From a virus (lineage: Duplodnaviria > Caudoviricetes), in IMG/VR virus record IMGVR_UViG_3300044724_009327, positions 1 to 60,263 of that record: a stretch of DNA of 60,263 bases. One strand, written 5' to 3'. The notes under the pieces were generated by a model that was given only the letters and a program-made list of their open reading frames with translations, was not told the DNA's origin and made no database searches. Below are positions 1 to 60,263 of this stretch, piece after piece (within the stretch, counting starts at the first letter, position 1; every line of letters begins with the position of its first letter). Both the position numbers and the translations under genes were made by a program.

Positions 1-1
1 T

Positions 2-658
2 CTGCTTTGGAGGGGTGATGATGAGGAGGTTGTTTATGAAGCTCTCGTCCAGTTTGAGCAGGAGAGGCTTCAAGGGCGTCGACTTGGCGGTGTCCACCAC
101 CGTTGCCTGGAACGCCTGATTCATTATCACAGTGCCCACGTCTGACTCCACCTCGATCTCCCCCACCACGCACACACGCTCGTTGGCTATGATGGTGCAA
201 CTGGGTAGCAGTATTATGGTGGATGATCCGATCTCGTTCACTGTCATGGAGAAGTCTGTGCCCCTGACCGCTATTGTGGCCGTGGGGGTTGAAATTTTTA
301 TGTTCTGTCGGCTGTTCTTGGCTATCTGTCCTGATGCGTACCTCACGGTGCCGATGCTGGCCTTGAGGCTCAGTGCGCCGGTCTGCGAATTGGGATCATA
401 GATGAACTCGTCTATGACGAGCTTGGAGTTCTCCGTGACATCCACCCTGGTGTCGTCCACGAATATTATGGAGGTCCTGCCCTGCTGGGTCTTCACCGTG
501 TCGTAGCTCTCAATCTCGAGGCCTGTAGTGGAGGTGAGCGTGTCCCCTGACTGTCGCTCGATCACGGTGTCACCAATCTGTTGCTCAACGTCACCGATCC
601 GTGCGGATGCGGTGGCTGAAACAAGGCACCAGAATACTATGAATGTCAACCAACGCAT
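2..658 (-). CDS. FecR-domain secreted protein (partial, runs off left edge; not in ORF track)
   Basis: Manual translation from ATG at 658: MRWLTFIVFWCLVSATASARIGDVEQ...FVDDTRVDVTENSKLVIDEF...ISTPTATIAVRGTDF; signal peptide plus FecR-like TPTA-x3-RGT motif. Confidence 0.8.
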   Translation of the reverse strand, partial: MRWLTFIVFWCLVSATASARIGDVEQQIGDTVIERQSGDTLTSTTGLEIESYDTVKTQQGRTSIIFVDDTRVDVTENSKLVIDEFIYDPNSQTGALSLKASIGTVRYASGQIAKNSRQNIKISTPTATIAVRGTDFSMTVNEIGSSTIILLPSCTIIANERVCVVGEIEVESDVGTVIMNQAFQATVVDTAKSTPLKPLLLKLDESFINNLLIITPPKQ

Positions 659-659
659 G

Positions 660-1343
660 TTAGTCCGTCTGCGTTATGTCTATGGTCGCGTTGTCCCCTG
701 AAGTGGTCACATCAATCTTGTTGTCATAGATACCTGACTGGCTCATGTTGATCACGCCACCGTCTCCGGTGTGGCTGTGAACGAGTGAGTGTCCAGCACT
801 GTCTCCATCGCCCGTCTGCGTGTAGCTCGACGTGTTACCGGTCAGACCCGATGCGTTGGATATGTCGATGTCAGCATCCGCCGCCGCCGCGTTCACTGTC
901 AGTGTGAAAGTCTCTGACGCCGCTGACGTGATGTCTATAGTGCCCACGTAGTCCGAAGCGTCCGCGGTCGAACCAAGGTCCACCGTTATGTCCGCTGAGT
1001 CACCGGTCACGTCTATGCTCATTGATACCGTGTCACAATTTCCTGTGGCACAGTCCAGGTCCACCGTGTTCAGTCCACCCGTCAGGTTGATGTTACCCGT
1101 GTAGGTGGAACCATTGATGGTGGCCTCCACCACGTTGGAATCACCCACCTGGCTGATAGAGAACGTCATGGTGTCACCCGTAAGGCTCATAGCCGTCGTT
1201 GAGTCACCCGCCACGTTGTTCTGACCGTCCTGTGTGATGTCTAGGTCTAGGTTGTCTCCCGACTGCGTCACGTAGATGTCATTGGCCATCACTGGCACCG
1301 ACAGCATGATCCACAGCAGGATCGATTTAATTGTTGTCTTCAT
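660..1343 (-). CDS. Curlin-like beta-solenoid repeat secreted protein
   Basis: Probable start MKTTIK at 1343 with AGGAG SD; signal peptide; repeats IxQxGxxN (VTQSGDN, ITQDGQNN, ISQVGDSN); next to csgG/csgF. Confidence 0.7.
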   Translation of the reverse strand: MKTTIKSILLWIMLSVPVMANDIYVTQSGDNLDLDITQDGQNNVAGDSTTAMSLTGDTMTFSISQVGDSNVVEATINGSTYTGNINLTGGLNTVDLDCATGNCDTVSMSIDVTGDSADITVDLGSTADASDYVGTIDITSAASETFTLTVNAAAADADIDISNASGLTGNTSSYTQTGDGDSAGHSLVHSHTGDGGVINMSQSGIYDNKIDVTTSGDNATIDITQTD

Positions 1344-2166
1344 TATCGCTCTTCTCCTTGTGTATTTGGACAGGTTGCTTGAACTTCCAAAGGCCCTGTC
1401 GCTCACCCTTGATGATCATCTCCACTACTGAAGATTCTATTGCGGCTCTCACCGCGTAATTCACTGGCTCATTCAGGGAGTTGCCTATCTCCGCCTCCTG
1501 GCTCACCGTGCCAAGGTCCACGAACCTGAACAGGTCCGCGCTGGTCCTGTAACTGGCGATCCGCTTCTCCACAGCCACGCTCAGCAACACCTCGCCGGTC
1601 TGCACCGACACTATCCTCATGGCCACCGTGACCTGGTCCACCCTGTACTGCTTGGTCAAACCTATGCCCAGGTACCTGGCCCCAGCACCACCGGTCTCGA
1701 TGTTGCTGTCATAACCGACCACGCCGCCCTCTATGATCAGGCCCGCGAACAGCATGGGTTTCAGGCTGGGTTGCTTGTCTCCGTCGTACACCTCACGTGT
1801 TGACCTTATCAACTGTCGCTCTTTCACTAAATTCTCTAGTCCTATACGTTCCACCACACGGAACCAATTGCCGGCACTGGCACGTTTCAGTGCGTCTATG
1901 ACCCACACCTCTGAACCCTGTGACACCGCACTGCTCAACTGTGAGAAGTTGGCGTTGGGCTTCCTCTGGCCGGTCTTGTCGGCGAAACTGTACACCGCTA
2001 TGGTTATGATGGGGCCGTCCAACGCCGGCAGGTGCTTGAGCTGGTGCTCCATGTGTGATCCCGCGACCATGGGGTCATCCCACTTGATGTTCTTGATCGT
2101 TGACGCACATCCGCTTAAAACCATTGCCATCACTGCCGCGATGGTGATGTAAAAAATTTTCTTCAT
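1327..2166 (-). CDS. csgG: CsgG/HfaB family curli assembly lipoprotein
   Basis: Lipobox LSGC; AVYSFADKTGQRK, WFRVVERIGL, GGVVGYDSN, GGAGARYLGIG motifs. Confidence 0.92.
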   Translation of the reverse strand: MKKIFYITIAAVMAMVLSGCASTIKNIKWDDPMVAGSHMEHQLKHLPALDGPIITIAVYSFADKTGQRKPNANFSQLSSAVSQGSEVWVIDALKRASAGNWFRVVERIGLENLVKERQLIRSTREVYDGDKQPSLKPMLFAGLIIEGGVVGYDSNIETGGAGARYLGIGLTKQYRVDQVTVAMRIVSVQTGEVLLSVAVEKRIASYRTSADLFRFVDLGTVSQEAEIGNSLNEPVNYAVRAAIESSVVEMIIKGERQGLWKFKQPVQIHKEKSDNEDNN

Positions 2167-2610
2167 CTAGAATCCAAATCCCGTTAGTGGGACCGATATG
2201 TCCGTGATCGTGCCGTCCTCCTCGGTCACGGTGATGGTGATCGTGTCCGCCGACGTGTCCTTGACCCAGTATATGGTTGCGCCTTCTATGGATGCCGTGC
2301 CCGACGTTGATCCGTCGTCCGTGAACATGTTGTCCACCAACTGTTTGGAGAGCTGTGCGTAGATCCTGCTTTCCACGTTGTTCAGGAACTTGTTGAGGGT
2401 GGTCTGCTCCAGCTCACGTGCCAGTTTGGCCGCGGCCGCTTCCTTCTTCTCTGTTATCTCCTTCTCCCTCTGGTATCTCAGTTGCTCCATGGCCAGCACG
2501 TGGTTGCTGTATCCGTTGCCCGAGAACGAGGGATTCTTGAACTCGTGCGTGAGCTCGCTGGCCTCCACGGCCGTACAAATTGAAAGTATCAACAATGTCT
2601 GTCTAATCAT
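2167..2610 (-). CDS. csgF: Curli assembly protein CsgF-like
   Basis: Signal peptide followed by ELTHEFKNPSFSGNG; adjacent to csgG. Confidence 0.85.
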   Translation of the reverse strand: MIRQTLLILSICTAVEASELTHEFKNPSFSGNGYSNHVLAMEQLRYQREKEITEKKEAAAAKLARELEQTTLNKFLNNVESRIYAQLSKQLVDNMFTDDGSTSGTASIEGATIYWVKDTSADTITITVTEEDGTITDISVPLTGFGF

Positions 2611-2761
2611 ACGCTCACCGACCCCTCCAGGTCTATATAACTGTATTTAATATGTGCTGGTAAAACATAAAGTGTGCGGATTACCCTGTGCCTCATTTTA
2701 AACACCTGGAGAATTATGTGTGTATTTCCCACACACACCACGCTTTAAATACTTGCTGATT

Positions 2762-3172
2762 ATGAAAGAGATCATAACCGCCCTGCTGATATGGTTGGGC
2801 GCCAACAGTGACTTCAACGTCAATATGGACATTCCACTTGTTATCTTCCTGCCACAGGCCGAGATGGAGCAAATGTACTATGACGGCGCGGAGAAGCACG
2901 GCGACCTACATGCGTTCTACGACACCAAGACCGACACCATAATCCTGCCGGACACCTGGGATCGGAGGAAACCATGGGATCTATCAGTGTTGCTACACGA
3001 GATCATACACTATGTACAGGACCAGAACAACATACAGTTCAGTTGTGTGCAGGAGATGGAAGGTCCCTCATATCCACTTCAACAGAAGTATCTGAGAGAA
3101 GTGCATGACTTCGAGTGGGAGTATGACCTGCTGTGGCACCACATGGTCAGCAACTGTCCGGGCCGTATCTAG
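2762..3172 (+). CDS. HExxH-motif (zincin-like) secreted hypothetical protein
   Basis: Start MKEIITALLIW after TAAATA motif; LLHEIIH motif. Confidence 0.55.
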   Translation: MKEIITALLIWLGANSDFNVNMDIPLVIFLPQAEMEQMYYDGAEKHGDLHAFYDTKTDTIILPDTWDRRKPWDLSVLLHEIIHYVQDQNNIQFSCVQEMEGPSYPLQQKYLREVHDFEWEYDLLWHHMVSNCPGRI

Positions 3173-3756
3173 TCTTTGAATATCTTTGAGGTAATTTCCG
3201 AGGTCTTGTTCCTGACGGCCATGGAAACGCATTCTTCCCATATTGCATCTGACTTTTCGTCATCCAACTGTCCGAAGATCATTTTCTCATCGTAGTCCAT
3301 CATCAACCAACTCATGGCTGGATTCCTTGGATGTTCGATCTCCTCTTCCAGTTGTCCTGCGTCCCAATTGGCGAGGCCCAATGTGATCAACTTGTTCTGT
3401 GGCCCGGCACCCATGGCGATGTCTTCCAGTATCTTCCTGTCCAGCGTGAATCCCACGTCACTGTCCTTGAGTGCTGTGGTGCTGGCCAGTTTGTAGTCCA
3501 TGCTGTGTAGCACACCTATTATGTTGTTGAGCACAGGTCCACCGTAGTACACTGGCGGATGCACTTGTTGGTTCCTGGAGATGCTACCCTCCTGGCACAC
3601 GTGTTCGAACGTGGGCTTCTCACATCTCTTGTTGATTATCACACCCGCGGCACCTGAGACGTCGTGTCGCCATATGTACACAACCGACTTCTGGAACCTC
3701 CAGTCCGGCATGTTTGGGGGAGCGACAAGCAACTTGCCTTGTGCGTCGATGATCAT
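3169..3756 (-). CDS. YqgE/AlgH (UPF0301) family protein
   Basis: LLVAPPNMPD-x2-F-x2-SVVY, GVIINK, YYGGPV, W-x2-GQLEEEI motifs. Confidence 0.9.
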   Translation of the reverse strand: MIIDAQGKLLVAPPNMPDWRFQKSVVYIWRHDVSGAAGVIINKRCEKPTFEHVCQEGSISRNQQVHPPVYYGGPVLNNIIGVLHSMDYKLASTTALKDSDVGFTLDRKILEDIAMGAGPQNKLITLGLANWDAGQLEEEIEHPRNPAMSWLMMDYDEKMIFGQLDDEKSDAIWEECVSMAVRNKTSEITSKIFKD

Positions 3757-3799
3757 ACAAGTACTTATTTGTGCGTGTGATTGGATTAGTGCGTAGTGA

Positions 3800-6064
3800 T
3801 TATTGTATTGCGATTGACGCCTTCTGTGCTATCTTGCCAGGCTCGTTTTTATTGTAGTAACTAATTTTTCCAGTTGCTAGTTCTTTGTTTGGCCAAAGTA
3901 CATTTGTTGCAAACATACCGTCTTTGCTAATTTGACTCCCTACTTTAATAAAGTTCTGTTGTAACATTTCACGAAACATAGATTCAAGATCTGGCAGTGC
4001 ACCATTGGCGAGACTCATTCTGATCATGTTGTTTAGTGCCCAGTGTATTCTACTGAAGAATGTTTTAGCCTTTGACCCTCTTTTTGAATAGAAATTTTGT
4101 TGTTCTACGTGTTTGAAAAGGGAAATCATTTTTTTATCTTCTTTAGCATTTTCAACTGGAACGACACCAAAAGGTAAGAATGTAAGTAATTTTTTATCTG
4201 AAATAGAATCAGGTGCATGTTTAAAAATAACATCCATTAATGCAAACGGGAAAGTGTATTGTGTGGCTTGTTCATTTGCCTGCATAAACTCTATCTCTTC
4301 TTTGTATTGCGTATTTTTTTTGAACTCATCTGGTATTTTAAATCCGCCCATCGCAGTCGCGGCTCCTTTACCACTTGCTCCACCTTTTGATGATATCATT
4401 ATTTTGAAGCCAGTCTTGGGATTTTTAAATCCTGCAACAGTTCCAACAGAATCGGCTAATGGATTATTTGATTTAGAAGGAAAGAATATGTTTAGTTCAT
4501 TAAATCCTGCTACGTCCAAGTGTTTGTAGAATGGTTCGCTATTTTCAAACTTTGCAAGTCCTTGTACAACCATCAAGACACCCAAATATTCTCCAGCATA
4601 ATCTCTCAAGGCTTCTACACTCTGATTATGTTGACTCAAGTATTTCATATTGATTCTTGAATCACCTTTCAATATTCTTTGTGCCAATTCAAGAGCTTCT
4701 TTTGCCACAGGATCAGAAGTAGCAATAGGGGTTAATGCTTTTATAATGGTTTGTCCTAGTTGACCTGCAGGGATTTCTTTATCTACAATGCCTACGTCAC
4801 TGGGTTTGACCTTGTATGATTCTTTTCCTCTTTCCTTGCCAGAGATAGAAGGAGTTTTTGTTCCTCCATATTTCGGAGTTTTTGCCAAAGGACTCTGTGT
4901 TTTTGTGATCTTGACAATGCCCTTATCGGATTGTAAGGTTAAAAGTTCGGGGGTTTTCTCATCGTTTGTTGCCGCCCAGTTTTTGAATTTTTCTACTTCG
5001 TTTTTATTAATAATTACTTGCTCACCATTACTACCTATGAAAGGTGCTCCTGAGGCTATGTCATTTATAAAAGTTGGAATTCTATCTTTAGGCTTATCTT
5101 TATACTTTAAAAGTTCATATCCTGTTAAAAATGGTCTAGAACCAGACTCTCTCAAGAACCACGGATTCTCGAATGATTCCTTCTTCATGAACCTGTGTAT
5201 CAGGTCCGTGTACAGTCGGTCATGGCTGTCCTGTGATATCTCACCCCGGTCTCGTCTGTTGTGTAGATCTTTCACACCCGTCAGGAAATCCGGATACGAC
5301 TGCACGTTTGGCAGTTCCACCACGTTCTTGACTGGCTCTGGGAACTTGATTATCTCCGCCTCTTCTATTTCCTTTTGGAACCATGGTTGTGCATCCTCCC
5401 TGGTGGCACCTATGGTCAATGCTGGCCTGCTCATCCTCAACTTGTCTCCCGCGTGTATGGTGCTACCCTGGAACTGTAGTGGGTACACCGTGTGTTCGTT
5501 GTCGTCTCGGTACTTGCCCTCCGTGTCCAGCGTGTACCTGCCGTTCATCTTGATGCCTAACTGTGACAGCAACTTGTTGCTGGCGTTGAACATGATCTGT
5601 GGCAGTGCGTCCTCGCTGTCCCTGTTCTTCTTCATCCTGCGATCATATGATCTCACGAAGCCGTCCGCTTCCAGGTCCGCCGCACCGTACACCTCGTTGC
5701 CTATGACCAAGGTTGGTCCGTTCTGGTCCTTGGAGATCTTGGCGTAGATGTTGTTGTACATGGTGGGGTCTTTCAGCAGTTCATCGTTGGATGGCACGTT
5801 CAACAGCACACTGGTCTGTCCCGACGCTGATATCTTGGGTGCGTCCGCCTCCCTCTTGTCTATGGCCTGCTTGGCGGAGTCCAGCGCCTCCTGTTCCGTG
5901 TCACCACCTGTCCTCAACACTTCCTTGCTGGTGGCCGGTGATGTGACGATGGCTATATAGGGTGGTTTGACCTTGGTCTTGCTGACCGATATGTTGAGTC
6001 CCTTGTATGCCACGGGCTCTTTGAATTCTGTTATTGATTGTTCTCGTTCAAACCACGGTTTCAT
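3800..6064 (-). CDS. Large modular hypothetical protein, possibly head-packaged
   Basis: 754-aa ORF, late promoter TAAATA 5 nt before ATG, three PWF-containing segments. Confidence 0.6.
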   Translation of the reverse strand: MKPWFEREQSITEFKEPVAYKGLNISVSKTKVKPPYIAIVTSPATSKEVLRTGGDTEQEALDSAKQAIDKREADAPKISASGQTSVLLNVPSNDELLKDPTMYNNIYAKISKDQNGPTLVIGNEVYGAADLEADGFVRSYDRRMKKNRDSEDALPQIMFNASNKLLSQLGIKMNGRYTLDTEGKYRDDNEHTVYPLQFQGSTIHAGDKLRMSRPALTIGATREDAQPWFQKEIEEAEIIKFPEPVKNVVELPNVQSYPDFLTGVKDLHNRRDRGEISQDSHDRLYTDLIHRFMKKESFENPWFLRESGSRPFLTGYELLKYKDKPKDRIPTFINDIASGAPFIGSNGEQVIINKNEVEKFKNWAATNDEKTPELLTLQSDKGIVKITKTQSPLAKTPKYGGTKTPSISGKERGKESYKVKPSDVGIVDKEIPAGQLGQTIIKALTPIATSDPVAKEALELAQRILKGDSRINMKYLSQHNQSVEALRDYAGEYLGVLMVVQGLAKFENSEPFYKHLDVAGFNELNIFFPSKSNNPLADSVGTVAGFKNPKTGFKIMISSKGGASGKGAATAMGGFKIPDEFKKNTQYKEEIEFMQANEQATQYTFPFALMDVIFKHAPDSISDKKLLTFLPFGVVPVENAKEDKKMISLFKHVEQQNFYSKRGSKAKTFFSRIHWALNNMIRMSLANGALPDLESMFREMLQQNFIKVGSQISKDGMFATNVLWPNKELATGKISYYNKNEPGKIAQKASIAIQ

Positions 6065-6072
6065 ACGGGTAT

Positions 6073-6846
6073 TTATGTGGCTATCACTGTGTCGATGATG
6101 TGTTCTGCTATGTGCTTCTGTTGTTGTAGTTTGAGGGTGTATATTTCCTTGCCCGTGCTGTCATGGTATCGTTTGGGTATGTCTGTGAGGTCATGCACCT
6201 TACTGCCCGTGATCCCGTTGTAGTATTCCGTCAGGTGTGAGTTGTAGTCGTGGAACAACAGGAACTCAGAACGTATGCCCTTGGACCTTATGAATTTGAT
6301 CAGTGTGCCCAGGCTACGTTGGTGTTTCTTCTTTTGCCATTCCTTGCCCAACTCTTCCTGCTCTATGCACTTCTGTAGGAACTTTGCATACACCTCGTCA
6401 GGCCATTTGACCTGTGGTTCATTCCGGAAGTTCCAATCCCTCCTCACCACGTACTGTTTGCCCTCGTGGTGTACCACCACGCATCTGTGTGTTGCGTCGA
6501 AGTCTGTTATCAGCAACAGGTCTGGATTGCCGTTCTCTTTTATGTGATCCTTCATCAGCTCATGCATTCCTTGGAAAGTGTCTCCAACCCTACACAAGTT
6601 GATGCACCCGGGTATGTGTGCGGGCCATGCCAGTGCCTTCTCCTTGGCGTACTTGGCCATGTATGCTTCTTTTACGGCATCTGATTGCACTTCATTGTCT
6701 TTCAGGTGCCACTCCACTATCTTGTCCTTCAGTTGCCTCTTCACTTCCAGGTCATCCAGGTTGCAGTTGGGATCACCTGCTATCTCGGGCACAAGGCAGT
6801 TGTGTCCTGTGGCTATGCAATCACCCACCAGTACTATGTTTTTCAT
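6073..6846 (-). CDS. Hypothetical protein, SGNH-hydrolase-like N-terminus
   Basis: Probable start MKNIVLVGDC at 6846, coupled to upstream stop; resembles GDS block I. Confidence 0.5.
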   Translation of the reverse strand: MKNIVLVGDCIATGHNCLVPEIAGDPNCNLDDLEVKRQLKDKIVEWHLKDNEVQSDAVKEAYMAKYAKEKALAWPAHIPGCINLCRVGDTFQGMHELMKDHIKENGNPDLLLITDFDATHRCVVVHHEGKQYVVRRDWNFRNEPQVKWPDEVYAKFLQKCIEQEELGKEWQKKKHQRSLGTLIKFIRSKGIRSEFLLFHDYNSHLTEYYNGITGSKVHDLTDIPKRYHDSTGKEIYTLKLQQQKHIAEHIIDTVIAT

Positions 6847-7649
6847 TAATTGTTCTTCTTCCTTAATGTGTCGTTGATCTTGATGCTGGTCTCCAGTTGT
6901 GTGAATGGTGTGTTCAGGATCTCCCTGGCGAACCATGCCAGTGCGGCAGTGTCCTTGGGGAAGCATGATCCTGCGTATCCTCGCTGTCCGTCATTGCCAG
7001 GAACCCGCATGTGTGACTTGCCTATTCGAGGATCGTTCCCAATGACGTCTGTGAATGTTTGCCAGTCTGTACCTCGGGCCTCTTTCAGCACGTCATACAT
7101 CTCGTTCATGAATGTGACCTTGGTTGCTAGGAAACTGTTGATGCAGTACTTGACCATGCTGGCAGTGACGATGTCGGTCTTGTACACAGGACACTCATTG
7201 CAATCACTGTGTTCCAGGTACAGTTTCTCAACTGCATCTGTGTCTGCGTTTACACCACCAAAAACATGCATGGTGGGATTGACGAAATCATCGATGTAAT
7301 TTTTTTCTGTGAGGAACTCGGGGTTGTAAACTATCCTGATGTCCACGCACTGTTCCTGTATGCTTTGCAACTTGTATGCTGGCACTGTTGACTTGACGAT
7401 CACGAGCATGCCTTTTGACTTGTTCAACTGTTGCATCACCGTTTCCAGTATCTCCGTATTGCACTCGCCTGATTCCAACATGGGCGTTGGCACCGCCACG
7501 AACACTGCGTCAGGCCCGAACTTGATCAGGTCCTCTATGGTATTGGTGCTGTTGTGTTTGGGGTCTACTATGAACTTCTGCACACCCTTTGTGAATCCAT
7601 GATCCACTGCTGTGCCTACGAAGCCATGTCCTACAATTCCTAGTTTCAT
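6846..7649 (-). CDS. UDP-glucose/GDP-mannose dehydrogenase family protein (short form)
   Basis: GxGxVG Rossmann motif, VPTP, KSTVP, NPEFL, catalytic GSCFPKD. Confidence 0.9.
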   Translation of the reverse strand: MKLGIVGHGFVGTAVDHGFTKGVQKFIVDPKHNSTNTIEDLIKFGPDAVFVAVPTPMLESGECNTEILETVMQQLNKSKGMLVIVKSTVPAYKLQSIQEQCVDIRIVYNPEFLTEKNYIDDFVNPTMHVFGGVNADTDAVEKLYLEHSDCNECPVYKTDIVTASMVKYCINSFLATKVTFMNEMYDVLKEARGTDWQTFTDVIGNDPRIGKSHMRVPGNDGQRGYAGSCFPKDTAALAWFAREILNTPFTQLETSIKINDTLRKKNN

Positions 7650-7692
7650 ACGATATATTATACTAGGAAATCTTGGAGATGTCTATATCTGA

Positions 7693-7776
7693 TTATATCA
7701 GAGCAAAGGCCGACACAGCCACTACTGCCATTACCACTGCTAGTACTCCGGCGACTGTGTATATTTTATTTTTCAT
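7693..7776 (-). CDS. 27-aa membrane peptide (not in ORF track)
   Basis: MKNKIYTVAGVLAVVMAVVAVSAFALI; ATGA overlap with upstream small ORF. Confidence 0.5.
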   Translation of the reverse strand: MKNKIYTVAGVLAVVMAVVAVSAFALI

Positions 7777-7871
7777 ATGCAATCACATATTGTGTTAATT
7801 GTTGCTAGGACAAAAACATACGTCATGTATCCTCCCAATGTCCATATTAGTATTTTTTCGAACAGGCCCAT
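7773..7871 (-). CDS. 32-aa membrane peptide (not in ORF track)
   Basis: MGLFEKILIWTLGGYMTYVFVLATINTICDCI; TAATG overlap with thyX stop. Confidence 0.5.
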   Translation of the reverse strand: MGLFEKILIWTLGGYMTYVFVLATINTICDCI

Positions 7872-8497
7872 TACTTCCTCAAATATTTCCAACTTCTTGG
7901 AAACGCCTCATTAGTCAGTCTATCGATCTCGTTGGCCACCTCCTGTGTTTCTCGTTGTGTGTCTGGTTTGCATCTTAGGTTACACACCCTAGCGAATGCG
8001 TACAGTGTGCCTGACCAGTACCATTCAGTCATCATGCTCTGTGGTAAAACCATACGTGCCTGTTCTGGTGCCACACCTTTCTGCAACAGACTGTTGTACA
8101 GTATCAGACAACTTTCCATTGTTGTCTCCATGTTGTGATTGATCGTCTGGTCCAGTTTGACTTCACCATCTGAACCCTGTTTTGAATTCTGTGGCCTGCC
8201 CCTCCATGCGTCTGGTTGGTACAGTTCTGGTGCATAATCCACGTAGCGTCTTGACACCTCGTTCCACACGAGACCCACTTGGTGTTTCACCAGTTGCCTC
8301 GCAACGAATACAGGAGCCTTGATCCTAAACTGTAATGATGCGTGTGCAAATGGTGACCAATGATCGTGTTCAGCAAGATACTTGATCAATTTTTCGTCTG
8401 ATGCTTCAAACGTTTCTTTGTTTTTGCTGTAACTTACCCTTGCCGCATTGACAACGGACAAGTCAGTGCCCATCTTGTCTACTAGTTCTACTTTCAT
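7871..8497 (-). CDS. thyX: Flavin-dependent thymidylate synthase
   Basis: AARVS, HWSPF, ARQLVKHQ...NEVSRRY, EQARMVLP motifs. Confidence 0.95.
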   Translation of the reverse strand: MKVELVDKMGTDLSVVNAARVSYSKNKETFEASDEKLIKYLAEHDHWSPFAHASLQFRIKAPVFVARQLVKHQVGLVWNEVSRRYVDYAPELYQPDAWRGRPQNSKQGSDGEVKLDQTINHNMETTMESCLILYNSLLQKGVAPEQARMVLPQSMMTEWYWSGTLYAFARVCNLRCKPDTQRETQEVANEIDRLTNEAFPRSWKYLRK

Positions 8498-8509
8498 ATG
8501 CTTATTATA

Positions 8510-10117
8510 CTAGAAAGACTTGTTGAATCCTAGTGTAAGTTTCCTACCCTCTTGACTAAAACCATGAGGTGACTCATAGTTCTCATCCAACAAATTAAGC
8601 AGACTTACACCAAATTGGATACCATGGTAATCATAACCAAGATTCAAGTCTAGTAAATGTGTCTCTGGCATGGATATTGTTGACCAATTGGAGTTGTGTA
8701 CATCTAGATGTTTGCCCTTGTACTTGTAATTTGTGGTAAGAGAAAAATTATTTTTGAAGTCCTGGTTGTGCATGAATCCAAGGGTCCAACTGGGTCGTCT
8801 TAATTGTACCACTTCTTTTTTCTTGCTGTTTAAATGACTGGCAAAAACTTTGAAGTCTTTTATGCCATAACTGACTTCTAGCCCATCTGTGTTTAAATCG
8901 CTTATGTCATTTTTGAATATGGTTGTTGAGAAATTATTTTTAGTCAATGTGAGTTCCTGTGACTCACCATATTCTATTGCTGTCCAAGTGGTCTTGTCCT
9001 TGTAACTGGTGGATGTGCTACCGCTGATGCTTAATCCATCTTCCAGTTCTCTAAAGAACCCTAACTTGTAGGTCTCATGTTCTTCGTCAAATCTGTGTTG
9101 ATATGAAAATACATTATAAGATAGATTGTAAAAATATCCTAGGTTGTGGTGTTGTCCGGTCAGTGATTCGTTGTGCTTGTAGTCAAATCCAAATCCAAAC
9201 TTTTCATATTGTTGTGTAGCCCTCATTGTGTAGTTCTCACTCTCGTAGTGGGCGTCATCATAGTCCCTGTCATACTCATGCGTGTGGAAAGTCAAACTAG
9301 AATTTTTATAATCCAATCCTGTCTGTAGAGCATAGAAAGTGTTGTCTGCCCATTTATCATTCTGTATGGCAAGACTGTGACCGTCGATGTCTGAGAATGT
9401 GTTCCTTGCGAACCACGATGTTCTAAAATGCACAAGGTCATACCACTTGCTAACATTTACACCTATCGTCTTGTTGTTGGTACCATCCTTTTCATCAGCA
9501 CCTGACAAGGCAGAAACATTTTCAGATTTGTGTTGCCCCGCTGATACGGATATGTCAAAATCATTCAACCTGGTGTAGTAATTTCCATTGATTGTTTGAT
9601 CATTGCCATTGCCTGCCAAACTTAATTTCTTATCATAGTCGACTGTGGTTCTAAAGTTTATAGCACCGCCGACTGCATCTGCTCCCCAATGTGCACCTGC
9701 CGATCCCTTGTACACATCGACCTGCATGACATTAAACATAAAGTCCTGTCCAACATCATGAGCACCCGTGGGTGTGGAGTAGTCGTTTATAGGTATCCCA
9801 TTCAACAAAACAAGTGTGTGATTTGAATTGGTACCCCTCATGAACACAGAACTCTGTTGTCCTGTTGGTCCAGACTGTGTGATGTCTAATCCCTGTACAT
9901 AGTTCAACACTTTGGGCAGATCTATTAGATTGTGTTTTTGTATTTCTGATTTTGTAATTGTTCGTGTGGGTGTAATCTTGTCACCGAGTGCGTTTGAATT
10001 ATTCGTATATTTTGGATAGATAGTTGTACAAGGGATAGTGTTATCCCACTCGCATTCGTCAGCATATGCCACACCCGTAAACATAAGCAACACGAAAAAC
10101 ATTATATATTTTTTCAT
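8510..10117 (-). CDS. TonB-dependent receptor, BtuB-like (cobalamin)
   Basis: Signal peptide, plug motifs MRGTNSNHTLVLLNG and KGSAGAHWGADAVGGAIN, NLLDENY, C-terminal Phe; upstream cobalamin riboswitch. Confidence 0.85.
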   Translation of the reverse strand: MKKYIMFFVLLMFTGVAYADECEWDNTIPCTTIYPKYTNNSNALGDKITPTRTITKSEIQKHNLIDLPKVLNYVQGLDITQSGPTGQQSSVFMRGTNSNHTLVLLNGIPINDYSTPTGAHDVGQDFMFNVMQVDVYKGSAGAHWGADAVGGAINFRTTVDYDKKLSLAGNGNDQTINGNYYTRLNDFDISVSAGQHKSENVSALSGADEKDGTNNKTIGVNVSKWYDLVHFRTSWFARNTFSDIDGHSLAIQNDKWADNTFYALQTGLDYKNSSLTFHTHEYDRDYDDAHYESENYTMRATQQYEKFGFGFDYKHNESLTGQHHNLGYFYNLSYNVFSYQHRFDEEHETYKLGFFRELEDGLSISGSTSTSYKDKTTWTAIEYGESQELTLTKNNFSTTIFKNDISDLNTDGLEVSYGIKDFKVFASHLNSKKKEVVQLRRPSWTLGFMHNQDFKNNFSLTTNYKYKGKHLDVHNSNWSTISMPETHLLDLNLGYDYHGIQFGVSLLNLLDENYESPHGFSQEGRKLTLGFNKSF

Positions 10118-10159
10118 AACAGTAGCCTTTCATTTACGCCACTGCTAACTTTACATTGT

Positions 10160-10278
10160 AGAACTAGACTTTCCCAGGCCCTCGCTCGACAGCGGACTTA
10201 TACTGGTTGGCACTCCGACTTTACGGTTCCTGGTAGAGCCATGGAATTGCACCTTGATTCCCCAACATGATTCAGTAA
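10160..10278 (-). promoter_or_regulatory. Cobalamin riboswitch (class II / AdoCbl-variant type)
   Basis: Minus strand TACTG..TTGG-GGAA..GGTGCAATTCC (T-loop)..CCAGG..CCGTAAAGTCGG-AGTG-CCAA-C-CAGTA, then hairpin with CCTGG complementary to CCAGG (kissing loop); upstream of BtuB-like gene. Confidence 0.85.
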
Positions 10279-10285
10279 TACTATA

Positions 10286-10314
10286 ATTTTATATTATTTT
10301 CTTGGTATTGTCAA
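10286..10314 (-). promoter_or_regulatory. Sigma70-type promoter for riboswitch-receptor transcript
   Basis: TTGACA-17-TAAAAT. Confidence 0.75.
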
Positions 10315-10320
10315 CTGTGC

Positions 10321-10719
10321 CTACAGTCCCATCAGTTCTCTGATCTCTGGATTGATCATGTCACGACCCCACTGTGGTTGCATTGTGATTTTCACTCTAC
10401 ATTTCAAGTTTGGAATACTTTCTACTTTCTGTTGCACATCTTTTGGTATCATGTCAGCGGCTGGACAGAATGCACTTGTAAGGCTCATCAGCACATGGAC
10501 GAAACCTTCTTCTGTTACCTTGACATCGTATATCAATCCTAGGTTATAGATGTCCACGCTTATCTCAGGATCATAGCACTCTTTTAGTTTCTCAACTATC
10601 CTTGGCATGTACTCCTGCTGTGTTGGTGGATGTTCTTTGATTTCGCTGAGATCTGTGTTCAGTTGTGGATCAACTGTTGCCTTGTCATTTGGAATCCAAC
10701 CTGGAGGGGTTTCGATCAT
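10321..10719 (-). CDS. SufT/DUF59 (MIP18-like) Fe-S assembly protein
   Basis: DPEI-x-VDIYNLGLIY, MSLTSAFCP, PQW motifs. Confidence 0.88.
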   Translation of the reverse strand: MIETPPGWIPNDKATVDPQLNTDLSEIKEHPPTQQEYMPRIVEKLKECYDPEISVDIYNLGLIYDVKVTEEGFVHVLMSLTSAFCPAADMIPKDVQQKVESIPNLKCRVKITMQPQWGRDMINPEIRELMGL

Positions 10720-10754
10720 ATGTTATAATAGCATGATTACCACAACGTGTCAAT

Positions 10755-11258
10755 TTAGTATACCAGAGGTTCCCATTCTTTGTCACCAAAAATCTCTGTT
10801 CTAAATTTATGGTAATCAAACTCTGGGTGTGCTTCGACCAAGGATCTCTGCCATTTGCTTTGCCATTGGTAAATGTTTTCACTGTCAACGTCAACAATAA
10901 ATTTACCATTGAACCCTAGATAGTTGTTATTCAACAGAGTTTCTCCTGAATCTTTTATAAATGGTAAATGATATATTTCATAATTCAAAGACACGTCGTC
11001 GAAACTAATGTTATTAATGGACACACCTTTGTCGTCTAATATTTTTCCATCGTAATTAATTTTCGTATCCCTCTTCATATTCTTTCCGTAGTGTTCTACA
11101 ATCAGTTTGTTCGGTAATTTAAAATCAGCATCCAACTCTAGAGTAATGTCACCCTTTTGGCCAAGTTGCTGATCGTAAAGCACCTCGTCATTTGTGGCTA
11201 CACGTATACAAGGGCCATTGTTGTAGTTTTGAACTGTAAATTGTATTTTAATTTTCAT
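10755..11258 (-). CDS. Hypothetical protein coupled to radical SAM gene
   Basis: Probable start MKIKIQF at 11258, ATGA overlap. Confidence 0.6.
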   Translation of the reverse strand: MKIKIQFTVQNYNNGPCIRVATNDEVLYDQQLGQKGDITLELDADFKLPNKLIVEHYGKNMKRDTKINYDGKILDDKGVSINNISFDDVSLNYEIYHLPFIKDSGETLLNNNYLGFNGKFIVDVDSENIYQWQSKWQRSLVEAHPEFDYHKFRTEIFGDKEWEPLVY

Positions 11259-12748
11259 GAGTACTTTTGATTTTGCACCTCTGAAGTGGTCAGATCTACT
11301 ATTCCTTGTTTTTGTTTTTTCTTGTAAATTTCCCAAAGGAAATGCAATAGTTTTATATTGCCTTCATCGAAGTCTAATTTATATCCCATCTTCCTTAATT
11401 CTTCCCCTGCAATTATTCTTCTCTTGATACGTTCCTGCAGGGTCAATTTTTTGTTATGCTTGTAGGTCCAAAAGTTTTCGCCTCCATGGAGTTTAATATC
11501 CTCTCCATACTGTTCTGCTAGTGGAGTGCCTGGCAGTATGGCGAGTGTTGAACCTAGGGCAACTTCCATTATGATGTTGTGATATTTCTTATATTTTTTA
11601 AACATACGTAAAGTATCCACGAAATCCTCATGCGTTTCGGTCGGATAGCCAACGATCATCAAAAATGTCACACCAACACCATTGGCATGGGCCTGCTCCA
11701 TGAACTCATCCATGTCTTTATTACTAAATTGTTTTTTCATGTGATCTCTCACAGATTCACTACCGGACTCTACTCCTAGCAGTAGATTGGTAGCACCAGA
11801 ATCTCTTGTCATTTTCCAGTCTTCTTCTGTCATAGACTTCAATCCCCTGACAATGAACTGGCCACTCCAGGTGATCCTGTTCTTTGCAGTCGCGTTGTGT
11901 TCTGCCACAGTCTTTACAAAGTCTCTGTATGCTTTCATAGATCCGTTGACAAGACTGTCGGAAAAACGGAAATCGTATTTTTTGTGTTTCTCACTCTGGG
12001 CGAACATCTCTTCTGCTATGCTCTCTCCTGAACGGAACACAAATTTTTTCCAGTGTTTGTGTATATCACAGAAAGAACATTTCCTAACACATCCTCTACT
12101 TCCTGTAATCTTCAAACTGTTGCCTTCGTACTTGTCGAGGTCATAATCAGAATAATCCGGCCATGCTATGTTGTTGAGATCGAGTTGTTGTTCCCAATCA
12201 CTGTTGTCCACTCCAGGGCCTTTGCCTTCCTTGAGTAAATTTACAAGGGCCACTTCACCCTCTGAGATTATGTAATGATCTATGATGTTTGCTTTTTTTA
12301 ACCTTTCCACCCATGGATTTTCTCGTGGGGCGATTCCTTGTGTGATTAATCCTTGTCCACCAAATATAATCTTTACGTCAGGTTTCAACTTCTTAACGTA
12401 TCCTGCGAACATCTCACTGAAGTTCTGACATTGGTACGTGAACACACTGACGGCAATGAACTTGGGATTATACTTTGAGAATAAGTTTTTTGCTGTGTCA
12501 TGCACGTAGTTTTCAACAGTAGAAAAATTGTTCTTATCTTGTATAGTGCCAAACCCGAAGTAATTTTTGCACAGTTCAAATTTCTTTGAATCTGTGTCTT
12601 CTAGTCTGACAAAGTCGTAATTGATGTCGTAGGTGCTACAAGTGAAGTCGTGTTGTTCTACACAGGCTTTTAGAGCCGCCGGTGCCTGTAAAGGTTGTCT
12701 GGTTGCGGTCCATGGTGCAGTTACTATTAGTATATCACAATCTATCAT
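11255..12748 (-). CDS. B12-binding radical SAM enzyme
   Basis: N-terminal B12-binding-like domain (IIFGG, SEGE), SRGCVRKCSFC, GVESGS, IVGYPTET. Confidence 0.88.
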   Translation of the reverse strand: MIDCDILIVTAPWTATRQPLQAPAALKACVEQHDFTCSTYDINYDFVRLEDTDSKKFELCKNYFGFGTIQDKNNFSTVENYVHDTAKNLFSKYNPKFIAVSVFTYQCQNFSEMFAGYVKKLKPDVKIIFGGQGLITQGIAPRENPWVERLKKANIIDHYIISEGEVALVNLLKEGKGPGVDNSDWEQQLDLNNIAWPDYSDYDLDKYEGNSLKITGSRGCVRKCSFCDIHKHWKKFVFRSGESIAEEMFAQSEKHKKYDFRFSDSLVNGSMKAYRDFVKTVAEHNATAKNRITWSGQFIVRGLKSMTEEDWKMTRDSGATNLLLGVESGSESVRDHMKKQFSNKDMDEFMEQAHANGVGVTFLMIVGYPTETHEDFVDTLRMFKKYKKYHNIIMEVALGSTLAILPGTPLAEQYGEDIKLHGGENFWTYKHNKKLTLQERIKRRIIAGEELRKMGYKLDFDEGNIKLLHFLWEIYKKKQKQGIVDLTTSEVQNQKYS

Positions 12749-13146
12749 GCATTGGCAATCCGTATTACCCTTTCAATCAGACTTGCAAAACCTACCTGTC
12801 TTTGCATTGTGAGTAATTCTCTGATTCCTAGTGCTTGGAAATTCTCTAGTGTTAGGTTCGCCACTTCACTTCTGTGTTCTCCATTCACCACATCCAATAT
12901 TACTTTTGCAGTGCCCTTGGTCATGTGCGAGTCAGCATCATGTTGATACTGCATGGTACCATCCTCTTGCACTTTGCCTGTGACCCAAAGGTTAGATATA
13001 CAGCCACGTATTTTGTTTTCTTCTGTCTTGTGTTCTGGTGCTAACGGTTTAACTTGTTGTGCTTCGTCGATTATGTACTGCAATCTTTCCATGCCTTCCA
13101 GCACTGACATGCTTTCGCCCTTGTCTTTGATCTTATCAAGTATCAT
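12745..13146 (-). CDS. sufE: SufE family sulfur acceptor
   Basis: ENKIRGCISNLW, DADS-x3-KG, LT-x-QR-x2-G motifs. Confidence 0.88.
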   Translation of the reverse strand: MILDKIKDKGESMSVLEGMERLQYIIDEAQQVKPLAPEHKTEENKIRGCISNLWVTGKVQEDGTMQYQHDADSHMTKGTAKVILDVVNGEHRSEVANLTLENFQALGIRELLTMQRQVGFASLIERVIRIANA

Positions 13147-13378
13147 GGCTTTCCTTTATCATCCGTACCAACTGTTTTTGCTTTCGTTTCTTTACGAACT
13201 TGTCTTCGTCTGCATATGTGCTACATTCTCGAAGTTTATCTTCGGCGTACCACAATATCTTGTACAGGTCCTGCTTGGCACCCCACGTTGTGAATCCGTC
13301 CATCTTGGGATCCGTGGCCGCCCACACAATCTTATCAATTTCCCCTTTGACCTCTTTTACGTCCCAGTCTATGATCAT
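13136..13378 (-). CDS. Hypothetical protein
   Basis: ORF packed in operon. Confidence 0.6.
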   Translation of the reverse strand: MIIDWDVKEVKGEIDKIVWAATDPKMDGFTTWGAKQDLYKILWYAEDKLRECSTYADEDKFVKKRKQKQLVRMIKESHDT

Positions 13379-13569
13379 TTTTTGTCCTTTGTTGCTGTTG
13401 TGAAAGGCAGGTTCCTGCCTGACAGTTCCTCTGGCTTGGCCTTGTATCCTCTCTTCATATGGAATCCATAACCCTGTCTGCCCAATTCGTGTATCTTTGG
13501 GTCGAACTGTGAGTTATTACTGGCCTCCCGCTCTCTACGAGACTTTTGTTTCTCTTTTTTCTTTTTCAT
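13375..13569 (-). CDS. Small basic hypothetical protein
   Basis: Probable start MKKKKEK; packed in operon. Confidence 0.5.
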   Translation of the reverse strand: MKKKKEKQKSRREREASNNSQFDPKIHELGRQGYGFHMKRGYKAKPEELSGRNLPFTTATKDKK

Positions 13570-13801
13570 TTTGTTTGTCCTTGTTGTATTTCGCGGCCGC
13601 ATCTATGCGTTTTCGTTCTGCAAATTTTTCTTTTAGAAATTCTGCTCCATAGAATTTGCCGTCATATGCGACCCACATTTCATGTAGTTCGATGTTTACT
13701 GACTCATCATTCAACCAATGCACCAGTTCTATAGGGTCATCAGTTTTAAACACTTCTCGATAAGTGTCTACATCGTGTATGGTGAAATATTTTTTCTTCA
13801 T
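13535..13801 (-). CDS. Hypothetical protein
   Basis: ORF packed in operon. Confidence 0.6.
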   Translation of the reverse strand: MKKKYFTIHDVDTYREVFKTDDPIELVHWLNDESVNIELHEMWVAYDGKFYGAEFLKEKFAERKRIDAAAKYNKDKQNEKEKRETKVS

Positions 13802-13802
13802 T

Positions 13803-14126
13803 TTATTTGTCCTTAAAATACTTTTCTAATCTTCCTTGTTCTCCCGAGTGCTTCTCGTGATCTGGCATGGGGTCTTTCTTCTCTGTGAGCACCGCCCACT
13901 CCTGCGACCACTTGCCATTGAACTCTATCCATTTGGCGCCTTCCGGATCAGTATCAGGAAGTATTGCGTCCTCTGGACACTCTGGCTCACACACCCCACA
14001 GTCAATGCACTCGTCTGGGTTTATGACCAGCATGTTCTCACCTTCGTAGAAACAATCCACTGGGCATACACTAACGCAGTCGGTGTGCTTACACATTATA
14101 CACTTGTCATTTACTGTGTATGTCAT
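13803..14126 (-). CDS. fdxA: Ferredoxin (FdxA-type, dicluster)
   Basis: [18 protein letters not shown] and [12 protein letters not shown]. Confidence 0.93.
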
Positions 14127-14160
14127 TTGTTACTATCCATTATTATAACATTAATTTAAT

Positions 14161-15168
14161 TTACTGTCTATTGTCATAAAGAAATTTAGATAGAATATCA
14201 TCATTTTCCATGTAAGGCACTAGATTAAAAAGTTTATCACCCATGTCAAACTCGTGGGCGTGTAGATTCTCGGACTCCAACCAGTGTCCTTTTGGTATTC
14301 TACCAACATAGCAAAGTTCGTGTTGTTCCAGGCCAAGTATCCTACACCACTTGTTTTGGTAAGGAACGAACTTGTCTCTGACGTAATGATAACCAAATTC
14401 ATCTATAAATCTTTTTCCTATGTGGTAGATCAGTTTGTTCCCCAAGGGGTATAGTGACTGTTCTTTGCTCACAGGCTTCTTCCAGTAAGCGAACCCGCCC
14501 TTCATACCTGCCATGGGCAACATCTTGGATATGCTGTGTGTGACAACCTCGACACAATCAGTGTGAGCAAGTTTTATAACTTCCTTGGTCAGTGGCAACC
14601 AGATCAAATCCAAAACGACAGGAATGCCCTGTTCCGTGCATCTCGACAGTATGTCATCTATGGATGGGTGGTTCTTGAAGTTTGAATAGAAAGGCACACT
14701 GATGATCAATAGGTCGTCTTTGGATAGGTCATCTATTTTTTCTATTGTCCTTTGTGCAAGTTTTTGATGATACCAATATTCGTTTTCAAACACAACGGGT
14801 GTTCTATATCTGTGCTGTTGCATGAACTCAAGCACCGTGTGTACAGTTGAGGACATCGGTTCACATTCGTACTCATCCCAATGCATACCTATGTCAGGCA
14901 GAGATGAGCCTTGTATCTTTTCTTCGAAGTGATTGTATCCATACATGTCTATCTTTACGGACTTCAGCCAATCTATCACGTTGGGCAAATTCGCCGACCT
15001 TAATCCAAGATGCAGTCCACTGACTCTCTCATGCATGTCAAATGTTGATGAAGATTTGGGTTTCTGATATGACAGTGAACCTCTTTTGTTTTCATCTACC
15101 AGTTCGGCTTTAGCAATTATCCATTTCATTTGTTCGTAATGTCTGCTTACTGAATTATCCATTGACAT
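14161..15168 (-). CDS. Putative PLP-dependent transferase-fold protein
   Basis: PVVLD and HSISKMLPMAGMKGG resemble the class I/II aminotransferase Schiff-base Lys motif. Confidence 0.5.
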   Translation of the reverse strand: MSMDNSVSRHYEQMKWIIAKAELVDENKRGSLSYQKPKSSSTFDMHERVSGLHLGLRSANLPNVIDWLKSVKIDMYGYNHFEEKIQGSSLPDIGMHWDEYECEPMSSTVHTVLEFMQQHRYRTPVVFENEYWYHQKLAQRTIEKIDDLSKDDLLIISVPFYSNFKNHPSIDDILSRCTEQGIPVVLDLIWLPLTKEVIKLAHTDCVEVVTHSISKMLPMAGMKGGFAYWKKPVSKEQSLYPLGNKLIYHIGKRFIDEFGYHYVRDKFVPYQNKWCRILGLEQHELCYVGRIPKGHWLESENLHAHEFDMGDKLFNLVPYMENDDILSKFLYDNRQ

Positions 15169-16288
15169 ACTGTTCTGCTATTTTGTTGAGGTTGTTTAAA
15201 TGATCGCTTTGTTTCCAATGCAGTTTATCAAAAACTCTCTTCCATTCAGGCATCACTTTCGTTATGTCAGTCTTCCAATACTGATCGAGTTGTTTGATAA
15301 AGTTGACTGGATCGTGTGTCGCTTTGGGTTCTATGTACTTTCTGTATTTTTCAGGCACGAGATCGTGCAATTGATATGGCAAATTGTGAGGAGATAGCTC
15401 ACCAGGTTTGTCAATCAATCCCGGTTGTGACCAGAATATCCCATTGTCCTTGCACCACTGCTCCAGTTCTGGCAATCGCAACATTGTCATCACACTTATA
15501 GTGGAGGCCACCTGCAACGATATTCCATTTGTTCTCAGGAGTTTTATGTTTTCTGTTAACTTGTTCCAGTTGCAACCAGGTCGTACGTATTCCTGTACTG
15601 CACCCACGCCGTCTATGCTGATGCTTAGAACAACATCCTTGAACTTTTTAATCATTGCCACAGTGTCTAGGTCTATCCTTGTTGCATTGGTTGTGATGTG
15701 TAAGGTTATGTGTTCGTTGTCACCTGTGCTGATCAACTCTCTTAACAAGTTCTTTGCTTTCTTGTGATAGAATGGCTCACCTCCATTTATATCCACATAA
15801 CTTATGTGTTTCCTGTTCTCGAGTATGTAATCCGGAGTGTTCATCAAAGTGTCCACTTCCATGTTCTGTGTCTTGCCGAGAATATCCCAAACCTTTTTGA
15901 CCTTTGTGCTGAAACTAGGAAGGCACATTCTACAGGCGAGGTTGCATTCTTGGCCAACAGTGTACTTGACCTGTGTGGGCGGAAGTTCCATTTTGGTTTG
16001 TTTGAGTCTTTCTTTGTACTCCTCAAGTCTGCCCTCGTTGATCCGCTGTCTCATACTTGCGATGCCGTTGTCTTCGGCCTTCCAACAAAGTCTACAACCT
16101 TTGGGTCTCTTGCCTGCAAGTAGGTCCTCACGTAGTTTTATGATTTCGTCACTGTTCCAGTAGGAATCTATATCTCTGTGTTCGCCCTCCGGCTCGTAGA
16201 AACAACATGGTGTGAGCGTGGTTCTGCCCACGTGGTTGTTCCTGTTTCTGTCAACGGCGATCCAGGGCATTATGCAAATGTTTTTCAT
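15155..16288 (-). CDS. Radical SAM protein with N-terminal Cys-rich (twitch/SPASM-like) domain
   Basis: CNLACRMC, GGEP; N-terminal C-x-MPW..PCC..CxxC. Confidence 0.88.
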   Translation of the reverse strand: MKNICIMPWIAVDRNRNNHVGRTTLTPCCFYEPEGEHRDIDSYWNSDEIIKLREDLLAGKRPKGCRLCWKAEDNGIASMRQRINEGRLEEYKERLKQTKMELPPTQVKYTVGQECNLACRMCLPSFSTKVKKVWDILGKTQNMEVDTLMNTPDYILENRKHISYVDINGGEPFYHKKAKNLLRELISTGDNEHITLHITTNATRIDLDTVAMIKKFKDVVLSISIDGVGAVQEYVRPGCNWNKLTENIKLLRTNGISLQVASTISVMTMLRLPELEQWCKDNGIFWSQPGLIDKPGELSPHNLPYQLHDLVPEKYRKYIEPKATHDPVNFIKQLDQYWKTDITKVMPEWKRVFDKLHWKQSDHLNNLNKIAEQYVNG

Positions 16289-16315
16289 CTTACTCTATTA
16301 TACCTTTTTTTATAA

Positions 16316-16419
16316 ATGTTAGCAAGACTTTTGCGTACGGAAGGGCGTTCTTGTTAGGTAAAGAGCTTCTGCTCAAGCGTCCTATTTTTGTCCGACGTCA
16401 TCCGGATGATGGCGTTACA
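16316..16419 (-). ncRNA. Unidentified structured RNA, copy A
   Basis: Shares conserved blocks and hairpin layout with 33702-33805; TATAAATA at 16424-16431. Confidence 0.6.
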
Positions 16420-16434
16420 TGGATATTTATACTA

Positions 16435-16662
16435 TTATTGATCTTGGAGTTTTTTCTCTAACTCGTAGTAACCGCCAAGATGTTCTCCGTCGAGCCAAAT
16501 CTGTGGCATTGTCTTTGCGTTAGGAACAAGTTCTAGTAGGTCCTGTATCTTGTGTCCTTCTGCTATGTTCTTCTCTTCGTATTCTATTCCTTTGCTTTTT
16601 AATAAGTTCTTTGCCTTTACACAATAAGGACATGCCGGTTTGCTCCATACTACTGCTTTCAT
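16435..16662 (-). CDS. Glutaredoxin
   Basis: CPYC, TMPQI, GG motifs. Confidence 0.92.
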   Translation of the reverse strand: MKAVVWSKPACPYCVKAKNLLKSKGIEYEEKNIAEGHKIQDLLELVPNAKTMPQIWLDGEHLGGYYELEKKLQDQ

Positions 16663-16664
16663 TT

Positions 16665-16865
16665 TTATTCTCCTTCTAATTTCTCTTTAAACTTTACCCA
16701 ACCATAAAAAACAATATCAAACCATATGTAGTTTACTACTAAACCCATTAAAGTTAGACGTACACCCAATAGTACTCCTGGTAAGAAAAAAAGTACTAGC
16801 CACACCATAACGAAATATCTTTTTACATAGTGATGAGGTATAGGCCAGAACAACCAATTTATCAT
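16665..16865 (-). CDS. Small membrane protein
   Basis: Two hydrophobic segments; operon packing. Confidence 0.55.
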   Translation of the reverse strand: MINWLFWPIPHHYVKRYFVMVWLVLFFLPGVLLGVRLTLMGLVVNYIWFDIVFYGWVKFKEKLEGE

Positions 16866-17242
16866 ACCGTGTCGTCACCGTGGTGATAAAATTTGATGTT
16901 GTTTTCAAGTCTATTTAATAATTTTTTAATTGCCGGTATACGTTTTTTTCCTATCCAGTGTAGTTTTGCTTTCATGAAAGGTCTCATAAAACCAGGCCAG
17001 AATCTATATCGTTGTACATTCTTGTAGAAGTCCTGTATCGTGTCAAAGCATTCTAACACATCTTTGCTGTGTATTTCTTCTAGTATTCTGTCTTGTGATA
17101 CTTTTATTAGTATTGTGTGAAATCTTGAAGTGGCATAGTCTAGTGTGCCGTAGTACATATCCACCTGGGTGTTACTTCCAGTCCTGTCCTTGATTAAATC
17201 AATTACTTTTTGATTCTCAAGTACAAAATCTTTCAGTTCCAT
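16862..17242 (-). CDS. Hypothetical protein
   Basis: ORF packed downstream of clpS. Confidence 0.6.
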   Translation of the reverse strand: MELKDFVLENQKVIDLIKDRTGSNTQVDMYYGTLDYATSRFHTILIKVSQDRILEEIHSKDVLECFDTIQDFYKNVQRYRFWPGFMRPFMKAKLHWIGKKRIPAIKKLLNRLENNIKFYHHGDDTV

Positions 17243-17243
17243 T

Positions 17244-17546
17244 TTACTGCTTCTTGACTTTTATCTGTAGAGGAAAGTTCTCCTGCCTAGCGGCCAACGT
17301 AGCCTCTATGCCTTTCTGCTCTGCAACTTCGTGTGTGTACGAACCAACGATGCCCTGACCATCCTCGTGTATTTTTCTTGTGATGTTCTGTGCTTGTTCT
17401 GGCGTCTTGCCGAATATCTGTTTGAGAACTTTTACAACGAACTCCATGGTGGTGATGTTGTCGTTGAGGAAAATCACGTCGTAGAGTCCAGGCTCGTCCA
17501 ACTTGATCTTTTCTTTGGTAAGTGTTTGTATATCTGTCATTGTCAT
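17244..17546 (-). CDS. clpS: ClpS N-end rule adaptor
   Basis: YDVIFLNDNITTMEFV, IHEDGQG, EVAEQK, FPL. Confidence 0.93.
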   Translation of the reverse strand: MTMTDIQTLTKEKIKLDEPGLYDVIFLNDNITTMEFVVKVLKQIFGKTPEQAQNITRKIHEDGQGIVGSYTHEVAEQKGIEATLAARQENFPLQIKVKKQ

Positions 17547-17551
17547 ACCTT

Positions 17552-17579
17552 ATTATAGCATATCTATATAAGTTGTCAA
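17552..17579 (-). promoter_or_regulatory. Sigma70-type promoter abutting clpS start
   Basis: TTGACA-16-TATAAT with extended -10 TG; ATG 5 nt downstream. Confidence 0.7.
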
Positions 17580-17612
17580 ACATGGAGGGGTGTTTTACCA
17601 CCCCATCCATTT
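17578..17612 (-). terminator. Probable intrinsic terminator after hsp20
   Basis: Hairpin ATGGATGGGGTG/CACCCCTCCAT followed by short T run. Confidence 0.55.
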
Positions 17613-17618
17613 TATGCT

Positions 17619-18068
17619 TTACTTGATCGCGATAGTTTTTGCTTTCTTGTGTTCTGGAATTATTCTTTCCATGCTCACTTTAAGCAAACCATCTTTTAGT
17701 TCTGCACCTTTGACCTCAACATCATTGGCAATAGTAAATGTTCTTGTGAACATCCTCTTTGATATGCCCCTGTGTTGCATTCCGTCGTCGTATTTCTCAA
17801 CTTCGTCTGCTGGATCTTTGTTGGGTTTTGATTTCACAGTGAGTTGATTTTCTTTGTACTCAACTATGATGTCATCCTTACCAAATCCTGCAAGTGCAAG
17901 TTCAACGTCGTATGTGTTATCGCCAGTCTTCACTATGTTGTATGGTGGGAAATTGCCAGTTCCTCTGAAGAAACTGTCGTCCATCATAGCATCAAAGTGA
18001 TCGAACCAGTCGTCGAATCCTACTGTGTATGGTCTTAGGTTATTAAAAATAGATAGATGTTTTGTCAT
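17619..18068 (-). CDS. Small heat shock protein Hsp20 (IbpA-like)
   Basis: FPPYNI, ALAGF, HRGISKR, GAELKDGLL, IAIK. Confidence 0.95.
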   Translation of the reverse strand: MTKHLSIFNNLRPYTVGFDDWFDHFDAMMDDSFFRGTGNFPPYNIVKTGDNTYDVELALAGFGKDDIIVEYKENQLTVKSKPNKDPADEVEKYDDGMQHRGISKRMFTRTFTIANDVEVKGAELKDGLLKVSMERIIPEHKKAKTIAIK

Positions 18069-18127
18069 TGCTTTCCTCCTATGTTAGCAAGGTTAATATA
18101 TGAAGATCCTATCTAAAGCAATCTTCA
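18069..18127 (-). promoter_or_regulatory. ROSE-like RNA thermometer in hsp20 5' UTR
   Basis: CC-UUGCU-AACAU-AGGAGG (U(U/C)GCU opposite SD) preceded by GAAGAU/AUCUUC hairpin. Confidence 0.55.
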
Positions 18128-18186
18128 ACTGTATTTATTATAACATATATGTACTATATGTCAAATTGCGAGTGTGTTTGGTAATA

Positions 18187-18762
18187 TTAGTTTGTAGGCA
18201 CTGGCAGAGGCTCGTCTGTTAGATATTTTGGTATCTTCAGTGGCTCTTTCTTCTTAACTGGTGGATTGTAAACGTCTGCTCCAGGGTTCTTTTCCATGTA
18301 GTCCATCTTCATCTCGTCCCAGGCAGGATCTTCTGACTTAGTCCTCTCCGGTCTCGCCCTCAGTCCCTTGCAGTGTTTCTCCACTGTGCTGAACTGTGGT
18401 GGCAATGGTCTGTCCGCGTACTTCTGGCACACCTTCAACATCTCCAGTTCCTGTCTCAGGTTCTCATTCTCTAGTAACACTTTGTTTTGTTCATCACACA
18501 TCTTTTTGCTCACACCCAGGTACTTCCTGAAACTCAATCTCAGTTCTTTCCGTTCACCAAAATTATCGTAATCATTGCTTGGCGAATAGTGTCTGTAGTC
18601 TGTGTCGTCCTGTGAGTAACTGGTGCTTAGGTCAACAGAACCATACTGACACGCATTTGAGTAACTGTTGAGGTATTCGTTACGTGCTTCGGATTTGGTG
18701 ATCAGTGCGGTCATGAATATCACAAATGCCAAACCGCCTATCCAGATGTATTGTTTTATCAT
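18187..18762 (-). CDS. Secreted or membrane-anchored hypothetical protein
   Basis: Probable start MIKQYIW at 18762; N-terminal hydrophobic segment, four Cys. Confidence 0.6.
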   Translation of the reverse strand: MIKQYIWIGGLAFVIFMTALITKSEARNEYLNSYSNACQYGSVDLSTSYSQDDTDYRHYSPSNDYDNFGERKELRLSFRKYLGVSKKMCDEQNKVLLENENLRQELEMLKVCQKYADRPLPPQFSTVEKHCKGLRARPERTKSEDPAWDEMKMDYMEKNPGADVYNPPVKKKEPLKIPKYLTDEPLPVPTN

Positions 18763-19109
18763 TAGTTTCCGTTGACGTCTCTGTTTAGATCCTTGATGTC
18801 CCAAGCCATGTCACGCACCTTCTCTGCCAGTTCCCTGTAAAGGTTCTCCGCCATCTCCCAGGTCGCTTCCGCCCTGCCCAGACGCTGTTTCAGTTCCGTG
18901 TTGGCTTCCTGCACCACCTTGAGATCCCTCTTCAGGTTGGTGATCTCCACCTCCTGTAGTGCTATGATCTCGTCCTTGTTGCTGTTGATTGTGTCTGTGA
19001 GATTTATCACATACTTGATGCCCGTGAATGTTCCAACCAGTATTGATGCCACTACTGGGATCATCACTATGTTGCTCTTTAACCAACTCTTTTTTTGTTC
19101 TGTTGCCAT
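18762..19109 (-). CDS. Membrane-anchored coiled-coil protein
   Basis: N-terminal TM helix plus heptad-like region; late-type TAAATA upstream. Confidence 0.6.
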   Translation of the reverse strand: MATEQKKSWLKSNIVMIPVVASILVGTFTGIKYVINLTDTINSNKDEIIALQEVEITNLKRDLKVVQEANTELKQRLGRAEATWEMAENLYRELAEKVRDMAWDIKDLNRDVNGN

Positions 19110-19183
19110 TTAAATTCCTGTTTGGATTGCTCTGTAAAGTGCAACTATTTAAATGTTTTTAGTGGGGGGATTATCTGCTACTA

Positions 19184-19477
19184 TTATCTACGGTTTGTAC
19201 GGCCCATGAAGATATTGCCTTCACGATCCCTACGCAGTTTCCTGAGTATCTTTTTACGTTCCTTGGCCTTTTCTCTCTTTATCTCAGACGGCTTTTGGTA
19301 TGTGTTGTTGGCTCTGATCTGATCAATGAACTTGTCTTCCTTTATCCATCTCTTGATCTTACGATATGCCCTCACGGCATCACCACCTGGTGGTACCTCC
19401 ACATAGTAGCCTTGGAAACCTAGAGGTCTATCTGATTTTTTGAACTTGGGTCTAATTTTGTTTTTTTGATATTCCAT
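19184..19477 (-). CDS. rpsU: Ribosomal protein bS21-like
   Basis: V-x-V...RAYRKIKR...YQKPSEIKR followed by basic tail, matching the bS21 pattern. Confidence 0.78.
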   Translation of the reverse strand: MEYQKNKIRPKFKKSDRPLGFQGYYVEVPPGGDAVRAYRKIKRWIKEDKFIDQIRANNTYQKPSEIKREKAKERKKILRKLRRDREGNIFMGRTNRR

Positions 19478-20699
19478 TTGTTTTTTTAAATACTAACACA
19501 GGGTCTGCTCCATTGTCAACCACCTGATTAGTTATCTGTATTTTGGATACTCCCCTATTCCTCATTTCCGCCGCATCAAACTGATATGCTAGAACCGTTG
19601 AATCTACTACGTTTTTTAGTCCCCTTGCATTTGTGCCCAGTGCCTTGGCTTTTTTGGCTATGGAAATCTTTGCGTCTTTGGTGAATTCTATATCCATATC
19701 GTCCAGTCCAAAGAGATACTTGGTCTGTTTTAGGATGGCATTTTTAGGTTCTGTCAATATCCTTATCAACTGTTCCTCACTCAAAGGATCAATGTTTGTT
19801 ATCATGGAGAACCTACCCACAAACTCAGGGATCAATCCGTATTTTATTAGGTCCTCTGGTTTAACTTCTGACAGATAGTTTCTTTCGTCCTGATCCTTCA
19901 GTTTTGTGCCGAATCCCATGCCGCCTGATGTTTTAGCTCTGATCTGCTTTTCTAGTTCTGTGAAAGCACCACCCACGATGAACAATATGTTCTTTGTGTC
20001 TATTGTGACTGTCTGTTGATCTGGGTGTTTACGTCCACCATGAGGAGGCACCCTGCATTCAGTACCCTCAACTATTTTAAGCAGTCCTTGTTGTACACCC
20101 TCGCCTGACACGTCTCTGGTCAGTGATGTATTCTCCCCTTTCCTGCATATCTTGTCTATCTCATCTATGAATATTATACCTCTCTGTGTCTTCTCTATGT
20201 CGCCTTTGGCGTTTACGTAAAGTTTCTGCACAACATTCTCTACATCCTCTCCAACATATCCTGATTCCGTCAGTGTCGTTGCATCTGCTATGGCAAAAGG
20301 AACTTCCAAATACTTTGCTATTGTCCTTGCCATCAGGGTCTTACCAGCACCTGTGGCTCCTAGCACCATCACATTTGATTTGTCTAGGTCAAAGTCTATC
20401 GGTGGCTGTACTATTCTTTTGTAGTGGTTTGCCACTGCTACCGACAGCACAGTCTTTGCGGCGTCCTGTCCTATAACATATTGGTCAAGGTGCTCTTTGA
20501 TTAGTACCGGATTTAATATTTCTTTGTCGCCGGCGTAGAGTTGTTCCTTACGTGCTTTTACAATGTCTTCCTCCAGTATCTCAACACACAGTTTCACACA
20601 TTCGTTGCAAATAGATGTCTTGCTGGCACCCACAATCATCTTGGTCACATCCTTACGTGACTTATTGCAGAAGGAACAAATTAGCGATTCCTCTGACAT
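19452..20699 (-). CDS. clpX: ClpX AAA+ unfoldase
   Basis: C4 zinc-binding domain, [26 protein letters not shown] loop, MGF loop. Confidence 0.97.
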
Positions 20700-21271
20700 T
20701 ATTGACCGTCTTTTAGTTTTTTGATTTTAGGAAATAGTTCCTGGAAGTTGTTTATCTTGTTACGATTTAATACACCAAAACTTGACGAGTCGTCTGGGTT
20801 CGAATTCAGGAACCATGTCTTGGCCATGGTCAGTATGTAACCCGACCAAACCTTCATCTGGTTCGAACTGTAATCCATGTTCAGTATCACAGTGGTCGAG
20901 GCCCTGCAGGCATTCAATAGCCATGTGTAGTCCCTGCCCTTGGCGTTTGGTTTCCATGACTCCAAGTATTTCTCGTACTCGGGATCATCCGCGGCAAAGG
21001 GATCAAGTGCCGAGAAGTTGTTGTCGTCCCATAGATATATTGTTAGGTCATCCTTGGGGAAAAATTTGTTAATCTGATCAGCGAAATTGTCCTTGTCCTT
21101 CTTGCTGAGGTTTATGAGGCAGAAACTCCTGTTCTGGTTCTGAAAGAAACTCGGAGGGGTCACCATTGTTATGGTGCCCATCTTCTTACGCAGTTCCAAC
21201 TTCTCACCAGTGGCGGCGTAGGCTTTTTTTGGTTCTTTGTTACCTTGTTTTATACTTCTGTCTTCAGTCAT
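20699..21271 (-). CDS. Hypothetical protein
   Basis: ORF coupled to clpX. Confidence 0.6.
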   Translation of the reverse strand: MTEDRSIKQGNKEPKKAYAATGEKLELRKKMGTITMVTPPSFFQNQNRSFCLINLSKKDKDNFADQINKFFPKDDLTIYLWDDNNFSALDPFAADDPEYEKYLESWKPNAKGRDYTWLLNACRASTTVILNMDYSSNQMKVWSGYILTMAKTWFLNSNPDDSSSFGVLNRNKINNFQELFPKIKKLKDGQ

Positions 21272-23840
21272 TTTGATTCAATATATCTATTATAACTTGT
21301 TGATCCTCATCGGACAAGTCCTTTAATTTTATTTCTTTGTTCTCTAATCTAGTTATCAGGTCGTTGATCCTTGCTTCTACTCTCTGGTGGTAGTCTTCCT
21401 CTGACGTCAATCTTTTTCTATAGTTGGTAAATTTATCATCTGCTATTTTCTGTTCTATGTTAATAGACTCTGCAATCTCTGGTACTTCGTCAGCAGTGTT
21501 CTCTAATTCTGGTAAAATAATTTCATTCTTCTCTGGCTCTGGTATGTCCAGTTCCTTGGATTTCTGCCAAAGCGTTTGATCGTTCTGCTCTTCGTTCTGT
21601 ACGTATTCTCCCTCCACAGGAACAAAGATACGTTTGCCATCTTTGATCACCAGCCTGGTCTTGCCTTTTGGTTTGTCTTCTTCAAACCCTTCCAACAGTG
21701 CGTCCAACTCCTCGTCTGTCATGGGACGTTCTTCTGTCTTAGGTTCTAGCATGAATTTCTCTTTAAGACCCTCGGCACTGGTTTCTTCGATGTCCTCTGG
21801 ATGCTGTTCATTCAATGCAGATCCCTTTGTTACGATGTGAGGGTTGTCTATTTCAGGATCCATTATCTGTGCAATTATCTTTCTGTTCTCTTCGGGAACA
21901 TTTTCAAATGTTAGGTCACCTTTTAAAATATCATCAATCATGTCTTGGAAGAAAGCCATCCTTGATTCTGTGATTGGTCCTTGCTCCGCCGCTTCTTCCT
22001 TGCTTAAAGAAACATCTGCTAGGAACTGTGCTCTGTTACTTTGGTCTCTTTCCATTTTTAATTCATCAGCACTTATGTCTTCGTACTTGCCATGCTCTTG
22101 ATGAAACTTGTTAAGCATTCCGGTTCGTTCTTCATCGGTCATCACCGGCTTTGGGGGCGCTATCACCTTCCCGGTCTTGTCTTCTACTATTCTTTGACCC
22201 AGTGATGCCACTGTGTTTTTCTTTGGCTTTTCTATTGGTGTTTCGGGCTCAAGCACTTCTGTGAAGTCTGGTTTGATTCTCTCAGGCTCCATTACTTCTT
22301 CTATCTTTTCTGATATAGACTGCTCGTACAACTGTTCCTCTTCGTCTTCTCTGGCCTTACGTGCATACTCTTCTAATGCTTTTCTTTCTGCTTCTTCTCT
22401 TTTTTTGAATTCTTCTAGTTGTTTTTCTCTGTTATACTTTGGTGTCTCTAGGTCGAACATGACTTCGTCGGGATCAAAACCGTCCTTGGTATTATCTGCT
22501 ACTATTTCTTTGTCTTCAGTTTTTTTTTGGCCTTTAAGATCTATGTGTGGAATAACATCATTGTCTTCTTGTATGATTTCTACTGACCTGTCTTCTGGCT
22601 TTAGAACCTTTTTGTTGAATGCTTCAAGTTTCTCTTTCCATTCCTTCAATTGCTCTGTGGCTTGTTCCATCTTGGCCGCCGCGTCTGCCTTCTGCATCAC
22701 TGCATTCCATTTGAGATCAACTCCCTCGTCGTCTGGTTTCTCTAGGTCTATGACTTCCTGTGGTTTAGGTGGTTCCGGTGGGAACCTTCTCATCAAACTC
22801 TGGTTGGCCGCAATCAATAGTAGTACAGCAAGTGGATCAAACACCACGATTAACAGCAATATAACCCACCTTACAGCCTTGCTAGTTTCAACTTGGTCCG
22901 TTATACCCCAATCCACAGCCAGTGCGGCTATGTACTTGACAGGTCCGATCTCTGCTTCCAGCGTCAGCATCTTTTTCTCAAGTGGTTGCTTCTCGACTAT
23001 GTACAGATCAATCTTGCCCTGCGAGTCAAATATTTTATTCTCTGCTGTTTCTATGTCCTGTGTGAATGTGCTTTTGTTGTCCTGTGATCCTGCTCTCATG
23101 TTGGCGATCACAGTTTTTGCTTCTGCGGTCTCTGCCTTGTGGTCTGCTTTGAGTTCTGCTATCCTATCCTGTGCTTCTTTGATGTTGATTGCTATCTGCT
23201 CACGTTCCGATTTCTGACTTGCTTTTAGGTCAGCGGCCGCCTTCTCTTCATTGAAGAATGATTTGTTTGAAGTCAGTATGTCGCTGACGTTCTTGTCTAG
23301 CACTATAAGTCTGTCGTTGAGGTCTTTGACTGTGTTGGTCTCGACCGTAAGTAGTGTTTTTAATTTTTCATTGGCATCTGCTATGATCTGTTGTTGTACT
23401 TCTATGTCTCCGTCAGCAGTTCCTGTGGTTCTGTTTATGGATTTTTCCAGCCTGTCTATGACTGCATTCTGTCTCAGGATTGAATTCTTCTCACTGTCTA
23501 TCTTGTCCTCGAGTATCTGTATACGTTGTACCAATGTGTCTGACGCTAGATTCTGTTCCAGGTGTGCTTTTGACAGGAAACCAAAGATACCCATGCTTGT
23601 TATCAAACTCAAAATTATCACAGCCGTCGTCAGGTAGGTCTTGAGCATGAAAGGCGTGAACTGCCAGTTCCTGTACAGCCATGAGGCTGTTATCAGTTTA
23701 CCCACTTCCAACACACCGCCCATGATCACAACAGGCACAAATGCACCTGGGAATATGGTGGCAAGTCCAATAACAGAGTAGAATATGGCCACCCCGGATA
23801 TGGACAGTGCTGATAGTAGTGTTAGAATCGCTATAAACAT
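21264..23840 (-). CDS. Membrane protein with coiled coil and long acidic tail
   Basis: N-terminal TM helices, EIGPVKYIA, FDPLAV, E/K-rich C-terminus. Confidence 0.7.
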   Translation of the reverse strand: MFIAILTLLSALSISGVAIFYSVIGLATIFPGAFVPVVIMGGVLEVGKLITASWLYRNWQFTPFMLKTYLTTAVIILSLITSMGIFGFLSKAHLEQNLASDTLVQRIQILEDKIDSEKNSILRQNAVIDRLEKSINRTTGTADGDIEVQQQIIADANEKLKTLLTVETNTVKDLNDRLIVLDKNVSDILTSNKSFFNEEKAAADLKASQKSEREQIAINIKEAQDRIAELKADHKAETAEAKTVIANMRAGSQDNKSTFTQDIETAENKIFDSQGKIDLYIVEKQPLEKKMLTLEAEIGPVKYIAALAVDWGITDQVETSKAVRWVILLLIVVFDPLAVLLLIAANQSLMRRFPPEPPKPQEVIDLEKPDDEGVDLKWNAVMQKADAAAKMEQATEQLKEWKEKLEAFNKKVLKPEDRSVEIIQEDNDVIPHIDLKGQKKTEDKEIVADNTKDGFDPDEVMFDLETPKYNREKQLEEFKKREEAERKALEEYARKAREDEEEQLYEQSISEKIEEVMEPERIKPDFTEVLEPETPIEKPKKNTVASLGQRIVEDKTGKVIAPPKPVMTDEERTGMLNKFHQEHGKYEDISADELKMERDQSNRAQFLADVSLSKEEAAEQGPITESRMAFFQDMIDDILKGDLTFENVPEENRKIIAQIMDPEIDNPHIVTKGSALNEQHPEDIEETSAEGLKEKFMLEPKTEERPMTDEELDALLEGFEEDKPKGKTRLVIKDGKRIFVPVEGEYVQNEEQNDQTLWQKSKELDIPEPEKNEIILPELENTADEVPEIAESINIEQKIADDKFTNYRKRLTSEEDYHQRVEARINDLITRLENKEIKLKDLSDEDQQVIIDILNQND

Positions 23841-23912
23841 TTATAAAGTGTATTTACTATAACAGATCTGCCTTTTCTATGCTACTGAAAGATGTGGTAA
23901 ATATGTTAAATT

Positions 23913-24158
23913 ATGGCACTAACACTATTATCAGGATACCAGAACACACTCAATAGGCCCACTAAGCCTGGCCAACCCAACGGTGTAGCACACGCCACCA
24001 ACACGGGCACACCAGCCAACACCAAGGCAGACAGGGCCGCAACAAAGGCCGCATATGCCACTTGGAACGCCGCATGGAAGACCACGTACAACTCATCTGG
24101 GGATCACGACACGGAATTCACAGAAGCGGGTAGCGGAATAACCTACGCTGACGATTAG
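23913..24158 (+). CDS. Small hypothetical (possible virion) protein
   Basis: Late-type TAAATA upstream; first of three plus-strand genes. Confidence 0.55.
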   Translation: MALTLLSGYQNTLNRPTKPGQPNGVAHATNTGTPANTKADRAATKAAYATWNAAWKTTYNSSGDHDTEFTEAGSGITYADD

Positions 24159-24166
24159 ATACTATT

Positions 24167-25147
24167 ATGGCCAATAATGGAATTTCAACATTGACTGCCG
24201 GGGATGGCTCTGATGCCACAGCGAACAAGGAAGCACGTCAGATAGCCAAACTCAACCTGGCACAGACACGCAGGCAGGCGGGTGGAGACACCACGCAGGA
24301 CTACTACAGGACCTTGAACGTGTACGACAGGATCTACCTACCCGAGGGCTACAACGTTTCCGCGGGCTCACAGGTGTGGGCCATAGAGGGCAGGCCCTGG
24401 TATGACACAGCGGCCTTGGTGAGTTCACCACTCACATTGGTAACGGGCGCGGCACAGTCACTACAGATATGGTTTGACGGCGCGGACATCACGCAGTTCC
24501 AACCCACCAACCCCAGTGATGCTCAGGGCATAACGCAGTGGAACGACAAGTCCAACTTCGCCCACAACGCCAACCCAGAGGGATCTCCGGCCAACGCGGT
24601 GAGGCCCGCATACCAGACCGCGGAACAGAACTCCCTGTCAGTGGTCGAGTTCGATGGCACCAACGACTGCCTGTCGATCAACCCGGTGGCATGGGTCAGG
24701 GGACTACAGAATTTCACCTTCTTCGTGGTGGCCAAGTACGACGGCACGGGATCCACAAGGTTCCTCTCAACCACGGACACCGATGACATCGTCATCAAGA
24801 ACACCGGCACCGAGATCACGGTGGGCATGGCGGGGGCAACGGCGGTCACATCATCACTGGCCCTCAACACCGGCTACCACATACACACACTGGTTTTCGA
24901 TGGCACACTGTCAGGTGACGCCAACAGGTTGAAGTACAGGTACGATGGCACACAGAAATCACTGGCATTCACCGGCACGGTGGGCACTGCCATAGACAAC
25001 GCGGTGGACAAGTTCCTGATAGGGTGTGGGGACGGCACCGGCTTCTTCGACGGACAGATAGCGGAAGTCATAGCGTTCCAGCAGACCTTGGACAGCACGG
25101 ACCTGGGGGACATAGAATCATACTTGACTAGTAAATGGGGATTATAA
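24167..25147 (+). CDS. LamG/concanavalin-like domain virion protein
   Basis: IWFDGAD, QWNDKS, FDGTND, GQIAEVI, IESYLTSKWG. Confidence 0.7.
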   Translation: MANNGISTLTAGDGSDATANKEARQIAKLNLAQTRRQAGGDTTQDYYRTLNVYDRIYLPEGYNVSAGSQVWAIEGRPWYDTAALVSSPLTLVTGAAQSLQIWFDGADITQFQPTNPSDAQGITQWNDKSNFAHNANPEGSPANAVRPAYQTAEQNSLSVVEFDGTNDCLSINPVAWVRGLQNFTFFVVAKYDGTGSTRFLSTTDTDDIVIKNTGTEITVGMAGATAVTSSLALNTGYHIHTLVFDGTLSGDANRLKYRYDGTQKSLAFTGTVGTAIDNAVDKFLIGCGDGTGFFDGQIAEVIAFQQTLDSTDLGDIESYLTSKWGL

Positions 25148-25150
25148 TAG

Positions 25151-26002
25151 ATGAGTGATTACGCAAACGACTACAGGCACCCAGCAGATTCCAACCTAAA
25201 AAGTGTACACAAGGCCATGGAGTACAACCAGGCCGGTGAACCCATCATAAGGACATCAGGTGGCAGTTTCGACTACGCCATCAACATCTCGGCGGGCCAG
25301 CAGGATGGCGTGGGCTACATAGAAAAGTTCGGGCGTAACGACACCATGAGCGGTAACATAGAGACCATATGGGATGGTAGCAACGTCTACACCTACCTCA
25401 CGTCAGCCAGTTCCGTACACATCACATCATCGGATGGTGCAGACGCAGTGGCGGGCACGGGAGCCAGGACAGTGGAGGTGCAGGGACTTGATCAGGATTA
25501 CAATCTAACCACGGAGACCATCAACGTGGACGACTCCGCATCCAACACCACGTTCATCAGGGTGTTCAGAGCCATAGTCAAGGCCACTGGCTCGGGAGGA
25601 CAGGCCGCGGGAGTGATCAGCATACGTTCGGCCGCGAGTGGCGGTGGTACTTTATTGGCACAGATACAGAAGGTGGGCACGGGTGGCGGGGCCAGCCTTG
25701 GACAGACATTCATGGCCATCTACACGGTGCCGGCGGGCAAGACAGCATACCTCACACAGTGGACGGTGGGTGCGGGCGGACAGAACGCGGACACCACCTG
25801 TTTGTTCGCGGCGAGGCCATTCAATGAAGGAGCGTTCAACTCCAAGGACATAATAATAAGTGCTGGCCAACAGTTCTCCAAGAACTACAAGATACCACTA
25901 CAGTTCACGGAGAAGACCGACCTCGAGGTCAGGGGATTCACTAGTTCATCAGGGAACGACTGTTCCAGCTCTTTCAATCTGATCCTATACGATAACGAAT
26001 AG
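25151..26002 (+). CDS. Putative virion structural protein
   Basis: KFGRN, GTGARTV-x-VQGLD, YTVPAGKTAY beta-rich pattern. Confidence 0.6.
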   Translation: MSDYANDYRHPADSNLKSVHKAMEYNQAGEPIIRTSGGSFDYAINISAGQQDGVGYIEKFGRNDTMSGNIETIWDGSNVYTYLTSASSVHITSSDGADAVAGTGARTVEVQGLDQDYNLTTETINVDDSASNTTFIRVFRAIVKATGSGGQAAGVISIRSAASGGGTLLAQIQKVGTGGGASLGQTFMAIYTVPAGKTAYLTQWTVGAGGQNADTTCLFAARPFNEGAFNSKDIIISAGQQFSKNYKIPLQFTEKTDLEVRGFTSSSGNDCSSSFNLILYDNE

Positions 26003-26088
26003 TAGTTCCAGGTCAGAACTTTCTTAGGTACCGATTTCTAAATAAAATTATTGATTGTTACTCTGCTGTGTCGGCCAGTAAGACGTTA

Positions 26089-26724
26089 TTAGGTCTTATT
26101 GAACTCAGTTTTCTTTGTAACTGTGATGGCACCGATTATCGTGCTGTTGTCCGCAACTGCTGAGGCTGTAAGTTCAGTGTTGGCTATGTCTGAAGAACCT
26201 GACGTTGGATCATAATGTTCACAAACTTCTCTGAATGAGCTGTCAAGTGCCTGTGCCACAAGATTTCTTAATGCTTGTGTTCTCGTTGTGATCGCCGTGC
26301 TGTCAACATCGTTGCCAAAGGTGCTTTCGCCCTGTGCTGTTCCTGTTATAGGAATGAACTGTTCATTTTCAAATGCAACATTGAATTCAAGCATGGTCAG
26401 TTGTGTGTTTTCATCAAAAGCAGAAGAATCTTCTGGACTTACACTGATGTTGTTCACTGTGAAATTTGTATTTTGACCCAATAATTGTAACATTCTTCTC
26501 CATCTCATGTTACCTCTTGCGATTCTTTTTGCGTTATCCACACTTGATATTTGACTGGCGTTACTCATGTCATGGAATGTTCTTGGCTCAACGCCACCAG
26601 AGGCATCAGCAGATGCTGTGCTATTGAAATTGTTCTGATCAATCACAATGTTGTATAATGCTTGATTTTCAAGGTTATCAGGAGATACCCCTTGTCTGTT
26701 AAATGAATAAGAGCTTGTAGCCAT
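26089..26724 (-). CDS. Putative virion structural protein
   Basis: TATAAATA at 26754-26761, S/T/A/N-rich. Confidence 0.55.
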   Translation of the reverse strand: MATSSYSFNRQGVSPDNLENQALYNIVIDQNNFNSTASADASGGVEPRTFHDMSNASQISSVDNAKRIARGNMRWRRMLQLLGQNTNFTVNNISVSPEDSSAFDENTQLTMLEFNVAFENEQFIPITGTAQGESTFGNDVDSTAITTRTQALRNLVAQALDSSFREVCEHYDPTSGSSDIANTELTASAVADNSTIIGAITVTKKTEFNKT

Positions 26725-26765
26725 AGTAGTTTAAATCCTTTGTCTTATGTACTTATTTATATGAA

Positions 26766-27233
26766 TTATTTATAAAAGGACCAACTTGGAGAACCTATAT
26801 ATTTACAGGCATTGTTGGTCATATGTCGTTGTTTGCCGTTCAATTTGATTAATGCTTGGTACGTACGGCAATATCCGCCTGAAATTGGGTATGAATGTAT
26901 GATCCTTACTTTGCCTGCGGCTAGACGTTCCTTACTGTACCAACTCACTATCTTGCCATTCTTTGTGCTGGATAAAGCAAAGAAAACTGCTGACTCGTGC
27001 ATCTTCTTTTCATCTTTTTTTAGGTTGAATCTTAGGAATTGTGTGCGTCTAAACAGGAATGCTGGCATACTGTATTCCACATCATTGCCTAACCAGATAG
27101 GGGCCGGCATCTCGCCTATGTATCCTTTGGCATCACCGGGTGTTTTTGTACCTGTAGTACCTGCACAGGCCACAGTCGCAAACAGTAAACTAGTCGATAC
27201 TATGATAGCCTTGAACAATCTCATATGATCCAT
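26766..27233 (-). CDS. 17-kDa surface antigen-like lipoprotein
   Basis: Lipobox VAC; W...YP...CRTY...AC...W pattern. Confidence 0.65.
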   Translation of the reverse strand: MDHMRLFKAIIVSTSLLFATVACAGTTGTKTPGDAKGYIGEMPAPIWLGNDVEYSMPAFLFRRTQFLRFNLKKDEKKMHESAVFFALSSTKNGKIVSWYSKERLAAGKVRIIHSYPISGGYCRTYQALIKLNGKQRHMTNNACKYIGSPSWSFYK

Positions 27234-27552
27234 CTATTTTCTGGCAGATTATCTGCCTTTGTGTTATTAGTACTTCGCCGACTGGCATGTCCCACGAGTA
27301 CATCTCACATGAGTCTGCTATGCCCATGTCAAACAAGAAGTCAGATGCTCCGTCCTTGCATACCATTTTCTCTTCTGTACGGTTTTCAATCACGTTGTTG
27401 TCTTGATCTACCACTTTAATCTGTGTTATCTCAACATCACAGTACTGGTCCACCCATGGGCCACCAGCCTCGGCTCTCTCAACGTAGTTGAATAGTATTA
27501 CCAAAGTTATGCCAACCAGGACAACAAATTTTAAGATAGTTGTATCTTTCAT
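27190..27552 (-). CDS. Secreted hypothetical protein
   Basis: Signal anchor, four Cys. Confidence 0.55.
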   Translation of the reverse strand: MKDTTILKFVVLVGITLVILFNYVERAEAGGPWVDQYCDVEITQIKVVDQDNNVIENRTEEKMVCKDGASDFLFDMGIADSCEMYSWDMPVGEVLITQRQIICQKIDGSYEIVQGYHSID

Positions 27553-27558
27553 GATGTC

Positions 27559-28110
27559 CTAGTTTAATATTTCTTCGGCTTGTTTGTTGATAGCATCAAC
27601 ATCTATCGAAGCAAGTTTCTTCTTGTTCACTGTTTCTATAATTGCTTCTACTTCCTTCTTGCTCAACTCAACCATCACATATGCTCTATATGATTTGTGT
27701 TTAGTTGCAAAGATTTCTTGCTTCTTGACTTCGTAGCCTCTTGCAAGTGTGTCTTTAATTATATTAACAATAACATCCTGAGATCCAGCCGTTACAGATA
27801 GATCTTCGTTAGTTCCTGCTTCGTTCTTTGTGATAGTGGTTCTGTTGTTCACTTCACCATTGATCCTATCCACAAGTTTTGCCTTTGCTAATAGAGTGGC
27901 TTTCTTAACTGCCAGTTCTAGGTCAGGCGATACAGCCGTACCAGTTTCCACATACTTGAACATAGTTTCATGATCATAATCAACATACCATTTAGGGGTC
28001 TTGTCGACCACTCCGCTTTTGTTCATATCTGGTTTGATCTTGTAGGTTGAACATTGTGCAACCATAAGACCTGCTAATACAACCAATATCATTTTTGTTA
28101 GGTTTTTCAT
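27559..28110 (-). CDS. LPP20-like lipoprotein
   Basis: Lipobox-like VAQC, PKW, A-x2-KA-x3-AK, YRAYV. Confidence 0.6.
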   Translation of the reverse strand: MKNLTKMILVVLAGLMVAQCSTYKIKPDMNKSGVVDKTPKWYVDYDHETMFKYVETGTAVSPDLELAVKKATLLAKAKLVDRINGEVNNRTTITKNEAGTNEDLSVTAGSQDVIVNIIKDTLARGYEVKKQEIFATKHKSYRAYVMVELSKKEVEAIIETVNKKKLASIDVDAINKQAEEILN

Positions 28111-28118
28111 TTGTTTCC

Positions 28119-28283
28119 TTATCCTTGTAATTTGTCAATCATTCTGTCCATTGATGCAAACAAGTTAGAAATGAAATTAAACACACCATCAACATTAAAG
28201 TCGTTGCTGAACTGTGCCCATCCATCTCCAATCATCGGATACACCGCTAGGAAGATTGCAAATAGTATTATTAGTCTAATCAT
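28119..28283 (-). CDS. 54-aa membrane peptide (not in ORF track)
   Basis: MIRLIILFAIFLAVYPMIGDGW...; directly after a TTGACG-16-TATAAT promoter. Confidence 0.55.
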   Translation of the reverse strand: MIRLIILFAIFLAVYPMIGDGWAQFSNDFNVDGVFNFISNLFASMDRMIDKLQG

Positions 28284-28289
28284 AAAACA

Positions 28290-28317
28290 ATTATAGCATG
28301 ATTTCCAAATACGTCAA
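28290..28317 (-). promoter_or_regulatory. Sigma70-type early promoter
   Basis: TTGACG-16-TATAAT with TG extension. Confidence 0.7.
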
Positions 28318-28358
28318 CCAAAGTTGATCTTGCTAGAAGTGTTGATTTTGCTAGGTTT

Positions 28359-28649
28359 TTATAGTATGGTCTTGATAAATCCTATGCCATCTATGCCCAG
28401 ATATACCAAATACATGACAGTGAAGCCAAAACTTCTACGACTGAAAGCACCATACATCAGGAACACCGTGGCAATCAGGAAAAAGATATAGGCAACGAAC
28501 ATCGGTGGGTTTGGTGAATACCACATCAGGATCAACGAAGCGATCAGATTGGATATCATTCCAATTACTTCGCAACAGAATCTTCTAGGATTAGATGTGT
28601 AATCCTCTTTGATCCATTCTAGTGTTGATTTTCTTCCTATCCTTGCCAT
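28359..28649 (-). CDS. Small multi-pass membrane protein
   Basis: Three hydrophobic helices; TAAATA 5 nt before ATG. Confidence 0.6.
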   Translation of the reverse strand: MARIGRKSTLEWIKEDYTSNPRRFCCEVIGMISNLIASLILMWYSPNPPMFVAYIFFLIATVFLMYGAFSRRSFGFTVMYLVYLGIDGIGFIKTIL

Positions 28650-28660
28650 GAAACTATTTA

Positions 28661-29023
28661 CTAGTTTCTACGCATTGTGGATATCTCCTTGGCGCCTTCT
28701 TCGTCCCACACAGGAACAAGATTTGATTTATGCATCATCCCAATGCCAAGCAATTTTCTTTTGCCTGAATACTGCATTTGTTCTTTCTTGCCGCCGCCTG
28801 TGCCTACAGGTATCTTGTCACTGCACTTGGGTTGATTGGGATCAGGTGCATACTTGGGTATGTCAAATCCTTTGAAGTTCTTTAGTCTTTTCTTGAGAGT
28901 TTTCTCATCAAGTCCTTGAGATTCTAACCATTTATTGTGTTCGGCTAGGGCATCTCTATTTCTTTTAGAGTTCTCAATCTTGTGCTTGATTCTTTTAGGT
29001 AGTTTCAACTGTATGAATCCCAT
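28661..29023 (-). CDS. Phage-type hypothetical protein
   Basis: C-terminal YSG..GIG-x2-HKSNLVPV motif; own TTGACA-17-TATAAT promoter. Confidence 0.65.
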   Translation of the reverse strand: MGFIQLKLPKRIKHKIENSKRNRDALAEHNKWLESQGLDEKTLKKRLKNFKGFDIPKYAPDPNQPKCSDKIPVGTGGGKKEQMQYSGKRKLLGIGMMHKSNLVPVWDEEGAKEISTMRRN

Positions 29024-29037
29024 AGTTTATTATACTA

Positions 29038-29688
29038 TTAAGGTAATTTATTGTCAACTATCGCTTGTAATATAATTTCTGCGTAGTCTGGATTGGTGCT
29101 CCAAGCACTCATTCTTACCATCAGTGCCCTATAATCCCACTTGCCTCGATCTATTTGACTTTCTCTTTCTATCCTGAAGTCCTTGTATGCTGGGTGATTG
29201 TTCAATATCCTGATCATGTCTTTGACCGATTGACATTTTGTTGTGTACTTCTTGACACCCCATAGGGCATCTGGATTACCTAGTGCTTTCATCCTGGGTG
29301 TGTTCTTGTCCCAGGTCCTCACACCAAATAGTGCATTGCCTTCTGTGGCAAATCTGCTTGTACCCCAACCTGATTCTATGCCCGCCATTGCAATAACAAT
29401 GGCAGTGGGCACCCTGCTCATCCGGTCTGTGGTGTAATTTAGATATTCAACACATTTTTTCGTTGATGTCAAAAATGTTGGTTTGTCTGTGTATTCGAAT
29501 TCCGGTTCCGTCAATCCAAGCATCTGCACTTGGCTCAATTCTTTTTCATGGAACTCGTCCTCTATCTTTTCTACCGTCCAACTGTTAGGATAAAATGTAC
29601 CACTCACAAATGATCCACCTATAATAACTGTGATCAGTACGATAGTGAGTGCTATCCATTTGATTGTGTTGTTGGAATTCTTGTTCAT
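29038..29688 (-). CDS. Glucosaminidase (GH73/Bax-like) peptidoglycan hydrolase
   Basis: AMAGIESGWGTSRFA-x-EGNALFG, LNNHPAY, WSTNPDY; N-terminal TM. Confidence 0.85.
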   Translation of the reverse strand: MNKNSNNTIKWIALTIVLITVIIGGSFVSGTFYPNSWTVEKIEDEFHEKELSQVQMLGLTEPEFEYTDKPTFLTSTKKCVEYLNYTTDRMSRVPTAIVIAMAGIESGWGTSRFATEGNALFGVRTWDKNTPRMKALGNPDALWGVKKYTTKCQSVKDMIRILNNHPAYKDFRIERESQIDRGKWDYRALMVRMSAWSTNPDYAEIILQAIVDNKLP

Positions 29689-29790
29689 GTTGTCCTATTT
29701 GATGATGCGTGTGGACCGAGATTTTTTTGCATATGGCCTCTTTGGCACTCTATGAACTCAAGTCCACTTGCTTTTGGACGCATCGTCAAT

Positions 29791-30144
29791 TTATACTGCA
29801 ACTTTCTGTTCTGTTGCTGTTTCTGTAGTTTCCGCTTCGTACTTAACTTTGTACTCTGCTTCTGCATTTCTCATAGCATTGTTCCAATCTGCCTTAGACA
29901 AACCTGTGAACCTTGTTATGATACCATCACTCATGATCTTGAATGACCCACATAACTTGTGTGAACTGTCTTCTGCAATCTTATGCACTACACCTGTAGC
30001 CTTACCATCTGCGTTTTCTCTGCCCATGATATACATATAGTTTCCAGATTTACCTCTCCACTTGTTATTGGTCTGCGTGTCTTCTTGGCATCTAGATCTA
30101 ATCTGATCTAAAACCAAACTTGCTTTTGCTGAACATTTATACAT
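29791..30144 (-). CDS. Early hypothetical protein
   Basis: AGGAG SD and promoter at 30171-30198. Confidence 0.65.
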   Translation of the reverse strand: MYKCSAKASLVLDQIRSRCQEDTQTNNKWRGKSGNYMYIMGRENADGKATGVVHKIAEDSSHKLCGSFKIMSDGIITRFTGLSKADWNNAMRNAEAEYKVKYEAETTETATEQKVAV

Positions 30145-30170
30145 AACGTATTTCTCCTTTTGTTACCACT

Positions 30171-30198
30171 ATTATAACAGGTAATGGTAAACGGTCAA
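30171..30198 (-). promoter_or_regulatory. Sigma70-type early promoter
   Basis: TTGACC-16-TATAAT with TG extension. Confidence 0.7.
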
Positions 30199-30217
30199 CC
30201 GGCCAAAAAACCAGCAT

Positions 30218-31363
30218 TTATGCGGAGTTTGTGTCTGACCCTGGCAGTAATTCTGTAGAAACTGGTTTTACACGTATTGGTTTTGTCCAAACTCCGGCGA
30301 CGTGTATCACTTCTTCTCCTGAGTATGTCCTTTCCGGATCGGCATCTCCTAACTCGTAGAAGTCACTCCTTAAATTTTTCTTGATGTCTTGTCCATATTC
30401 TGCGTACAAGTTTGTGATACCTTGTCTGTCATTGTATTTTCTGTATTCTTCTACCCTGGTACCGGCAGGATCGCTTAATTTTGGTTTTGAAGAATTTAAC
30501 ACAGGGTTTAGGCCTTCGTACCCACAGAATGCTAGAATGAAGTTGTACCACTTGCTGTCTGCTCTTTGTACATCCTCTAACCATTGTTTCGTTATCTTTG
30601 TTTTCTCTATTCTCGCGACCTCCTCTATTGCACGTATGTGTAGGTGAGTGAGTTTGATCTGTATTTCTGGGACGTCATCGCTGAGCCAAAACCAAACCAT
30701 GTCTCCTTTTTCGAAGTTCCAATGGCAGTCACTGAACATGGCATCATTTACTGTCCAGTTCCACCAGCCATCCTTTATCACCAAATGTGGTTTTTCTTTT
30801 CCAAAAACGTATCCGTTTTTCTCAGGCACATCCAAACTGAAAATACAGTTGTCATTTCCAAACATCCAAGCCATGCCTGTGTTTTGTAATGCTGTACCGA
30901 CATGTCCGTGATATATCTTGAGAGCCTTTTCAAACTCCTTCTGAGACATGTCATGAGCGTGATGAGTCTTGAATTCTGTCACGTTGTCCAGTTTTGCTAC
31001 TCTCTCGAAGTCTTTCTTGTTGTGATCATAAAGATCATTTGTGAATTTTGATATGGTTGAGGTCGCCATGTGGTGCACTGCAATTTTTACATTTGTCCTT
31101 ATGAAACTTCTCAGCACTGTTTGACTGTCTGTGCCTCCACTGTATCTCAGTTCCAGTCTGTCATACCTGTCACGTAGTATCCTGGCGTTCATGTCTGCGT
31201 AGTGATTGATGTGTAGTGGCGGTTCCTTACGCCACAGTGCGGGGTTGTCTATGAATTTGTATTTTAATTTGAGCTCGAGGCTCTGGCTGGTATCCTTTGT
31301 GAATGCCGCCAGAGCATCGACGTTGGTATAGTAAATGTTTTTTCCTACTTGGTAGTAAAGCAT
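30218..31363 (-). CDS. PP-loop-like (adenine nucleotide alpha hydrolase) protein
   Basis: LRYSGGTDS motif. Confidence 0.55.
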   Translation of the reverse strand: MLYYQVGKNIYYTNVDALAAFTKDTSQSLELKLKYKFIDNPALWRKEPPLHINHYADMNARILRDRYDRLELRYSGGTDSQTVLRSFIRTNVKIAVHHMATSTISKFTNDLYDHNKKDFERVAKLDNVTEFKTHHAHDMSQKEFEKALKIYHGHVGTALQNTGMAWMFGNDNCIFSLDVPEKNGYVFGKEKPHLVIKDGWWNWTVNDAMFSDCHWNFEKGDMVWFWLSDDVPEIQIKLTHLHIRAIEEVARIEKTKITKQWLEDVQRADSKWYNFILAFCGYEGLNPVLNSSKPKLSDPAGTRVEEYRKYNDRQGITNLYAEYGQDIKKNLRSDFYELGDADPERTYSGEEVIHVAGVWTKPIRVKPVSTELLPGSDTNSA

Positions 31364-31377
31364 TCACTATCCTCCGA

Positions 31378-32286
31378 TTACATCAAGTCCAATAGGCCTT
31401 GGTGCCAGTTCGTAAGAAACTTCAACTGTTTGTTTCTTGAGAGTTGAACTTCTGCTGGTAGTGGTCTAGGATCTCCGTTCACTTCAAAGTAAGCCGGAAG
31501 TTCTTTACTACCGTGTATCTTTTTAGCGAGAGCACCGGCTTCCTTCATTGACATGTTGAAAGCAACGAAAACAGGGTAAGTGTTCTTGTCTGCGATATCA
31601 CTAGAACTGAACTCAGCAAAGTTTGTGTACTGTGTTTCGTTCACATCTGTTGATGCGAAACAATCCATCCAATCTCTGTTCTGTCCAGCGTAAAGATAAT
31701 CTACCTCTCCACTCTGTAGAGCAGGCAAGTATTTCCTACTGCTACTGTAAGGGATTATCTTGGCAGTTGGGTTGGCTTTTAATATAACATCAGCGGCCTG
31801 GCCTTTGTAGATTCCATTTCCATTGATACCCACTCTTATGCCTTTGCCGTTTATGAAGTCATCAAGTCCACGACCTTCTGCACCTTTCACGTGACAAGCA
31901 TGGTATGGGAAACTGTAAGCGATACTCACTATGTTTTCCATCTCCATGTGGCATGGATTCTGTTTTCCATCCTCGGTTGGTACGTTTGTTGAGAACCAGT
32001 CCCAGATACCAAACACTTTCTCGTCTGTGTTTTTAAGGTAGTCGATCATCTTCGCACAACCTCTGATTGCCTTTACTTCTCCATAAGAGTCACCTAGTAG
32101 AGGAATCAGTACTGATTGATTCATTCTGTCATATGCTCCACCTGGTCTGTAGTAAAGTAAAACATTCACATCACCCGAGCCTTTTTCCCAACTGGGTTGG
32201 TCATCAGCAAAAGAAGAGGTAAATGTCATAGTCAATATCGTGAACACGAGTGTGATCATAGATATCATTTTTTTCATGTTTATCAT
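31378..32286 (-). CDS. Divergent TctC/Bug-like periplasmic binding protein
   Basis: Signal peptide, YRPGGAYD, IPYSS...ALQSGEVD; adjacent to TctA-like gene. Confidence 0.65.
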   Translation of the reverse strand: MINMKKMISMITLVFTILTMTFTSSFADDQPSWEKGSGDVNVLLYYRPGGAYDRMNQSVLIPLLGDSYGEVKAIRGCAKMIDYLKNTDEKVFGIWDWFSTNVPTEDGKQNPCHMEMENIVSIAYSFPYHACHVKGAEGRGLDDFINGKGIRVGINGNGIYKGQAADVILKANPTAKIIPYSSSRKYLPALQSGEVDYLYAGQNRDWMDCFASTDVNETQYTNFAEFSSSDIADKNTYPVFVAFNMSMKEAGALAKKIHGSKELPAYFEVNGDPRPLPAEVQLSRNKQLKFLTNWHQGLLDLM

Positions 32287-32316
32287 TTGTTTTTTCCTTT
32301 TATTGTTAGTGTTACT

Positions 32317-33651
32317 TTAATAGAAAGATTGTAGTCTATAAACCCCTTCTAAGAAAATATCGTGTAACACAAAACCATAAATCAATGGCATTGTATTGAA
32401 TCTCCTGATCAAGTATCCGAACGGTAAGAGGCAAGCCAGTATTACCATATTGTCCCACCCTGCGAATGTCTTCTGTGCTGTCGTGTAGCAAATGATCAAC
32501 AATAGCACAAAGATTCCCGAATAGAATACTTTTAAATTAAGTCCTGAAAATACCTTCAGGAAGTTGACATACTTCCCTGCTATGAACAGTCCCAGTATAC
32601 TGCTGAGTGCGAAACCTATCAGCACTATCTCATACAGGCTCTGGAAGAATGCCACTGTTGGCACCATTCCCTGGAATAGAAGTATGTTGTATACCAGTGC
32701 AGTACTGGCAGTGATTGGTATACCTGCAAAAATCATGGGCACCATGGAAGTGTAGACGCCTGCGTTGTTTGACGTTTCCGCCGCCACAAGACAGTTCACA
32801 TCACCTTTCTCGTTGTAGATACCTTTCCTCTTTCTCAACATCAGTTCTGTGATGTATGCAAGTTTTGTAGAAAGTCCCCAACTCACACCTGGCACAAATC
32901 CCGCCAGTGCACCTATCACACTGCTTCTGGCCAATGTGGATTTCATTTTAGTCAACATGGTACGAGCGGCCGACACGTATCCACTGATGGTAACTCCATC
33001 GAATTCTATCTTGCCACTGTTGTTCCATGCCTTTGCGAACACAGGCACAACGAACAAGGATATCATCACTGGCAAGAGGTCTATGCCTGCGTACAGTGAG
33101 TTGATTCCGAATGTGGCAAAGTCCCATCCTCCGTAGAAATCATGGTAACCTACCATTGCCAGCAGATTGCCTGCCATCCAGAACAAGAAACTTATCCAAA
33201 TCTTGTTTCCTGAGAAAATTATAATTGTGATACAAGCGATGCTCAACAGGAACACCTGAATGTGTGTGTTAAACATCTGGTAGAAAATATCTAGCATCGG
33301 TAGTGAGAGGTGTATCAACACTATTGCAAACATGCTGGCTATGAAACTTCCAATGGCCGCTGTCATTATTGCCTCTGATCCTCTGCCATTCTGGAACATA
33401 GAATGTCCTTCTTGTAGAGCTGGCAGACTGGTGTTGCTACCTGGTATGGCGAATACCGTGGCACTCACACTGCCAAAATACTGATGCACACTAGCAAGGC
33501 TGATGTACATGAACATTATGCTGACTGGATCCCAGGTCAATAACAGTGGGAAAACTAAAAGTATAGAAACAAATACATTCAGTCCGGGTATGATTCCGGA
33601 AATGACTCCGAGGCTTGATCCCACAATGAATGCTAATACTAATTCAAACAT
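32317..33651 (-). CDS. TctA-family tripartite tricarboxylate transporter permease
   Basis: Multi-TM; GIIPG, AIPG, GFVPG, AAETSNNA, GIP motifs. Confidence 0.82.
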   Translation of the reverse strand: MFELVLAFIVGSSLGVISGIIPGLNVFVSILLVFPLLLTWDPVSIMFMYISLASVHQYFGSVSATVFAIPGSNTSLPALQEGHSMFQNGRGSEAIMTAAIGSFIASMFAIVLIHLSLPMLDIFYQMFNTHIQVFLLSIACITIIIFSGNKIWISFLFWMAGNLLAMVGYHDFYGGWDFATFGINSLYAGIDLLPVMISLFVVPVFAKAWNNSGKIEFDGVTISGYVSAARTMLTKMKSTLARSSVIGALAGFVPGVSWGLSTKLAYITELMLRKRKGIYNEKGDVNCLVAAETSNNAGVYTSMVPMIFAGIPITASTALVYNILLFQGMVPTVAFFQSLYEIVLIGFALSSILGLFIAGKYVNFLKVFSGLNLKVFYSGIFVLLLIICYTTAQKTFAGWDNMVILACLLPFGYLIRRFNTMPLIYGFVLHDIFLEGVYRLQSFY

Positions 33652-33701
33652 GTCTTATGAGTATAACATACCCTCCGATATCCAGTCAACATTGTTAATT
33701 G

Positions 33702-33805
33702 ATGTTAGTGGAGGGGTTCCACATAGGGCGGGCCTTTTAAAACCTGGATTTCTTCCAATCCAGCAGGTCCGTTTGGTCCCACGTCATCTGAACGATGGCG
33801 TTACA
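33702..33805 (-). ncRNA. Unidentified structured RNA, copy B
   Basis: Homologous to 16316-16419; TAAATA at 33811-33816. Confidence 0.6.
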
Positions 33806-33820
33806 GGAGATATTTATTGA

Positions 33821-34279
33821 TTATTTTAACTTCTTGAGCATTTCTGATTCTGCTCTTGCTTTCCACTTGGCCTGTTCGGCTTTCTCTTCATCGGAAAGTT
33901 CTCTCCTGACAAATCCTGGCTCTTCTTTTTGTTCTTCATCTTCGACTTTGGTAGGAGCCTCCATCGGCATGCCACAGTTGTTGAACCATCTGTTGTCTGC
34001 TGTTTGATAACACACAGAGTAGAATGAATTTCCATCCATGCCTTTTACTAGTCTACGTTTTTTGTGTATCTTGCCTGTGTACTCTGAAAAATCTTTTTGT
34101 ATCAGTCTGTGTGTGCCATGTATTGAACCATACAATCTATCTATGTATATTGGGTTACCTTTGGCATCTTCACCATATTGGTTAGAGACCACTGTGAATT
34201 TTTGTTCAAACCTTTTTGGTGCTGAATCTGTTATCTTGCCCAGTCCCTCTAGTAATTTTTTTGTTTTGTCGCTTGGCAT
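33821..34279 (-). CDS. Hypothetical protein
   Basis: 152-aa ORF. Confidence 0.6.
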   Translation of the reverse strand: MPSDKTKKLLEGLGKITDSAPKRFEQKFTVVSNQYGEDAKGNPIYIDRLYGSIHGTHRLIQKDFSEYTGKIHKKRRLVKGMDGNSFYSVCYQTADNRWFNNCGMPMEAPTKVEDEEQKEEPGFVRRELSDEEKAEQAKWKARAESEMLKKLK

Positions 34280-34295
34280 AATGCTTTATATAGTT

Positions 34296-34448
34296 GAAGA
34301 CAAACAATCCAGGGACAACTTGGAACAGCCTCGACACACACCGCTAGCCAGTATGAGCCTATCCATCCATCATCGACGTAGAGCGTCTCCAAAGTTTAGA
34401 TTACAAACGAGATACTGCCCATTTGCCGCTTCTGGATTGTTTGCTTTC
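34296..34448 (-). ncRNA. Putative rod-shaped ncRNA (~150 nt; 6S-like architecture)
   Basis: 12-bp perfect terminal stem CAAACAATCCAG/CTGGATTGTTTG, continued by G-U-containing stems on the minus strand; own promoter. Confidence 0.5.
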
Positions 34449-34452
34449 TTAA

Positions 34453-34480
34453 ATTATACACTTTTAACAATATTAGTCAA
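34453..34480 (-). promoter_or_regulatory. Sigma70-type promoter
   Basis: TTGACT-16-TATAAT. Confidence 0.7.
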
Positions 34481-35000
34481 CCACGCCCAACATCTTGAAG
34501 TGATCCTGTATGGTGTATGAGTCCAGATCCACCATATTGCCACGCACATCCTTTATCATTTTGGTGTATCCTGCTAACTTGTATCTACGGAATGGGTACT
34601 CCCAATTACCCGCCTGTTGCCAGTCCCCTTCTAGTATGTGCTTGTCGGTGTCGTCAATCAGGCACAATGGCATCTGTAACACTAGTTCGGCTGATATCTT
34701 GTCGTGTAGGTATGCAGTGATTATTTTGTTCTGAGGTATCACATGCTCTAGGTGTTGTTTGCCTTCCATGTCCTGTGCTTTGTAATGATACCCCATGGGG
34801 GCCAACTGTTTCTGCATGGACCTTATGTAAAGAACCAAAGAAGTCTTTATGTGTTTCTTTGTGGCCTGGCTCCATTGATCATTGAACAGGTCTGCTTTCA
34901 TGTGATCAATATATTCTGCCAGTTCTTTTAATTCAGGTCTATCCTTTGCCTTGAAGTTTATCTCAGGTAGGTTAGTAAGGCTTTGGAAGTCTATCATCAA
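34473..35000 (-). CDS. Hypothetical protein with HNH-like EHVIP motif
   Basis: HLEHVIP; RRYK-x-AG. Confidence 0.5.
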   Translation of the reverse strand: MMIDFQSLTNLPEINFKAKDRPELKELAEYIDHMKADLFNDQWSQATKKHIKTSLVLYIRSMQKQLAPMGYHYKAQDMEGKQHLEHVIPQNKIITAYLHDKISAELVLQMPLCLIDDTDKHILEGDWQQAGNWEYPFRRYKLAGYTKMIKDVRGNMVDLDSYTIQDHFKMLGVVD

Positions 35001-35163
35001 ACTGCTCCTTTGTTATCATTTCCATTACAACTGCATCTGCACCATTGTCATAGTGTTCCCACACTGCCTCGATGATGTCTTTGTATGGCAAACCATATCC
35101 GTATTCTTCCGTCTTGTTATTTTTAGTCACAAGACAGATGTAATAACTTAATTTACTTGACAT
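34972..35163 (-). CDS. Small hypothetical protein
   Basis: Overlap-coupled between neighbours. Confidence 0.55.
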   Translation of the reverse strand: MSSKLSYYICLVTKNNKTEEYGYGLPYKDIIEAVWEHYDNGADAVVMEMITKEQFDDRLPKPY

Positions 35164-36229
35164 ACTTGTTGAAGGCCGTTTGTGCTTCTGACTCAGATGC
35201 TATGTCACCGTCCTCAAGTTTCAGTGTGACGTTCGGCATGTAACTTGGTTCGAACGTTCCGTCTTCTATGAGATACACTTCTCTCAACATATGGCTCATT
35301 GCCACTGGTGCGTCCCAGCCAACACCGTTTGCGTGTTGCCATTGTTTCTTTGTGGCAGTGTGTATAAGTGTTGCACTTGGACAAACTTTCTTTGCTGTCT
35401 CAAGCATCTTGGTCATCCATTCTAGTGGGAGTCTTTTTAATCTTTTCGCTTCGGCACCCATCTGATACTGCTTCATCAGTCCAATGAACAGACCTTGGTT
35501 GATCTCTCCACCATCCTCGTCACCGTACACGGTCTTAATTGCCAACAGAGCATCACGTAGTCCCTGTTCACCTGCCATCTTGATTCCTTTGTATGCATAA
35601 TCAAAATGTGAGAAGTAATGCTTGTTTGGTCCACACTTGCCTGGGCTCTTCCTCACACGTTTGGGCTCTAGGTCAATCTCACACTCGTCGAACACTTTCT
35701 GTACTGCGTGTGCTGTCGCCACCCGTTCTGTTTCCGTTTCTCCCATTTTGAACCTGTGTAATAGGCATCTGTGTATCTCTTCTGTGCCTGCTCTCAATAT
35801 GCCTGAGTCGTTGACTATCTCGAATGCTTCTGCATCAAAGGCCGGCTCGTCGGTTTCTACTATTGTTACTGGTATCTTTGTCCAACCTAGGAGTGCTAGA
35901 GCAACTGCCCTATGCTGTCCGTCGAAAATGTATAGTGTCTCTCCATCTGATCTCTTCACCGCTGACACAGGACAACAGACCCTGGGGTCAAACTTCTTCA
36001 TTATGTTCATGACGTGTCCTGCCCTCACATCTCTCTGTACCGAGTAATTGAATGCGAAGTGCTCCAATGGGTGATCTTCAACACCTCTCGGCAACAATCT
36101 GCCCTTTGCTATCTGATTCTGTAGATTTACTTTTGATTCTGCTAGTTTGCTCGTCCAGTTTGGGACGTCTTGTGGTGCTTCTCTTTTTACTTCTTCGACC
36201 ACGTCTAGAAGCATTTTTACCTTGCTCAT
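35153..36229 (-). CDS. ParB/Srx-fold protein with DGQHR motif
   Basis: VQRD..., YIFDGQHRAVAL; start MSKVKM with AGGAG SD. Confidence 0.7.
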   Translation of the reverse strand: MSKVKMLLDVVEEVKREAPQDVPNWTSKLAESKVNLQNQIAKGRLLPRGVEDHPLEHFAFNYSVQRDVRAGHVMNIMKKFDPRVCCPVSAVKRSDGETLYIFDGQHRAVALALLGWTKIPVTIVETDEPAFDAEAFEIVNDSGILRAGTEEIHRCLLHRFKMGETETERVATAHAVQKVFDECEIDLEPKRVRKSPGKCGPNKHYFSHFDYAYKGIKMAGEQGLRDALLAIKTVYGDEDGGEINQGLFIGLMKQYQMGAEAKRLKRLPLEWMTKMLETAKKVCPSATLIHTATKKQWQHANGVGWDAPVAMSHMLREVYLIEDGTFEPSYMPNVTLKLEDGDIASESEAQTAFNKYVK

Positions 36230-36303
36230 AATATCTCCTATAGTTAATGAGTGCAATCCAGAGCAGAATTCCTACGATAGGATAAACTCCAAATTACTCA
36301 ACT

Positions 36304-36331
36304 ATTATAGCAGATTTATGTGTGAAGTCAA
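36304..36331 (-). promoter_or_regulatory. Sigma70-type early promoter
   Basis: TTGACT-16-TATAAT with TG extension. Confidence 0.7.
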
Positions 36332-36332
36332 C

Positions 36333-36545
36333 CTACGCAGAATTGACGTCTTGCTTGAGTTCACAGGTGTGGCCGTTCTTCTCTATGATGAATCCCACAT
36401 TAGTCATGCCATCCAAAAGGGCCTTTTCCTTCTCGGCCGCGACTGTCATGCATTCGTCCATGGTATCGTAGTATTTCATGGGATCTTGCTGGAAAACAGT
36501 ACATGGGTTGCCCAGGGCACAGATTATCACGACTACCTTGAACAT
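36333..36545 (-). CDS. Small four-Cys protein
   Basis: Paralog-like to 37629-37838. Confidence 0.6.
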   Translation of the reverse strand: MFKVVVIICALGNPCTVFQQDPMKYYDTMDECMTVAAEKEKALLDGMTNVGFIIEKNGHTCELKQDVNSA

Positions 36546-36553
36546 ACTAATAG

Positions 36554-36838
36554 TTACCTCATTCGCTTCTTGCCCAGTAGGTCCCGTACGGTGTCCTTGC
36601 AGGCGTCATGCCAGTATCTTCCGGACTCCCTGAGTGCGTCATTGGCTGATCTCAGTTGTTCCATGATCCTCTCCACCTGTTTGTGCTTGGCCCGTGTAAG
36701 TGGTCTGGATTTCTCCTGTGCCTTGTCAATGATGTCCAACACCTTGTCTATCTGAGGACAGGTGATGTCTGGAACTCGGGGGGCCTTCTTACGTATTCGC
36801 GACCAGTAGGTGGTCCGCTTCCTTGGTTTGGTTGGCAA
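36554..36838 (-). CDS. Basic hypothetical protein
   Basis: GGAG SD, TTG start, PDITCP motif. Confidence 0.55.
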   Translation of the reverse strand: MPTKPRKRTTYWSRIRKKAPRVPDITCPQIDKVLDIIDKAQEKSRPLTRAKHKQVERIMEQLRSANDALRESGRYWHDACKDTVRDLLGKKRMR

Positions 36839-36897
36839 TAGCGTCTCCCTTGATACAGTTATTTACTGACCATGGAGTGCTTTATGAAGTGCTAGTA

Positions 36898-37065
36898 TTA
36901 CTTGATGCCGTGACGCTTCTCGTGTTTGCGATGTCCTTGGTGTCTGCCCATGTAGTACTCACCGGGCTCGTAGTCCCAGACCTTGCCGTGGTGTCCACGC
37001 CAGTCCGCCCAGGCCATTCTTGCTTTTACTAGTAATTTAACTAATGGGTTCCTACTTGTTCTCAC
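36898..37065 (-). CDS. 55-aa His/Arg-rich peptide (not in ORF track)
   Basis: GTG start; ...ARMAWADWRGHHGKVWDYEPGEYYMGRHQGHRKHEKRHGIK. Confidence 0.5.
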   Translation of the reverse strand: MRTSRNPLVKLLVKARMAWADWRGHHGKVWDYEPGEYYMGRHQGHRKHEKRHGIK

Positions 37066-37072
37066 TTGTCTT

Positions 37073-37276
37073 CTAACGCCCTATCTTTTTCTTTCTACCT
37101 AGTGGTATTTTTTGGTCTTTGACAAAAACTTCTCCTGCCTTCGTCGTCCACTCAATAGTTACCATCTTGGCTTTAGAACCGCCCTGAAATGACTTCACGG
37201 CTTTCTTGTAGGACAAGGCCTCGACATCTTTGGTCTCTGTTCCGTCTGTGATCTTGAATATTCTGTTTTTTGGCAT
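37073..37276 (-). CDS. Small basic hypothetical protein
   Basis: Probable start MPKNRIF at 37276; divergent from tmRNA. Confidence 0.6.
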   Translation of the reverse strand: MPKNRIFKITDGTETKDVEALSYKKAVKSFQGGSKAKMVTIEWTTKAGEVFVKDQKIPLGRKKKIGR

Positions 37277-37297
37277 ATACCTTAATTTAGCATAGAA

Positions 37298-37326
37298 TTG
37301 ACAGAACGTCAACCTTAAGGTATAAT
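37298..37326 (+). promoter_or_regulatory. Consensus sigma70 promoter of tmRNA
   Basis: Exact TTGACA-17-TATAAT. Confidence 0.88.
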
Positions 37327-37331
37327 TATGT

Positions 37332-37617
37332 TTAAGTTTGTTGACTAACAATCAATAGATGCTGAAGACCTGGGTGCAATTCCCAGCCACTCCACCATTT
37401 AAGCAATGAAACTTGAGGGGTGGAATTAGGATCGATTCACATTGAAACTTGTTACGAGAACTTCCAGTAGGCACGAGGTAACGTCCAGTTTTTAAATGCA
37501 AACAAAAAAGCATTAGGATTTGCTGACTTAACAGTTGGTATGTCTGAATTGAGATTAGCGGCGTAATAACCGTTTATTTCAGGGGCGGCCCCTGCCTTGC
37601 AACAGAAGTGGGGCACT
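37332..37617 (+). ncRNA. ssrA: Circularly permuted two-piece tmRNA
   Basis: T-arm CTGGG-TGCAATT-CCCAG and CCACTCC-A-CCA (37370-37397) precede GGGGTGG (37417-37423), giving a 7-bp acceptor stem with G3:U70; TAAAT then tag ANKKALGFADLTVGMSELRLAA-stop (37498-37566). Confidence 0.92.
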
Positions 37618-37628
37618 TAAATAGTGTT

Positions 37629-37838
37629 ATGTTCAAATTATTTGCAGTCATGTGTTTCCTGGTCAACGGTGCGACCGAATGCACACCCTACAACGACAGT
37701 GAAGGAAAAATCTACCAGACATTGTCGGAGTGTGAGAAGGACGCCCAGTACAGGTTCTACGGGCTCACGGACATTTTCACCCGTTATGAACAGCCTTACG
37801 AGCAGATCCTCATAGGTTGCGAAGAAATCAAAGACTAG
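37629..37838 (+). CDS. Small four-Cys protein
   Basis: Start MFKLFAV 5 nt after TAAATA; paralog-like to 36333-36545. Confidence 0.6.
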   Translation: MFKLFAVMCFLVNGATECTPYNDSEGKIYQTLSECEKDAQYRFYGLTDIFTRYEQPYEQILIGCEEIKD

Positions 37839-38404
37839 TTCTTTACAGCGTACCAGACATCCTTGCCAGTGACCCTGTGGTTCTCCCCAAATGCTTCTTG
37901 TACAGATTGCTTCACAGGAGTCCAGTTGTAGTCATCGCCCATGGAATACCCTCCGCTTTTTAACTTGGGTAGATAGGCTTCTATCTCATTTTTAACAAAA
38001 GGATAGGAATGGTCTGAGTCGTGGAATATGAAATCCATTGAGTTATCTGGGATTTGATCAATAATATTCAATGACCTGCCTTTAATGATATTAATCCTAT
38101 CTCCCCATTGCTCTGCTTCTTTCCTGAACCTCTGTTCGTTGGCATTATGATTCCACACCTGTCCTTCGTGCTTGAACTCCTCTAGCCTGACTAATTTGCC
38201 ACCTTTGAACACCGGCTTCTTGTTGTACTGCCAGTCGTACTCAGGATTGTCATTTTGTACCTCCCAAGCGTCAACGCAGGTCATGTTCACAGACGTGTGC
38301 TTCATCAACCAGAAAGTTGTTACTCCCACCCAAACGCCCAGTTCCAACCCCTGTTGCCAATTGTGTTGCTGTGCAAATTTTGTTATTACTCTATATCTGT
38401 CCAT
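37835..38404 (-). CDS. Class I SAM methyltransferase (Methyltransf_24-like)
   Basis: LELGVWVG, DFIFHDSDHSY, LKSGG..GDDY. Confidence 0.8.
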   Translation of the reverse strand: MDRYRVITKFAQQHNWQQGLELGVWVGVTTFWLMKHTSVNMTCVDAWEVQNDNPEYDWQYNKKPVFKGGKLVRLEEFKHEGQVWNHNANEQRFRKEAEQWGDRINIIKGRSLNIIDQIPDNSMDFIFHDSDHSYPFVKNEIEAYLPKLKSGGYSMGDDYNWTPVKQSVQEAFGENHRVTGKDVWYAVKN

Positions 38405-39093
38405 GTTGTCTCCACTGTTTTATTTTTACCCCTGGTACCTTTCTCATGGTATATCAGACATTGGTTGTGCTGTTTTAGATCGTCCTCGGTCTTTACATCA
38501 TAGTGTCTGATCCACTCCCCGTTTCTAAGTTCTGTGTATGGTAACTCTTTAAAAAACTGTTTGATAACTTTTTGGTCAACTCCTATCATGTCTGTGTGTT
38601 GGATATCACTTGCCATTTGTTTAGCGGCTTCTAGTGACTCTTTTCTTCTGCTTGGATGAAAATGGCAGAACGTGGCCATGAGCCTACCATTGTATGTTGT
38701 GAAGGCCATGTCCTTGACCAAGTGTTGGTGTTGTGATTCACTCGGTTGTTTCAGTGCATATGAATCAACATCGGCAACAATTACGTGTTGATTGCTTCGT
38801 ACTTTGTGTCCTAGTAGTATGAAACGTTGTGCTTGGCAGTAGGTCACATAGGAGTATGGCCATTTCAATATGCTGTCGTTGGTTTCACAATGCGTGTAGG
38901 AAACATCAAGTTTTTCAAGTCTTTGCAAAGATTGGGCAGATGGATCAACCACATGAACGTGTATTGGTAGTTGCCATTTTTCTGTGAATGTCTTGTAGAA
39001 TCTTGGAAAGTACTTGTTGAAATACTTCTCATCACAGGAAGTCAGTATGAATTCATCATACATGGGCCATTCGCCTAGGACATCTTTGAACAT
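38386..39093 (-). CDS. Putative GT-A-like glycosyltransferase
   Basis: ADVD DxD motif, DQ motif, HEKG. Confidence 0.45.
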   Translation of the reverse strand: MFKDVLGEWPMYDEFILTSCDEKYFNKYFPRFYKTFTEKWQLPIHVHVVDPSAQSLQRLEKLDVSYTHCETNDSILKWPYSYVTYCQAQRFILLGHKVRSNQHVIVADVDSYALKQPSESQHQHLVKDMAFTTYNGRLMATFCHFHPSRRKESLEAAKQMASDIQHTDMIGVDQKVIKQFFKELPYTELRNGEWIRHYDVKTEDDLKQHNQCLIYHEKGTRGKNKTVETTWTDIE

Positions 39094-40337
39094 TAACTTA
39101 AGGTGTCAGCGGATTGGTTTAGATCTAGTGCCTGAGATATTTGTCTTCGGTCTTCGTCGTTCATGTTTTCAAGCAACAGTTCACTCTGTGTGTAGATTTC
39201 TCTGTTCGCTATGGGTATTTTCAGTTGCTGGCATGACTGCGTCACTATCTCGTCCACTGTCAATCTATCAAAACCCGCCGTGTCTATCCTGCTGTCACGT
39301 TTGGCCTTGTTCGCGACCGCAAATATGTCTAGTGGGTCTTGTACATCAGGCAGTCCCGAGTTGGTGTAGATGGTGTTGATCATAGCCTCTTTTTCTGAAT
39401 CACTGTTTGTCGTGTATATAGGATTGAGTGATGCGAAGTTTTCTTTGTAGGTCTTGTAGTAGTTGACCCATTCTGGTGCCTGTGCCACTTTAGATAGTAG
39501 TTCAGCCATCTCGTCATTACTGCCCATTCCTGCATAGTTCTGCACATCTATTAGGCTTTGTATGTAATCTCTCAAGGTCACAAGGTTTGCGTTCTCCAGT
39601 GATACTTGTTTTTCTATTTTTATTTCTGCTGATGCCAACTGGTCACGTTTGGCCAGGAAAGTGTTTGTGTTCAAACCATTGTTGAGGTTGGTGTGTGCAG
39701 TCGCCACAGCAGTTTGAAGTGGAGTCAGCAATGGTGTCCTGTGTTCAATGTCTGTACTGTCATCGGTAAGGCTGTTTATGTGCGCCTTCAAGTTGTCATA
39801 TGCAGTCTCCAAAGCGGTCTCCTCTGATAGATTGAATCCAACTATGAAGTCTACAGATTCCTTGAGCATGGTCATTGCCGGCAGAGTACTGCCATCATTA
39901 GACTCTAGTAAAATATTGTTGAGAGTACCCAAGTGATCATTGACACTTCTCGATTTGTCTTTGGCCGTGCCTCCGTACATCAATGGAATGATCCCTTGCA
40001 GTGATTGAACACTGCTTAATATCTCGTCGAAAGTACCTGGTGTTGGGTTCAATGCATCTGTGATCGGAAGTATGCTACCGTCGATTATGCTTTTGGTGTG
40101 TCGCAATAGATCACCCAACAGGCGTCCTAAATTAAGATAGGGAACATTGTTGATAGCATCTTTGATATCATTCTTCTGTGACAGGGAAAGCACACCGTTG
40201 GCAGTGATCACAGCATCCAATTCAAAACTTTTGATAACCCAACCCACTTTGATCTGGTTCACTGAATTCTCTATCGCTTGGTCTGAGAAGTTGGGTGAGA
40301 TATCTATGAGGGTGCTGAGTCCTTTTTTAATGGCCAT
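39093..40337 (-). CDS. Hypothetical late protein (possibly baseplate/tail associated)
   Basis: Co-transcribed after PAAR gene. Confidence 0.55.
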   Translation of the reverse strand: MAIKKGLSTLIDISPNFSDQAIENSVNQIKVGWVIKSFELDAVITANGVLSLSQKNDIKDAINNVPYLNLGRLLGDLLRHTKSIIDGSILPITDALNPTPGTFDEILSSVQSLQGIIPLMYGGTAKDKSRSVNDHLGTLNNILLESNDGSTLPAMTMLKESVDFIVGFNLSEETALETAYDNLKAHINSLTDDSTDIEHRTPLLTPLQTAVATAHTNLNNGLNTNTFLAKRDQLASAEIKIEKQVSLENANLVTLRDYIQSLIDVQNYAGMGSNDEMAELLSKVAQAPEWVNYYKTYKENFASLNPIYTTNSDSEKEAMINTIYTNSGLPDVQDPLDIFAVANKAKRDSRIDTAGFDRLTVDEIVTQSCQQLKIPIANREIYTQSELLLENMNDEDRRQISQALDLNQSADTLS

Positions 40338-40339
40338 TG

Positions 40340-40645
40340 TTAGCCTCCCGCGAAAACTGTGGTTGCACCTTTGTACATCATGCCCTGGTCCGTGCTGTCA
40401 CCTATCCTCGCCGATGGTATGCCTTTTACGAAAACACTCATGGAGCCTCTGTTGACTCTGGCACCCAAGTGGGGTATACAGTACTTGCCAAACAGTATCG
40501 TGTGGAAGGCGACCTTATCACCCATAACTAGGTTTGGCTTGCCCTCAGAAAACACATCGAATTGTCTGGCTATAACAGGTGCTGTGAAAGAACATAGGTG
40601 TCCTGTAAAACACTTATCACCCATTCTTGACATTGGACTTGACAT
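40340..40645 (-). CDS. PAAR-domain spike tip protein
   Basis: RMGD..H, GSMSVFVKGIPSARIGD, G-x-TTVFAG; TATAAATA at 40654-40661. Confidence 0.85.
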   Translation of the reverse strand: MSSPMSRMGDKCFTGHLCSFTAPVIARQFDVFSEGKPNLVMGDKVAFHTILFGKYCIPHLGARVNRGSMSVFVKGIPSARIGDSTDQGMMYKGATTVFAGG

Positions 40646-40681
40646 AATGCTTGTATTTATAGGTTTAGAAAACCGCTCGTA

Positions 40682-41782
40682 TTATAATTTAAACTTGGAG
40701 AATTGGCCTTTCTTGACATCCTGTTTGATGCCGCCAACTATGTATGACTCTACTTCTGTTTCCTGTGGTGCGACCTGCATACCTTTTGAACTCAACCAGT
40801 GCTGTGTCCATGGCAGTGGATTCTGCGATGCTGAAACATCGTATAATGGATCATATCCCAGTGCCCTCAGCCTCTTGTTGGCAATCCACTCAACGTAGTT
40901 GCCCAACAGTTTCTCATTGAGTCCTATTATAGATCCATCCTTGAACAGGTACTTGGCCCATGCTTTCTCTTCCTCGACACAGTCCTTGAACATCTGTATC
41001 ACTGTCTTCTCCGTGCCTTTCATGGCCTTGGTCATTTCTGGGTCATCACCCTTTTGCCATGCCTTGATCACGTGTGTGGAAAGATTTAAATGTGTTGCTT
41101 CGTCCCTTGCTATCAATGAGAGGATCTTTGCCGAACCTTCCATCAGTTTGAGTTCGCCGAATGCGAATGTGCAGGCGAATGATATGTAGAACCTTAGACC
41201 TTCTAGCAGGTTAACTGTGTTCATTGCCAGGTAAAGTTGTTTCTTGAGAGCAATCATATCCACTTTCTTGCCCACAGCATGATCCAATGCCATCTTGCCA
41301 AACTTGTCATATTCCCCTGTGACGCTTTTTGCTCTCTTCAGAATCTCTTTGTCGTCTAGTATCGTGTCAAAAACTTCTGAAGGATCTGAGTAAACGTTCT
41401 TCATGATGTGTGTGTATGAACGTGAGTGTATAGTTTCAAAGAAATCCCAAGTCACTATGCAACCTTCCAGTTCTGGATTGCTAACATATGGCAAGAACAT
41501 AAGACTTGGTCCTCTGCCCTGCACACTGTCCAGCAGTGTTTGATATTTCAAGTTTGATGTGAATATGTGTTTCTGTTCTGGTCTGAAGTTCTGGAAGTCC
41601 GCTCTGTCCTTCTGCAAACTAACTTCCTCAGGCCTCCAAAAGTAACCTATCATTGTTTGATTCAATTTGTCGAACTGTGGATACTTGAACTCGTCGTATC
41701 TCTGCACGCCGCCATCCTCACCAAAGAACATAGGTTGTTTAGTGAAGTCAACTTTGGCCCGGTTAAAAACTGTTTTCGTCAT
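40682..41782 (-). CDS. nrdB: Ribonucleotide reductase class Ia beta subunit
   Basis: FWRPEEV, ETIHSRSY, LEGLRFY, RDEATH, VAPQETE. Confidence 0.97.
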   Translation of the reverse strand: MTKTVFNRAKVDFTKQPMFFGEDGGVQRYDEFKYPQFDKLNQTMIGYFWRPEEVSLQKDRADFQNFRPEQKHIFTSNLKYQTLLDSVQGRGPSLMFLPYVSNPELEGCIVTWDFFETIHSRSYTHIMKNVYSDPSEVFDTILDDKEILKRAKSVTGEYDKFGKMALDHAVGKKVDMIALKKQLYLAMNTVNLLEGLRFYISFACTFAFGELKLMEGSAKILSLIARDEATHLNLSTHVIKAWQKGDDPEMTKAMKGTEKTVIQMFKDCVEEEKAWAKYLFKDGSIIGLNEKLLGNYVEWIANKRLRALGYDPLYDVSASQNPLPWTQHWLSSKGMQVAPQETEVESYIVGGIKQDVKKGQFSKFKL

Positions 41783-41797
41783 AATAATTCTTCGATG

Positions 41798-44200
41798 TTA
41801 GATTGTACAGGCGTCGCACTCACCGTCGTCTGCGGTACTACTTATCTGCTCGACTGGATTTTCAGGTTCGAGAATAACATCCTCTCCGTCGTCCTCCAGT
41901 TGTGTGGCAATACCCGCTGGTTGTACATCCTCTTCCTCCCCTTTGAAATCGTATGTGTTCTGATAATAACTTGTCTTCCACCCATATTTGTATGCTGTCA
42001 GCATGTCTTGTGCCATGGCCGAAAGAGGCACTTCGTTGTTTTCATGGTGTAATGGGTTGTAACTCCAGTTGCCCGATATGGCCTGATCAAAGTACTTCTG
42101 CATCATCGCCACAACATTGATGTAACCTGTGTTGTTGGGCATGTCCCACAACAGTGTATAATCATTTTTAAGTTTAGGGAACCCTGGTGCTATCTGCTTC
42201 AGTGGACCTTTCTTGCTTTTCTTGATTGCCATCAATGCTCTCGGTGGCTCAATACCATTTGTCTCGTTTGAAACCACAGAACTACTCTCACTTGGCATCT
42301 GTGCTGACAGTGTGCTGTGTCTCAGTCCATACTTGGCAATGTCTTTCCTTAGACTCTCCCATGCCATTCTCTGTTTGTGTGGCACGATCTCATCGATCTC
42401 TTTCTTGTAGTGATCTATTGGAAGTAGGCCGTCTGCGTATTTCGTTCTCTCGAATCCTTCACATTTGCCTTTCTCCATTGCTATGTTGCAACTTGCTCTA
42501 AGAAGATTGTATTGGAATGCTTCTGTGAGTCTGTCGACTATGTCCCATGCTTTTGGATCTGAATACTTGACACCATTCTTTGCTAGGTAGTGTGCCAGTC
42601 CAATATATCCAATTCCTAAACTTCTTCTTTTCTTTGTGCTTACTTCCGCCGCTTTAACTGGATAATCTTGATAGTCTATAATTTGTTCCAGTGCTCTAAC
42701 ACTTAGGTCACATATATTTTCTAGTTCACTTAAATCATTCAGGCCTCCTACATTGACCGCTGAAAGAATACAAAGTGCAATCTCTCCCTGATCATCGTGG
42801 ATGTCTTGTATGGGTGTAGTGGGTAGAGTGATCTCTTGACACAGATTACTCATTGAAACTTTATCTTTGAATGAACTGTGTGAGTTACAGTGATCCAAGT
42901 TCATTATGTAGATACGTCCTGTCTCTGCTCTCTCTTTCAACAAGTCAAAGAACAAGTCTTGTGCTGGTACCGTTTTCTTTGGAATAGTTTTGTCTGCTTC
43001 GTATTTCAAGTAAAGGTCATCAAACTCCTCTGTTCCAAACGCATCGTAGAGTCCAGGTGCCTGGTGTGGAGAAATCAAAGTGATGTCTTCCTCGTTCATG
43101 AATCTCTCATAGAACAGTTTACTGATCTGTATGGAGTAATCCATACGTCTAACTCTGTTGTCCTCTGTGCCTTTGTTGTTTTTCAATACTAGGATGTCTT
43201 CAATCTCTGGGTGCCATATGGGAAAGTGTACAGTTGCGTTTCCGCCACGCACACCATTCTGCGTACAACATCTCACAGTGGATTCGAATTTCTTTAGGAA
43301 CGGAATGACTCCTGTGTGTTGGACCTCCCCTCCCCTTATTTTAGAGTTGATACCTCTGATACGTCCTGCGTTGATTCCTATGCCTGCTCTCCTGGCAACG
43401 TATAAACCAATGGCCATGTCACTTGAGAAGATTGAAGGAAGTGTGTCGTCACTGTCTACTAGAACGCAAGAAGCAAATTGTCTTATTGGAGTTCTCACAC
43501 CCGCCATCACTGGAGTTGGTATGTTTATTTTGTGTAAAGATATTGCATCGTAATATTTTTTAACATAACTCATTCTGGTCTTTGTTGGATATCCTGCGAA
43601 AAGAGTTGCCGCGATCATCATGTACATGTCCTGTGGTGTCTCATACAGTTGTCCTGTGCTTCTGTCCTGCACAAGGTACTTGTCACATATCTGTCTAAGT
43701 CCTGCGTATGTGAATTTTAGATCCCTGTCTCTCTTGATCCATGTGTTGAATTTTTTAATCTCTGTTTTGTTGTACTGTTCGAGTATTCCTTTGTCATACA
43801 CACCCAGTCTAATGTTCCTCAGAATAAGTTTTAATAATGGAATGTATTCGTACTGTCCGTGTGCTTCCTTCCTTACATCATAGGAAAGTAATCTCGCCGC
43901 CGCATACTGATAGTTGGGCGACTCTAAACTGATCAAGTCATTTGCTGAACGCACTAAAACATTCTGAATGTCCTTGGTTGTCATGCCATCATAGAACTGT
44001 ATGTTGGCATTCATCTCTATCTGTGAGCTCGATACTCCTGCCAGTCCTTCGCAGGCCTCTTCTACTACGAAATGTATTTTGTTGATGTCAAGTGGTTCTA
44101 GTCTGCCGTCTCTCTTTTGAACTTGGATCGTACTGGAGTTTGTGTTCGGCATTAAATATTTGTAATTCTTGTTTTTGATTTTTGTTTTTATTGTATCCAT
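41798..44200 (-). CDS. nrdA: Ribonucleotide reductase class Ia alpha subunit
   Basis: ATP cone KRDG, PTP, SCVL, SNLCQEI, KTSYY, C-terminal CDAC; start may be MPNT at 44152. Confidence 0.97.
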   Translation of the reverse strand: MDTIKTKIKNKNYKYLMPNTNSSTIQVQKRDGRLEPLDINKIHFVVEEACEGLAGVSSSQIEMNANIQFYDGMTTKDIQNVLVRSANDLISLESPNYQYAAARLLSYDVRKEAHGQYEYIPLLKLILRNIRLGVYDKGILEQYNKTEIKKFNTWIKRDRDLKFTYAGLRQICDKYLVQDRSTGQLYETPQDMYMMIAATLFAGYPTKTRMSYVKKYYDAISLHKINIPTPVMAGVRTPIRQFASCVLVDSDDTLPSIFSSDMAIGLYVARRAGIGINAGRIRGINSKIRGGEVQHTGVIPFLKKFESTVRCCTQNGVRGGNATVHFPIWHPEIEDILVLKNNKGTEDNRVRRMDYSIQISKLFYERFMNEEDITLISPHQAPGLYDAFGTEEFDDLYLKYEADKTIPKKTVPAQDLFFDLLKERAETGRIYIMNLDHCNSHSSFKDKVSMSNLCQEITLPTTPIQDIHDDQGEIALCILSAVNVGGLNDLSELENICDLSVRALEQIIDYQDYPVKAAEVSTKKRRSLGIGYIGLAHYLAKNGVKYSDPKAWDIVDRLTEAFQYNLLRASCNIAMEKGKCEGFERTKYADGLLPIDHYKKEIDEIVPHKQRMAWESLRKDIAKYGLRHSTLSAQMPSESSSVVSNETNGIEPPRALMAIKKSKKGPLKQIAPGFPKLKNDYTLLWDMPNNTGYINVVAMMQKYFDQAISGNWSYNPLHHENNEVPLSAMAQDMLTAYKYGWKTSYYQNTYDFKGEEEDVQPAGIATQLEDDGEDVILEPENPVEQISSTADDGECDACTI

Positions 44201-44343
44201 ATTTATCTAAATCTGTGTTTATAACTTTTTTTATAAAAATTTGTCCTGCGTCTACGACTAAAACTGCTAGGTCGTTTTGCGTTTTTATAATGTACTAATA
44301 TTATGACAAAAAAAGTTTTTTGTCTAGTGAATTAAAAGTTATT

Positions 44344-44362
44344 TGTGGATAATTGTGGACAA
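44344..44362 (-). promoter_or_regulatory. Two tandem DnaA boxes upstream of nrdAB
   Basis: TTATCCACA (44344-44352, exact) and TTGTCCACA (44354-44362) just upstream of TAGACA-17-TAATAT. Confidence 0.6.
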
Positions 44363-44371
44363 CTTAAGGTA

Positions 44372-45973
44372 TTATGCTAGTATTGTTGTCTGGTAATCGA
44401 ACTTTGATGTGTGAGTCGCGTCGGTAGATGTGTACTGCAACTTGATTGTTTCGTTCCCTGCTGTGGAATCCTTGTTGTCAAGTACAGCAGAAAGTGTAAC
44501 GCCAACACTGGCACCGGCTTCAACGAAGTCGTCGGAGTAGGATATGTTGACTCCATCAGATGATATCGTCATCTCTCCTGTCCTTGTGTCTGCATTTCTT
44601 TCAATTTTGTATTTTACTGACAATCCCTTCTTGTTCAATCCAGGGAATTCGTTAATGGTGGCGGCCGTTGACTGATTGTTGTTTAAAGTAAATTGTTTGA
44701 TTGCTTTGGTTGTTACACCAATACCTTGCAACTCAGGTGCGGCGTTCATGTGTGAACTACCATCTGCTCTTCTTAGGTCTGTTCTTTCAAAGAAATCTAA
44801 AACTGATGAACATTCATCACCGTCAAACTGTATAACAGGAACTTCGTCGATTGATCCAATGCCTTTGTTGCTGTTGGCAACATCCTTGGCATACCAGTTG
44901 CCGGTTGAAATAACATTTCTTGGATAAACTGTTCCAGATGCATTCTTAGACCATAATGCTTGTTGATGTATAGTGCTCCAACTTGATCCTGAGAACTGTA
45001 CATCTCTTGGTCCTACGGTCAATCCGTTTGTTGTTCCGTCTAGTGTGCCACCAATTAATGCACCGTAGTATGATGTACTAAAATCACAGTCATTGAATCT
45101 TACATTTGTTACGTCATGACTCAGATCAACTAGTCTAGCAAATTTTGTAAACTGGCATTGATTGAAAATTATATGTGAGCTCTGTAATGCATTTGAAGAA
45201 GTCACTGTCACTCCTTTTGAAGTTGCCACGTCTGGACCACCTTGTGCATATGAACCTTCGAACATGCAGTTATTGAAATAAACTTTGTTGACCTTGTCCA
45301 TTGACACACCTGCATATGCAACAGAATTTTTAAGTGTCATGTTTGATATCTGAATCTGGTTGACTAGTGCAGTTATGCTCGCGCCAACGTTCTTTGCATT
45401 GTCCTGTGTGACCATGACGGCATTTGTTGCTCCTGAATTCCTTATTATGGTCTTCTCTGGACCTTCGCCTACCAAGTGTGCATATGGTGGTATCTTTAGT
45501 GCGGCAGTGATCTTGTACTTGCCTGCCGGAAAGAAAAGCACTCTCCTAGAGTTTGAATCCACCTTATCGGTTGCTGTGAATAGCTCATCAATTGCTGTTT
45601 GAATTGCTGTTGTGTCGTCTGTTGCCGCCGCGATCGTTGCCGCCGTGTCACCGTCACCTTTGGCTCCAAAATCTTTTACAGAAACATACTCGTCCAGTCT
45701 CTGTTGTAAAGCCCTTGATACAGAGGAAGTGATCGTAGTCGCATCTCCCAAGTAACCTTTGTAGATGTGTTGTAGTGCTGTGGTGAACGTTGAACTGCCT
45801 GAGGTCATGATCTCTGTGTTGCCCACTGCCGGAGCACCATCCGCCACTGTGCCGTTACCTATGTACAATCTCTGATCATCTATAGACCAACCCAGTTCTC
45901 CAGCCGCTAGTTGCGGTAGATCCGTTTGTTTACCTCTTCTATGTTGTATGCGGCTTATCTGAACTATGGGCAC
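44372..45973 (-). CDS. Virion protein with pectate-lyase-like beta-helix
   Basis: QISRIQHRRG..LPQLAAGELGW, VSVKDFGAKGDG..DDT-x-AIQ, FFPAGKY; TATAAATA at 46012-46019. Confidence 0.75.
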   Translation of the reverse strand: MPIVQISRIQHRRGKQTDLPQLAAGELGWSIDDQRLYIGNGTVADGAPAVGNTEIMTSGSSTFTTALQHIYKGYLGDATTITSSVSRALQQRLDEYVSVKDFGAKGDGDTAATIAAATDDTTAIQTAIDELFTATDKVDSNSRRVLFFPAGKYKITAALKIPPYAHLVGEGPEKTIIRNSGATNAVMVTQDNAKNVGASITALVNQIQISNMTLKNSVAYAGVSMDKVNKVYFNNCMFEGSYAQGGPDVATSKGVTVTSSNALQSSHIIFNQCQFTKFARLVDLSHDVTNVRFNDCDFSTSYYGALIGGTLDGTTNGLTVGPRDVQFSGSSWSTIHQQALWSKNASGTVYPRNVISTGNWYAKDVANSNKGIGSIDEVPVIQFDGDECSSVLDFFERTDLRRADGSSHMNAAPELQGIGVTTKAIKQFTLNNNQSTAATINEFPGLNKKGLSVKYKIERNADTRTGEMTISSDGVNISYSDDFVEAGASVGVTLSAVLDNKDSTAGNETIKLQYTSTDATHTSKFDYQTTILA

Positions 45974-46066
45974 GATTAATGATTTCCTTTAAATTTTGTT
46001 AACATTAGTTGTATTTATACAGTGATCCAAACACGCTTGCCGTCCCGCAAACCCCAGGTTTTGCCT

Positions 46067-46771
46067 TTACAATATCTTTTTGTAATATTCTTCCAGTTTT
46101 GCGTACCACTTGCCCGTCCACTTGTCGTAGTCGTCTATCTCGAACGTCTGGTATTCGTTGTTCTGTGTGCATATGAATATACGTCCGGTCTTGATCTGTG
46201 TGTCATACATCTTGTTATGGGCTTCGGAGTATGCGACTAACTGCAAAAAGTAATCTTCGACCCATTCCTTCTTCTTGAGCCTGCGTGATTGTTTGAAATC
46301 AAGTATCGCAGGCGCACCATTACACACACCAACAAGGTCTGTTGTACCTGCGTACAGTTCCGGATAGTACAGTGAAACCTCTGATCCCCACACCTCTGTG
46401 ACATTGTTCAATCCGTTGTCTATGATCACATTGGCCATCTGGTGTGCCTTCTGTTGTATTAGATTTGATCCCGGAGTCCTGTCTTCTCCCTTGACGTGTT
46501 TCTCGAGGCTTCGGTGCATGACAGTTCCTATGTTTGCTGACTCTGTTGTGATCTGTTGTGCCTTTTCCGCACCAATCCTCTTGCGCCATGCGTGTAGATG
46601 CGTCATGTCCTTGGTGGCAGATAGCACTGTGGTCACACTGGGCACTTGCCTGCCGTCGGGCGTCTCGTAGTGCCTCTTGCGGTCCTTTGTGACCCTCGCG
46701 AGCTCCCCGTACGGATATTTCTGATTATATACAATGCCCTTATCCACGAGGACATCCTTTGTTATTTTCAT
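46067..46771 (-). CDS. PD-(D/E)xK exonuclease (phage type)
   Basis: PSVTTVL, GT-x-MH, YAGTTD..LDFK, QL-x-AY. Confidence 0.85.
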   Translation of the reverse strand: MKITKDVLVDKGIVYNQKYPYGELARVTKDRKRHYETPDGRQVPSVTTVLSATKDMTHLHAWRKRIGAEKAQQITTESANIGTVMHRSLEKHVKGEDRTPGSNLIQQKAHQMANVIIDNGLNNVTEVWGSEVSLYYPELYAGTTDLVGVCNGAPAILDFKQSRRLKKKEWVEDYFLQLVAYSEAHNKMYDTQIKTGRIFICTQNNEYQTFEIDDYDKWTGKWYAKLEEYYKKIL

Positions 46772-46791
46772 ATAGATAATTATACATTATA

Positions 46792-47808
46792 ATGTCATAT
46801 ATCACAACTGATAATCTTACCAACATAATGGCCGAAATGACCGATTACTGCAATGCCGCTTGTCCTATGTGTAACAGGTTTGATTGGGATTTAAATTTAG
46901 TAAAGGGATCTACAAACACCCAACACACAACATTAGAATTTGTAAAACAACGGATAGGAGAAGAAATAATATCTAGACTGAAAGGATGGGAATGCCAAGG
47001 CACCTACGGAGATGCATCAATGAACCCAGAAACTATTGACATATTTCAATATCTCCGAGAGATAAATCCTAACTTGCGTATTTCAATGTTCACAAATGGT
47101 GGAGCAAGGACAACGGAATTTTGGAAGTCCCTCGCCGTACTTGATGTGAAAGTCACGTTTGGTATAGACGGACTAGAAGACACCAACCACTTATATCGTA
47201 GAAACGTCAAATGGCAACACTTAATGGACAATGTTCGAACCTTCATTGGCAATGGTGGTAATGCTAGATGGGATATGCTAATTTTCAAACACAATCAGCA
47301 CCAAGTAGATGATTGTGAAAAATTAAGTAATGAGATGGGATTTGATTTTTTTAAATCTTCTTTCAGTGAACGCTGGGAAGATTTCAATAGTAAGGGAGAG
47401 TACAGAAATATCACATCACTTCAAGTGGACGACTATGTAATTGAAAAACCATCAGACCAAGGAAAAGATTTCATGAAAAATGACGTATGGCTTAAAAATA
47501 AAAACGTCTTTGTTGAAAAACAATCCGATGAGGCCTTCTTTTCAAGAAAAATTAATTGCCTTTCATGCCAACCACACAAACGTGAAATTTACATACGGGC
47601 AAATGGAGATGTCAGTCCTTGTTGTATATTAGGAGACGTGAAGAGGAATGAACCCAAACAGATAATCACAGATTATAAAAAAATAAATTTACATCACACA
47701 TCACTTAAAACTATACTAGATGGAGAATTCTTCAAAGATCTTGCCAGCGGTATTGCGGGCGGAGAGAAAAGATTACAAGGGTGTTACTACGCCTGTGGGG
47801 AGAAATAG
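46792..47808 (+). CDS. Radical SAM protein with C-terminal twitch/SPASM-like domain
   Basis: CNAACPMC; C-terminal GDVSPCC..CxxxC. Confidence 0.87.
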   Translation: MSYITTDNLTNIMAEMTDYCNAACPMCNRFDWDLNLVKGSTNTQHTTLEFVKQRIGEEIISRLKGWECQGTYGDASMNPETIDIFQYLREINPNLRISMFTNGGARTTEFWKSLAVLDVKVTFGIDGLEDTNHLYRRNVKWQHLMDNVRTFIGNGGNARWDMLIFKHNQHQVDDCEKLSNEMGFDFFKSSFSERWEDFNSKGEYRNITSLQVDDYVIEKPSDQGKDFMKNDVWLKNKNVFVEKQSDEAFFSRKINCLSCQPHKREIYIRANGDVSPCCILGDVKRNEPKQIITDYKKINLHHTSLKTILDGEFFKDLASGIAGGEKRLQGCYYACGEK

Positions 47809-48996
47809 ATGCCATCAACCAAATGTAAATTAGCCAAACTCGCACTTAACTTCGACATGAGTGGGATGGTACAACCCTGTAACCTAACCACTTGGTATCT
47901 TAAGGATCTCAAAGACAAAAGACAATATAATGTCCTCACAGACGATGTCAAAACCATATGGCAAAGTGAACATCGTAAGCAATTATTAAACGACCATGAC
48001 AACGGCGTCAGGAATCCCACTTGCAACACCTGTTGGCACGCTGAAGACTCTGGAATTGAATCGTTTAGGCAACGTTTCAATCAACAACTCAAGGATGTGG
48101 AGGTGCTGGAATCACAACCGAGGATCATGGTGGTCAAACCCGGCAACCTGTGCAACAATGCCTGCAGGAGTTGTAACGCCCACACCAGCAGTATGTGGTA
48201 CAAGACCGATTATGCGTTGGACAATCAAGGAAAGTCATTCAAGGAATATCTTAAGTTCTTTGACCGACACAAGACAGCATACTCCAACAACGAACTGTTA
48301 GAAAAGCGATGGGCAGAATGGGAAGACAACATAATCTTCTGGGACATGTACGGCGGTGAGCCTATGATAATACCTTTATTCTGGAAAACACTAGAACAGG
48401 CATTGGCAAGTGCGACAGTTAAAGAAAAAATGTTTAATGTCCATACCAATGGAATGGTTTACAAGGAAGACCTAGTTGAAAATTTAAGCAAGTTCAAGAG
48501 TGCTCAAATAGGATTCAGCGTTGATGCCATTGGTAAAAAAAACGATTACATACGTTATGGTAGCAAATGGGAGGACATCATTGGAAATCTAAAAAAATAC
48601 ATGGCAGACTGTGAGAAATATGATAACGTGTCAATCAGTGTAAGGACCACCTACACCCCGTGGAACATCTTCTACTACGATGAAATTTATGATTATTTTC
48701 AAAAAAAACTTGGAATATCTGCTTCGGGTGTTTGGTGTGATGATAAGCCATGGAATGACTTAAGGTACATTCCTAGAAAGGTTAAAGATTCAATCATAAA
48801 AAAGTTATCTAAATATCAAAACGATGATGAGGTGTGGAATAAAAAATTTAGCGAATTGAAAAAATGGTTGCCTACAGAACCCAGGAATTACGACGAACTG
48901 CAGAATTCTTTTTTGGAGTTTAACAAAAAAATAGATCACATAAGGAAGGAAAAGTTCGAGGAAGTTTTCCCAGAATACTCTAAACTTTTTGCATAG
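47809..48996 (+). CDS. Radical SAM protein with N-terminal Cys-rich domain
   Basis: CNNACRSC, GGEP. Confidence 0.87.
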   Translation: MPSTKCKLAKLALNFDMSGMVQPCNLTTWYLKDLKDKRQYNVLTDDVKTIWQSEHRKQLLNDHDNGVRNPTCNTCWHAEDSGIESFRQRFNQQLKDVEVLESQPRIMVVKPGNLCNNACRSCNAHTSSMWYKTDYALDNQGKSFKEYLKFFDRHKTAYSNNELLEKRWAEWEDNIIFWDMYGGEPMIIPLFWKTLEQALASATVKEKMFNVHTNGMVYKEDLVENLSKFKSAQIGFSVDAIGKKNDYIRYGSKWEDIIGNLKKYMADCEKYDNVSISVRTTYTPWNIFYYDEIYDYFQKKLGISASGVWCDDKPWNDLRYIPRKVKDSIIKKLSKYQNDDEVWNKKFSELKKWLPTEPRNYDELQNSFLEFNKKIDHIRKEKFEEVFPEYSKLFA

Positions 48997-48998
48997 AC

Positions 48999-50297
48999 AT
49001 GGGCATATCAAAACAACCACCAAAACCTTTCCCCATAAAAAATGGACTACCTTGCCAGTTAAAATGGACACACAGCACAGTCTATCTGACAGAAGGAGTA
49101 TCTGCGAGTTGTCATAGAGTAATGGGAGATCCATTGGAAGTGCGAGACGGAGAACTTAACTTCCACAACATACCTGCCAAACTGGAGGCGAGGAGAAAAA
49201 TGTTGCGTGGTGAGTGGCCCGGTCGAGGGTGTGAACACTGCAAACACATAGAAGAAGCAGGTGGTAAATCAGACAGGCAAGTGCATTTAAATTTAGAAGG
49301 CACAACGGCACCCCCGGAACTAGACACAGACCTAACAGCAGTTGATGTCACTCCGAGACAGTTGGAAGTGTATTGGGGCAACACCTGTCAACAGGCTTGT
49401 ATATATTGTGGTGCTCATTACAGTTCGACCATACAGCAGGAAGAGAAAAGATTTGGTCGTTTTGAAAAGGAAGGCGTGCGTATTCAGGATTGGTGGAAGA
49501 AAAATCCTAAGATAGAGGAACACACAGAACTATTATTCAAATGGTTTGAAAATCATTTACACAAACTACACAAGATACTTGTCATGGGCGGAGAACCGTT
49601 CCTACAGAAAGAAACATTTAGATTTATAGAATTTTTAGAAAAAGGATCATATCCAGATCTTACATTAGTATTCTTCAGCAACCACAACATAGAACATGAA
49701 CGATTCAAGACATGGATGGATAGATTAAACGTCTTACAGAAGTCTGGCAGGCTAGACAAGATACAGATATTTTTCAGTTGTGATGCACTGGGACCTGAGG
49801 GCGAGTATGTGCGTACCGGGTTGGATTTAAATGTGGCAATTAAGAACTTCGAATACATTTTACACAACACATCATTCGATCAAGGAATAAACAGTGCGTT
49901 GACTGTTACAGCAGTGCCGGGTATGCCTGCCATGGTCAAATACATAAACGAATGTAACAAAATCAAACCTATCTACTGGAGCATGATGAAAGCCAATCAA
50001 CATGAAATAGGTCCTAGGGAATACATGTACCCGGGAATATTTGGCAAGAAGATAAACGATTGGGGACTGCGTGAAGCAGTTGAATCTTTTGATACAACCT
50101 CCCATGGAAACCCTGATTCTGTCAAAGAGTCTTATAAAACTTATATGCAAGGAATCATGACAGAGTTTGATAAGAGAGAACCAAGTGTACTTAGACAAAA
50201 ACAATTGAAAATATATCTAAACGAATTGGATCGTAGACGTGACACCGATTGGAAATCAGTATATCCTCAAATTTGGGAACAAGTAAAAAATCTTTAA
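48999..50297 (+). CDS. Radical SAM protein with N-terminal Cys-rich domain
   Basis: CQQACIYC, GGEP, SCHR..CEHC. Confidence 0.87.
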   Translation: MGISKQPPKPFPIKNGLPCQLKWTHSTVYLTEGVSASCHRVMGDPLEVRDGELNFHNIPAKLEARRKMLRGEWPGRGCEHCKHIEEAGGKSDRQVHLNLEGTTAPPELDTDLTAVDVTPRQLEVYWGNTCQQACIYCGAHYSSTIQQEEKRFGRFEKEGVRIQDWWKKNPKIEEHTELLFKWFENHLHKLHKILVMGGEPFLQKETFRFIEFLEKGSYPDLTLVFFSNHNIEHERFKTWMDRLNVLQKSGRLDKIQIFFSCDALGPEGEYVRTGLDLNVAIKNFEYILHNTSFDQGINSALTVTAVPGMPAMVKYINECNKIKPIYWSMMKANQHEIGPREYMYPGIFGKKINDWGLREAVESFDTTSHGNPDSVKESYKTYMQGIMTEFDKREPSVLRQKQLKIYLNELDRRRDTDWKSVYPQIWEQVKNL

Positions 50298-50654
50298 TTA
50301 TTTTCTTCTGTTCATGGCAGACTTGGCCATCTTCTTGACAACATCTGTACTACCTTGATCATCGTAGTCCATGGCAGGATCTTTCTCTGCCTCGGCATCT
50401 GTTTTGACAACAATCTTCTCGTTGTCGAAGTCTGCTACCACGTTCTTTAGATCACCGTCCGCATCATAGATCCTCTTGAACACATCGTAGTTGAATGCTG
50501 GATAACCTGTGTTGCTCATTATCTGTTTGACTGCGTCCATGCTGATGTCTGTTGGTTGGTCCCTCTCGTCGGCGTCGCCCTTCATGTTCAACAGGATGTT
50601 GATCAGTGCTGACTCTAGGTCTGTGTCGCTTTTGTTGAATTCGAAAAATCTCAC
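50298..50654 (-). CDS. Hypothetical late protein
   Basis: GTG start MRFFEF; follows acidic late gene. Confidence 0.6.
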   Translation of the reverse strand: MRFFEFNKSDTDLESALINILLNMKGDADERDQPTDISMDAVKQIMSNTGYPAFNYDVFKRIYDADGDLKNVVADFDNEKIVVKTDAEAEKDPAMDYDDQGSTDVVKKMAKSAMNRRK

Positions 50655-50658
50655 AGGA

Positions 50659-51624
50659 TTACTTCCCTGCTAGTTTGCTGTACAGTCTGTTTGAAGTTTC
50701 AAAAACTTCTTTGGATTCTCTTTGCTCTCTGCCTTCAGGTTCTGTTCCACCCGCTTCAGCGTCAGAGGCGCCAAACTCATCTGTCTCTAGGTCATCGCTA
50801 CCTAAGTCATCTAAGTTTGCGTCTGTGTTGTCCATGTCCATCGTGTCATCGGCGCCCATGGGGTCTGAAACCTCTTCTTCTCCGGTCAATATTCTTACAC
50901 CGTTGTCTAGCTCTTGTCTAGTTGTCGTCAAAGTGGCTTCCGCCTGTTCAATCGCTGGTTGGATTTTTTGTAGGAATGCGTCTGATTTATCAGCACCCAT
51001 CTCGTCTCTGATTCTGTCTGCAAGTTCTAACATGCCTTCTGTCTTCATTGATGCTAGATCTTCTAGGAACGATGTTACTTTGTCCATCATGTCCTTGGCC
51101 GCTAAAATTAATTCTGATTGTTCTTCAACACCTTCTTTCATACCTAGTTTGTCCATTGCTCTATTGGCAACTGCTGTACCGGCCGCGGCACCTGCCGACT
51201 TCGCCGCTACTCTTCCTAGTGCCATTAATGGTGCTACTTCGTTTGTCTTACTTGCCATTAGTTTGGAAGCCGCTTCTCTTTCGTCTGGACTCAATGCCTG
51301 TCCTTTTTTAAGTTTGTCTTTGATTGGTGCTGTTGCTTTATCAAGCACAGGATTGTTGCCGTACTCAGCAAGTTTTTTTTCTGTGATCGCTTGGTTTATG
51401 ATGTCCAACATCATTTGATTCTTTTGATATGAATCATCTTTTAATTCTTGTCCGAAGTGTGTGTTTTGTGTGATCTCGTGGATTTTCGTTCTCACGTGAT
51501 TCGCTGTGTCTTCTAACTCTTCTTTAGTGAACTTTGAAAGATCCATTGTTTGGTTGAATCTTGATTCGAATTCTGATAATAAACTCTCAGTTGTAACTGG
51601 TTTTGTAAGGTCTAAGCTCTGCAT
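50659..51624 (-). CDS. Acidic late protein (possible head core/scaffold-like)
   Basis: TATAAATA 5 nt before ATG; E/D-rich helical. Confidence 0.55.
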   Translation of the reverse strand: MQSLDLTKPVTTESLLSEFESRFNQTMDLSKFTKEELEDTANHVRTKIHEITQNTHFGQELKDDSYQKNQMMLDIINQAITEKKLAEYGNNPVLDKATAPIKDKLKKGQALSPDEREAASKLMASKTNEVAPLMALGRVAAKSAGAAAGTAVANRAMDKLGMKEGVEEQSELILAAKDMMDKVTSFLEDLASMKTEGMLELADRIRDEMGADKSDAFLQKIQPAIEQAEATLTTTRQELDNGVRILTGEEEVSDPMGADDTMDMDNTDANLDDLGSDDLETDEFGASDAEAGGTEPEGREQRESKEVFETSNRLYSKLAGK

Positions 51625-51639
51625 ACTGTTATTTATATT

Positions 51640-52143
51640 CTATGCTCCGAACGTGTCACTAAAGATCTGTTGTATCCGGCCTTTGCATTCGTCCGCTAGG
51701 TGGTTTGCGGCATCAAGTCTGTCCCAATAAACGTCCTCCATCTGATCATCCTTGCCCTTCTGTGCTTCTTTGATCATGCGTTTGGCATTCTGTATGTCAA
51801 ACAGTTGTGAGGCAAATTTAGTGTCTAGATCTAAGAGGGTGGAGGGCACGTTCTTGCCATCCGCCAAGTGGTGTGCCACCAGTATCGCAGTCTGTTTAAG
51901 ATTTATGTCGTCGTGTATCACCACTGCTTCCAGCATGTCCGCTATCACATACACGTACCTAGTGCCGGACCACTTCTTTGGTACGATTGCTATGTTGCCT
52001 ATCAGGATGCCTTTGGAGAACTGTTTGGGTAAGTGTCGGAATGGCCTGCGTGCCTGTTCCTTGTGCACCAGGTCCGCAAATTTATCCTTGAGACCATAGG
52101 CCTCTATCTGCTTTACCAGTTCTGATTTATTTTTTCTTTTCAC
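51640..52143 (-). CDS. Hypothetical protein
   Basis: Operon packing. Confidence 0.6.
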   Translation of the reverse strand: MKRKNKSELVKQIEAYGLKDKFADLVHKEQARRPFRHLPKQFSKGILIGNIAIVPKKWSGTRYVYVIADMLEAVVIHDDINLKQTAILVAHHLADGKNVPSTLLDLDTKFASQLFDIQNAKRMIKEAQKGKDDQMEDVYWDRLDAANHLADECKGRIQQIFSDTFGA

Positions 52144-52360
52144 TCCGAATCATCCTTATCTTTCTATTTAAAGCATATTGGATGTCGGTGTCAAGTTTCT
52201 TCCTTACGAAGATGGCCTTGTCTGCCAACTTCTTGACTCTGTCTTGATCCTCCACTGACAGTGAATTGCCACGGAATGATTCCTTCCAGTGTGACTGGAT
52301 GAATAACATGTCATCGTCGGTCACATAAACTTTGACTCTAGGTGCTATCTGTATGAACAT
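52127..52360 (-). CDS. Hypothetical protein
   Basis: Operon packing. Confidence 0.6.
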   Translation of the reverse strand: MFIQIAPRVKVYVTDDDMLFIQSHWKESFRGNSLSVEDQDRVKKLADKAIFVRKKLDTDIQYALNRKIRMIRSEKKK

Positions 52361-52374
52361 TTATTGGTAATATA

Positions 52375-52611
52375 TTAACTGGGCATCTTCATCAAGATAA
52401 CCACCACTGTTGACAACAGTCCTGCCACTACTGTGCCGGCTGTTGCTATGATAGTTTTTGATGAGCTCTTTTGTCCAGCGATCATGTCTTCATTCATTTT
52501 GCCTAGTCGTAATTCGATCGCCGAAAGCCTGTCGTGTAGGCCTTTGTATCTCTCAGAGCACAGGTCAACGTGTGCTTCTAAATTCTGTTTTTCTAAATCT
52601 GTTGTACTCAT
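52375..52611 (-). CDS. Small coiled-coil protein with C-terminal TM helix
   Basis: LEAHVDLCSERY..., hydrophobic C-terminus; start could be 52689. Confidence 0.6.
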   Translation of the reverse strand: MSTTDLEKQNLEAHVDLCSERYKGLHDRLSAIELRLGKMNEDMIAGQKSSSKTIIATAGTVVAGLLSTVVVILMKMPS

Positions 52612-52665
52612 TAATGTTATATATTCTTTTAGTTCCTGTTTGATCTCTCTGATCTCTTGACTTAT

Positions 52666-52732
52666 AGCCTGAAACTGTGCCTGAAACATTGCCTAAATGA
52701 GCCTTTAAAAGTTTTTATTTTGTGCCTAAACT
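52666..52732 (-). repeat. Array of five AGGC-core motifs
   Basis: Plus-strand GCCT at 52667, 52679, 52691, 52701, 52724; four are preceded on the minus strand by TTT(C). Confidence 0.5.
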
Positions 52733-52738
52733 GTACTG

Positions 52739-53212
52739 TTATTTATCTGTGGGTCCAGCGTACGAAAAGTACGTGTTTATAGTCTGCGAATTCAGTGTGT
52801 CAAACGTGCTGTTTGGAAACGTCACTGTCTCCTTGCAGAAACTCAACACAGGAACCTGATGGAAATCCTGCCCCAATAACGATGTTGGCTCCCTCACATC
52901 ACCGTACACCCCAGACTGCTCAACAAAGAACTGGAAGTTCCATGTGTTCTGTTTGCCCTCATAGAAATCTCCAAAACAATGATTTGCCAGGTTTGGCATT
53001 TCCATCTTCGTGGGAGGGGTCTCCCAGGTTATGTTACCCCTCAACTGGAGCAGTTGTACTACCGTGTCGAAGTTTGAATTCTGATTGCGTGCCATGGCCA
53101 GACTGTCTCTGTCATGTATCAGATCCCCTGACAGTGTCTTGAATGGAAACTGCTTTTTGAGATTACCGTTGTTGGTAATGTCTACCAGTGTGTGGATGTG
53201 ATACTCGTGCAT
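52739..53212 (-). CDS. Hypothetical late protein
   Basis: TLVDIT..QNSNFDTVVQLLQLR; TAAATA 5 nt before ATG. Confidence 0.65.
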   Translation of the reverse strand: MHEYHIHTLVDITNNGNLKKQFPFKTLSGDLIHDRDSLAMARNQNSNFDTVVQLLQLRGNITWETPPTKMEMPNLANHCFGDFYEGKQNTWNFQFFVEQSGVYGDVREPTSLLGQDFHQVPVLSFCKETVTFPNSTFDTLNSQTINTYFSYAGPTDK

Positions 53213-53229
53213 GGGAATATTTAAGTCGT

Positions 53230-53264
53230 AAAAAAAGGGTGAGCAAATTAATGCCCACCCTTTT
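53230..53264 (-). terminator. Intrinsic terminator
   Basis: GGGTGGGCA/TGCTCACCC hairpin followed by T7. Confidence 0.8.
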
Positions 53265-53291
53265 AAATGTAGTTAAAACTAACTTACCTTA

Positions 53292-53639
53292 TTACGGATG
53301 TGCAATAAAGTCTGCTAGGATTGACATAGTTACACCAGTTGAACCTGTACCAAAGTCTGATGCCGCCGTAGCCGCGCCAGTTCCTTGGATTGCAACTTGA
53401 ACGTTGTCAGTAGTTCCACTTGTGAAAATACCTGACTCTGTAAGTGGAGCCACCGCCGCGATTGTGTGTGCGTCGTTAGTTCCAGCAACATCACCCGCCA
53501 TTAAGTATTCTAATGCCGCGTTTAGTTCAGTTTCTGTCATGTTTGATTTCGCTAGGTTTAAAACTCTTGTTCTAATACCTAGACCATTTGAAGTTCCGGC
53601 TAATCCACCGTTACCTTGTGCTATTCCTGCCTGTGCCAT
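53292..53639 (-). CDS. Small Ala/Gly/Thr-rich virion protein
   Basis: TATAAATA at 53703-53710, 5' hairpin, AGGAGG SD, own terminator. Confidence 0.65.
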   Translation of the reverse strand: MAQAGIAQGNGGLAGTSNGLGIRTRVLNLAKSNMTETELNAALEYLMAGDVAGTNDAHTIAAVAPLTESGIFTSGTTDNVQVAIQGTGAATAASDFGTGSTGVTMSILADFIAHP

Positions 53640-53741
53640 TTTTAATCCTCCTTTTTATCTGATTTAAATGACTTTGATTCCGCTCAGGAATCAAGTTGCA
53701 AGTATTTATAAATTAAATTGGTAAATTATGCTGTAATATTA

Positions 53742-54467
53742 CTATTTTGACTGCAAAATGTAATCTGTGTGTATATTATTGCTTCTATGCTTGAATATCT
53801 CCGTGTATCCATGCTGTTTAAGGTAAGCCACGCCCTCGTGATTTATGCGTCCGGTGTTCATGATCAGTTCTTCTATGATTATGATTGGCTTGTATTCTTT
53901 AATAGTATTAATGGCACCCTCTAGTACTTCAAGTTCCATTCCATCGACATCAATCTTAATCAACCCAACATTTTTTAGATTAAAACTATCTAATGGCATT
54001 ATTGTATCAAACGTAGAGTCGTTTTTCATTCTCTGCCGATATGGGATATCAAAGACAGGGTTCCGGAAGTTGTTACGACCACTGCCTATTTCTTGTGCGT
54101 ACTCCCTGCCCAATGCAACTTTATAATGAGTGACTTTTTGAACATCAACATTCCTTGCAAAAAAAGAGGATTCTCGATAATCAAAACAGTACACATGATC
54201 GAAGGTCCAGGTCAAGTATCTTGAAAACTCTCCGTCCCTGGAGCCTACGTCTACTGCATTAATATTTGAAGAGATAGATTCTATTGCTTTGTTATAGAGT
54301 ATGAAATTAGAGTTATGCTCTGTGTGATCCAACCATTTGAATTCTTTACTCTGCCTTTCGAATACAAAGAACTCATGCTTCCTATGGTTTTGAAATTCTG
54401 CTACCTCTGAGGCAACAAACTGTGTTTGGCTTACTGTGTCAGGCAGTCCGGAACTATCTCCCGGCAT
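53742..54467 (-). CDS. FkbM-family methyltransferase
   Basis: VDVGSRDG, LDSF..IKIDVDGMELEVLEGA; probable start MPGD at 54467. Confidence 0.8.
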   Translation of the reverse strand: MPGDSSGLPDTVSQTQFVASEVAEFQNHRKHEFFVFERQSKEFKWLDHTEHNSNFILYNKAIESISSNINAVDVGSRDGEFSRYLTWTFDHVYCFDYRESSFFARNVDVQKVTHYKVALGREYAQEIGSGRNNFRNPVFDIPYRQRMKNDSTFDTIMPLDSFNLKNVGLIKIDVDGMELEVLEGAINTIKEYKPIIIIEELIMNTGRINHEGVAYLKQHGYTEIFKHRSNNIHTDYILQSK

Positions 54468-54567
54468 CACAGTCTTTGCAGATACAGTCAGGGCAGTCTC
54501 GGCATTCTGCACACGATTGTTTGCAGTGCTGTTCACAGCCACATTTTTCACATATGTATTTGATCAT
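54454..54567 (-). CDS. Metallothionein-like Cys-rich peptide (not in ORF track)
   Basis: MIKYICEKCGCEQHCKQSCAECRDCPDCICKDCDAGR; 10 Cys in 37 aa; TAATG coupling to upstream stop. Confidence 0.7.
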   Translation of the reverse strand: MIKYICEKCGCEQHCKQSCAECRDCPDCICKDCDAGR

Positions 54568-55130
54568 TATAACAACTCCTTAAATTTTCTTTGTATATCC
54601 GTGTTGGGCAACTTTGATTGTAACATTTGGTTGAGTTTCTTGTTCGTATCATTCCGTTGTTTTGAATTCAGTTTTACATAGTTGGCAACGGCTCTCCTCA
54701 CGTTACGATAGTTGGAATCATTCACATTCAATGCCCTCTCCAGTTGCGTGAGATTCCTGTAATGGTCTCCCCAAGTTCTCATGTATCTCCTTAGGGCCAT
54801 CACTGGGACAGGCTGTCTCTGCCTCATGGCCTGTGCTTGATTCTTGTTCTTCAGTTTCTTCGTGATGTCTGGATCTCCTGACACTATGGCCAGCATGTTG
54901 GCCAGGTCGTTGTTGATCATCCTCACTTGGTCGAACGTGCCTTTCGCCATGGTCTGGTCTGCGTATTTTTTGGTAAAGTCCTTTGTGTCTTTGAGTTGGC
55001 TCATCAAGGCCAGTGCTAGGAAACTGAGATATATCCTCTCCGTGACCTCCGGAAATGAATATCTGCTCAAATCACTATGCCTTCTTATAACCTTGCCCTC
55101 AGATACATACTTTAAAAATGGTGTTAACAT
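54567..55130 (-). CDS. Hypothetical late protein
   Basis: Start MLTPFLKYVSE 5 nt after TATAAATA (55136-55143). Confidence 0.65.
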   Translation of the reverse strand: MLTPFLKYVSEGKVIRRHSDLSRYSFPEVTERIYLSFLALALMSQLKDTKDFTKKYADQTMAKGTFDQVRMINNDLANMLAIVSGDPDITKKLKNKNQAQAMRQRQPVPVMALRRYMRTWGDHYRNLTQLERALNVNDSNYRNVRRAVANYVKLNSKQRNDTNKKLNQMLQSKLPNTDIQRKFKELL

Positions 55131-55149
55131 ATAGGTATTTATAGAGCAC

Positions 55150-56187
55150 ATGCAACGAAATTTTATTCTAACAGACGTGATGAAGACCGGCTACCACGTT
55201 GAGCTGGAACAGTTTATTAATATGAACACCCTGACGGAACAACAGTTTGATATGACCGGGGAGTATTACAGTCTACACAACTATGATCTCGACTCTTATG
55301 ATCGGAGGTTTGCGATAATTGATGTAAGGTATGCAAACGAAAGATTGAAAGACAACACCGAGTTCCATGCAGAATTGAAAAAACGTTGCGAACTACTGCA
55401 CAGCCAGGGATTTGTTTTCATAAAATCGAACCCATGGGAATCACTGGAGAACATAGAAAACACACCACAGCATCCGGAGATAGAAATAGAACACATCAAG
55501 TGGACAGGAGGGGTCAGTTGGTTTTGGTGTTACATGTACAACAAACACAAGGATAAAACTTTCAACTTTGACCACTCTGATAAAAAATACGATTTCTTGT
55601 ATCTCAACAAGATGCCCAGGGCACACAGAATAAAACTCTACAATAAATTGTTAGACAAAGGCATATTAGAAAACAGTTTGCACACCAAATGGCCAGACAG
55701 GAAACTGCCCACGGAATATGAGTTGCCATGGGCACAGGACTATCCACAGTACGGCATGGACCAAGACATATTTGAGAAGCCATACAACGACACTGCCTGT
55801 AGCATTGTTTCAGAGACCAACGACAACGATAACGATGTGTTCATGACCGAGAAGATATGGAAACCCATCATAGCACAACAGATATTTGTCGTGCATGGCA
55901 ACTATCTATACCTACAGAAGTTGAGGGAAATGGGATTCAAGACATACAACAACTACTTTGAAGAAGCCTATGACTTGGATAGAGATCCTGCTGTGCGGAT
56001 TAATACTATTGTTGATGTGTGTGATAGGTTGCGTGATGCTCCGTGGCAAGACATATACCTACAGAGTCAAGCACTAAGACAATACAATTTTGATAACTTT
56101 TTTAACAGAGAAAAATTAGGTGAGCAGGTTAATAAAACTTTGAATCTATTTCTTGAATTTGCTGACAGCAGTCAAGTTCCTTCTTGA
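55150..56187 (+). CDS. Putative glycosyltransferase (GT10-like C-terminus)
   Basis: IVSET..FMTEKIWKPI motif. Confidence 0.5.
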   Translation: MQRNFILTDVMKTGYHVELEQFINMNTLTEQQFDMTGEYYSLHNYDLDSYDRRFAIIDVRYANERLKDNTEFHAELKKRCELLHSQGFVFIKSNPWESLENIENTPQHPEIEIEHIKWTGGVSWFWCYMYNKHKDKTFNFDHSDKKYDFLYLNKMPRAHRIKLYNKLLDKGILENSLHTKWPDRKLPTEYELPWAQDYPQYGMDQDIFEKPYNDTACSIVSETNDNDNDVFMTEKIWKPIIAQQIFVVHGNYLYLQKLREMGFKTYNNYFEEAYDLDRDPAVRINTIVDVCDRLRDAPWQDIYLQSQALRQYNFDNFFNREKLGEQVNKTLNLFLEFADSSQVPS

Positions 56188-57360
56188 GAATCCTAATCTA
56201 TCTACCAACTTAACAGCACCACCCGACTTGTCAACAGCAACGAATCCTTCTGGTTCTGTCACTTCTAGTCCGCCATCAGTCTGTTGGAAAGATCCTATGG
56301 CCATTGCTTGGTTCATTTTCCTCAGCACGAATGCCTTCATGGTCTGTACCGCCCTGTAGAATGTGAGCATGGCCTGTAATGGTTTCTTGGCCCTGTTGAG
56401 GAACACAGGCATCTGTTTCATTTTGTCCTGTCTCAATTGAAGTGCTCGCTGTGCCTTAAGTCCTGACATCTGCTGTTGCATCCTGTCGTTGTAGAATTTC
56501 TTGAATCCTTGCAGGAACCGGTTGGCGTCGTTTGGTAGTTCACCCTCTCTTACCCGGGCGTTGATGTACATCTGGAACATTGGAATGAAGTCCTGGTTCT
56601 GTCCCAGCACACTTGCGAGGTTCCTTGGCACGTTGTTCAAAAGTGCTTCCAGTTTCTCTATGCCATTGTAGAATTGTTTGGTCTCATCATCTGTGAACTT
56701 GGCACTGCCCGACACATCTTTGTATGTTGCATTGTCAAAGAACACGTCGTTGCTTTTGGCAAACGAACTCACATCTGCTCCACCGGATGCTGTCATGTCT
56801 GCGAGTGTTTCTCCGTTGTATGTTGTGTGGAATATGATTCCCACCTTTGCCCTGTCTATCTGTTTTGCTAGGTCACCTTCCTCAGGCACTGCATATGTTA
56901 TTGTGTTGGGAGTGAATGTTAAGTGAGGCTTGCCATTAATGTTCTTTCTTGTGATATCCTCGTCTGTGTAAAGTAAGTCTCCTTGCACGACACCCTGTAT
57001 GTTCAGTTTTTTCAAATGCACTAGACACTTCAACAACTTCTGTCCGAGTTCGTCCGTGCCGTGATTAGTTGCTATATCTTTTTTAGTGTAATTGATCTTG
57101 GCCGACTGTGCGAACACTGACTTGGTTCCAACAAAGAACTTGCCGTTGTCTGGGTTCGTGCCACACACCACAGCAGGTGCACCGTCCCATTTGACCGACA
57201 CACTCATGGCTTCTGAACTTGATCCTTTGAGTGTTAGCAGTAGTCCTCTGAAGTATTCCACAACTGCCTTGCCTCCCTCGTAGCCGTCAGTTATGACTAT
57301 GTCCTCGATGTGTTCAAGGTGTGTCCGTTTAAACTCTGTTAGGACATCTTCTATCAACAT
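56146..57360 (-). CDS. Conserved T4-like phage protein with KxDG motif
   Basis: THLEHIED, SVKWDGAPA, QGDLLY, EGFVA, KLVDR. Confidence 0.65.
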   Translation of the reverse strand: MLIEDVLTEFKRTHLEHIEDIVITDGYEGGKAVVEYFRGLLLTLKGSSSEAMSVSVKWDGAPAVVCGTNPDNGKFFVGTKSVFAQSAKINYTKKDIATNHGTDELGQKLLKCLVHLKKLNIQGVVQGDLLYTDEDITRKNINGKPHLTFTPNTITYAVPEEGDLAKQIDRAKVGIIFHTTYNGETLADMTASGGADVSSFAKSNDVFFDNATYKDVSGSAKFTDDETKQFYNGIEKLEALLNNVPRNLASVLGQNQDFIPMFQMYINARVREGELPNDANRFLQGFKKFYNDRMQQQMSGLKAQRALQLRQDKMKQMPVFLNRAKKPLQAMLTFYRAVQTMKAFVLRKMNQAMAIGSFQQTDGGLEVTEPEGFVAVDKSGGAVKLVDRLGFSRRNLTAVSKFKK

Positions 57361-57362
57361 GA

Positions 57363-57662
57363 TTAGTCCTCTTTGTATTCGCCGTCTTTGATTTTAAGTA
57401 CGTTGTCTTTTACGTCTCTGTTCTCTCTGATACGTGCAACACCTTTGCTGAACTTGGATGCGTCCATGTTCTTCAGTGCTGAATTGAATTTTTTCTCTAG
57501 TTTGAATGCCGTGTCCTGATCGAAGTTCTCTCTTATGTAGGTCATTAGCCTTATTGCTGATTCCAATATGTGAGATGCCCTGCTCTCCACGACCTCTTCC
57601 TTGTCCCTTTTCAGAGGCATTGAGCTCAATTCTTCTAATAAACTTCTAGTATGTTTTTGCAT
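57363..57662 (-). CDS. Hypothetical late protein
   Basis: TAAATA 6 nt before ATG. Confidence 0.6.
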   Translation of the reverse strand: MQKHTRSLLEELSSMPLKRDKEEVVESRASHILESAIRLMTYIRENFDQDTAFKLEKKFNSALKNMDASKFSKGVARIRENRDVKDNVLKIKDGEYKED

Positions 57663-57729
57663 TACTGGTATTTACTCATTATTGTAGCACAATTAAAGCA
57701 AAAGTCTACTGATTTATGTTCAGTATGGC

Positions 57730-58389
57730 TTATTTTAGTTTTCTATATATGAAATACTTACGTTGATTGGTGTCGTCACGTATATCTAGCACTTTTAAAT
57801 TGAAGATCTCTGACAGTTCTATTATGAATGGAACATTCCAAGCATAGAACTCTATCCAATCTGCCTCTGGCTTGTCGTGTTGCACACCCGGGTTGACCCT
57901 GAAGAACATGGTACCACCTTCTGCCAGCAAATCCACACATCTACCGACCTCTGCTATGACCTTGTCCCTGCTACCAAAGTTAACAGAACCCAGACAAAGT
58001 ATCACATCAAATTTCTGATCTGTTTTATATTCTAGTGTGCCTACTTCTATGTCTGCTAGGTCGTTGTAGGGATCGATACCGATGAGGTTATCTATCTTGC
58101 CACGGAATTCGTTGTATCCGCACCCAACATCTAAAACTGCTCTCGGCTTAAGATTGTTTACTTCCTCGATCAGTGCAAGTCCAGAATATTTCCACTTCTT
58201 CATGTCATTTTGCCAATACTTTGAGAAGTATTTGTGTAGGCAGGCATCATCTATGTTTTCTGCGTATTGTTCTAGTGTGTCGCACCTTTTCACATCCACA
58301 CCAAACGTTTCTTTGATGTAAGGTTGTGTTATTTTTGTGAGATCATTCTGTGTGTCCGCTAGAAGTCTAGCAAATATTTTTTTGTTCAT
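57730..58389 (-). CDS. Class I SAM methyltransferase
   Basis: VLDVGCG, FDVILCLG. Confidence 0.8.
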   Translation of the reverse strand: MNKKIFARLLADTQNDLTKITQPYIKETFGVDVKRCDTLEQYAENIDDACLHKYFSKYWQNDMKKWKYSGLALIEEVNNLKPRAVLDVGCGYNEFRGKIDNLIGIDPYNDLADIEVGTLEYKTDQKFDVILCLGSVNFGSRDKVIAEVGRCVDLLAEGGTMFFRVNPGVQHDKPEADWIEFYAWNVPFIIELSEIFNLKVLDIRDDTNQRKYFIYRKLK

Positions 58390-58421
58390 GTACTGATATT
58401 ATATATTAGAAGTATAACGGA

Positions 58422-59078
58422 TCAAACCTTTTTCTTGATCGGCTTTGATAGTATTTCTCTAGTCTTTTCTGTCATCACACCTGTTATAACCAACATTGGA
58501 CGAGGCTTGTTACTGGCGTTTGCTGTTGCGTGTGGAGTGTTCTGCCAGTCGAATGTGTGTATGTCTCCTGTTCTCCATCTGTCAAACTGCTCATTACCAT
58601 ACATAAGAAATTGTCCTGGTTCCCAATCCTGCAACATGACCATTATCCTAATAACTTTGTTAGGGTCTGCATCTAGATCATAAAGTTTATCTATGTGCAT
58701 GTTAAGTACCTCGCCTGTGAACTGTATGTGTAGTTTAGATTTTGTAGATGTCATAGCAAAGAAGTCAGTCATCCTTTGCAGGGTTGGACATTTTGTGAAG
58801 TCTGCCAGACCTCTGTAAATGGTCATCTTGGGATCAGCACCTGCTGTCCTTAGATCATTCTCTTCTGCTTCGACATTCACATTTACATTTTCTCTGCCCG
58901 TGCCTTCCCTACGGTTGCCCCAGTTCAATGGCTTTGCTTCATCGATCACAGATTGTAATTCTGTCTGCCAACCACCTGTAAACTTGCCCAGGTGTTGCAC
59001 ACAGTCAGTGTCCTGGTGCCATTTGTTAAAGTGATAATTGCTTCTTGTTTTTGATTCTTCCCAATTACTTGTAGACAT
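58422..59078 (-). CDS. Putative 2OG-Fe(II) oxygenase (Asp/Asn hydroxylase-like)
   Basis: HxD (MHID)...PHATAN..R. Confidence 0.6.
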   Translation of the reverse strand: MSTSNWEESKTRSNYHFNKWHQDTDCVQHLGKFTGGWQTELQSVIDEAKPLNWGNRREGTGRENVNVNVEAEENDLRTAGADPKMTIYRGLADFTKCPTLQRMTDFFAMTSTKSKLHIQFTGEVLNMHIDKLYDLDADPNKVIRIMVMLQDWEPGQFLMYGNEQFDRWRTGDIHTFDWQNTPHATANASNKPRPMLVITGVMTEKTREILSKPIKKKV

Positions 59079-59646
59079 ACACCTGTATTCCTTTCTGTGC
59101 GTAATTATGTAGTCGTCCTTTGTTAGGGAAACTTATTTCCAATAGCCTGCAAAGGTCCACATTGTCCTTGGGTTTGTGAATTCTTTCTTTATTGTCCTTT
59201 ATGAACTGCATAGTATCTTTGTTCTCCGCTTGTATATGATTCCACATACTGTTCAAGTTTTCGAAGTGTTGGTAGTTGGGGTAGGTGATGTTGAACTCTC
59301 CACACAGTTTCCACCATTCCAAGCACTCGTGATCGTTCCTGTAAACCATGACTATGGGATATCCAAAAGGTCTCAGGTGTTCCAGTTGGTGTGCGAAAGT
59401 ATGAGATTTGACAATACGTTTTCCTGTGCCAGAGAAAGGGCCGTTCCAATCATCAGCATCAAACTCCATACCTGGATCCCAATATGCACCGATGTGCATT
59501 AGATGTTTACGTCCAGGGGTATCGGCATCGTGGTAGTAGGTCCTTGCCTCAGAGTAGTCTGTGTGATCTATGTCATCACTCCAGTAGATGTTCTTGACAA
59601 CACTACTCCACTTTGATCCCGGTGCGCCTGTGAATAGTATGTACAT
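59065..59646 (-). CDS. P-loop/sulfotransferase-like protein
   Basis: TGAPGSKWSS, IVKSH, MVYR. Confidence 0.5.
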   Translation of the reverse strand: MYILFTGAPGSKWSSVVKNIYWSDDIDHTDYSEARTYYHDADTPGRKHLMHIGAYWDPGMEFDADDWNGPFSGTGKRIVKSHTFAHQLEHLRPFGYPIVMVYRNDHECLEWWKLCGEFNITYPNYQHFENLNSMWNHIQAENKDTMQFIKDNKERIHKPKDNVDLCRLLEISFPNKGRLHNYAQKGIQVYVYK

Positions 59647-60263
59647 TATTTGGTCAGCTCTTCCTTGTACACGGCATTGTAGCCCAACTGATTCTTTCCA
59701 AAATCAGACAGTGTTTTCAATGCACCCGGTGTGATGAATGACTTCAGTGTCCTCACCGCGGCATCACCCTCTGCACCTGTTCTCCATTCGTACTTGCCCA
59801 CTTTCTTCTCGATAGCGGCCACTGACTCTGGATCCTTGATCATCTTGTCCAAAGCGTCAACAAGTTTTTGTTTGTTTGGATTGCCTGCGTTCACCCAGAA
59901 TGCTTTCTGTAGTGCATCTCTCCAACTCTTGACAAGTTTGTATGCATCATAGAAGTCACCACTTGGTGCAACTCCGTACGTGGATTCATACAGTGCCTCA
60001 AATGTTGGCTCTGTGAAGTTTGGATCTGCATCATGCTCACCAGTTTTTACATTCAATAGTCCATGATGGAACCATGTGTAAGCATCACCTTTTTCTATTA
60101 CAGGCAACACGTGTTTTTTATATGCGGCAGGGTTTTCCCTTGTAGTATTTAGATCACCTCTAATGAATGCAAGTCTTCTCTCAGATCCTTTCATTCCTTT
60201 TACCCATACTATCTTGTCCTCAAATGTCTTAACTGGATCACCGTTTGGTCCTGTAAGCAACAT
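59646..60263 (-). CDS. TctC/Bug-like periplasmic binding protein (partial at right edge)
   Basis: G-x-KGSERRLAFIRGDL, PTF, L-x2-ALDKMIKDP pattern. Confidence 0.5.
   Translation of the reverse strand: MLLTGPNGDPVKTFEDKIVWVKGMKGSERRLAFIRGDLNTTRENPAAYKKHVLPVIEKGDAYTWFHHGLLNVKTGEHDADPNFTEPTFEALYESTYGVAPSGDFYDAYKLVKSWRDALQKAFWVNAGNPNKQKLVDALDKMIKDPESVAAIEKKVGKYEWRTGAEGDAAVRTLKSFITPGALKTLSDFGKNQLGYNAVYKEELTK

Follow-up and report, generated by a model that had tools for sequence, protein, structure and literature searches.

Why should a phage carry, side by side, an RNA of cobalamin-sensing type and a gene for an outer-membrane receptor resembling BtuB? This question is raised by a stretch of 60,263 nt, hereafter called the window, which is deposited as an IMG/VR virus record. 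The answer that we consider likely is that a T4-like marine pelagimyophage, with SAR11 as its most likely host, carries an auxiliary cobalamin-uptake cassette under cobalamin feedback.

The window is a virus fragment of the pelagimyophage type in which marker genes of that group were found, and the host of the phage is probably a SAR11 bacterium. Specifically, the window encodes CsgG/CsgF, a two-piece tmRNA and an Mtd_N tail-fibre-type protein; CsgG/CsgF and the two-piece tmRNA are described traits of the pelagimyophage group (PMC9004378). The DUF6267 protein of the window shares 42% identity across its full length with that of Pelagibacter phage HTVC008M, and Pelagibacter phages provide the best matches both for this protein and for thyX, which is located directly downstream of the receptor gene:

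7871..8497, minus strand: ThyX, 68% DNA identity to Pelagibacter phage Mosig.

Related viral loci encode tail fibre, tail-fibre assembly, T4-type primase, ribonucleotide reductase and DNA ligase proteins, and the receptor gene often adjoins tail-fibre, tail-fibre-assembly and glycosyltransferase genes, a region of the host-recognition type. The ORF at 3800-6064 (754 aa) gave no Pfam, PHROG or phage match, and no glutamine riboswitch was found in the window at the Rfam gathering score. As regards RNA data, a 169-nt contig from a metatranscriptome library is identical over window positions 9081-9214, and another RNA run contains contigs less than 90% alike to the window locus, including host-type leaders. 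Since all these matches are contigs and DNA carry-over is possible, they are evidence neither for nor against transcription.

The gene of interest is the following:

8510..10117, minus strand: 535-aa BtuB-like TonB-dependent-receptor-type protein (P0001), identified as an ORF with profile and fold matches.

Its distribution bears on the possibility that the cassette is cellular, the window and its relatives being pieces of a SAR11-type island or chimeric assemblies misclassified as virus. The window does contain numerous genes of cellular type (TctA, ClpX/ClpS, Hsp20, Suf genes and FecR), its scanned ORFs include no gene for a capsid, terminase or tail sheath, and its CheckV completeness rating is only 24%. 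In addition, Pelagibacteraceae genomes carry a homologous cassette on the chromosome, in which a class-II cobalamin riboswitch (RF01689) precedes a 615-628-aa receptor homologue adjoining a B12-binding radical SAM gene, at a glycosyltransferase-rich island next to the rRNA genes. Against this, the short-form receptors (about 535 aa) constitute a large clade, present in 36 IMG/VR viral contigs with phage-type neighbours, and they are separated as one clade from the cellular proteins (SH-aLRT 99 and 97), to which they are only 30-35% identical. No full-length match above 35% was found in species-representative genomes, and the sole closer cellular match derives from a cut 2.9-kb MAG contig (L062), with 71% identity over residues 21-158. 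The nearest long forms (P0118-P0121, 604-611 aa) are not encoded in any of the viral contigs. Together with the Pelagibacter phage matches, the CsgG/CsgF genes and the two-piece tmRNA, these data make a cellular origin very improbable in our judgement. A tblastn search with the receptor against 50,697 phage records returned partial matches to the plug in ten records, covering no more than 29% of the query, and no record reached 80% coverage; the family is therefore absent from the deposited phage genomes of that collection.

Turning to the control region of a phage-borne cassette, the leader upstream of the receptor gene comprises these elements:

10286..10314, minus strand: sigma-70-like (early-type) promoter, with TTGACA (10314-10309), a 17-nt spacer and TAAAAT (ending at 10286).

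10200..10278, minus strand: AdoCbl-II (class-II cobalamin) riboswitch aptamer, 79 nt, RF01689.

10229..10233, minus strand: bases CCAGG of loop L5, one half of the kissing loop (pairing between alignment columns 51 and 123).

10157..10191, minus strand: predicted P13 hairpin, from the RNAalifold consensus and pair counts, with loop L13 CUGGGAAA (10177-10170).

The promoter matches the consensus at 11 of 12 positions. The region 8300-10800 holds 13 promoter-like sites, versus 7.3 +/- 2.6 in shuffled sequences, so that a single site is weak evidence alone; an identical -35/-10 pair precedes 13 of the 13 type-A leaders listed (the longer of two leader designs, see below). The Rfam match of the aptamer covers model positions 1-81 of 81 with a score of 81.1 bits, compared with a gathering score of 36.5 (E 8.6e-19). 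The partner of the L5 loop, CCUGG, lies at 10178-10174, within the loop of the predicted P13 hairpin.

The structure was assessed on an alignment of 31 leaders, 13 from phages and 18 cellular. At the central kissing-loop pair (51-123) we counted 17 U-A, 13 A-U and one C-G combinations and no unpaired case, while pair 49-125 is broken in a single leader (L195). Overall, 98.7% of cells are paired, versus 88.6% in shuffles, and nine pairs are changed on both sides, a number that 0 of 500 shuffles reached. Both-side changes occur in each of helices 1, 2, 3 and 5, in which 96.8-100% of the cells are paired; in the P13 stem, seven pairs are altered on one side only. Most of the both-side changes split phage from host leaders as groups, and they hence represent few independent events. 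Judged from its sequence, the aptamer is a bona fide class-II cobalamin type with compensatory changes in related viral contigs. Three elements of the preliminary description, namely a promoter at this site, a class-II-type aptamer (for which an Rfam scan had been proposed) and complementary CCAGG/CCTGG kissing loops, are thereby borne out.

How would such an aptamer act on the receptor gene? Within the viral clade, RF01689 lies upstream of the receptor gene in 22 of the 36 loci, the other 14 being without a riboswitch; in metagenomes, nhmmer detected it upstream in 44 of 80 loci, some of which are the same contigs as the viral loci. The viral leaders follow two designs, a short env8-like form (type B) and the longer form of the window (type A). 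In type-B leaders, L5 carries CUUG, the complement of CAAG at the AAGGAG Shine-Dalgarno sequence. The type-A leader of the window has two further elements:

10138..10199, minus strand: conserved 62-nt 3' extension of the aptamer, comprising J1/13 AGUCCGC, P13 and a strand ending in GGC.

10118..10146, minus strand: helix formed by AGCAGUGGC (10146-10138) and GGCUACUGUU (10127-10118), present in the MFE and centroid folds.

The second of these buries part of a Shine-Dalgarno-like AAAGG (10130-10126) and abuts the AUG. Reading the SAR11 leaders by eye, we found an equivalent helix in which the sequences differ and the pairing is kept. In single-sequence folds the helix forms with or without the aptamer fold. 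The whole-leader fold has a z-score of -1.02 and the aptamer is misfolded in its MFE structure, which is why single-sequence folding is not useful for the aptamer. No anti-sequester pairing linking P13 to the Shine-Dalgarno helix was held across phage and host leaders when inspected by eye. A small AUG-stop leader ORF (10156-10151) was rejected as it is not conserved.

These features leave some room for a leader that is an inherited relic, or that follows another logic, in which case the receptor would not be simply repressed by B12: the element could be an ON switch, control transcription or RNA decay, or sense host B12 to time the infection. The location of L13 outside the ribosome-binding site in the type-A leader would fit such schemes, as would a Shine-Dalgarno helix predicted irrespective of the aptamer fold. 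The leader also appears exchangeable, since closely related receptors have a type-B leader (L122, with a 92% identical protein) or none (L121, 89%; L126, 86%). On the other hand, conservation and covariation extend over aptamer, P13 and kissing loop. The extension is 72-87% identical (mean 80%) to that of the 18 SAR11 chromosomal leaders, compared with only about 33% for the proteins, which is the pattern expected of a working element. Known AdoCbl-II members are described as repressing translation through the ligand-dependent L5-L13 kissing loop (PMC5028336), and the type-B leaders have the canonical design. We consequently regard a relic or a different logic as quite unlikely, and retain repression by cobalamin as the preferred reading.

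What the leader would control is a protein with a signal peptide at about residues 1-19, a Cys-x-Trp...Pro-Cys motif, a Plug domain at residues 50-152 and a C-terminal Phe. As had been proposed, the 535-aa receptor is short for its family, the ORF falling about 60 aa short of the 594-aa chains of E. coli BtuB. The Plug family PF07715 was matched with 69.6 bits (cut-off 23.9), and the barrel family PF00593 was undetected by Pfam. BtuB models take the top two places in NCBIfam (2e-27 and 9.6e-26), ahead of the next family at 1.1e-14. In a PDB profile search, BtuB was retrieved with an E-value of 3.6e-32 over profile positions 43-531, followed by Cir at 3.4e-16 with the plug only. Consistently, E. 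coli BtuB occupies Foldseek ranks 1-11 for the AF2 receptor model (TM 0.70-0.78), a model of moderate confidence (pLDDT 68.7, pTM 0.70). Clustering with non-B12 transporters had been named as the outcome that would speak against a B12 receptor; by NCBIfam, PDB profile and fold, the closest family is BtuB. After the plug, the model has 24 strand segments, which we read as 22 by merging 458-473 and 480-497 (pLDDT 68.7). The outer loops L4, L5, L6 and L8 of the modelled barrel comprise only 2-4 residues.

The statement that the protein has no obvious TonB box holds in part: a conserved P-C-[VTL]-x-I segment (residues about 29-34) nevertheless lines up with DTLVVTA, the TonB box of Salmonella BtuB. 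Searches for TonB_C and ExbB found neither in the window or in five related viral fragments. TonB_C was likewise not found in five SAR11 single-cell genomes, four of which have one MotA/ExbB/TolQ-type gene; the sensitivity of the TonB_C search is low, as it matched only 3-7 of 14 control genomes, and a TonB_2 search matched none.

These properties have to be weighed together with the genes that precede the receptor gene on the same strand:

10321..10719, minus strand: SufT-like Fe-S assembly protein (FeS_assembly_P; Pfam, NCBIfam).

11255..12748, minus strand: class-B-like (B12-binding type) radical SAM protein, Radical_SAM 63.1 bits.

12745..13146, minus strand: SufE, 100.7 bits.

13803..14126, minus strand: ferredoxin (Fer4 and DUF3470), by domain match.

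15155..16288, minus strand: second radical SAM protein, 60.6 bits.

The B12-binding domain of the 11255-12748 protein scores 23 bits against a Pfam cut-off of 32.1, and its best NCBIfam matches are B12-binding radical SAM families over residues 83-385, all below the cut-offs. In general, the radical SAM neighbours are nearest to B12-binding radical SAM families in NCBIfam; comparison with the PDB returned radical SAM cores only, with nothing informative on B12. In 27 of the 36 viral loci, a homologue of a B12-type radical SAM gene is part of the locus, and six of the other nine have less than 30 nt of downstream sequence. DUF6580, a candidate inner-membrane cobalamin carrier, was not found in the window by a search that matched 0 control genomes and therefore says little. 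For the DUF6580 protein encoded downstream of the SAR11 receptor, a role as a BtuM-like inner-membrane carrier is left as speculation from position only, phmmer having given no relevant PDB match.

Could the barrel then serve something other than cobalamin import, with the riboswitch merely timing or tuning its expression? It might block superinfection by replacing or masking a host receptor, act as a decoy or an exit pore, or take up another corrinoid-like or unrelated substrate. The predicted outer loops of just 2-4 residues, the failure to reach any curated BtuB threshold (96 versus 836 bits for NF007926, 90.5 versus 599.7 for TIGR01779), the low-sensitivity search that found TonB in neither phage nor host, the frequent host-recognition-type surroundings of the gene and the 14 of 36 viral loci that lack the B12 sensor are all compatible with such a role. 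A role unrelated to B12, however, explains neither the cobalamin-specific sensor, kept with compensatory changes in two leader designs, nor the best sequence-profile and fold match to BtuB, nor the linkage to B12-type radical SAM genes in the 27 viral loci and in SAR11, and we consider it unlikely. Most likely, on the sequence evidence, the receptor imports cobalamin for the radical-SAM chemistry of the phage and is repressed by B12. The initial proposal of a B12-sensing phage that installs an importer of its own is in this way favoured computationally by the aptamer, the BtuB likeness, the radical SAM linkage and the viral contig.

What our computations show is an aptamer, a kissing loop with covariation, a protein resembling BtuB in sequence and fold, a viral setting, the linkage of the genes and a homologous cassette in SAR11. 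Which ligand is bound, that binding switches expression off, that the protein inserts into the membrane and transports, how it is energised and what the radical SAM enzymes act on are what we infer in the following scheme. The host RNA polymerase would start at the early-type sigma-70 promoter and transcribe the class-II aptamer leader. With cobalamin bound (hydroxo- or methyl-cobalamin, by analogy with env8HyCbl), L5 (CCAG) would kiss L13 (CUGG), the loop of P13, and the Shine-Dalgarno/AUG region would stay locked in the adjacent helix, preventing receptor translation. In a cobalamin-short cell, the 535-aa protein would be made, exported by the Sec pathway by virtue of its signal peptide and directed to the host outer membrane by its C-terminal Phe, where it may form a cobalamin gate of the BtuB type whose surface loops are pruned. 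The imported cofactor would then reach the phage B12-type radical SAM enzyme or enzymes, presumably assisted by SufE, the SufT-like protein and the ferredoxin.

A broader interpretation, which we put forward tentatively, is that of a self-contained B12 module of pelagimyophage type, made up of a loop-pruned BtuB under riboswitch control together with Fe-S assembly helpers and ferredoxin, and dedicated during infection to radical-SAM chemistry that would probably remodel host surface glycans. The receptor would function in hosts of a lineage that yielded no canonical TonB, and with its outer loops trimmed it could let B12 in while giving rival phages no place to attach. The sensor RNA would have moved between SAR11 and phages and been swapped among phage lineages, and could serve at the same time to link phages to their hosts. 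Some of the environmental AdoCbl-II RNAs, initially catalogued as 'Marine', may moreover be viral.

As far as our literature search reaches, this would be the first description of a virus-borne cobalamin riboswitch and of a virus-borne cobalamin gate of the TonB-dependent-receptor type: the search found no paper on a cobalamin riboswitch carried by a phage or on a phage BtuB. The available text of a pelagimyophage survey (PMC7029224) contains no mention of TonB, cobalamin or B12, and the Riboswitch Scanner run reported there found none. If the proposed scheme is true, a phage can bring a vitamin importer together with its feedback sensor, which would connect viral infection of the most abundant bacteria in the ocean with B12, a vitamin that is scarce and ecologically limiting. 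The B12 regulation of SAR11 btuB is a question stated as open in print (PMC9296465), on which the SAR11 leaders with the same aptamer bear. In addition, the phage receptor would represent a naturally minimised BtuB scaffold, and the occurrence of one aptamer class with two natural expression platforms should be useful for studies of riboswitch mechanism. The same data raise the question of what energises the gate where the low-sensitivity search found no TonB.

Among known systems, the SAR11 chromosomal cassette is similar in leader architecture (aptamer core 63-81% identical, besides the extension), in the N-terminal motif of the receptor and in the linkage to B12-type radical SAM and glycosyltransferase genes. 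It differs in that the host receptor is 80-90 aa longer and belongs outside the short-form clade, the central kissing-loop pair is flipped (U-A in the host, A-U in the phage) and a DUF6580 membrane protein accompanies the host cassette, the uninformative search mentioned above having found none in the window.

Compared with env8HyCbl and the AdoCbl-variant RNAs of RF01689, the phage leaders share the aptamer family and the L5-L13 kissing loop as regulatory contact, and those of type B also place the Shine-Dalgarno sequence in L13 (PMC5028336). In contrast, L13 of the window lies 60 nt upstream of the AUG, and the leader, here in a viral location, includes the 62-nt extension and a separate Shine-Dalgarno/AUG helix.

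With E. coli and Salmonella btuB, the locus has in common a cobalamin riboswitch directly upstream of the gene for an outer-membrane cobalamin transporter (as in the Salmonella record), and the protein a TonB-box-like segment, a plug and a C-terminal aromatic residue. The enterobacterial leader, however, is annotated as adenosylcobalamin-binding and measures 194 nt, as opposed to the 79 nt of the window aptamer. The phage protein is just 18-20% identical to BtuB in structure alignments, with about nine deletions in the barrel half, and is distinguished by its Cys-x-Trp...Pro-Cys N-terminal motif and by its scores below the curated BtuB cut-offs.

Metabolite-sensing RNA control of a phage gene had been called unusual, which is fair, although it is not unprecedented: the riboswitches described in marine T4-like phages include glutamine riboswitches (Melnitz, Mosig) and the manA and wcaG motifs of cyanophages (PMC9004378, PMC2864571). 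These too are sensing or candidate sensing RNAs in phages of streamlined marine hosts; in the window, the predicted ligand class is cobalamin and the predicted target gene encodes an outer-membrane receptor. Finally, PstS of cyanophages and pelagimyophages is a comparable case of a phage supplying a host-type uptake component during infection (PMC12379486). PstS is described as a periplasmic binding protein for the host ABC transporter, whereas the component encoded here is an outer-membrane barrel, by prediction, with its own cis-acting sensor.

On its minus strand, the window carries a promoter, an aptamer and a receptor gene in close succession:

10314-10286, minus strand: sigma-70-like promoter, with TTGACA at 10314-10309, a 17-nt spacer and TAAAAT ending at 10286 (11/12 consensus positions)
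10278-10200, minus strand: AdoCbl-II aptamer, full-length match to Rfam RF01689 (81.1 bits, E 8.6e-19)
82 nt, minus strand: spacer between the aptamer and the ATG
10199-10138, minus strand: 62-nt extension after the Rfam aptamer, shared by the window and SAR11 leaders (L039-L063)
10177-10170, minus strand: L13, 60 nt from the AUG
10117-8510, minus strand: receptor frame, ATG at 10117, 535 codons

The preliminary description had placed a B12 riboswitch and a phage-encoded BtuB-like receptor at 8510-10314, and promoter, aptamer and reading frame fit these limits exactly. The Rfam scan that it proposed returned RF01689 at full length and 81.1 bits (gathering score 36.5), and the observation as a whole is confirmed. 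The promoter scan, which gave 13 sites in 2.5 kb compared to 7.3 in shuffles, is weak when taken alone.

As regards the receptor, Pfam detected the Plug domain alone (69.6 bits, residues 50-152). In NCBIfam the BtuB equivalogs took the top two places (2e-27 and 9.6e-26; next family 1.1e-14), all matches lying far under the curated cut-offs. A PDB search with a 17-member family profile retrieved E. coli BtuB chains (E 3.6e-32, profile positions 43-531), the next protein being Cir (3.4e-16, plug only). The AlphaFold2 model, for which these 17 members served as the alignment, has moderate confidence (pLDDT 68.7, pTM 0.70), and with it Foldseek returned E. coli BtuB at ranks 1-11 (TM 0.70-0.78). 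Clustering with non-B12 transporters, named at the outset as a refuting outcome, was not seen, BtuB being the best match by NCBIfam, PDB profile and Foldseek. DSSP assigned 24 strand segments beyond the plug; with 458-473 and 480-497 counted as one strand, we interpret the modelled barrel as 22-stranded, and on this reading of a moderate model the outer loops L4, L5, L6 and L8 of the receptor would comprise 2-4 residues. Alignment with longer relatives revealed about nine deletions in the barrel half, amounting to about 80 residues, which account for the short receptor and the missing PF00593 match. At the N-terminus, a signal-peptide-like start is followed by an invariant Cys22-x-Trp24...Pro29-Cys30 motif and then by a segment, P-C-[VTL]-x-I, which in the alignment falls on the DTLVVTA TonB box of Salmonella BtuB; at least 90% of the 17 sequences end in Phe.

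Out of 6,415 candidates, a word-based protein search with the receptor retained 837 at E <= 0.001. Among the best 120 of these 837, full-length proteins down to about 47% identity measure 517-569 aa, and four proteins of 604-611 aa (42-44% identity) have PF00593; such intermediate forms were not found in the viral contigs searched. A pattern scan located 36 receptor loci in IMG/VR and 80 in metagenomes, some of the latter being the same contigs under other names. In species-representative genomes the best whole-protein matches are only 30-35% identical and fall in 27 loci (L038-L064), 24 of which bear Pelagibacter or Pelagibacteraceae titles. In a quick maximum likelihood tree of 42 proteins, including three of the 604-611-aa proteins, the short forms make up one clade (SH-aLRT 99), sister to these three, and both together are sister to the cellular clade (97), with Salmonella BtuB on a long outgroup branch.

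RF01689 lies directly upstream of the receptor gene in 22 of the 36 viral loci according to Rfam (14/14, 6/14 and 2/8 in three batches). An nhmmer profile of 17 aptamers recovered the same 22, together with 44/80 metagenome and 21/27 cellular loci, and by both searches the aptamer is absent from 14 of the 36 viral loci. Two leader designs can be distinguished. Type-B leaders (21 viral and 31 metagenome loci) are short, with 21-29 nt from the nhmmer aptamer end to the start codon; their L5 reads ACUUG and the downstream hairpin loop CAAGGAG, i.e. the Shine-Dalgarno sequence. The same layout has been described for env8HyCbl, whose ribosome-binding site is reported to lie in L13 and whose L5-L13 kissing loop to be strictly cobalamin dependent (PMC5028336). 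Type-A leaders (the window; 1 viral and 13 metagenome loci) have 82-84 nt from aptamer to start codon, and the same promoter pair as in the window, GTTGAC(A/T), 17 nt, TAAAAT, stands upstream of 13/13 inspected. Leader type is not congruent with the protein tree. Specifically, the locus whose protein is 92% identical to that of the window (L122) has a type-B leader, and those at 89% (L121) and 86% (L126) have no aptamer despite 1.8-2.2 kb of upstream sequence at hand. Exchange or loss of the leader has therefore taken place repeatedly.

Some individual loci deserve mention. One 46,388-b metagenome contig bears two receptor genes (L180 and L186, 70% and 62% identical to that of the window), with a type-B aptamer before each. 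Three contigs appear to have been misbinned: L042, assigned to Acidimicrobiaceae, encodes nearly the same receptor as SAR11 locus L041; L062, a 2.9-kb 'Flavobacterium' MAG contig, has a short-form gene (71% identical) with a type-B aptamer; and L039, binned as Flavobacteriaceae, nests inside the Pelagibacteraceae clade.

RF01689 precedes the homologous receptor gene in 9 of 13 Pelagibacteraceae loci scanned (80-99 bits), and type A is the SAR11 leader design. The 62-nt extension comprises an invariant AGUCCGC, the P13 hairpin, which has internal loops, and a strand with GGC at its end. Compared with 18 cellular leaders, it is 72-87% identical in the window (mean 80%) and thus more conserved than the aptamer core (63-81%, mean 75%), the proteins beside the leaders compared being only 30-35% identical between phage and SAR11. 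The Rfam model ends before this extension, for which a tertiary contact or a part in the expression platform are candidate roles.

RNAalifold, run on 31 leaders (13 phage, 18 cellular), predicted P13 as well as the helices of the aptamer. Once the kissing loop is included as a pseudoknot, 98.7% of cells are paired, compared to 88.6 +/- 0.7% in shuffles, and 9 pairs show changes on both sides, a number reached by 0/500 shuffles; in slid controls pairing dropped to 28-49%. At the centre of the kissing loop, all 13 phage leaders have an A-U pair, 17 of the others U-A and 1 C-G, and no leader is unpaired there; L195, a phage-type leader, breaks the neighbouring pair. Because most changes separate phage from host as groups, the independent covariation events are few.

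Lying 60 nt from the AUG, L13 is therefore not the ribosome-binding site in the window leader. In both MFE and centroid folds, the strand AGCAGUGGC (10146-10138) pairs with GGCUACUGUU (10127-10118), and this helix covers part of an AAAGG Shine-Dalgarno-like sequence and reaches the AUG. By eye, its changes among type-A variants are only pairing-preserving (G-U to A-U or G-C), and the equivalent SAR11 strands differ yet are complementary (e.g. GUGGC/GCCAC, AACGGC/GCCGUU, AUUAGC/GCUAAU). We found no conserved alternative pairing coupling ligand binding to the Shine-Dalgarno helix; from its class, the window riboswitch would be expected to follow an OFF logic.

The receptor gene closes, with ThyX, a minus-strand run:

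15155-16288, minus strand: radical SAM, first
14161-15168, minus strand: ORF, second
13803-14126, minus strand: ferredoxin, third
between ferredoxin and B12-type radical SAM, minus strand: SufE, fourth
11255-12748, minus strand: B12-type radical SAM, fifth
10755-11336, minus strand: ORF, sixth
end of the run, minus strand: SufT-like, then promoter and riboswitch, receptor, ThyX

Using as queries three B12-type radical SAM proteins (that of the window, that of locus L020 and a SAR11 one), we found a homologue within the fetched locus in 27/36 viral loci; 6 of the remaining 9 have <30 nt of sequence downstream. This gene is in most cases convergent with the receptor gene, whose end is 6-45 nt away. 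According to NCBIfam, these neighbours are nearest to B12-binding radical SAM families (PhpK-type, rSAM_ladder_B12 and others), always below cut-offs. The Pfam B12-binding domain scores 23 bits in the window's protein (threshold 32.1) and, in SAR11 neighbours, 43.3 (L040, above threshold) and 30.2 (L055, just below). Upstream of the receptor gene, other viral loci have tail-fibre assembly, tail-fibre and glycosyltransferase genes; the SAR11 cassette sits among glycosyltransferases, adjoining rRNA genes, and is followed by a DUF6580 polytopic membrane protein of 161-176 aa (L040:6873-7403; also L038, L047, L055 and L060). This protein, for which sequence comparison with the PDB gave nothing relevant, is by its position a candidate carrier of cobalamin at the inner membrane; no such carrier was identified in the window. 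All together, these data support the proposed reading of a phage that senses B12 and brings its own importer.

As for energisation, low-sensitivity searches gave no TonB_C or ExbB family match in the window or five related viral fragments, and no TonB_C or TonB_2 match in five incomplete SAR11 single-cell genomes (G001-G005), the TonB_C control being positive in 3-7/14 genomes and the TonB_2 control in none. Four of these five genomes have one MotA/ExbB/TolQ-type gene. All of G001-G005 encode a TonB-dependent-receptor-type protein, although neither TonB_C nor TonB_2 gave a match in them.

The contig is viral. It represents an entire IMG/VR virus record (60,263 b; CheckV completeness 24%) and encodes CsgG, CsgF, a FecR-like protein, a two-piece (alpha-type) tmRNA, both ribonucleotide reductase subunits, ThyX, ClpX/ClpS, an Mtd_N-domain tail-fibre-type protein, several radical SAM/SPASM proteins and a DUF6267 protein; the ORFs scanned included neither a capsid nor a terminase gene. 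Features outside the receptor locus include:

2-2610, minus strand: FecR-like protein, curlin-repeat-like ORF, CsgG and CsgF in a row
17244-20699, minus strand: clustered ClpS, Hsp20 and ClpX homologues
32317-33651, minus strand: TctA-family (tripartite tricarboxylate transporter) membrane protein (221 bits)
37294-37657, plus strand: two-piece (permuted, alpha-type) tmRNA gene, tag peptide ANKKALGFADLTVGMSELRLAA
46792-50297, plus strand: three consecutive radical SAM ORFs, SPASM domains in the first two

Across its entire length, the DUF6267 protein shares 42% identity with that of Pelagibacter phage HTVC008M, its other matches being T4-like cyanophages (465 records). With 7800-12800 as DNA query against deposited phages, all matches but one were confined to a few per cent of the query; the exception was thyX, with 68% identity to that of Pelagibacter phage Mosig. 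Both curli pore genes and a tmRNA in two pieces have been described as traits of pelagimyophages and of Melnitz, a related methylophage (PMC9004378), and we infer SAR11 as the host.

The row at 2-2610 is a partial curli/T8SS module known from pelagimyophages, for which one paper speculated on cofactor import, e.g. of cobalamin (PMC9599517). A tmRNA gene of this two-piece kind also occurs in the related viral loci L034 and L035. No glutamine riboswitch, as reported for Melnitz and Mosig, reached the Rfam gathering score in the window. The third radical SAM ORF at 46792-50297 has a weak sub-threshold Radical_SAM match (24 bits, cut-off 29.5), and the three adjoin an Mtd_N/pectate-lyase tail-fibre-type gene (44372-45973).

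Neither a phage-borne cobalamin riboswitch nor a phage BtuB turned up in the literature searched. The text of a pelagimyophage survey contains no mention of TonB, cobalamin or B12, and according to it Riboswitch Scanner detected no riboswitch (PMC7029224). The Melnitz paper mentions a cobalamin riboswitch that precedes btuB in the OM43 host rather than lying in the phage (PMC9004378); AdoCbl-variant appears in the list of Weinberg et al. just as 'Marine' (PMC2864571), and Wienhausen et al. state that B12 regulation of SAR11 btuB is unknown (PMC9296465). In conclusion, systems with btuB under riboswitch control are already known; new here are the viral carrier, the loop-pruned receptor clade and the two coexisting, exchanged expression platforms, one of them common to the presumed host.

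What the first reader, a model, noticed from the sequence alone, without database searches (positions are those of the whole stretch)
16316..16431. Two divergent copies of an unrecognised structured RNA, each under a phage late promoter (second copy 33702-33816)
Seen: two intergenic segments ~17 kb apart share, on the minus strand, TAAATA, then TGTAACGCCATC-N5-GATGACGT (hairpin, different loops), GGAC-A-rich-GGAC, a variable hairpin (GAGC/GCTC vs CTGGATT/AATCCAG), CGCCCT, a second variable hairpin (GCAA/TTGC vs GTGGA/TCCAC) and CTAACAT. Stems change sequence but keep pairing, while single-stranded blocks are fixed. There is no shared ORF and the flanking genes are unrelated. Inference: a late-expressed ~100-nt phage RNA family (protein sponge/decoy, packaged RNA or catalytic RNA). 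I do not recognise it as a named family.
Basis: partly seen in the sequence, partly recalled or inferred. Interest (0 to 1): 0.88.

Follow-up and report, generated by a model that had tools for sequence, protein, structure and literature searches.

The report
New structured leader RNA of marine phages
Two copies of a previously undescribed, strongly conserved folded RNA sit exactly at late-promoter start sites in front of nutrient-transport and radical-SAM genes of an uncultured marine T4-like phage, and over a hundred relatives occur in ocean metagenomes, but what the RNA does is still open.

Summary
Both segments are there, on the minus strand. The shared core occurs 2 times in the window and 0 times in 100 shuffles.

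A covariance model built from 14 relatives separates true copies (42.9-110.7 bits full length; two copies cut by contig ends score 39.3 and 54.9) from chance (23 bits or less). It finds copies in 113 of 118 marine metagenome loci and in about 20 viral contigs: 112 distinct sequences among 128 hits.

The fold is a four-way junction:
- P0 is short.
- P1, P2 and P4 covary strongly.
- An arm (P3) of variable length has a conserved base.
- 97.5% of cells are paired, against 83.4% in shuffles.
- 296 cells carry double changes, against 82 in shuffles.

Nothing in Rfam 15 matches. The element was not found in cellular genomes, in HTVC008M or in deposited phages.

A TAAATA box lies 5-6 nt upstream in 98 of 106 contexts, so the RNA most likely begins at the conserved G. 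A sigma-70-like promoter usually lies between the element and the gene. Downstream genes are mainly TctA, TctC-like binding proteins, radical SAM enzymes and a 270-aa unknown protein.

I found no expression platform and no terminator. My best reading is a cis-acting 5' domain of late transcripts. A stand-alone late small RNA remains a serious rival.

The parts
16424..16431 (-). Copy A: late-promoter-like box TATAAATA, 5 nt before the first conserved base
   Evidence: Sequence read.
16318..16418 (-). Copy A: structured RNA core (101 nt). P0 is G16418-C16318 and U16417-A16319. P1 is 16415-16408 with 16402-16395 (C16412 opposite A16398). P2 is 16394-16391 with 16341-16338. The P3 base is 16381-16378 with 16347-16344 (A16380 opposite C16345). 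P4 is 16334-16331 with 16325-16322.
   Evidence: Covariance-model match of 101.5 bits. Pairs are counted.
16297..16325 (-). Copy A: sigma-70-like promoter TTGCTA-17-TATAAT. Its -35 overlaps the 3' strand of P4.
   Evidence: 10 of 12 consensus matches. The same layout recurs in the short-gap relatives.
15155..16288 (-). Gene downstream of copy A: twitch-domain radical SAM protein (377 aa)
   Evidence: Pfam Radical_SAM, E 2.8e-16. NCBIfam NF033640, 274.7 bits against a cut-off of 170.
16435..16662 (-). Gene upstream of copy A: glutaredoxin (75 aa)
   Evidence: Pfam Glutaredoxin, E 3.1e-17.
33811..33816 (-). Copy B: late-promoter-like box TAAATA, 6 nt before the first conserved base
   Evidence: Sequence read.
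33704..33804 (-). Copy B: structured RNA core (101 nt). P0 is G33804-C33704 and U33803-A33705. P1 is 33801-33794 with 33788-33781. P2 is GGG 33780-33778 with CCC 33728-33726. The P3 base is 33769-33766 with 33734-33731. P4 is 33722-33718 with 33712-33708.
   Evidence: Covariance-model match of 75.0 bits.
33660..33689 (-). Copy B: sigma-70-like promoter TTGACT-18-TATACT between the element and the gene
   Evidence: 10 of 12 consensus matches, with TG before the -10.
32317..33651 (-). Gene downstream of copy B: TctA, the large membrane subunit of a tripartite tricarboxylate transporter (444 aa)
   Evidence: Pfam TctA, E 2.2e-65.
33821..34279 (-). Gene upstream of copy B: 152-aa protein of unknown function. 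It belongs to family U1, the commonest upstream neighbour of the element.
   Evidence: No Pfam or PHROG match. Upstream cluster U1 has 32 members.

Best explanation
The element is a conserved RNA domain of about 95-125 nt. It forms the very 5' end of transcripts started at T4-type late promoters, in front of accessory-gene cassettes of uncultured marine T4-like phages related to pelagimyophages.

Fold:
- A four-way junction. The two 5'-terminal bases pair with the AC of the conserved UAAC at the 3' end (P0).
- P1 is a hairpin.
- P2 follows P1 directly and closes a central arm. In that arm an A-rich strand of about 8 nt leads to P3.
- P4 is a second hairpin.
- P1 and the base of P3 each hold the same 3-bp module, 5'-GAC/5'-GCC, with an invariant A opposite C.

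Most likely mechanism. The domain acts in cis on late transcripts only. The gene's own sigma-70-type promoter lies downstream of the element, so early transcripts lack it. The domain would bind a protein or small ligand and thereby set the fate of the late transcript (stability, read-through or translation).

Shown here: the fold, its conservation, its position relative to both promoter-like sites and the genes, and its restriction to this phage group.

Inferred: that the late box is used and fixes the 5' end, that the RNA acts in cis, and that it binds something.
For: Structure:
- On 101 distinct sequences, 97.5% of cells are paired against 83.4% in shuffles. There are 296 double-change cells against 81.6 in shuffles. 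The covariation score is 0.398 against 0.138 (0 of 500 shuffles reach it). Slid controls pair in 55% of cells or fewer.
- The seven highest mutual-information column pairs are all pairs of the model.
- RNAalifold recovers P1, P2 and P4 on its own.

Selection on the core:
- Positions not fixed by my search patterns are near-invariant: the GAC and GCC of P3 (99-101 of 101), the U after P2 (101 of 101) and the A of UAAC (101 of 101).
- Meanwhile the downstream proteins of family D2 fall to 23-26% identity.

Late start site:
- TAAATA lies 5 nt (78) or 6 nt (20) upstream in 106 contexts, although the pattern allowed 3-9 nt.
- In the search that did not ask for the box, 12 of 14 distinct copies have TAAATA and 2 have TAAGTA at the same spacing.
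- All 5 further copies found through protein homology have the box at 5 nt.
- In the window, ATAAATA is on the coding strand 13 times, 10 of them touching intergenic DNA, and never on the other strand.

Leader position:
- 118 of 128 copies have a same-strand ORF of at least 60 aa starting within 450 nt. Nine of the other ten lie within 204 nt of a contig end.
- No intrinsic terminator follows either window copy.
- Downstream genes fall into 13 families and upstream genes into 33. TctA follows the element behind at least 7 different upstream families.

Precedent: T4 genes e, soc, 49 and I-TevI use a choice of promoter to include or omit a 5' RNA structure (PMC3014915, passages read).
Against: - I found no expression platform. 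Predicted accessibility of the Shine-Dalgarno and AUG region in late leaders is the same as with shuffled upstream sequence: 0.49 against 0.51 for 51 long-gap leaders (p = 0.19), and 0.44 against 0.47 for 51 short-gap leaders (p = 0.05; the sequences are related, not independent).
- The distance to the start codon varies from 7 to 168 nt beyond the model's end, and a separate promoter-like site lies in between.
- Both the upstream and the downstream gene families are shuffled around the element.
- No transcript start or end was observed. The public RNA runs gave contigs only, with almost no cover on the elements.
- The downstream gene set has no obvious single metabolic theme.
- The two invariant A-opposite-C positions would be G-U pairs on the other strand, so pair types alone do not fix the strand.
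Confidence: 0.5

Rival explanations
1. The element is a stand-alone late small RNA. The late promoter makes a structured RNA of about 100 nt that is released by processing or by termination near the downstream promoter stem-loop. It then acts in trans, for example by titrating a host or phage protein. The gene behind it is served by its own sigma-70-type promoter.
For: - The element is a closed structural unit whose 5' and 3' ends pair (P0).
- Its distance to the ORF varies, with an independent promoter-like site in between.
- There is no sign of ribosome-binding-site sequestration.
- Both neighbours vary.
- In T4-type phages, promoter-plus-stem-loop cassettes were shown to terminate transcription (PMC2839356, passages read). 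The long-gap relatives carry such an inverted repeat around the early promoter.
Against: - No terminator-like site follows either window copy.
- The stem-loops in the long-gap class are not followed by U runs (sequences).
- In the short-gap class the start codon follows the model's end by only 7-24 nt, with no hairpin.
- Copies are always placed directly before a limited set of gene families.
Confidence: 0.25
2. The element is a metabolite- or ion-sensing riboswitch aptamer of a new class. This is a special case of the cis reading. The junction and the twin GAC/GCC modules would form a ligand pocket, and the phage would place transporter and cofactor-enzyme cassettes under ligand control late in infection.
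For: - The complexity and conservation pattern fit: covarying stems, near-invariant junction and internal-loop bases, and a peripheral arm of variable length.
- 60 of 118 downstream genes are transporter parts (TctA 40, TctC-like 17, Peripla_BP_6 3). 18 are radical SAM enzymes.
- The same window carries a bona fide AdoCbl-II riboswitch before a TonB-dependent receptor gene.
Against: - No expression platform was found.
- The promoter between aptamer and gene is atypical for a riboswitch.
- The gene set also includes PP-loop-like proteins, a sugar aminotransferase and an unknown 270-aa family, with no common pathway.
- No copy was found in cellular genomes.
Confidence: 0.15
3. The element is an RNA that acts on the transcribing polymerase, in the manner of the put RNAs of phage HK022 (recalled, not read here). 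Made at the start of the late transcript, it would render RNA polymerase resistant to downstream stem-loop terminators, so that late transcription crosses the cassettes.
For: - It sits immediately after a promoter, whatever gene follows and at whatever distance from the ORF.
- Stem-loops around the early promoters lie downstream in the long-gap class.
- Several copies can occur per genome: the window, L165 and L240 hold two each.
Against: - No terminators were detected downstream in the window.
- The fold has four to five helices and bears no resemblance to the two-stem put RNAs (recalled).
- Short-gap copies have nothing to read through before the gene.
Confidence: 0.05
4. The conserved segment serves mainly at the DNA level, as a homology patch for shuffling gene cassettes, as proposed for PeSL elements. 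Alternatively the functional RNA is made from the opposite strand, where the two A-opposite-C positions become G-U pairs.
For: - The same upstream family (U1) precedes 4 downstream families, and TctA follows at least 7 upstream families. This fits recombination at or near the element.
- PeSL-mediated shuffling is documented in T4-type phages (PMC2839356).
- On the opposite strand P1 and P3 would be uninterrupted helices.
Against: - Compensatory changes in four helices, including the long-range P2, show selection on a folded single strand. That is not needed for a recombination patch.
- Excluding the weak outermost pair, G-U cells (21) outnumber A-C cells (12).
- The outer P1 pair goes from A-U through G-U to G-C.
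- The TAAATA box at fixed spacing and the common orientation with the genes have no role in an antisense model.
Confidence: 0.05

Closest known systems
manA and wcaG RNA motifs (structured RNAs before auxiliary genes of marine cyanophages; Rfam RF01745 for manA; what they are is recalled)
   Same: These are structured, conserved RNAs found in marine T4-like phage DNA and metagenomes. They sit upstream of auxiliary metabolic genes and their ligand or partner is unknown.
   Different: There is no sequence or structure match. Rfam 15 gives nothing at the elements at E up to 10 or at E up to 1 in 14 further loci. The only manA row there is a 20.6-bit match (gathering score 55.2) lying beside an element, not on it. 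The present RNA is tied to a late-promoter box at 5-6 nt and is followed by a second promoter.
PeSL cassettes of T4-type phages (PMC2839356, passages read)
   Same: PeSLs are repeated intergenic regulatory modules before accessory genes in the variable regions of T4-type genomes. The long-gap relatives carry a sigma-70-like promoter inside an inverted repeat right after the element. Genes on both sides are shuffled.
   Different: PeSLs are an early promoter plus one stem-loop that acts as a terminator. The element here is a 100-nt multi-helix RNA with covariation in four helices. It is headed by a late-type box and lies upstream of the PeSL-like part.
Promoter-dependent leader structures of T4 genes e, soc, 49 and I-TevI (PMC3014915, passages read)
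   Same: Two promoters of different temporal class give transcripts with or without a 5' RNA structure before the same gene.
   Different: In T4 the longer, earlier transcripts carry a simple hairpin that hides the ribosome binding site. Here the late transcript is the longer one, the structure is an elaborate conserved domain, and no sequestration of the ribosome binding site is predicted.
AdoCbl-II riboswitch in the same window (10200-10278, minus strand)
   Same: It is a structured 5' leader before a transport gene of the same phage.
   Different: It is a known family (81.1 bits). It sits behind a sigma-70-like promoter (TTGACA-17-TAAAAT) with about 80 nt of leader before the ATG. It has no late box and no second promoter.
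put RNAs of phage HK022 (recalled)
   Same: They occur in more than one copy per phage genome. They are placed after promoters, before unrelated genes, and act in cis.
   Different: They have a two-stem fold, belong to a lambdoid phage and show no similarity. Read-through activity was not testable here.

Membership tests
Any Rfam 15 family | A covariance-model match at or above the family's gathering score | tested here: not met
   - The whole window at gathering threshold gives 3 matches, none at the elements.
- At E up to 10, copy A gives 0 matches.
- At E up to 10, copy B gives 3 matches of 11-15 bits against gathering scores of 40-117.
- 14 further loci at E up to 1 give 3 matches, none on an element.
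Riboswitch (as a class) | A conserved, structured aptamer with covarying stems and conserved unpaired bases | tested here: met
Riboswitch (as a class) | Location in the 5' untranslated region of the regulated gene | tested here: inconclusive
   This holds only for transcripts from the late-type box. A sigma-70-like promoter lies between the element and the gene. No transcript ends were observed.
Riboswitch (as a class) | An expression platform (terminator or ribosome-binding-site sequestration) coupled to the aptamer | tested here: not met
   No terminator-like site follows either copy. Accessibility of the Shine-Dalgarno and AUG region equals that of shuffled controls.
Riboswitch (as a class) | Specific ligand binding | not testable with these tools
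   This needs in-line probing or calorimetry.
Riboswitch (as a class) | Downstream genes that share a pathway or substrate | tested here: inconclusive
   Of 118 downstream genes, 60 are transporter parts and 18 are radical SAM enzymes. There are also 32 of an unknown 270-aa family, plus PP-loop-like proteins and a DegT aminotransferase.
PeSL regulatory cassette | A sigma-70-like early promoter joined to a single stem-loop in an intergenic region of a variable genome part | tested here: not met
   The element itself has a late-type box and four to five helices. A PeSL-like promoter and inverted repeat lies next to it in the long-gap relatives.
T4 gene e-type leader | The extra 5' sequence of the longer transcript pairs with the ribosome binding site | tested here: not met
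   (no difference from shuffled leaders).
T4-type late promoter | A TATAAATA-like box without a -35 element, on the coding strand, just before the transcript start | tested here: inconclusive
   Box and spacing are conserved. The box is biased towards the coding strand and intergenic DNA. The consensus was taken from PMC3014915. Use of the box, and a gp55-like factor in this phage, were not tested.

The most novel reading that the evidence does not exclude
The RNA is a new class of ligand-sensing (riboswitch-like) domain that works only on late-promoter transcripts. By switching promoters, the phage would move its nutrient-uptake and radical-SAM cassettes from unregulated early expression to metabolite- or ion-controlled expression late in infection. 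Sensing would use the twin GAC/GCC modules, each with an A opposite C, and the four-way junction.
Probability: 0.15. Interest if true: 0.85.

Novelty: new variant of a known kind. Interest (0 to 1): 0.72.

Why it matters
Structured RNAs of this complexity and conservation have often turned out to be riboswitches, ribozymes or specific protein-binding sites. This one is abundant in ocean metagenomes and confined, as far as searched, to uncultured relatives of the phages of SAR11 and marine cyanobacteria. It is attached to the genes through which such phages are thought to reprogramme host nutrient uptake. It also offers direct sequence evidence for late promoters in this phage group, which an earlier genomic study could not define (PMC7029224, passages read). 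If the RNA senses a ligand or recruits a factor, it would show how these phages time and tune their auxiliary genes. The alignment and model made here are enough to start bench work.

Tried and rejected
Rfam. No family matches.

Cultured and deposited phages:
- blastn of copy A finds only chance matches of 12-24% cover.
- tblastn of TctA finds only hits of 28% identity or less in unrelated records.
- tblastn of the 270-aa family finds nothing.
- HTVC008M has no copy; the best covariance-model score is 11.5 bits.

Cellular genomes:
- A protein-based scan with TctA found no relative.
- A DNA-pattern scan found 4 stretches. Their best model score is 14.3 bits, which I count as chance.
- Only copies that keep the strict P1 motif could have been found this way.

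Expression:
- The run search gave only small shares, 0.07-0.14 of the words in RNA runs.
- Laying contigs of 4 runs gave cover on conserved genes such as Hsp20 but almost none on the elements. Contigs cannot show ends. Nothing can be concluded from this about transcription of the element.

Ribosome-binding-site sequestration:
- The first comparison of late against predicted early transcripts (0.50 against 0.80 unpaired, 39 leaders) is confounded by transcript length.
- The shuffled-leader control shows no effect.

The complementarity between CUCCUAU in the conserved -35 region and AUAGGAG-type Shine-Dalgarno sites, seen in some long-gap leaders, is not general. I did not pursue it.

A pairing between the P1 loop and the GGA before P3 was considered and dropped. 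It does not hold across relatives (by eye; it is absent from the top mutual-information pairs).

The 270-aa family has no Pfam, NCBIfam or PDB sequence match. It has invariant H-x-D and a later H; reading this as a cupin-like metal site is only my guess.

Literature. The following searches and passage finds gave no description of this RNA:
- 'pelagiphage' with 'riboswitch'.
- TctC, phage, auxiliary metabolic and SAR11 (0 papers).
- 'pelagimyophage'.
- 'promoter early stem loop' or 'T4-type'.
- 'structured RNA', 'viral metagenom', 'late promoter', 'riboswitch candidate'.
- A find in 10.64898/2026.10.21.760802 (0 occurrences).

I read search listings and abstracts, plus passages of PMC7029224, PMC2839356 and PMC3014915. 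Supplementary files were not seen and could list such a motif.

Full report
WHAT IS THERE

Copy A has the box TATAAATA at 16431-16424, a 5-nt spacer and a core from G16418 to C16318. Copy B has TAAATA at 33816-33811, a 6-nt spacer and a core from G33804 to C33704. The two 161-nt stretches align at 77% mean column identity. The shared P1 core, allowing 3 mismatches, occurs twice in the window and in none of 100 shuffles. A covariance-model scan of the window with filters off gives these two copies (101.5 and 75.0 bits) and nothing above 8 bits otherwise.

The window is a 60-kb fragment of a viral record. One of its proteins is closest to Pelagibacter phage HTVC008M (42% identity), followed by T4-like cyanophages at about 40%. 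HTVC008M is filed under Kyanoviridae. Other genes in the window:
- NrdA and a Clp-type ATPase-like protein.
- An Hsp20-like gene, by its DNA match to the Hsp20 gene of HTVC008M.
- A two-piece tmRNA and an AdoCbl-II riboswitch.

RELATIVES

A pattern for the P1 core gave 5 viral loci, of which 2 were real. I built model R1 from 14 copies. It scores 16 matches at 68.7-110.7 bits and everything else at 22.7 bits or below.

Adding the late box to the pattern gave 17 viral stretches. Five were new; four of those match the model and one does not. Of those 118 loci, 113 hold a model match:
- 95 of 100 loci.
- 18 of 18 loci.

Full-length matches score 42.9 bits or more. Two copies cut off by contig ends score 39.3 and 54.9. 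In all I collected 128 hits with 112 distinct element sequences. Five larger viral records of 64-149 kb hold one copy each. Loci L165 and L240 hold two, like the window.

The metagenome set was chosen by a strict motif plus the box, so it cannot be used to argue that those parts are conserved. For an unbiased view I fetched 18 viral loci through the protein family downstream. Seven of them have the element directly upstream (58.6-95.6 bits, filters off). The other eleven lack it and mostly have no intergenic space there. Five of these seven were new. They show the outer P1 pair changing from A-U to G-U (four copies) and to G-C (one copy).

STRUCTURE

RNAalifold finds P1, P2 and P4 on 14 and on 103 sequences. 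I added a short P0 and the base of P3 by eye. On 101 distinct rows:
- 97.5% of 2110 cells form standard pairs, against 83.4% in shuffles.
- 296 cells carry changes on both sides, against 81.6 in shuffles.
- The covariation score is 0.398 against 0.138, and 0 of 500 shuffles reach it.
- Sliding the partners by 1-3 columns drops pairing to 24-55%.

This alignment was fitted to the model, which leans towards the structure. However, the helices were first predicted on a MAFFT alignment. An unsupervised mutual-information ranking also puts seven model pairs at the top, and 11 of the 16 highest-ranked pairs are model pairs.

Examples of covariation:
- First pair of P2: C-G 81, G-C 17.
- Third pair of P2: G-C 91, A-U 10.
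- Fourth pair of P2: C-G 38, A-U 36, G-C 9, U-A 6.
- Inner pair at the P3 base: C-G 64, G-C 22, A-U 13.

A further pair just outside the P3 base is Watson-Crick in 59 of 101 rows (34 G-C, 15 C-G, 9 U-A, 1 A-U).

P1 and P2 abut without a spacer. The strand from P2 to P3 is A-rich and about 8 nt long, opposite a single nucleotide. Three nucleotides (U, purine, pyrimidine) join P2 to P4, and UA joins P4 to P0.

P3 beyond its base comes in several forms:
- A simple hairpin.
- A form with a GNRA-capped hairpin.
- A form with the conserved word UUUAC.
- One copy with the unit duplicated.

P1 and the P3 base contain the same module, 5'-GAC paired with 5'-GCC, with A opposite C. This opposition is invariant in 101 of 101 rows for P1 and 99 of 101 rows for P3. 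The first of these lies inside my search motif; the second does not.

WHICH STRAND, AND WHERE THE RNA STARTS

Excluding the weak outermost P0 pair, G-U cells number 21 and A-C cells 12. The two invariant A-opposite-C positions would be G-U on the other strand. Pair types alone therefore do not decide the strand.

What decides it for me is the box. TAAATA ends 5 nt (78 contexts), 6 nt (20), 7 nt (4) or 8 nt (2) before the conserved G, in 106 distinct upstream contexts, although the patterns allowed 3-9 nt. In the search that did not require the box, 12 of 14 distinct copies have TAAATA and the other two have TAAGTA at the same spacing.

In the window, ATAAATA occurs 13 times on the coding strand, 10 of them touching the 9% of DNA that is intergenic, and never on the other strand. 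TATAAATA is the T4 late promoter read by gp55 (PMC3014915, passage). That late starts lie about 5-6 nt after the box is my recollection, not a tool result.

If that holds, the RNA begins at or 1 nt before the G. This fits the pair counts. The G-C and U-A pairs of P0 are kept in 101 of 101 rows, counting wobbles, while the pair one step further out fails in 30 of 101.

SURROUNDINGS

Of 128 copies, 118 have a same-strand ORF of at least 60 aa beginning within 450 nt. Of the other ten, nine lie within 204 nt of a contig end and one (L001) had no such ORF called. The upstream ORF often ends within a few bases of the box.

Downstream proteins fall into 13 clusters:

| Family | Copies | Basis |
|---|---|---|
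| TctA | 40 | Pfam, E 2.2e-65 for the window's |
| 270-aa protein, no family match | 32 | |
| TctC-like signal-peptide proteins | 17 | one member matches Pfam TctC, E 2.4e-8; the rest joined by blastp |
| Twitch-domain radical SAM | 12 | NF033640, 274.7 bits |
| Other radical SAM | 4 | |
| B12-binding radical SAM | 3 (one cluster of 2, one singleton) | |
| Peripla_BP_6 binding protein | 3 | |
| Proteins with weak PP-loop matches or an SGGxDS-like word | 5 (one cluster of 3, two singletons) |; the word was seen by eye |
| DegT aminotransferase | 1 | |
| Unknown | 1 | |

Upstream proteins fall into 33 clusters. TctA is found behind at least 7 of them, and the commonest upstream family precedes 4 downstream families. 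The ORF thresholds differed between the two sides (60 against 40 aa), so the 13-against-33 contrast is only rough.

Between element and start codon there are two layouts:
- Short gap, 7-24 nt after the model's end. A TATAAT lies 5-8 nt before the ATG, and in many copies TTGCTA sits 17-18 nt upstream of it. That is, the 3' strand of P4 doubles as a -35 (for copy A).
- Long gap, about 60-170 nt. A sigma-70-like promoter (TTGACT with a conserved CCTATTG after it, then a -10 of TAYRCT type) lies inside an inverted repeat and is followed by a Shine-Dalgarno site. Copy B has TTGACT-18-TATACT.

This second module resembles the PeSL cassettes of T4-type coliphages (PMC2839356). Neither window copy is followed by a terminator-like site on its strand.

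WHAT IT IS NOT

- No Rfam 15 family matches.
- Nothing similar is found in 50,697 deposited phage records by blastn, nor in HTVC008M with the model.
- Representative genomes of 185,579 prokaryotic species hold only 4 pattern matches, all of which fail the model. That scan needed the strict P1 motif.
- A study of pelagimyophage genomes reported finding no riboswitches and being unable to define late promoters (PMC7029224, passages).
- My other literature searches found no description.

HOW IT MAY WORK

The firm points are these:
- A complex, strongly constrained RNA fold.
- A 5' end set by a late-type promoter.
- A position before a limited set of accessory genes.
- A second, sigma-70-type promoter that would give early transcripts without the domain.

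This recalls T4 genes e and I-TevI, where the choice of promoter decides whether a 5' structure is present. I therefore favour a cis-acting late-mode leader domain that binds a protein or ligand. The twin modules and the junction are the obvious candidates for a binding surface.

The weak point is that I could find no link to the ribosome binding site. Late leaders are no less accessible around the Shine-Dalgarno site and AUG than the same leaders with shuffled upstream parts:
- Long-gap class (51 leaders): 0.49 against 0.51, p = 0.19.
- Short-gap class (51 leaders): 0.44 against 0.47, p = 0.05.

These sequences are related and not independent. An earlier comparison with predicted early transcripts was confounded by length.

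The domain might act on stability or on the polymerase. It might instead be released as a small RNA, which is the main rival reading. Public RNA runs did not help: they held only small shares of the region, as assembled contigs, with next to no cover on the elements.

VERDICT

The family is new to Rfam and to the literature I could search. It is widespread in marine metagenomes and, as far as searched, specific to one group of uncultured T4-like phages. The late-promoter link is well supported by sequence.

Noticed in passing
window 37294-37617 (+): A phage-borne two-piece (permuted, alphaproteobacterial-type) tmRNA. Rfam alpha_tmRNA scores 78.3 bits and tmRNA_permuted 87.5 bits. ARAGORN calls a permuted tmRNA with tag peptide ANKKALGFADLTVGMSELRLAA.
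   Followed up: no
window 10200-10278 (-), with ORF 8510-10117 (-): An AdoCbl-II riboswitch (81.1 bits) sits behind TTGACA-17-TAAAAT. It lies before a 535-aa protein with a TonB-dependent receptor Plug domain. The phage therefore carries a riboswitch-controlled outer-membrane receptor gene.
   Followed up: partly
window, whole: ATAAATA occurs 13 times on the minus (coding) strand, 10 of them touching intergenic DNA, and never on the plus strand. This is a usable late-promoter signature for this phage group. An earlier study reported failing to define late promoters in it (PMC7029224).
   Followed up: partly
L064, L078, L207, L237 and other long-gap loci, between the element and the ATG: A conserved sigma-70-like promoter (TTGACTCCTATTG ... 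TAYRCT) lies inside an inverted repeat (AGTGTAGTA ... TGCTACACT), resembling PeSL cassettes. The CUCCUAU next to the -35 is complementary to AUAGGAG-type Shine-Dalgarno sites in some loci.
   Followed up: partly
short-gap loci such as L176, L240 (74-174) and window 16297-16302: TATAAT lies only 5-8 nt before the ATG and no Shine-Dalgarno site is visible. Transcripts from this promoter may therefore be leaderless.
   Followed up: no
L185:1007-1193: One copy of the element is 187 nt long because the central arm holds a second copy of the GACGC...CTCTTTAC unit.
   Followed up: no
window 13803-16662 (-): Copy A sits in a run of redox and iron-sulfur genes: glutaredoxin, twitch radical SAM, a 335-aa unknown protein, and a 4Fe-4S ferredoxin with DUF3470.
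   Followed up: no
records behind L127, L064, L017, L124, L104 and the window: CheckV completeness estimates of 17-43% for contigs of 60-149 kb would imply genomes well above the 147 kb of HTVC008M. The estimates may not be reliable for this group.
   Followed up: no

Follow-up and report, generated by a model that had tools for sequence, protein, structure and literature searches.

Alphaproteobacterial tmRNA of the two-piece, Caulobacter type was reportedly described by Keiler, Shapiro and Williams in 2000, and among phages the tmRNAs of the mycobacteriophages (Bxz1 group) and of Bacillus phage G are one-piece molecules. These two kinds were also the ssrA-bearing phages listed in 2014 (PMC4131195), and the texts that treat the tmRNAs of mycobacteriophages and huge phages take them as support for translation during infection (PMC4131195, PMC7162821); some of the huge phages of Al-Shayeb et al. 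(2020) carry a tmRNA together with SmpB (PMC7162821). For 18,146 phage genomes the text of Buchholz et al. (2022) gives 53 two-piece tmRNAs (50 marine or aquatic), and of 47 Melnitz-like contigs it reports 17 with permuted tmRNAs (PMC9004378). According to the same text, the Methylophilales phage Melnitz has a two-piece ssrA behind an early promoter and its tmRNA is of the alpha type even though its host is a gammaproteobacterium, and a glutamine riboswitch in the 3' part of phage ssrA is common but not defining (PMC9004378).

In the present work we examined a locus on a stretch of 60,263 nucleotides, called the window below, which is the whole of the IMG/VR virus record IMGVR_UViG_3300044724_009327 and has linear ends. 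We consider it likely, with a probability of about 85%, that the locus is the functional ssrA of a large marine T4-like myophage and encodes an alpha-type, circularly permuted two-piece tmRNA. Direct support for this reading comes from the anatomy of the gene, its membership of tmRNA covariance models, the covariation of its helices, the conservation of its tag frame and its phage context. Phage two-piece tmRNAs are already published, and the gene in the window adds another member to them.

Identification and anatomy of the permuted tmRNA gene

ARAGORN, run on the whole 60-kb window, found a sole tRNA-like gene, a permuted tmRNA at 37304-37657 on the + strand with the tag ANKKALGFADLTVGMSELRLAA. 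With the Rfam covariance models the locus scored 87.5 bits for RF04321 (tmRNA_permuted) against a gathering score of 47 (E = 2e-15), and 78.3 bits for RF01849 (alpha_tmRNA) against a gathering score of 50 (E = 1.4e-19) over 37294-37617. As the alpha model was above its gathering score, the beta_tmRNA model reached 33.6 bits on the window, below its gathering score of 84, and the cyano_tmRNA model gave no match, the RNA is assigned to the alpha type. The initial annotation, made from the letters of the sequence, had proposed a permuted phage-borne tmRNA and named an ARAGORN or Rfam alpha_tmRNA scan as a check; both scans were positive, on a record classed as viral.

All features of the gene lie on the + strand and their order is permuted, with the CCA-bearing 3' acceptor half upstream of the 5' acceptor half. 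The acceptor piece, which is the 3' half of the tRNA-like domain, spans 37334-37397 as delimited by the RF04321 alignment and by covariation. It contains the 5' strands of helix P2 (37334-38, 37348-51, 37359-61 and 37364-66), followed by the T-arm (37370-37386), the acceptor 3' strand CCACTCC (37387-37393), the discriminator A (37394) and an encoded CCA (37395-37397), these last four being read directly. An intervening spacer of 19 nt (37398-37416), which is presumably removed on maturation, leads to the coding piece (37417-37617, with a tentative 3' end), as defined by ARAGORN, Rfam and pairing in relatives. The coding piece opens with the acceptor 5' strand GGGGTGG (37417-37423, with G1 at 37417), the D-loop analogue AAUUAGGAUCGA (37424-35) and the P2 3' strands (37436-63), and continues with the pseudoknot PK1 (37464-86) upstream of the resume codon. 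The acceptor stem GGGGUGG/CCACUCC has 7/7 pairs and places G3 (37419) opposite U70 (U37391), and P2 joins the two pieces through the pairings AAGUU:AACUU, ACAA:UUGU, AUG:CAU and GAA:UUC. The initial annotation had described both the separation of the tRNA halves by 19 nt and a perfect acceptor stem with G3:U70, and the positions given here agree with it on both points.

The resume codon GCA (37498) is preceded by TAAAT and opens a frame of 22 sense codons (37498-37563) that ends in ...LRLAA and is closed by two stops, TAA TAA (37564-37569), so that the resume context and LAA-ending tag of the initial annotation were also correctly placed. A 12-bp hairpin lies within the tag frame (37516-37545), helix 5 is a hairpin enclosing the stop codons (37551-80), and a 3' pseudoknot is built around the conserved GCAACAGAA loop (37581-37614).

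Like the cellular alphaproteobacterial tmRNAs (RF01849), the RNA of the window has the order acceptor piece, spacer and coding piece, the G3:U70 pair, a P2 that joins the pieces, one 5' and one 3' pseudoknot with the GCAACAGAA loop, and a tag that opens with AN and closes with LAA. It differs from them in being AT-rich, in the absence of one P2 segment (part of the P2 of the alpha_tmRNA model is deleted in the Rfam alignment) and in its tag, which is longer and basic at residues 3-4; its alpha_tmRNA score is 78 bits, compared with 296-301 bits for the cellular genes.

Melnitz and the pelagimyophages offer the nearest likeness, with a phage-borne alpha-type permuted ssrA, a sigma-70-like early promoter and an LAA-ending tag, in a marine T4-like myophage which also carries the curli gene csgG. 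In Melnitz, however, the acceptor strand is GGGGGCG, the intervening segment is about 150 nt and the tag is the 14-residue ANDNYVPVDYALAA. In the window these are GGGGUGG, a hairpin spacer of 19 nt and a tag of 22 residues; the estimated genome of its phage, of which 60 kb would be 24%, is larger, and this phage encodes ClpX. A blastn search of 50,697 phage records with the tmRNA found nothing, so no DNA kinship to the Melnitz ssrA is detectable, and a megablast of 30000-45000 against the same 50,697 records likewise gave no match; the RNA is therefore not tied to any named phage by DNA. The glutamine-riboswitch family had no match at gathering score anywhere in the window (Rfam).

Helices maintained by compensatory change

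A gapped acceptor-strand pattern matched at least 118 viral contigs in IMG/VR. Among the matches listed, 96 of 117 new viral loci had a permuted tmRNA according to ARAGORN, in addition to L002-L004 and the window, and 21 of the 117 had none; L085 is a chance match. From the matches listed we assembled a wide alignment of 51 sequences (48 distinct), consisting of 50 representatives with less than 93% identity plus L003; two of the genes are cellular ones from Rhodobacterales, and the chance match L085 is also part of the set. On these 51 sequences the helices drawn for the window were paired in 82.2% of cells compared with 66.4% after shuffling, and changes on both sides of a pair were seen in 261 cells compared with 91. 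Pairing reached 91% for P2b, 93% for P2c', 94% for P2c and 99% for the T-arm, each with double changes, the acceptor stem being uninformative for covariation as it was fixed by the search pattern. P2a (54%) and the two stems of PK1 (49% and 43%), as drawn for the window, transferred poorly to the wide alignment, which is at least partly an alignment problem; in other family members a PK1 of the same topology can be seen by eye, covarying in its own shifted register.

A closer group is formed by the relatives that share the 22-residue tag, namely the window, L002, L003, L090 and L169 (five among the matches listed). In this family 91.3% of cells were paired compared with 84.8% after shuffling, and the T-arm, P2 and stem 1 of PK1 showed compensatory changes. 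The helices of the tRNA-like domain were 100% paired except for P2c/c' (87%), and P2a found its support in the tag family only. Stem 1 of PK1 (CC:GG in the window clade, GG:CC/CU for L090 and L169) was 100% paired with both-side changes, and stem 2 was 84% paired; helix 5 reached just 76%. Stem 2 of the 3' pseudoknot scored 53% in this count because of an alignment offset of L002 and L003, and by eye the pairing is GCCCC:GGGGC for the window and L090 and GGCCC:GGGCC for L002 and L003.

These data bear directly on whether the gene might be a decaying or non-tagging copy, either hitch-hiking from the host or acting as a decoy whose tRNA-like domain would merely titrate SmpB. Such a reading would fit the low alpha_tmRNA score relative to cellular genes, and it has a parallel in mycobacteriophage DS6A, for which a tmRNA consisting of the tRNA-like domain only is described in the text of PMC4131195. 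However, no part of the gene is missing, its frame is open, with a canonical context at the resume codon and two stops at the end, the helices are maintained by compensatory changes, the tag frame is intact in all five family members and L002 and L003 retain the consensus promoter, and we give the idea of decay or of a decoy very little credence. Judged from its sequence and that of its relatives, the tmRNA gene is real and complete, and it is probably functional.

A covarying hairpin in the spacer

The 19-nt spacer itself folds into a 5-bp hairpin (37399-37403 with 37412-37416) closing an 8-nt loop, CAAUGAAA. Across the 51 sequences of the wide alignment this hairpin was paired in 88.7% of cells compared with 69.2% after shuffling, with 35 double-change cells compared with 6.4, and the spacer is exactly 19 nt long in most relatives. 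That the spacer is a covarying hairpin, and not a loose linker, is a point added to the published kind of phage tmRNA. The hairpin may have a role in processing, and in its conserved form with an AAUGAAA loop it might even serve this lineage of phage tmRNAs as a signal dedicated to that step.

A conserved family of 22-residue tags

The same 22-residue tag family occurs in at least four other viral contigs. At the DNA level the tag of the window is 92-93% identical to those of L002, L003 and L090, and PK1 is 39% identical to that of L090. The hairpin inside the tag frame is 98% paired over the five sequences, and the conservation of the tag DNA may be due partly to this RNA hairpin. Among the matches listed, the tags of 100 permuted viral tmRNAs end in LAA (74), MAA (25) or IAA (1), and 84 of them are 8-14 residues long; a 29-residue tag family accounts for 11 and the 22-residue ANKK family for five of the same 100.

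It had been suggested in the initial annotation that a tag starting ANKK instead of the usual ANDN or ANDE might change recognition by the adaptor SspB. Residues 2-4 vary widely among the viral tmRNAs listed (NN, NE, DS, NS, NF, ND, NL and NK), and departure from ANDN is therefore common in this radiation, which leaves the SspB idea without specific support. The string ANKKALGFAD was not found in a literature text search; the supplementary phage-tmRNA tables of PMC9004378 lie outside such a search and might list the tag family. With five viral contigs among the matches listed, this distinct and conserved family of 22-residue tags is an addition to the published kind.

Phage context and the question of the host

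CheckV gives the record a completeness of 24%, from which, at 60 kb, a full genome far larger than 200 kb is to be expected. The CsgG protein of the window is 56% identical to that of Pelagibacter phage HTVC008M and 49% to that of Melnitz, and for its DUF6267 protein HTVC008M again gives the best match (42%), with T4-like cyanophages next. Further genes encode a class I phage-type ribonucleotide reductase, several radical-SAM proteins, an Mtd_N/pectate-lyase tail-fibre-like protein, a PAAR protein and an endolysin-like glucosaminidase. As judged from these genes, the phage belongs to or near the marine T4-like myophages known for two-piece tmRNAs. Two related records, G001 and G002, have the same tmRNA gene and the same promoter.

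An origin as a cellular ssrA, on a genomic island or on a cellular contig wrongly classed as viral, or as the attP-type fragment of ssrA in a temperate phage, would be in keeping with the cell-like genes of the window (TctA, a TonB-receptor Plug protein and ClpX) and with the description, in the texts of PMC9004378 and PMC4131195, of tmRNA genes as common integration sites and of prophages that carry ssrA fragments. Against such an origin stand the viral classification of the record, the best matches of CsgG and DUF6267 to HTVC008M, Melnitz and T4-like cyanophages, and the presence of the tail-fibre-like, PAAR and endolysin-like proteins alongside a phage-type reductase. In addition, the exact T-arm/acceptor 26-mer, found in three viral contigs, was in 0 genome contigs when the genomes of 185,579 species were searched. 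The attachment-site fragment in particular is contradicted by the completeness of the gene, and no Phage_integrase match was found in the fragments G000 (the window), G001 and G002; we regard a cellular or attP origin as a whole as extremely improbable. The preference of the initial annotation for a phage over a cellular contig is upheld by the viral record and by genes of the marine T4-like myophage kind.

The same annotation had also called the RNA a host marker, and this claim could not be sustained, since no close cellular tmRNA was found and since Melnitz has an alpha-type tmRNA despite its gammaproteobacterial host. When the tmRNA was compared by blast with 401 sampled alphaproteobacterial genomes, no near relative appeared, the six matches being short and weak (E values of 6e-4 to 8e-3), and an alphaproteobacterial host assignment on this basis was rejected. 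The gapped acceptor pattern occurred in 61 genome contigs, six of them with an ARAGORN tmRNA and the other 55 looking like chance matches. All six are Rhodobacterales according to the record labels, with the tags ANDNRAPVALAA or ANDNRAPMAVAA; with so small a share of true tmRNAs (6/61), quite different tags and alpha_tmRNA scores of about 300 bits compared with 78 bits in the window, this link is too weak for a host to be named. Its sequence relationships place the RNA most plausibly in a radiation of tmRNAs resident in phages; it names no host, and its alpha-type form is not usable for that purpose.

A phage ClpX and the proposed mode of action

A phage ClpX of 415 aa is encoded on the - strand at 19452-20699 (Pfam zf-C4_ClpX, 1e-13; AAA_2, 2e-33). 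Its translation shows the loop motifs GYVG, RKH and MGF (IGF-like), which we take to be the functional loops known by these names in ClpX. Copies 89-91% identical to it are present in G001 and G002, i.e. in 3/3 large related fragments, and this co-occurrence of the tmRNA with a complete phage ClpX is a further addition to the published kind. The ClpX gene lies about 17 kb from the tmRNA on the opposite strand and therefore forms no operon with it; its product may be a functional partner of the LAA-ending tag. A precedent for pairing tmRNA and ClpX is found in Bacillus phage G, which, according to the text of PMC4131195 and PMC12484599, has both and also encodes ClpP, which was not found in the window.

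SmpB, ClpP and SspB were not found in the window, G001 or G002 (fragments that are 17-24% complete), and SmpB was not found in G003 or G004 either, which sets the window apart from the huge phages that carry SmpB. In fragments such a result does not mean that the phage lacks these genes, and the RNA must rely on host factors or on genes elsewhere. A 190-aa ORF upstream of clpX has neither a Pfam nor a PHROG match and is therefore not a recognisable ClpP, and the PHROG scan also gave no family for two small flanking ORFs.

On the reading that we prefer, a functional two-piece tmRNA, the upstream 3' half of the precursor, with its P2 strands, T-arm, acceptor strand and CCA, would fold onto the 5' half downstream and pair with it. 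A cut by RNase P just before G37417 and trimming of the 19-nt spacer hairpin as far as the encoded CCA would then give an acceptor piece of about 64 nt, held by base pairs to a coding piece roughly 200 nt long. Host AlaRS would be expected to charge the RNA via G3:U70 and A73, and host SmpB to bring the charged RNA to ribosomes stalled on broken or non-stop mRNAs, where translation would resume at GCA 37498 and append ANKKALGFADLTVGMSELRLAA. The C-terminal LAA would route the product to ClpXP, with the extra ClpX supplied by the phage probably docking on host ClpP. The likely benefit is that ribosomes are kept free and truncated proteins are recycled during degradation of host mRNA. Phage-borne tmRNAs in general show large phages taking over translation quality control besides tRNA supply.

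It is also conceivable that the RNA is functional and that its main role is directed proteolysis, the phage using its own tag and its own ClpX to mark nascent chains of the host or selected proteins, for amino-acid recycling or for the timing of infection. The conservation of a long tag at the DNA level across diverged relatives and the co-encoded ClpX in all three large fragments speak for such a role, and amino-acid recycling is raised as a possibility in the text of Buchholz et al. (PMC9004378). However, directed proteolysis is indistinguishable here from plain rescue, from which tagging follows anyway, the tag DNA is perhaps conserved partly for the in-frame RNA hairpin, and the ClpX gene is distant, on the other strand and outside any operon with the tmRNA; on balance we find it rather unlikely as the main role.

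A more specific proposal, which seems to us distinctly improbable, is a private channel of tagging and degradation in which the extra segment of the tag (ALGFADLTVG...ELR) would be read by the phage ClpX, e.g. via its zinc-finger N-domain, in place of the host SspB adaptor. The ...LRL... of the tag may resemble motifs bound by the ClpX N-domain. If such a channel existed, truncated host proteins arising after the breakdown of host mRNA would be degraded under phage control. The current picture of phage tmRNAs is otherwise unchanged by this locus, the pairing of tag and ClpX being the sole part able to lead to a new mechanism; this pairing and the spacer hairpin are the points that deserve follow-up.

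Promoter and transcription

The exact TTGACA-17-TATAAT promoter reported in the initial annotation is present at 37298-37326 on the + strand, as a sigma-70-type element with TTGACA at 37298-37303, a 17-nt spacer and TATAAT at 37321-37326 (12/12 hexamer positions). Four perfect TTGACA-N16-18-TATAAT sites, of which that of the tmRNA is one, occur in the window compared with 0.06 expected from shuffles, and both hexamers are kept in L002 and L003. Transcription probably starts at about 37333-37334, some seven bases past the -10 hexamer, and we infer 37334 because the RF04321 model alignment begins there. On this basis host sigma-70 RNA polymerase would start at about 37334 from the perfect consensus promoter, probably early in infection.

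Downstream of the tmRNA a small + strand ORF (37629-37838) encodes 69 aa with a hydrophobic N-terminus; its start is conserved in L002 and L003 and it has no PHROG match. No terminator-like site was found in 36800-38000 and, given the absence of such a site between them, the 69-aa ORF may share the transcript of the tmRNA.

Three RNA-library runs, each from a different study, gave contigs that match the tag region. Those of X23 match over 37489-37571 with 0 differences, those of X22 over 37463-37510 with 0-1 differences (37597-37965 is without contig cover and uninformative), and those of X20 over 37489-37585 with three differences and a tail resembling L002 and L003; X19 gave a single contig, confined to the upstream gene. 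This evidence consists of assembled contigs, from which ends, strand and level cannot be read and in which DNA carry-over is possible. Several of the contigs diverge inside PK1, just upstream of the tag, and are therefore from further members of the 22-residue tag family. Many of the RNA pieces over 37363-37441 likewise continue into other family members, and they therefore provide no evidence of expression for this particular phage. Taken together, the RNA-library contigs are a weak hint that tmRNAs of the 22-residue tag family are transcribed. The RNA had been described in the initial annotation as strongly expressed, a statement that goes beyond a consensus promoter and short RNA-library contigs carrying no level information.

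Six RNA-library runs, four of which (X19, X20, X22 and X23) were compared contig by contig, contained 10-13% of the sampled words of 36900-38100. DNA runs with small shares (X8-X18) were left out of account for habitat, and six runs labelled as estuary metagenome, one of which may be the sample of origin, contained 63-76% of the sampled words of the same interval.

Spacer and tag variation among phage tmRNAs

The 19-nt spacer of the window's tmRNA (37398-37416) was found, by use of an alignment of related tmRNA sequences (A2), to form a 5-bp hairpin that covaries in the window and its relatives. The loop of this hairpin reads CAAUGAAA in most of the tmRNA relatives, with differences at loop bases 5 and 6 in some, and the spacer is exactly 19 nt long across most relatives of the phage lineage. 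We found no earlier description of the spacer hairpin of this lineage in the literature passages that we consulted.

In addition, we identified a second long-tag tmRNA family, present at at least 11 viral loci (e.g. L109, L117, L119 and L076), which encodes a 29-residue tag, ANDNALNNVTFVNFGKQKSVVNEDFALAA, and variants of it. Its acceptor stem is the same as that of the window tmRNA, and its spacer is 18 nt long and C-rich. Many short-tag relatives (viral loci L105, L107, L110, L111 and others) also carry a TTGACA...TATAAT-like promoter directly 3' of the tmRNA 3' pseudoknot; in contrast, the window tmRNA has no promoter-like site at this position.

ClpX and further promoter-type sites

A complete ClpX is encoded on the minus strand at 19452-20699, its translation containing the zinc finger and the GYVG, RKH and MGF (IGF-like) loop motifs. 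This protein is 89-91% identical to the copies in two related viral records (G001 and G002). No ClpP was found in the window, G001 or G002, all of which are fragments, and the 190-aa ORF directly upstream of clpX (20699-21271) gave no Pfam or PHROG match.

Besides that of the tmRNA, hexamer matching located three perfect TTGACA-N16-18-TATAAT sites (17552-17579, 18137-18164 and 29029-29057), all on the minus strand, where most of the listed window ORFs stand. These are likely to be host-sigma-70 (early) promoters.

Cobalamin riboswitch, accessory genes and base composition

An AdoCbl-II (cobalamin) riboswitch was detected on the minus strand at 10200-10278, scoring 81.1 bits against a gathering threshold of 36.5, and immediately downstream lies an ORF (8510-10117, minus strand) whose 535-aa product contains a TonB-dependent-receptor Plug domain. 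Together (8510-10278), these would be a phage-borne B12 riboswitch ahead of a BtuB-like outer-membrane receptor. The pair is adjoined by a B12-binding radical-SAM protein (11255-12748), one of at least five radical-SAM-type proteins in the window; another is at 15155-16288, also on the minus strand, and three consecutive genes occupy 46792-50297 on the plus strand.

The phage fragment also holds a gene of the TctA family (32317-33651, minus strand; Pfam 2e-65), for the membrane subunit of a tripartite tricarboxylate transporter; the adjoining ORFs had no family match. Two stretches, 1-2000 and 24001-26000, have a G+C content of approximately 55%, compared with approximately 42% for the window, and may be recently acquired DNA; in the second, the AT skew is reversed, and two plus-strand ORFs (24167-26002) had no Pfam match. 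A homologue of the CsgG curli secretion channel is encoded at 1327-2166 (minus strand; Pfam 4e-53), sharing 56% identity with CsgG of Pelagibacter phage HTVC008M and 49% with that of the Methylophilales phage Melnitz, and corresponds to the curli module previously described in these phages.
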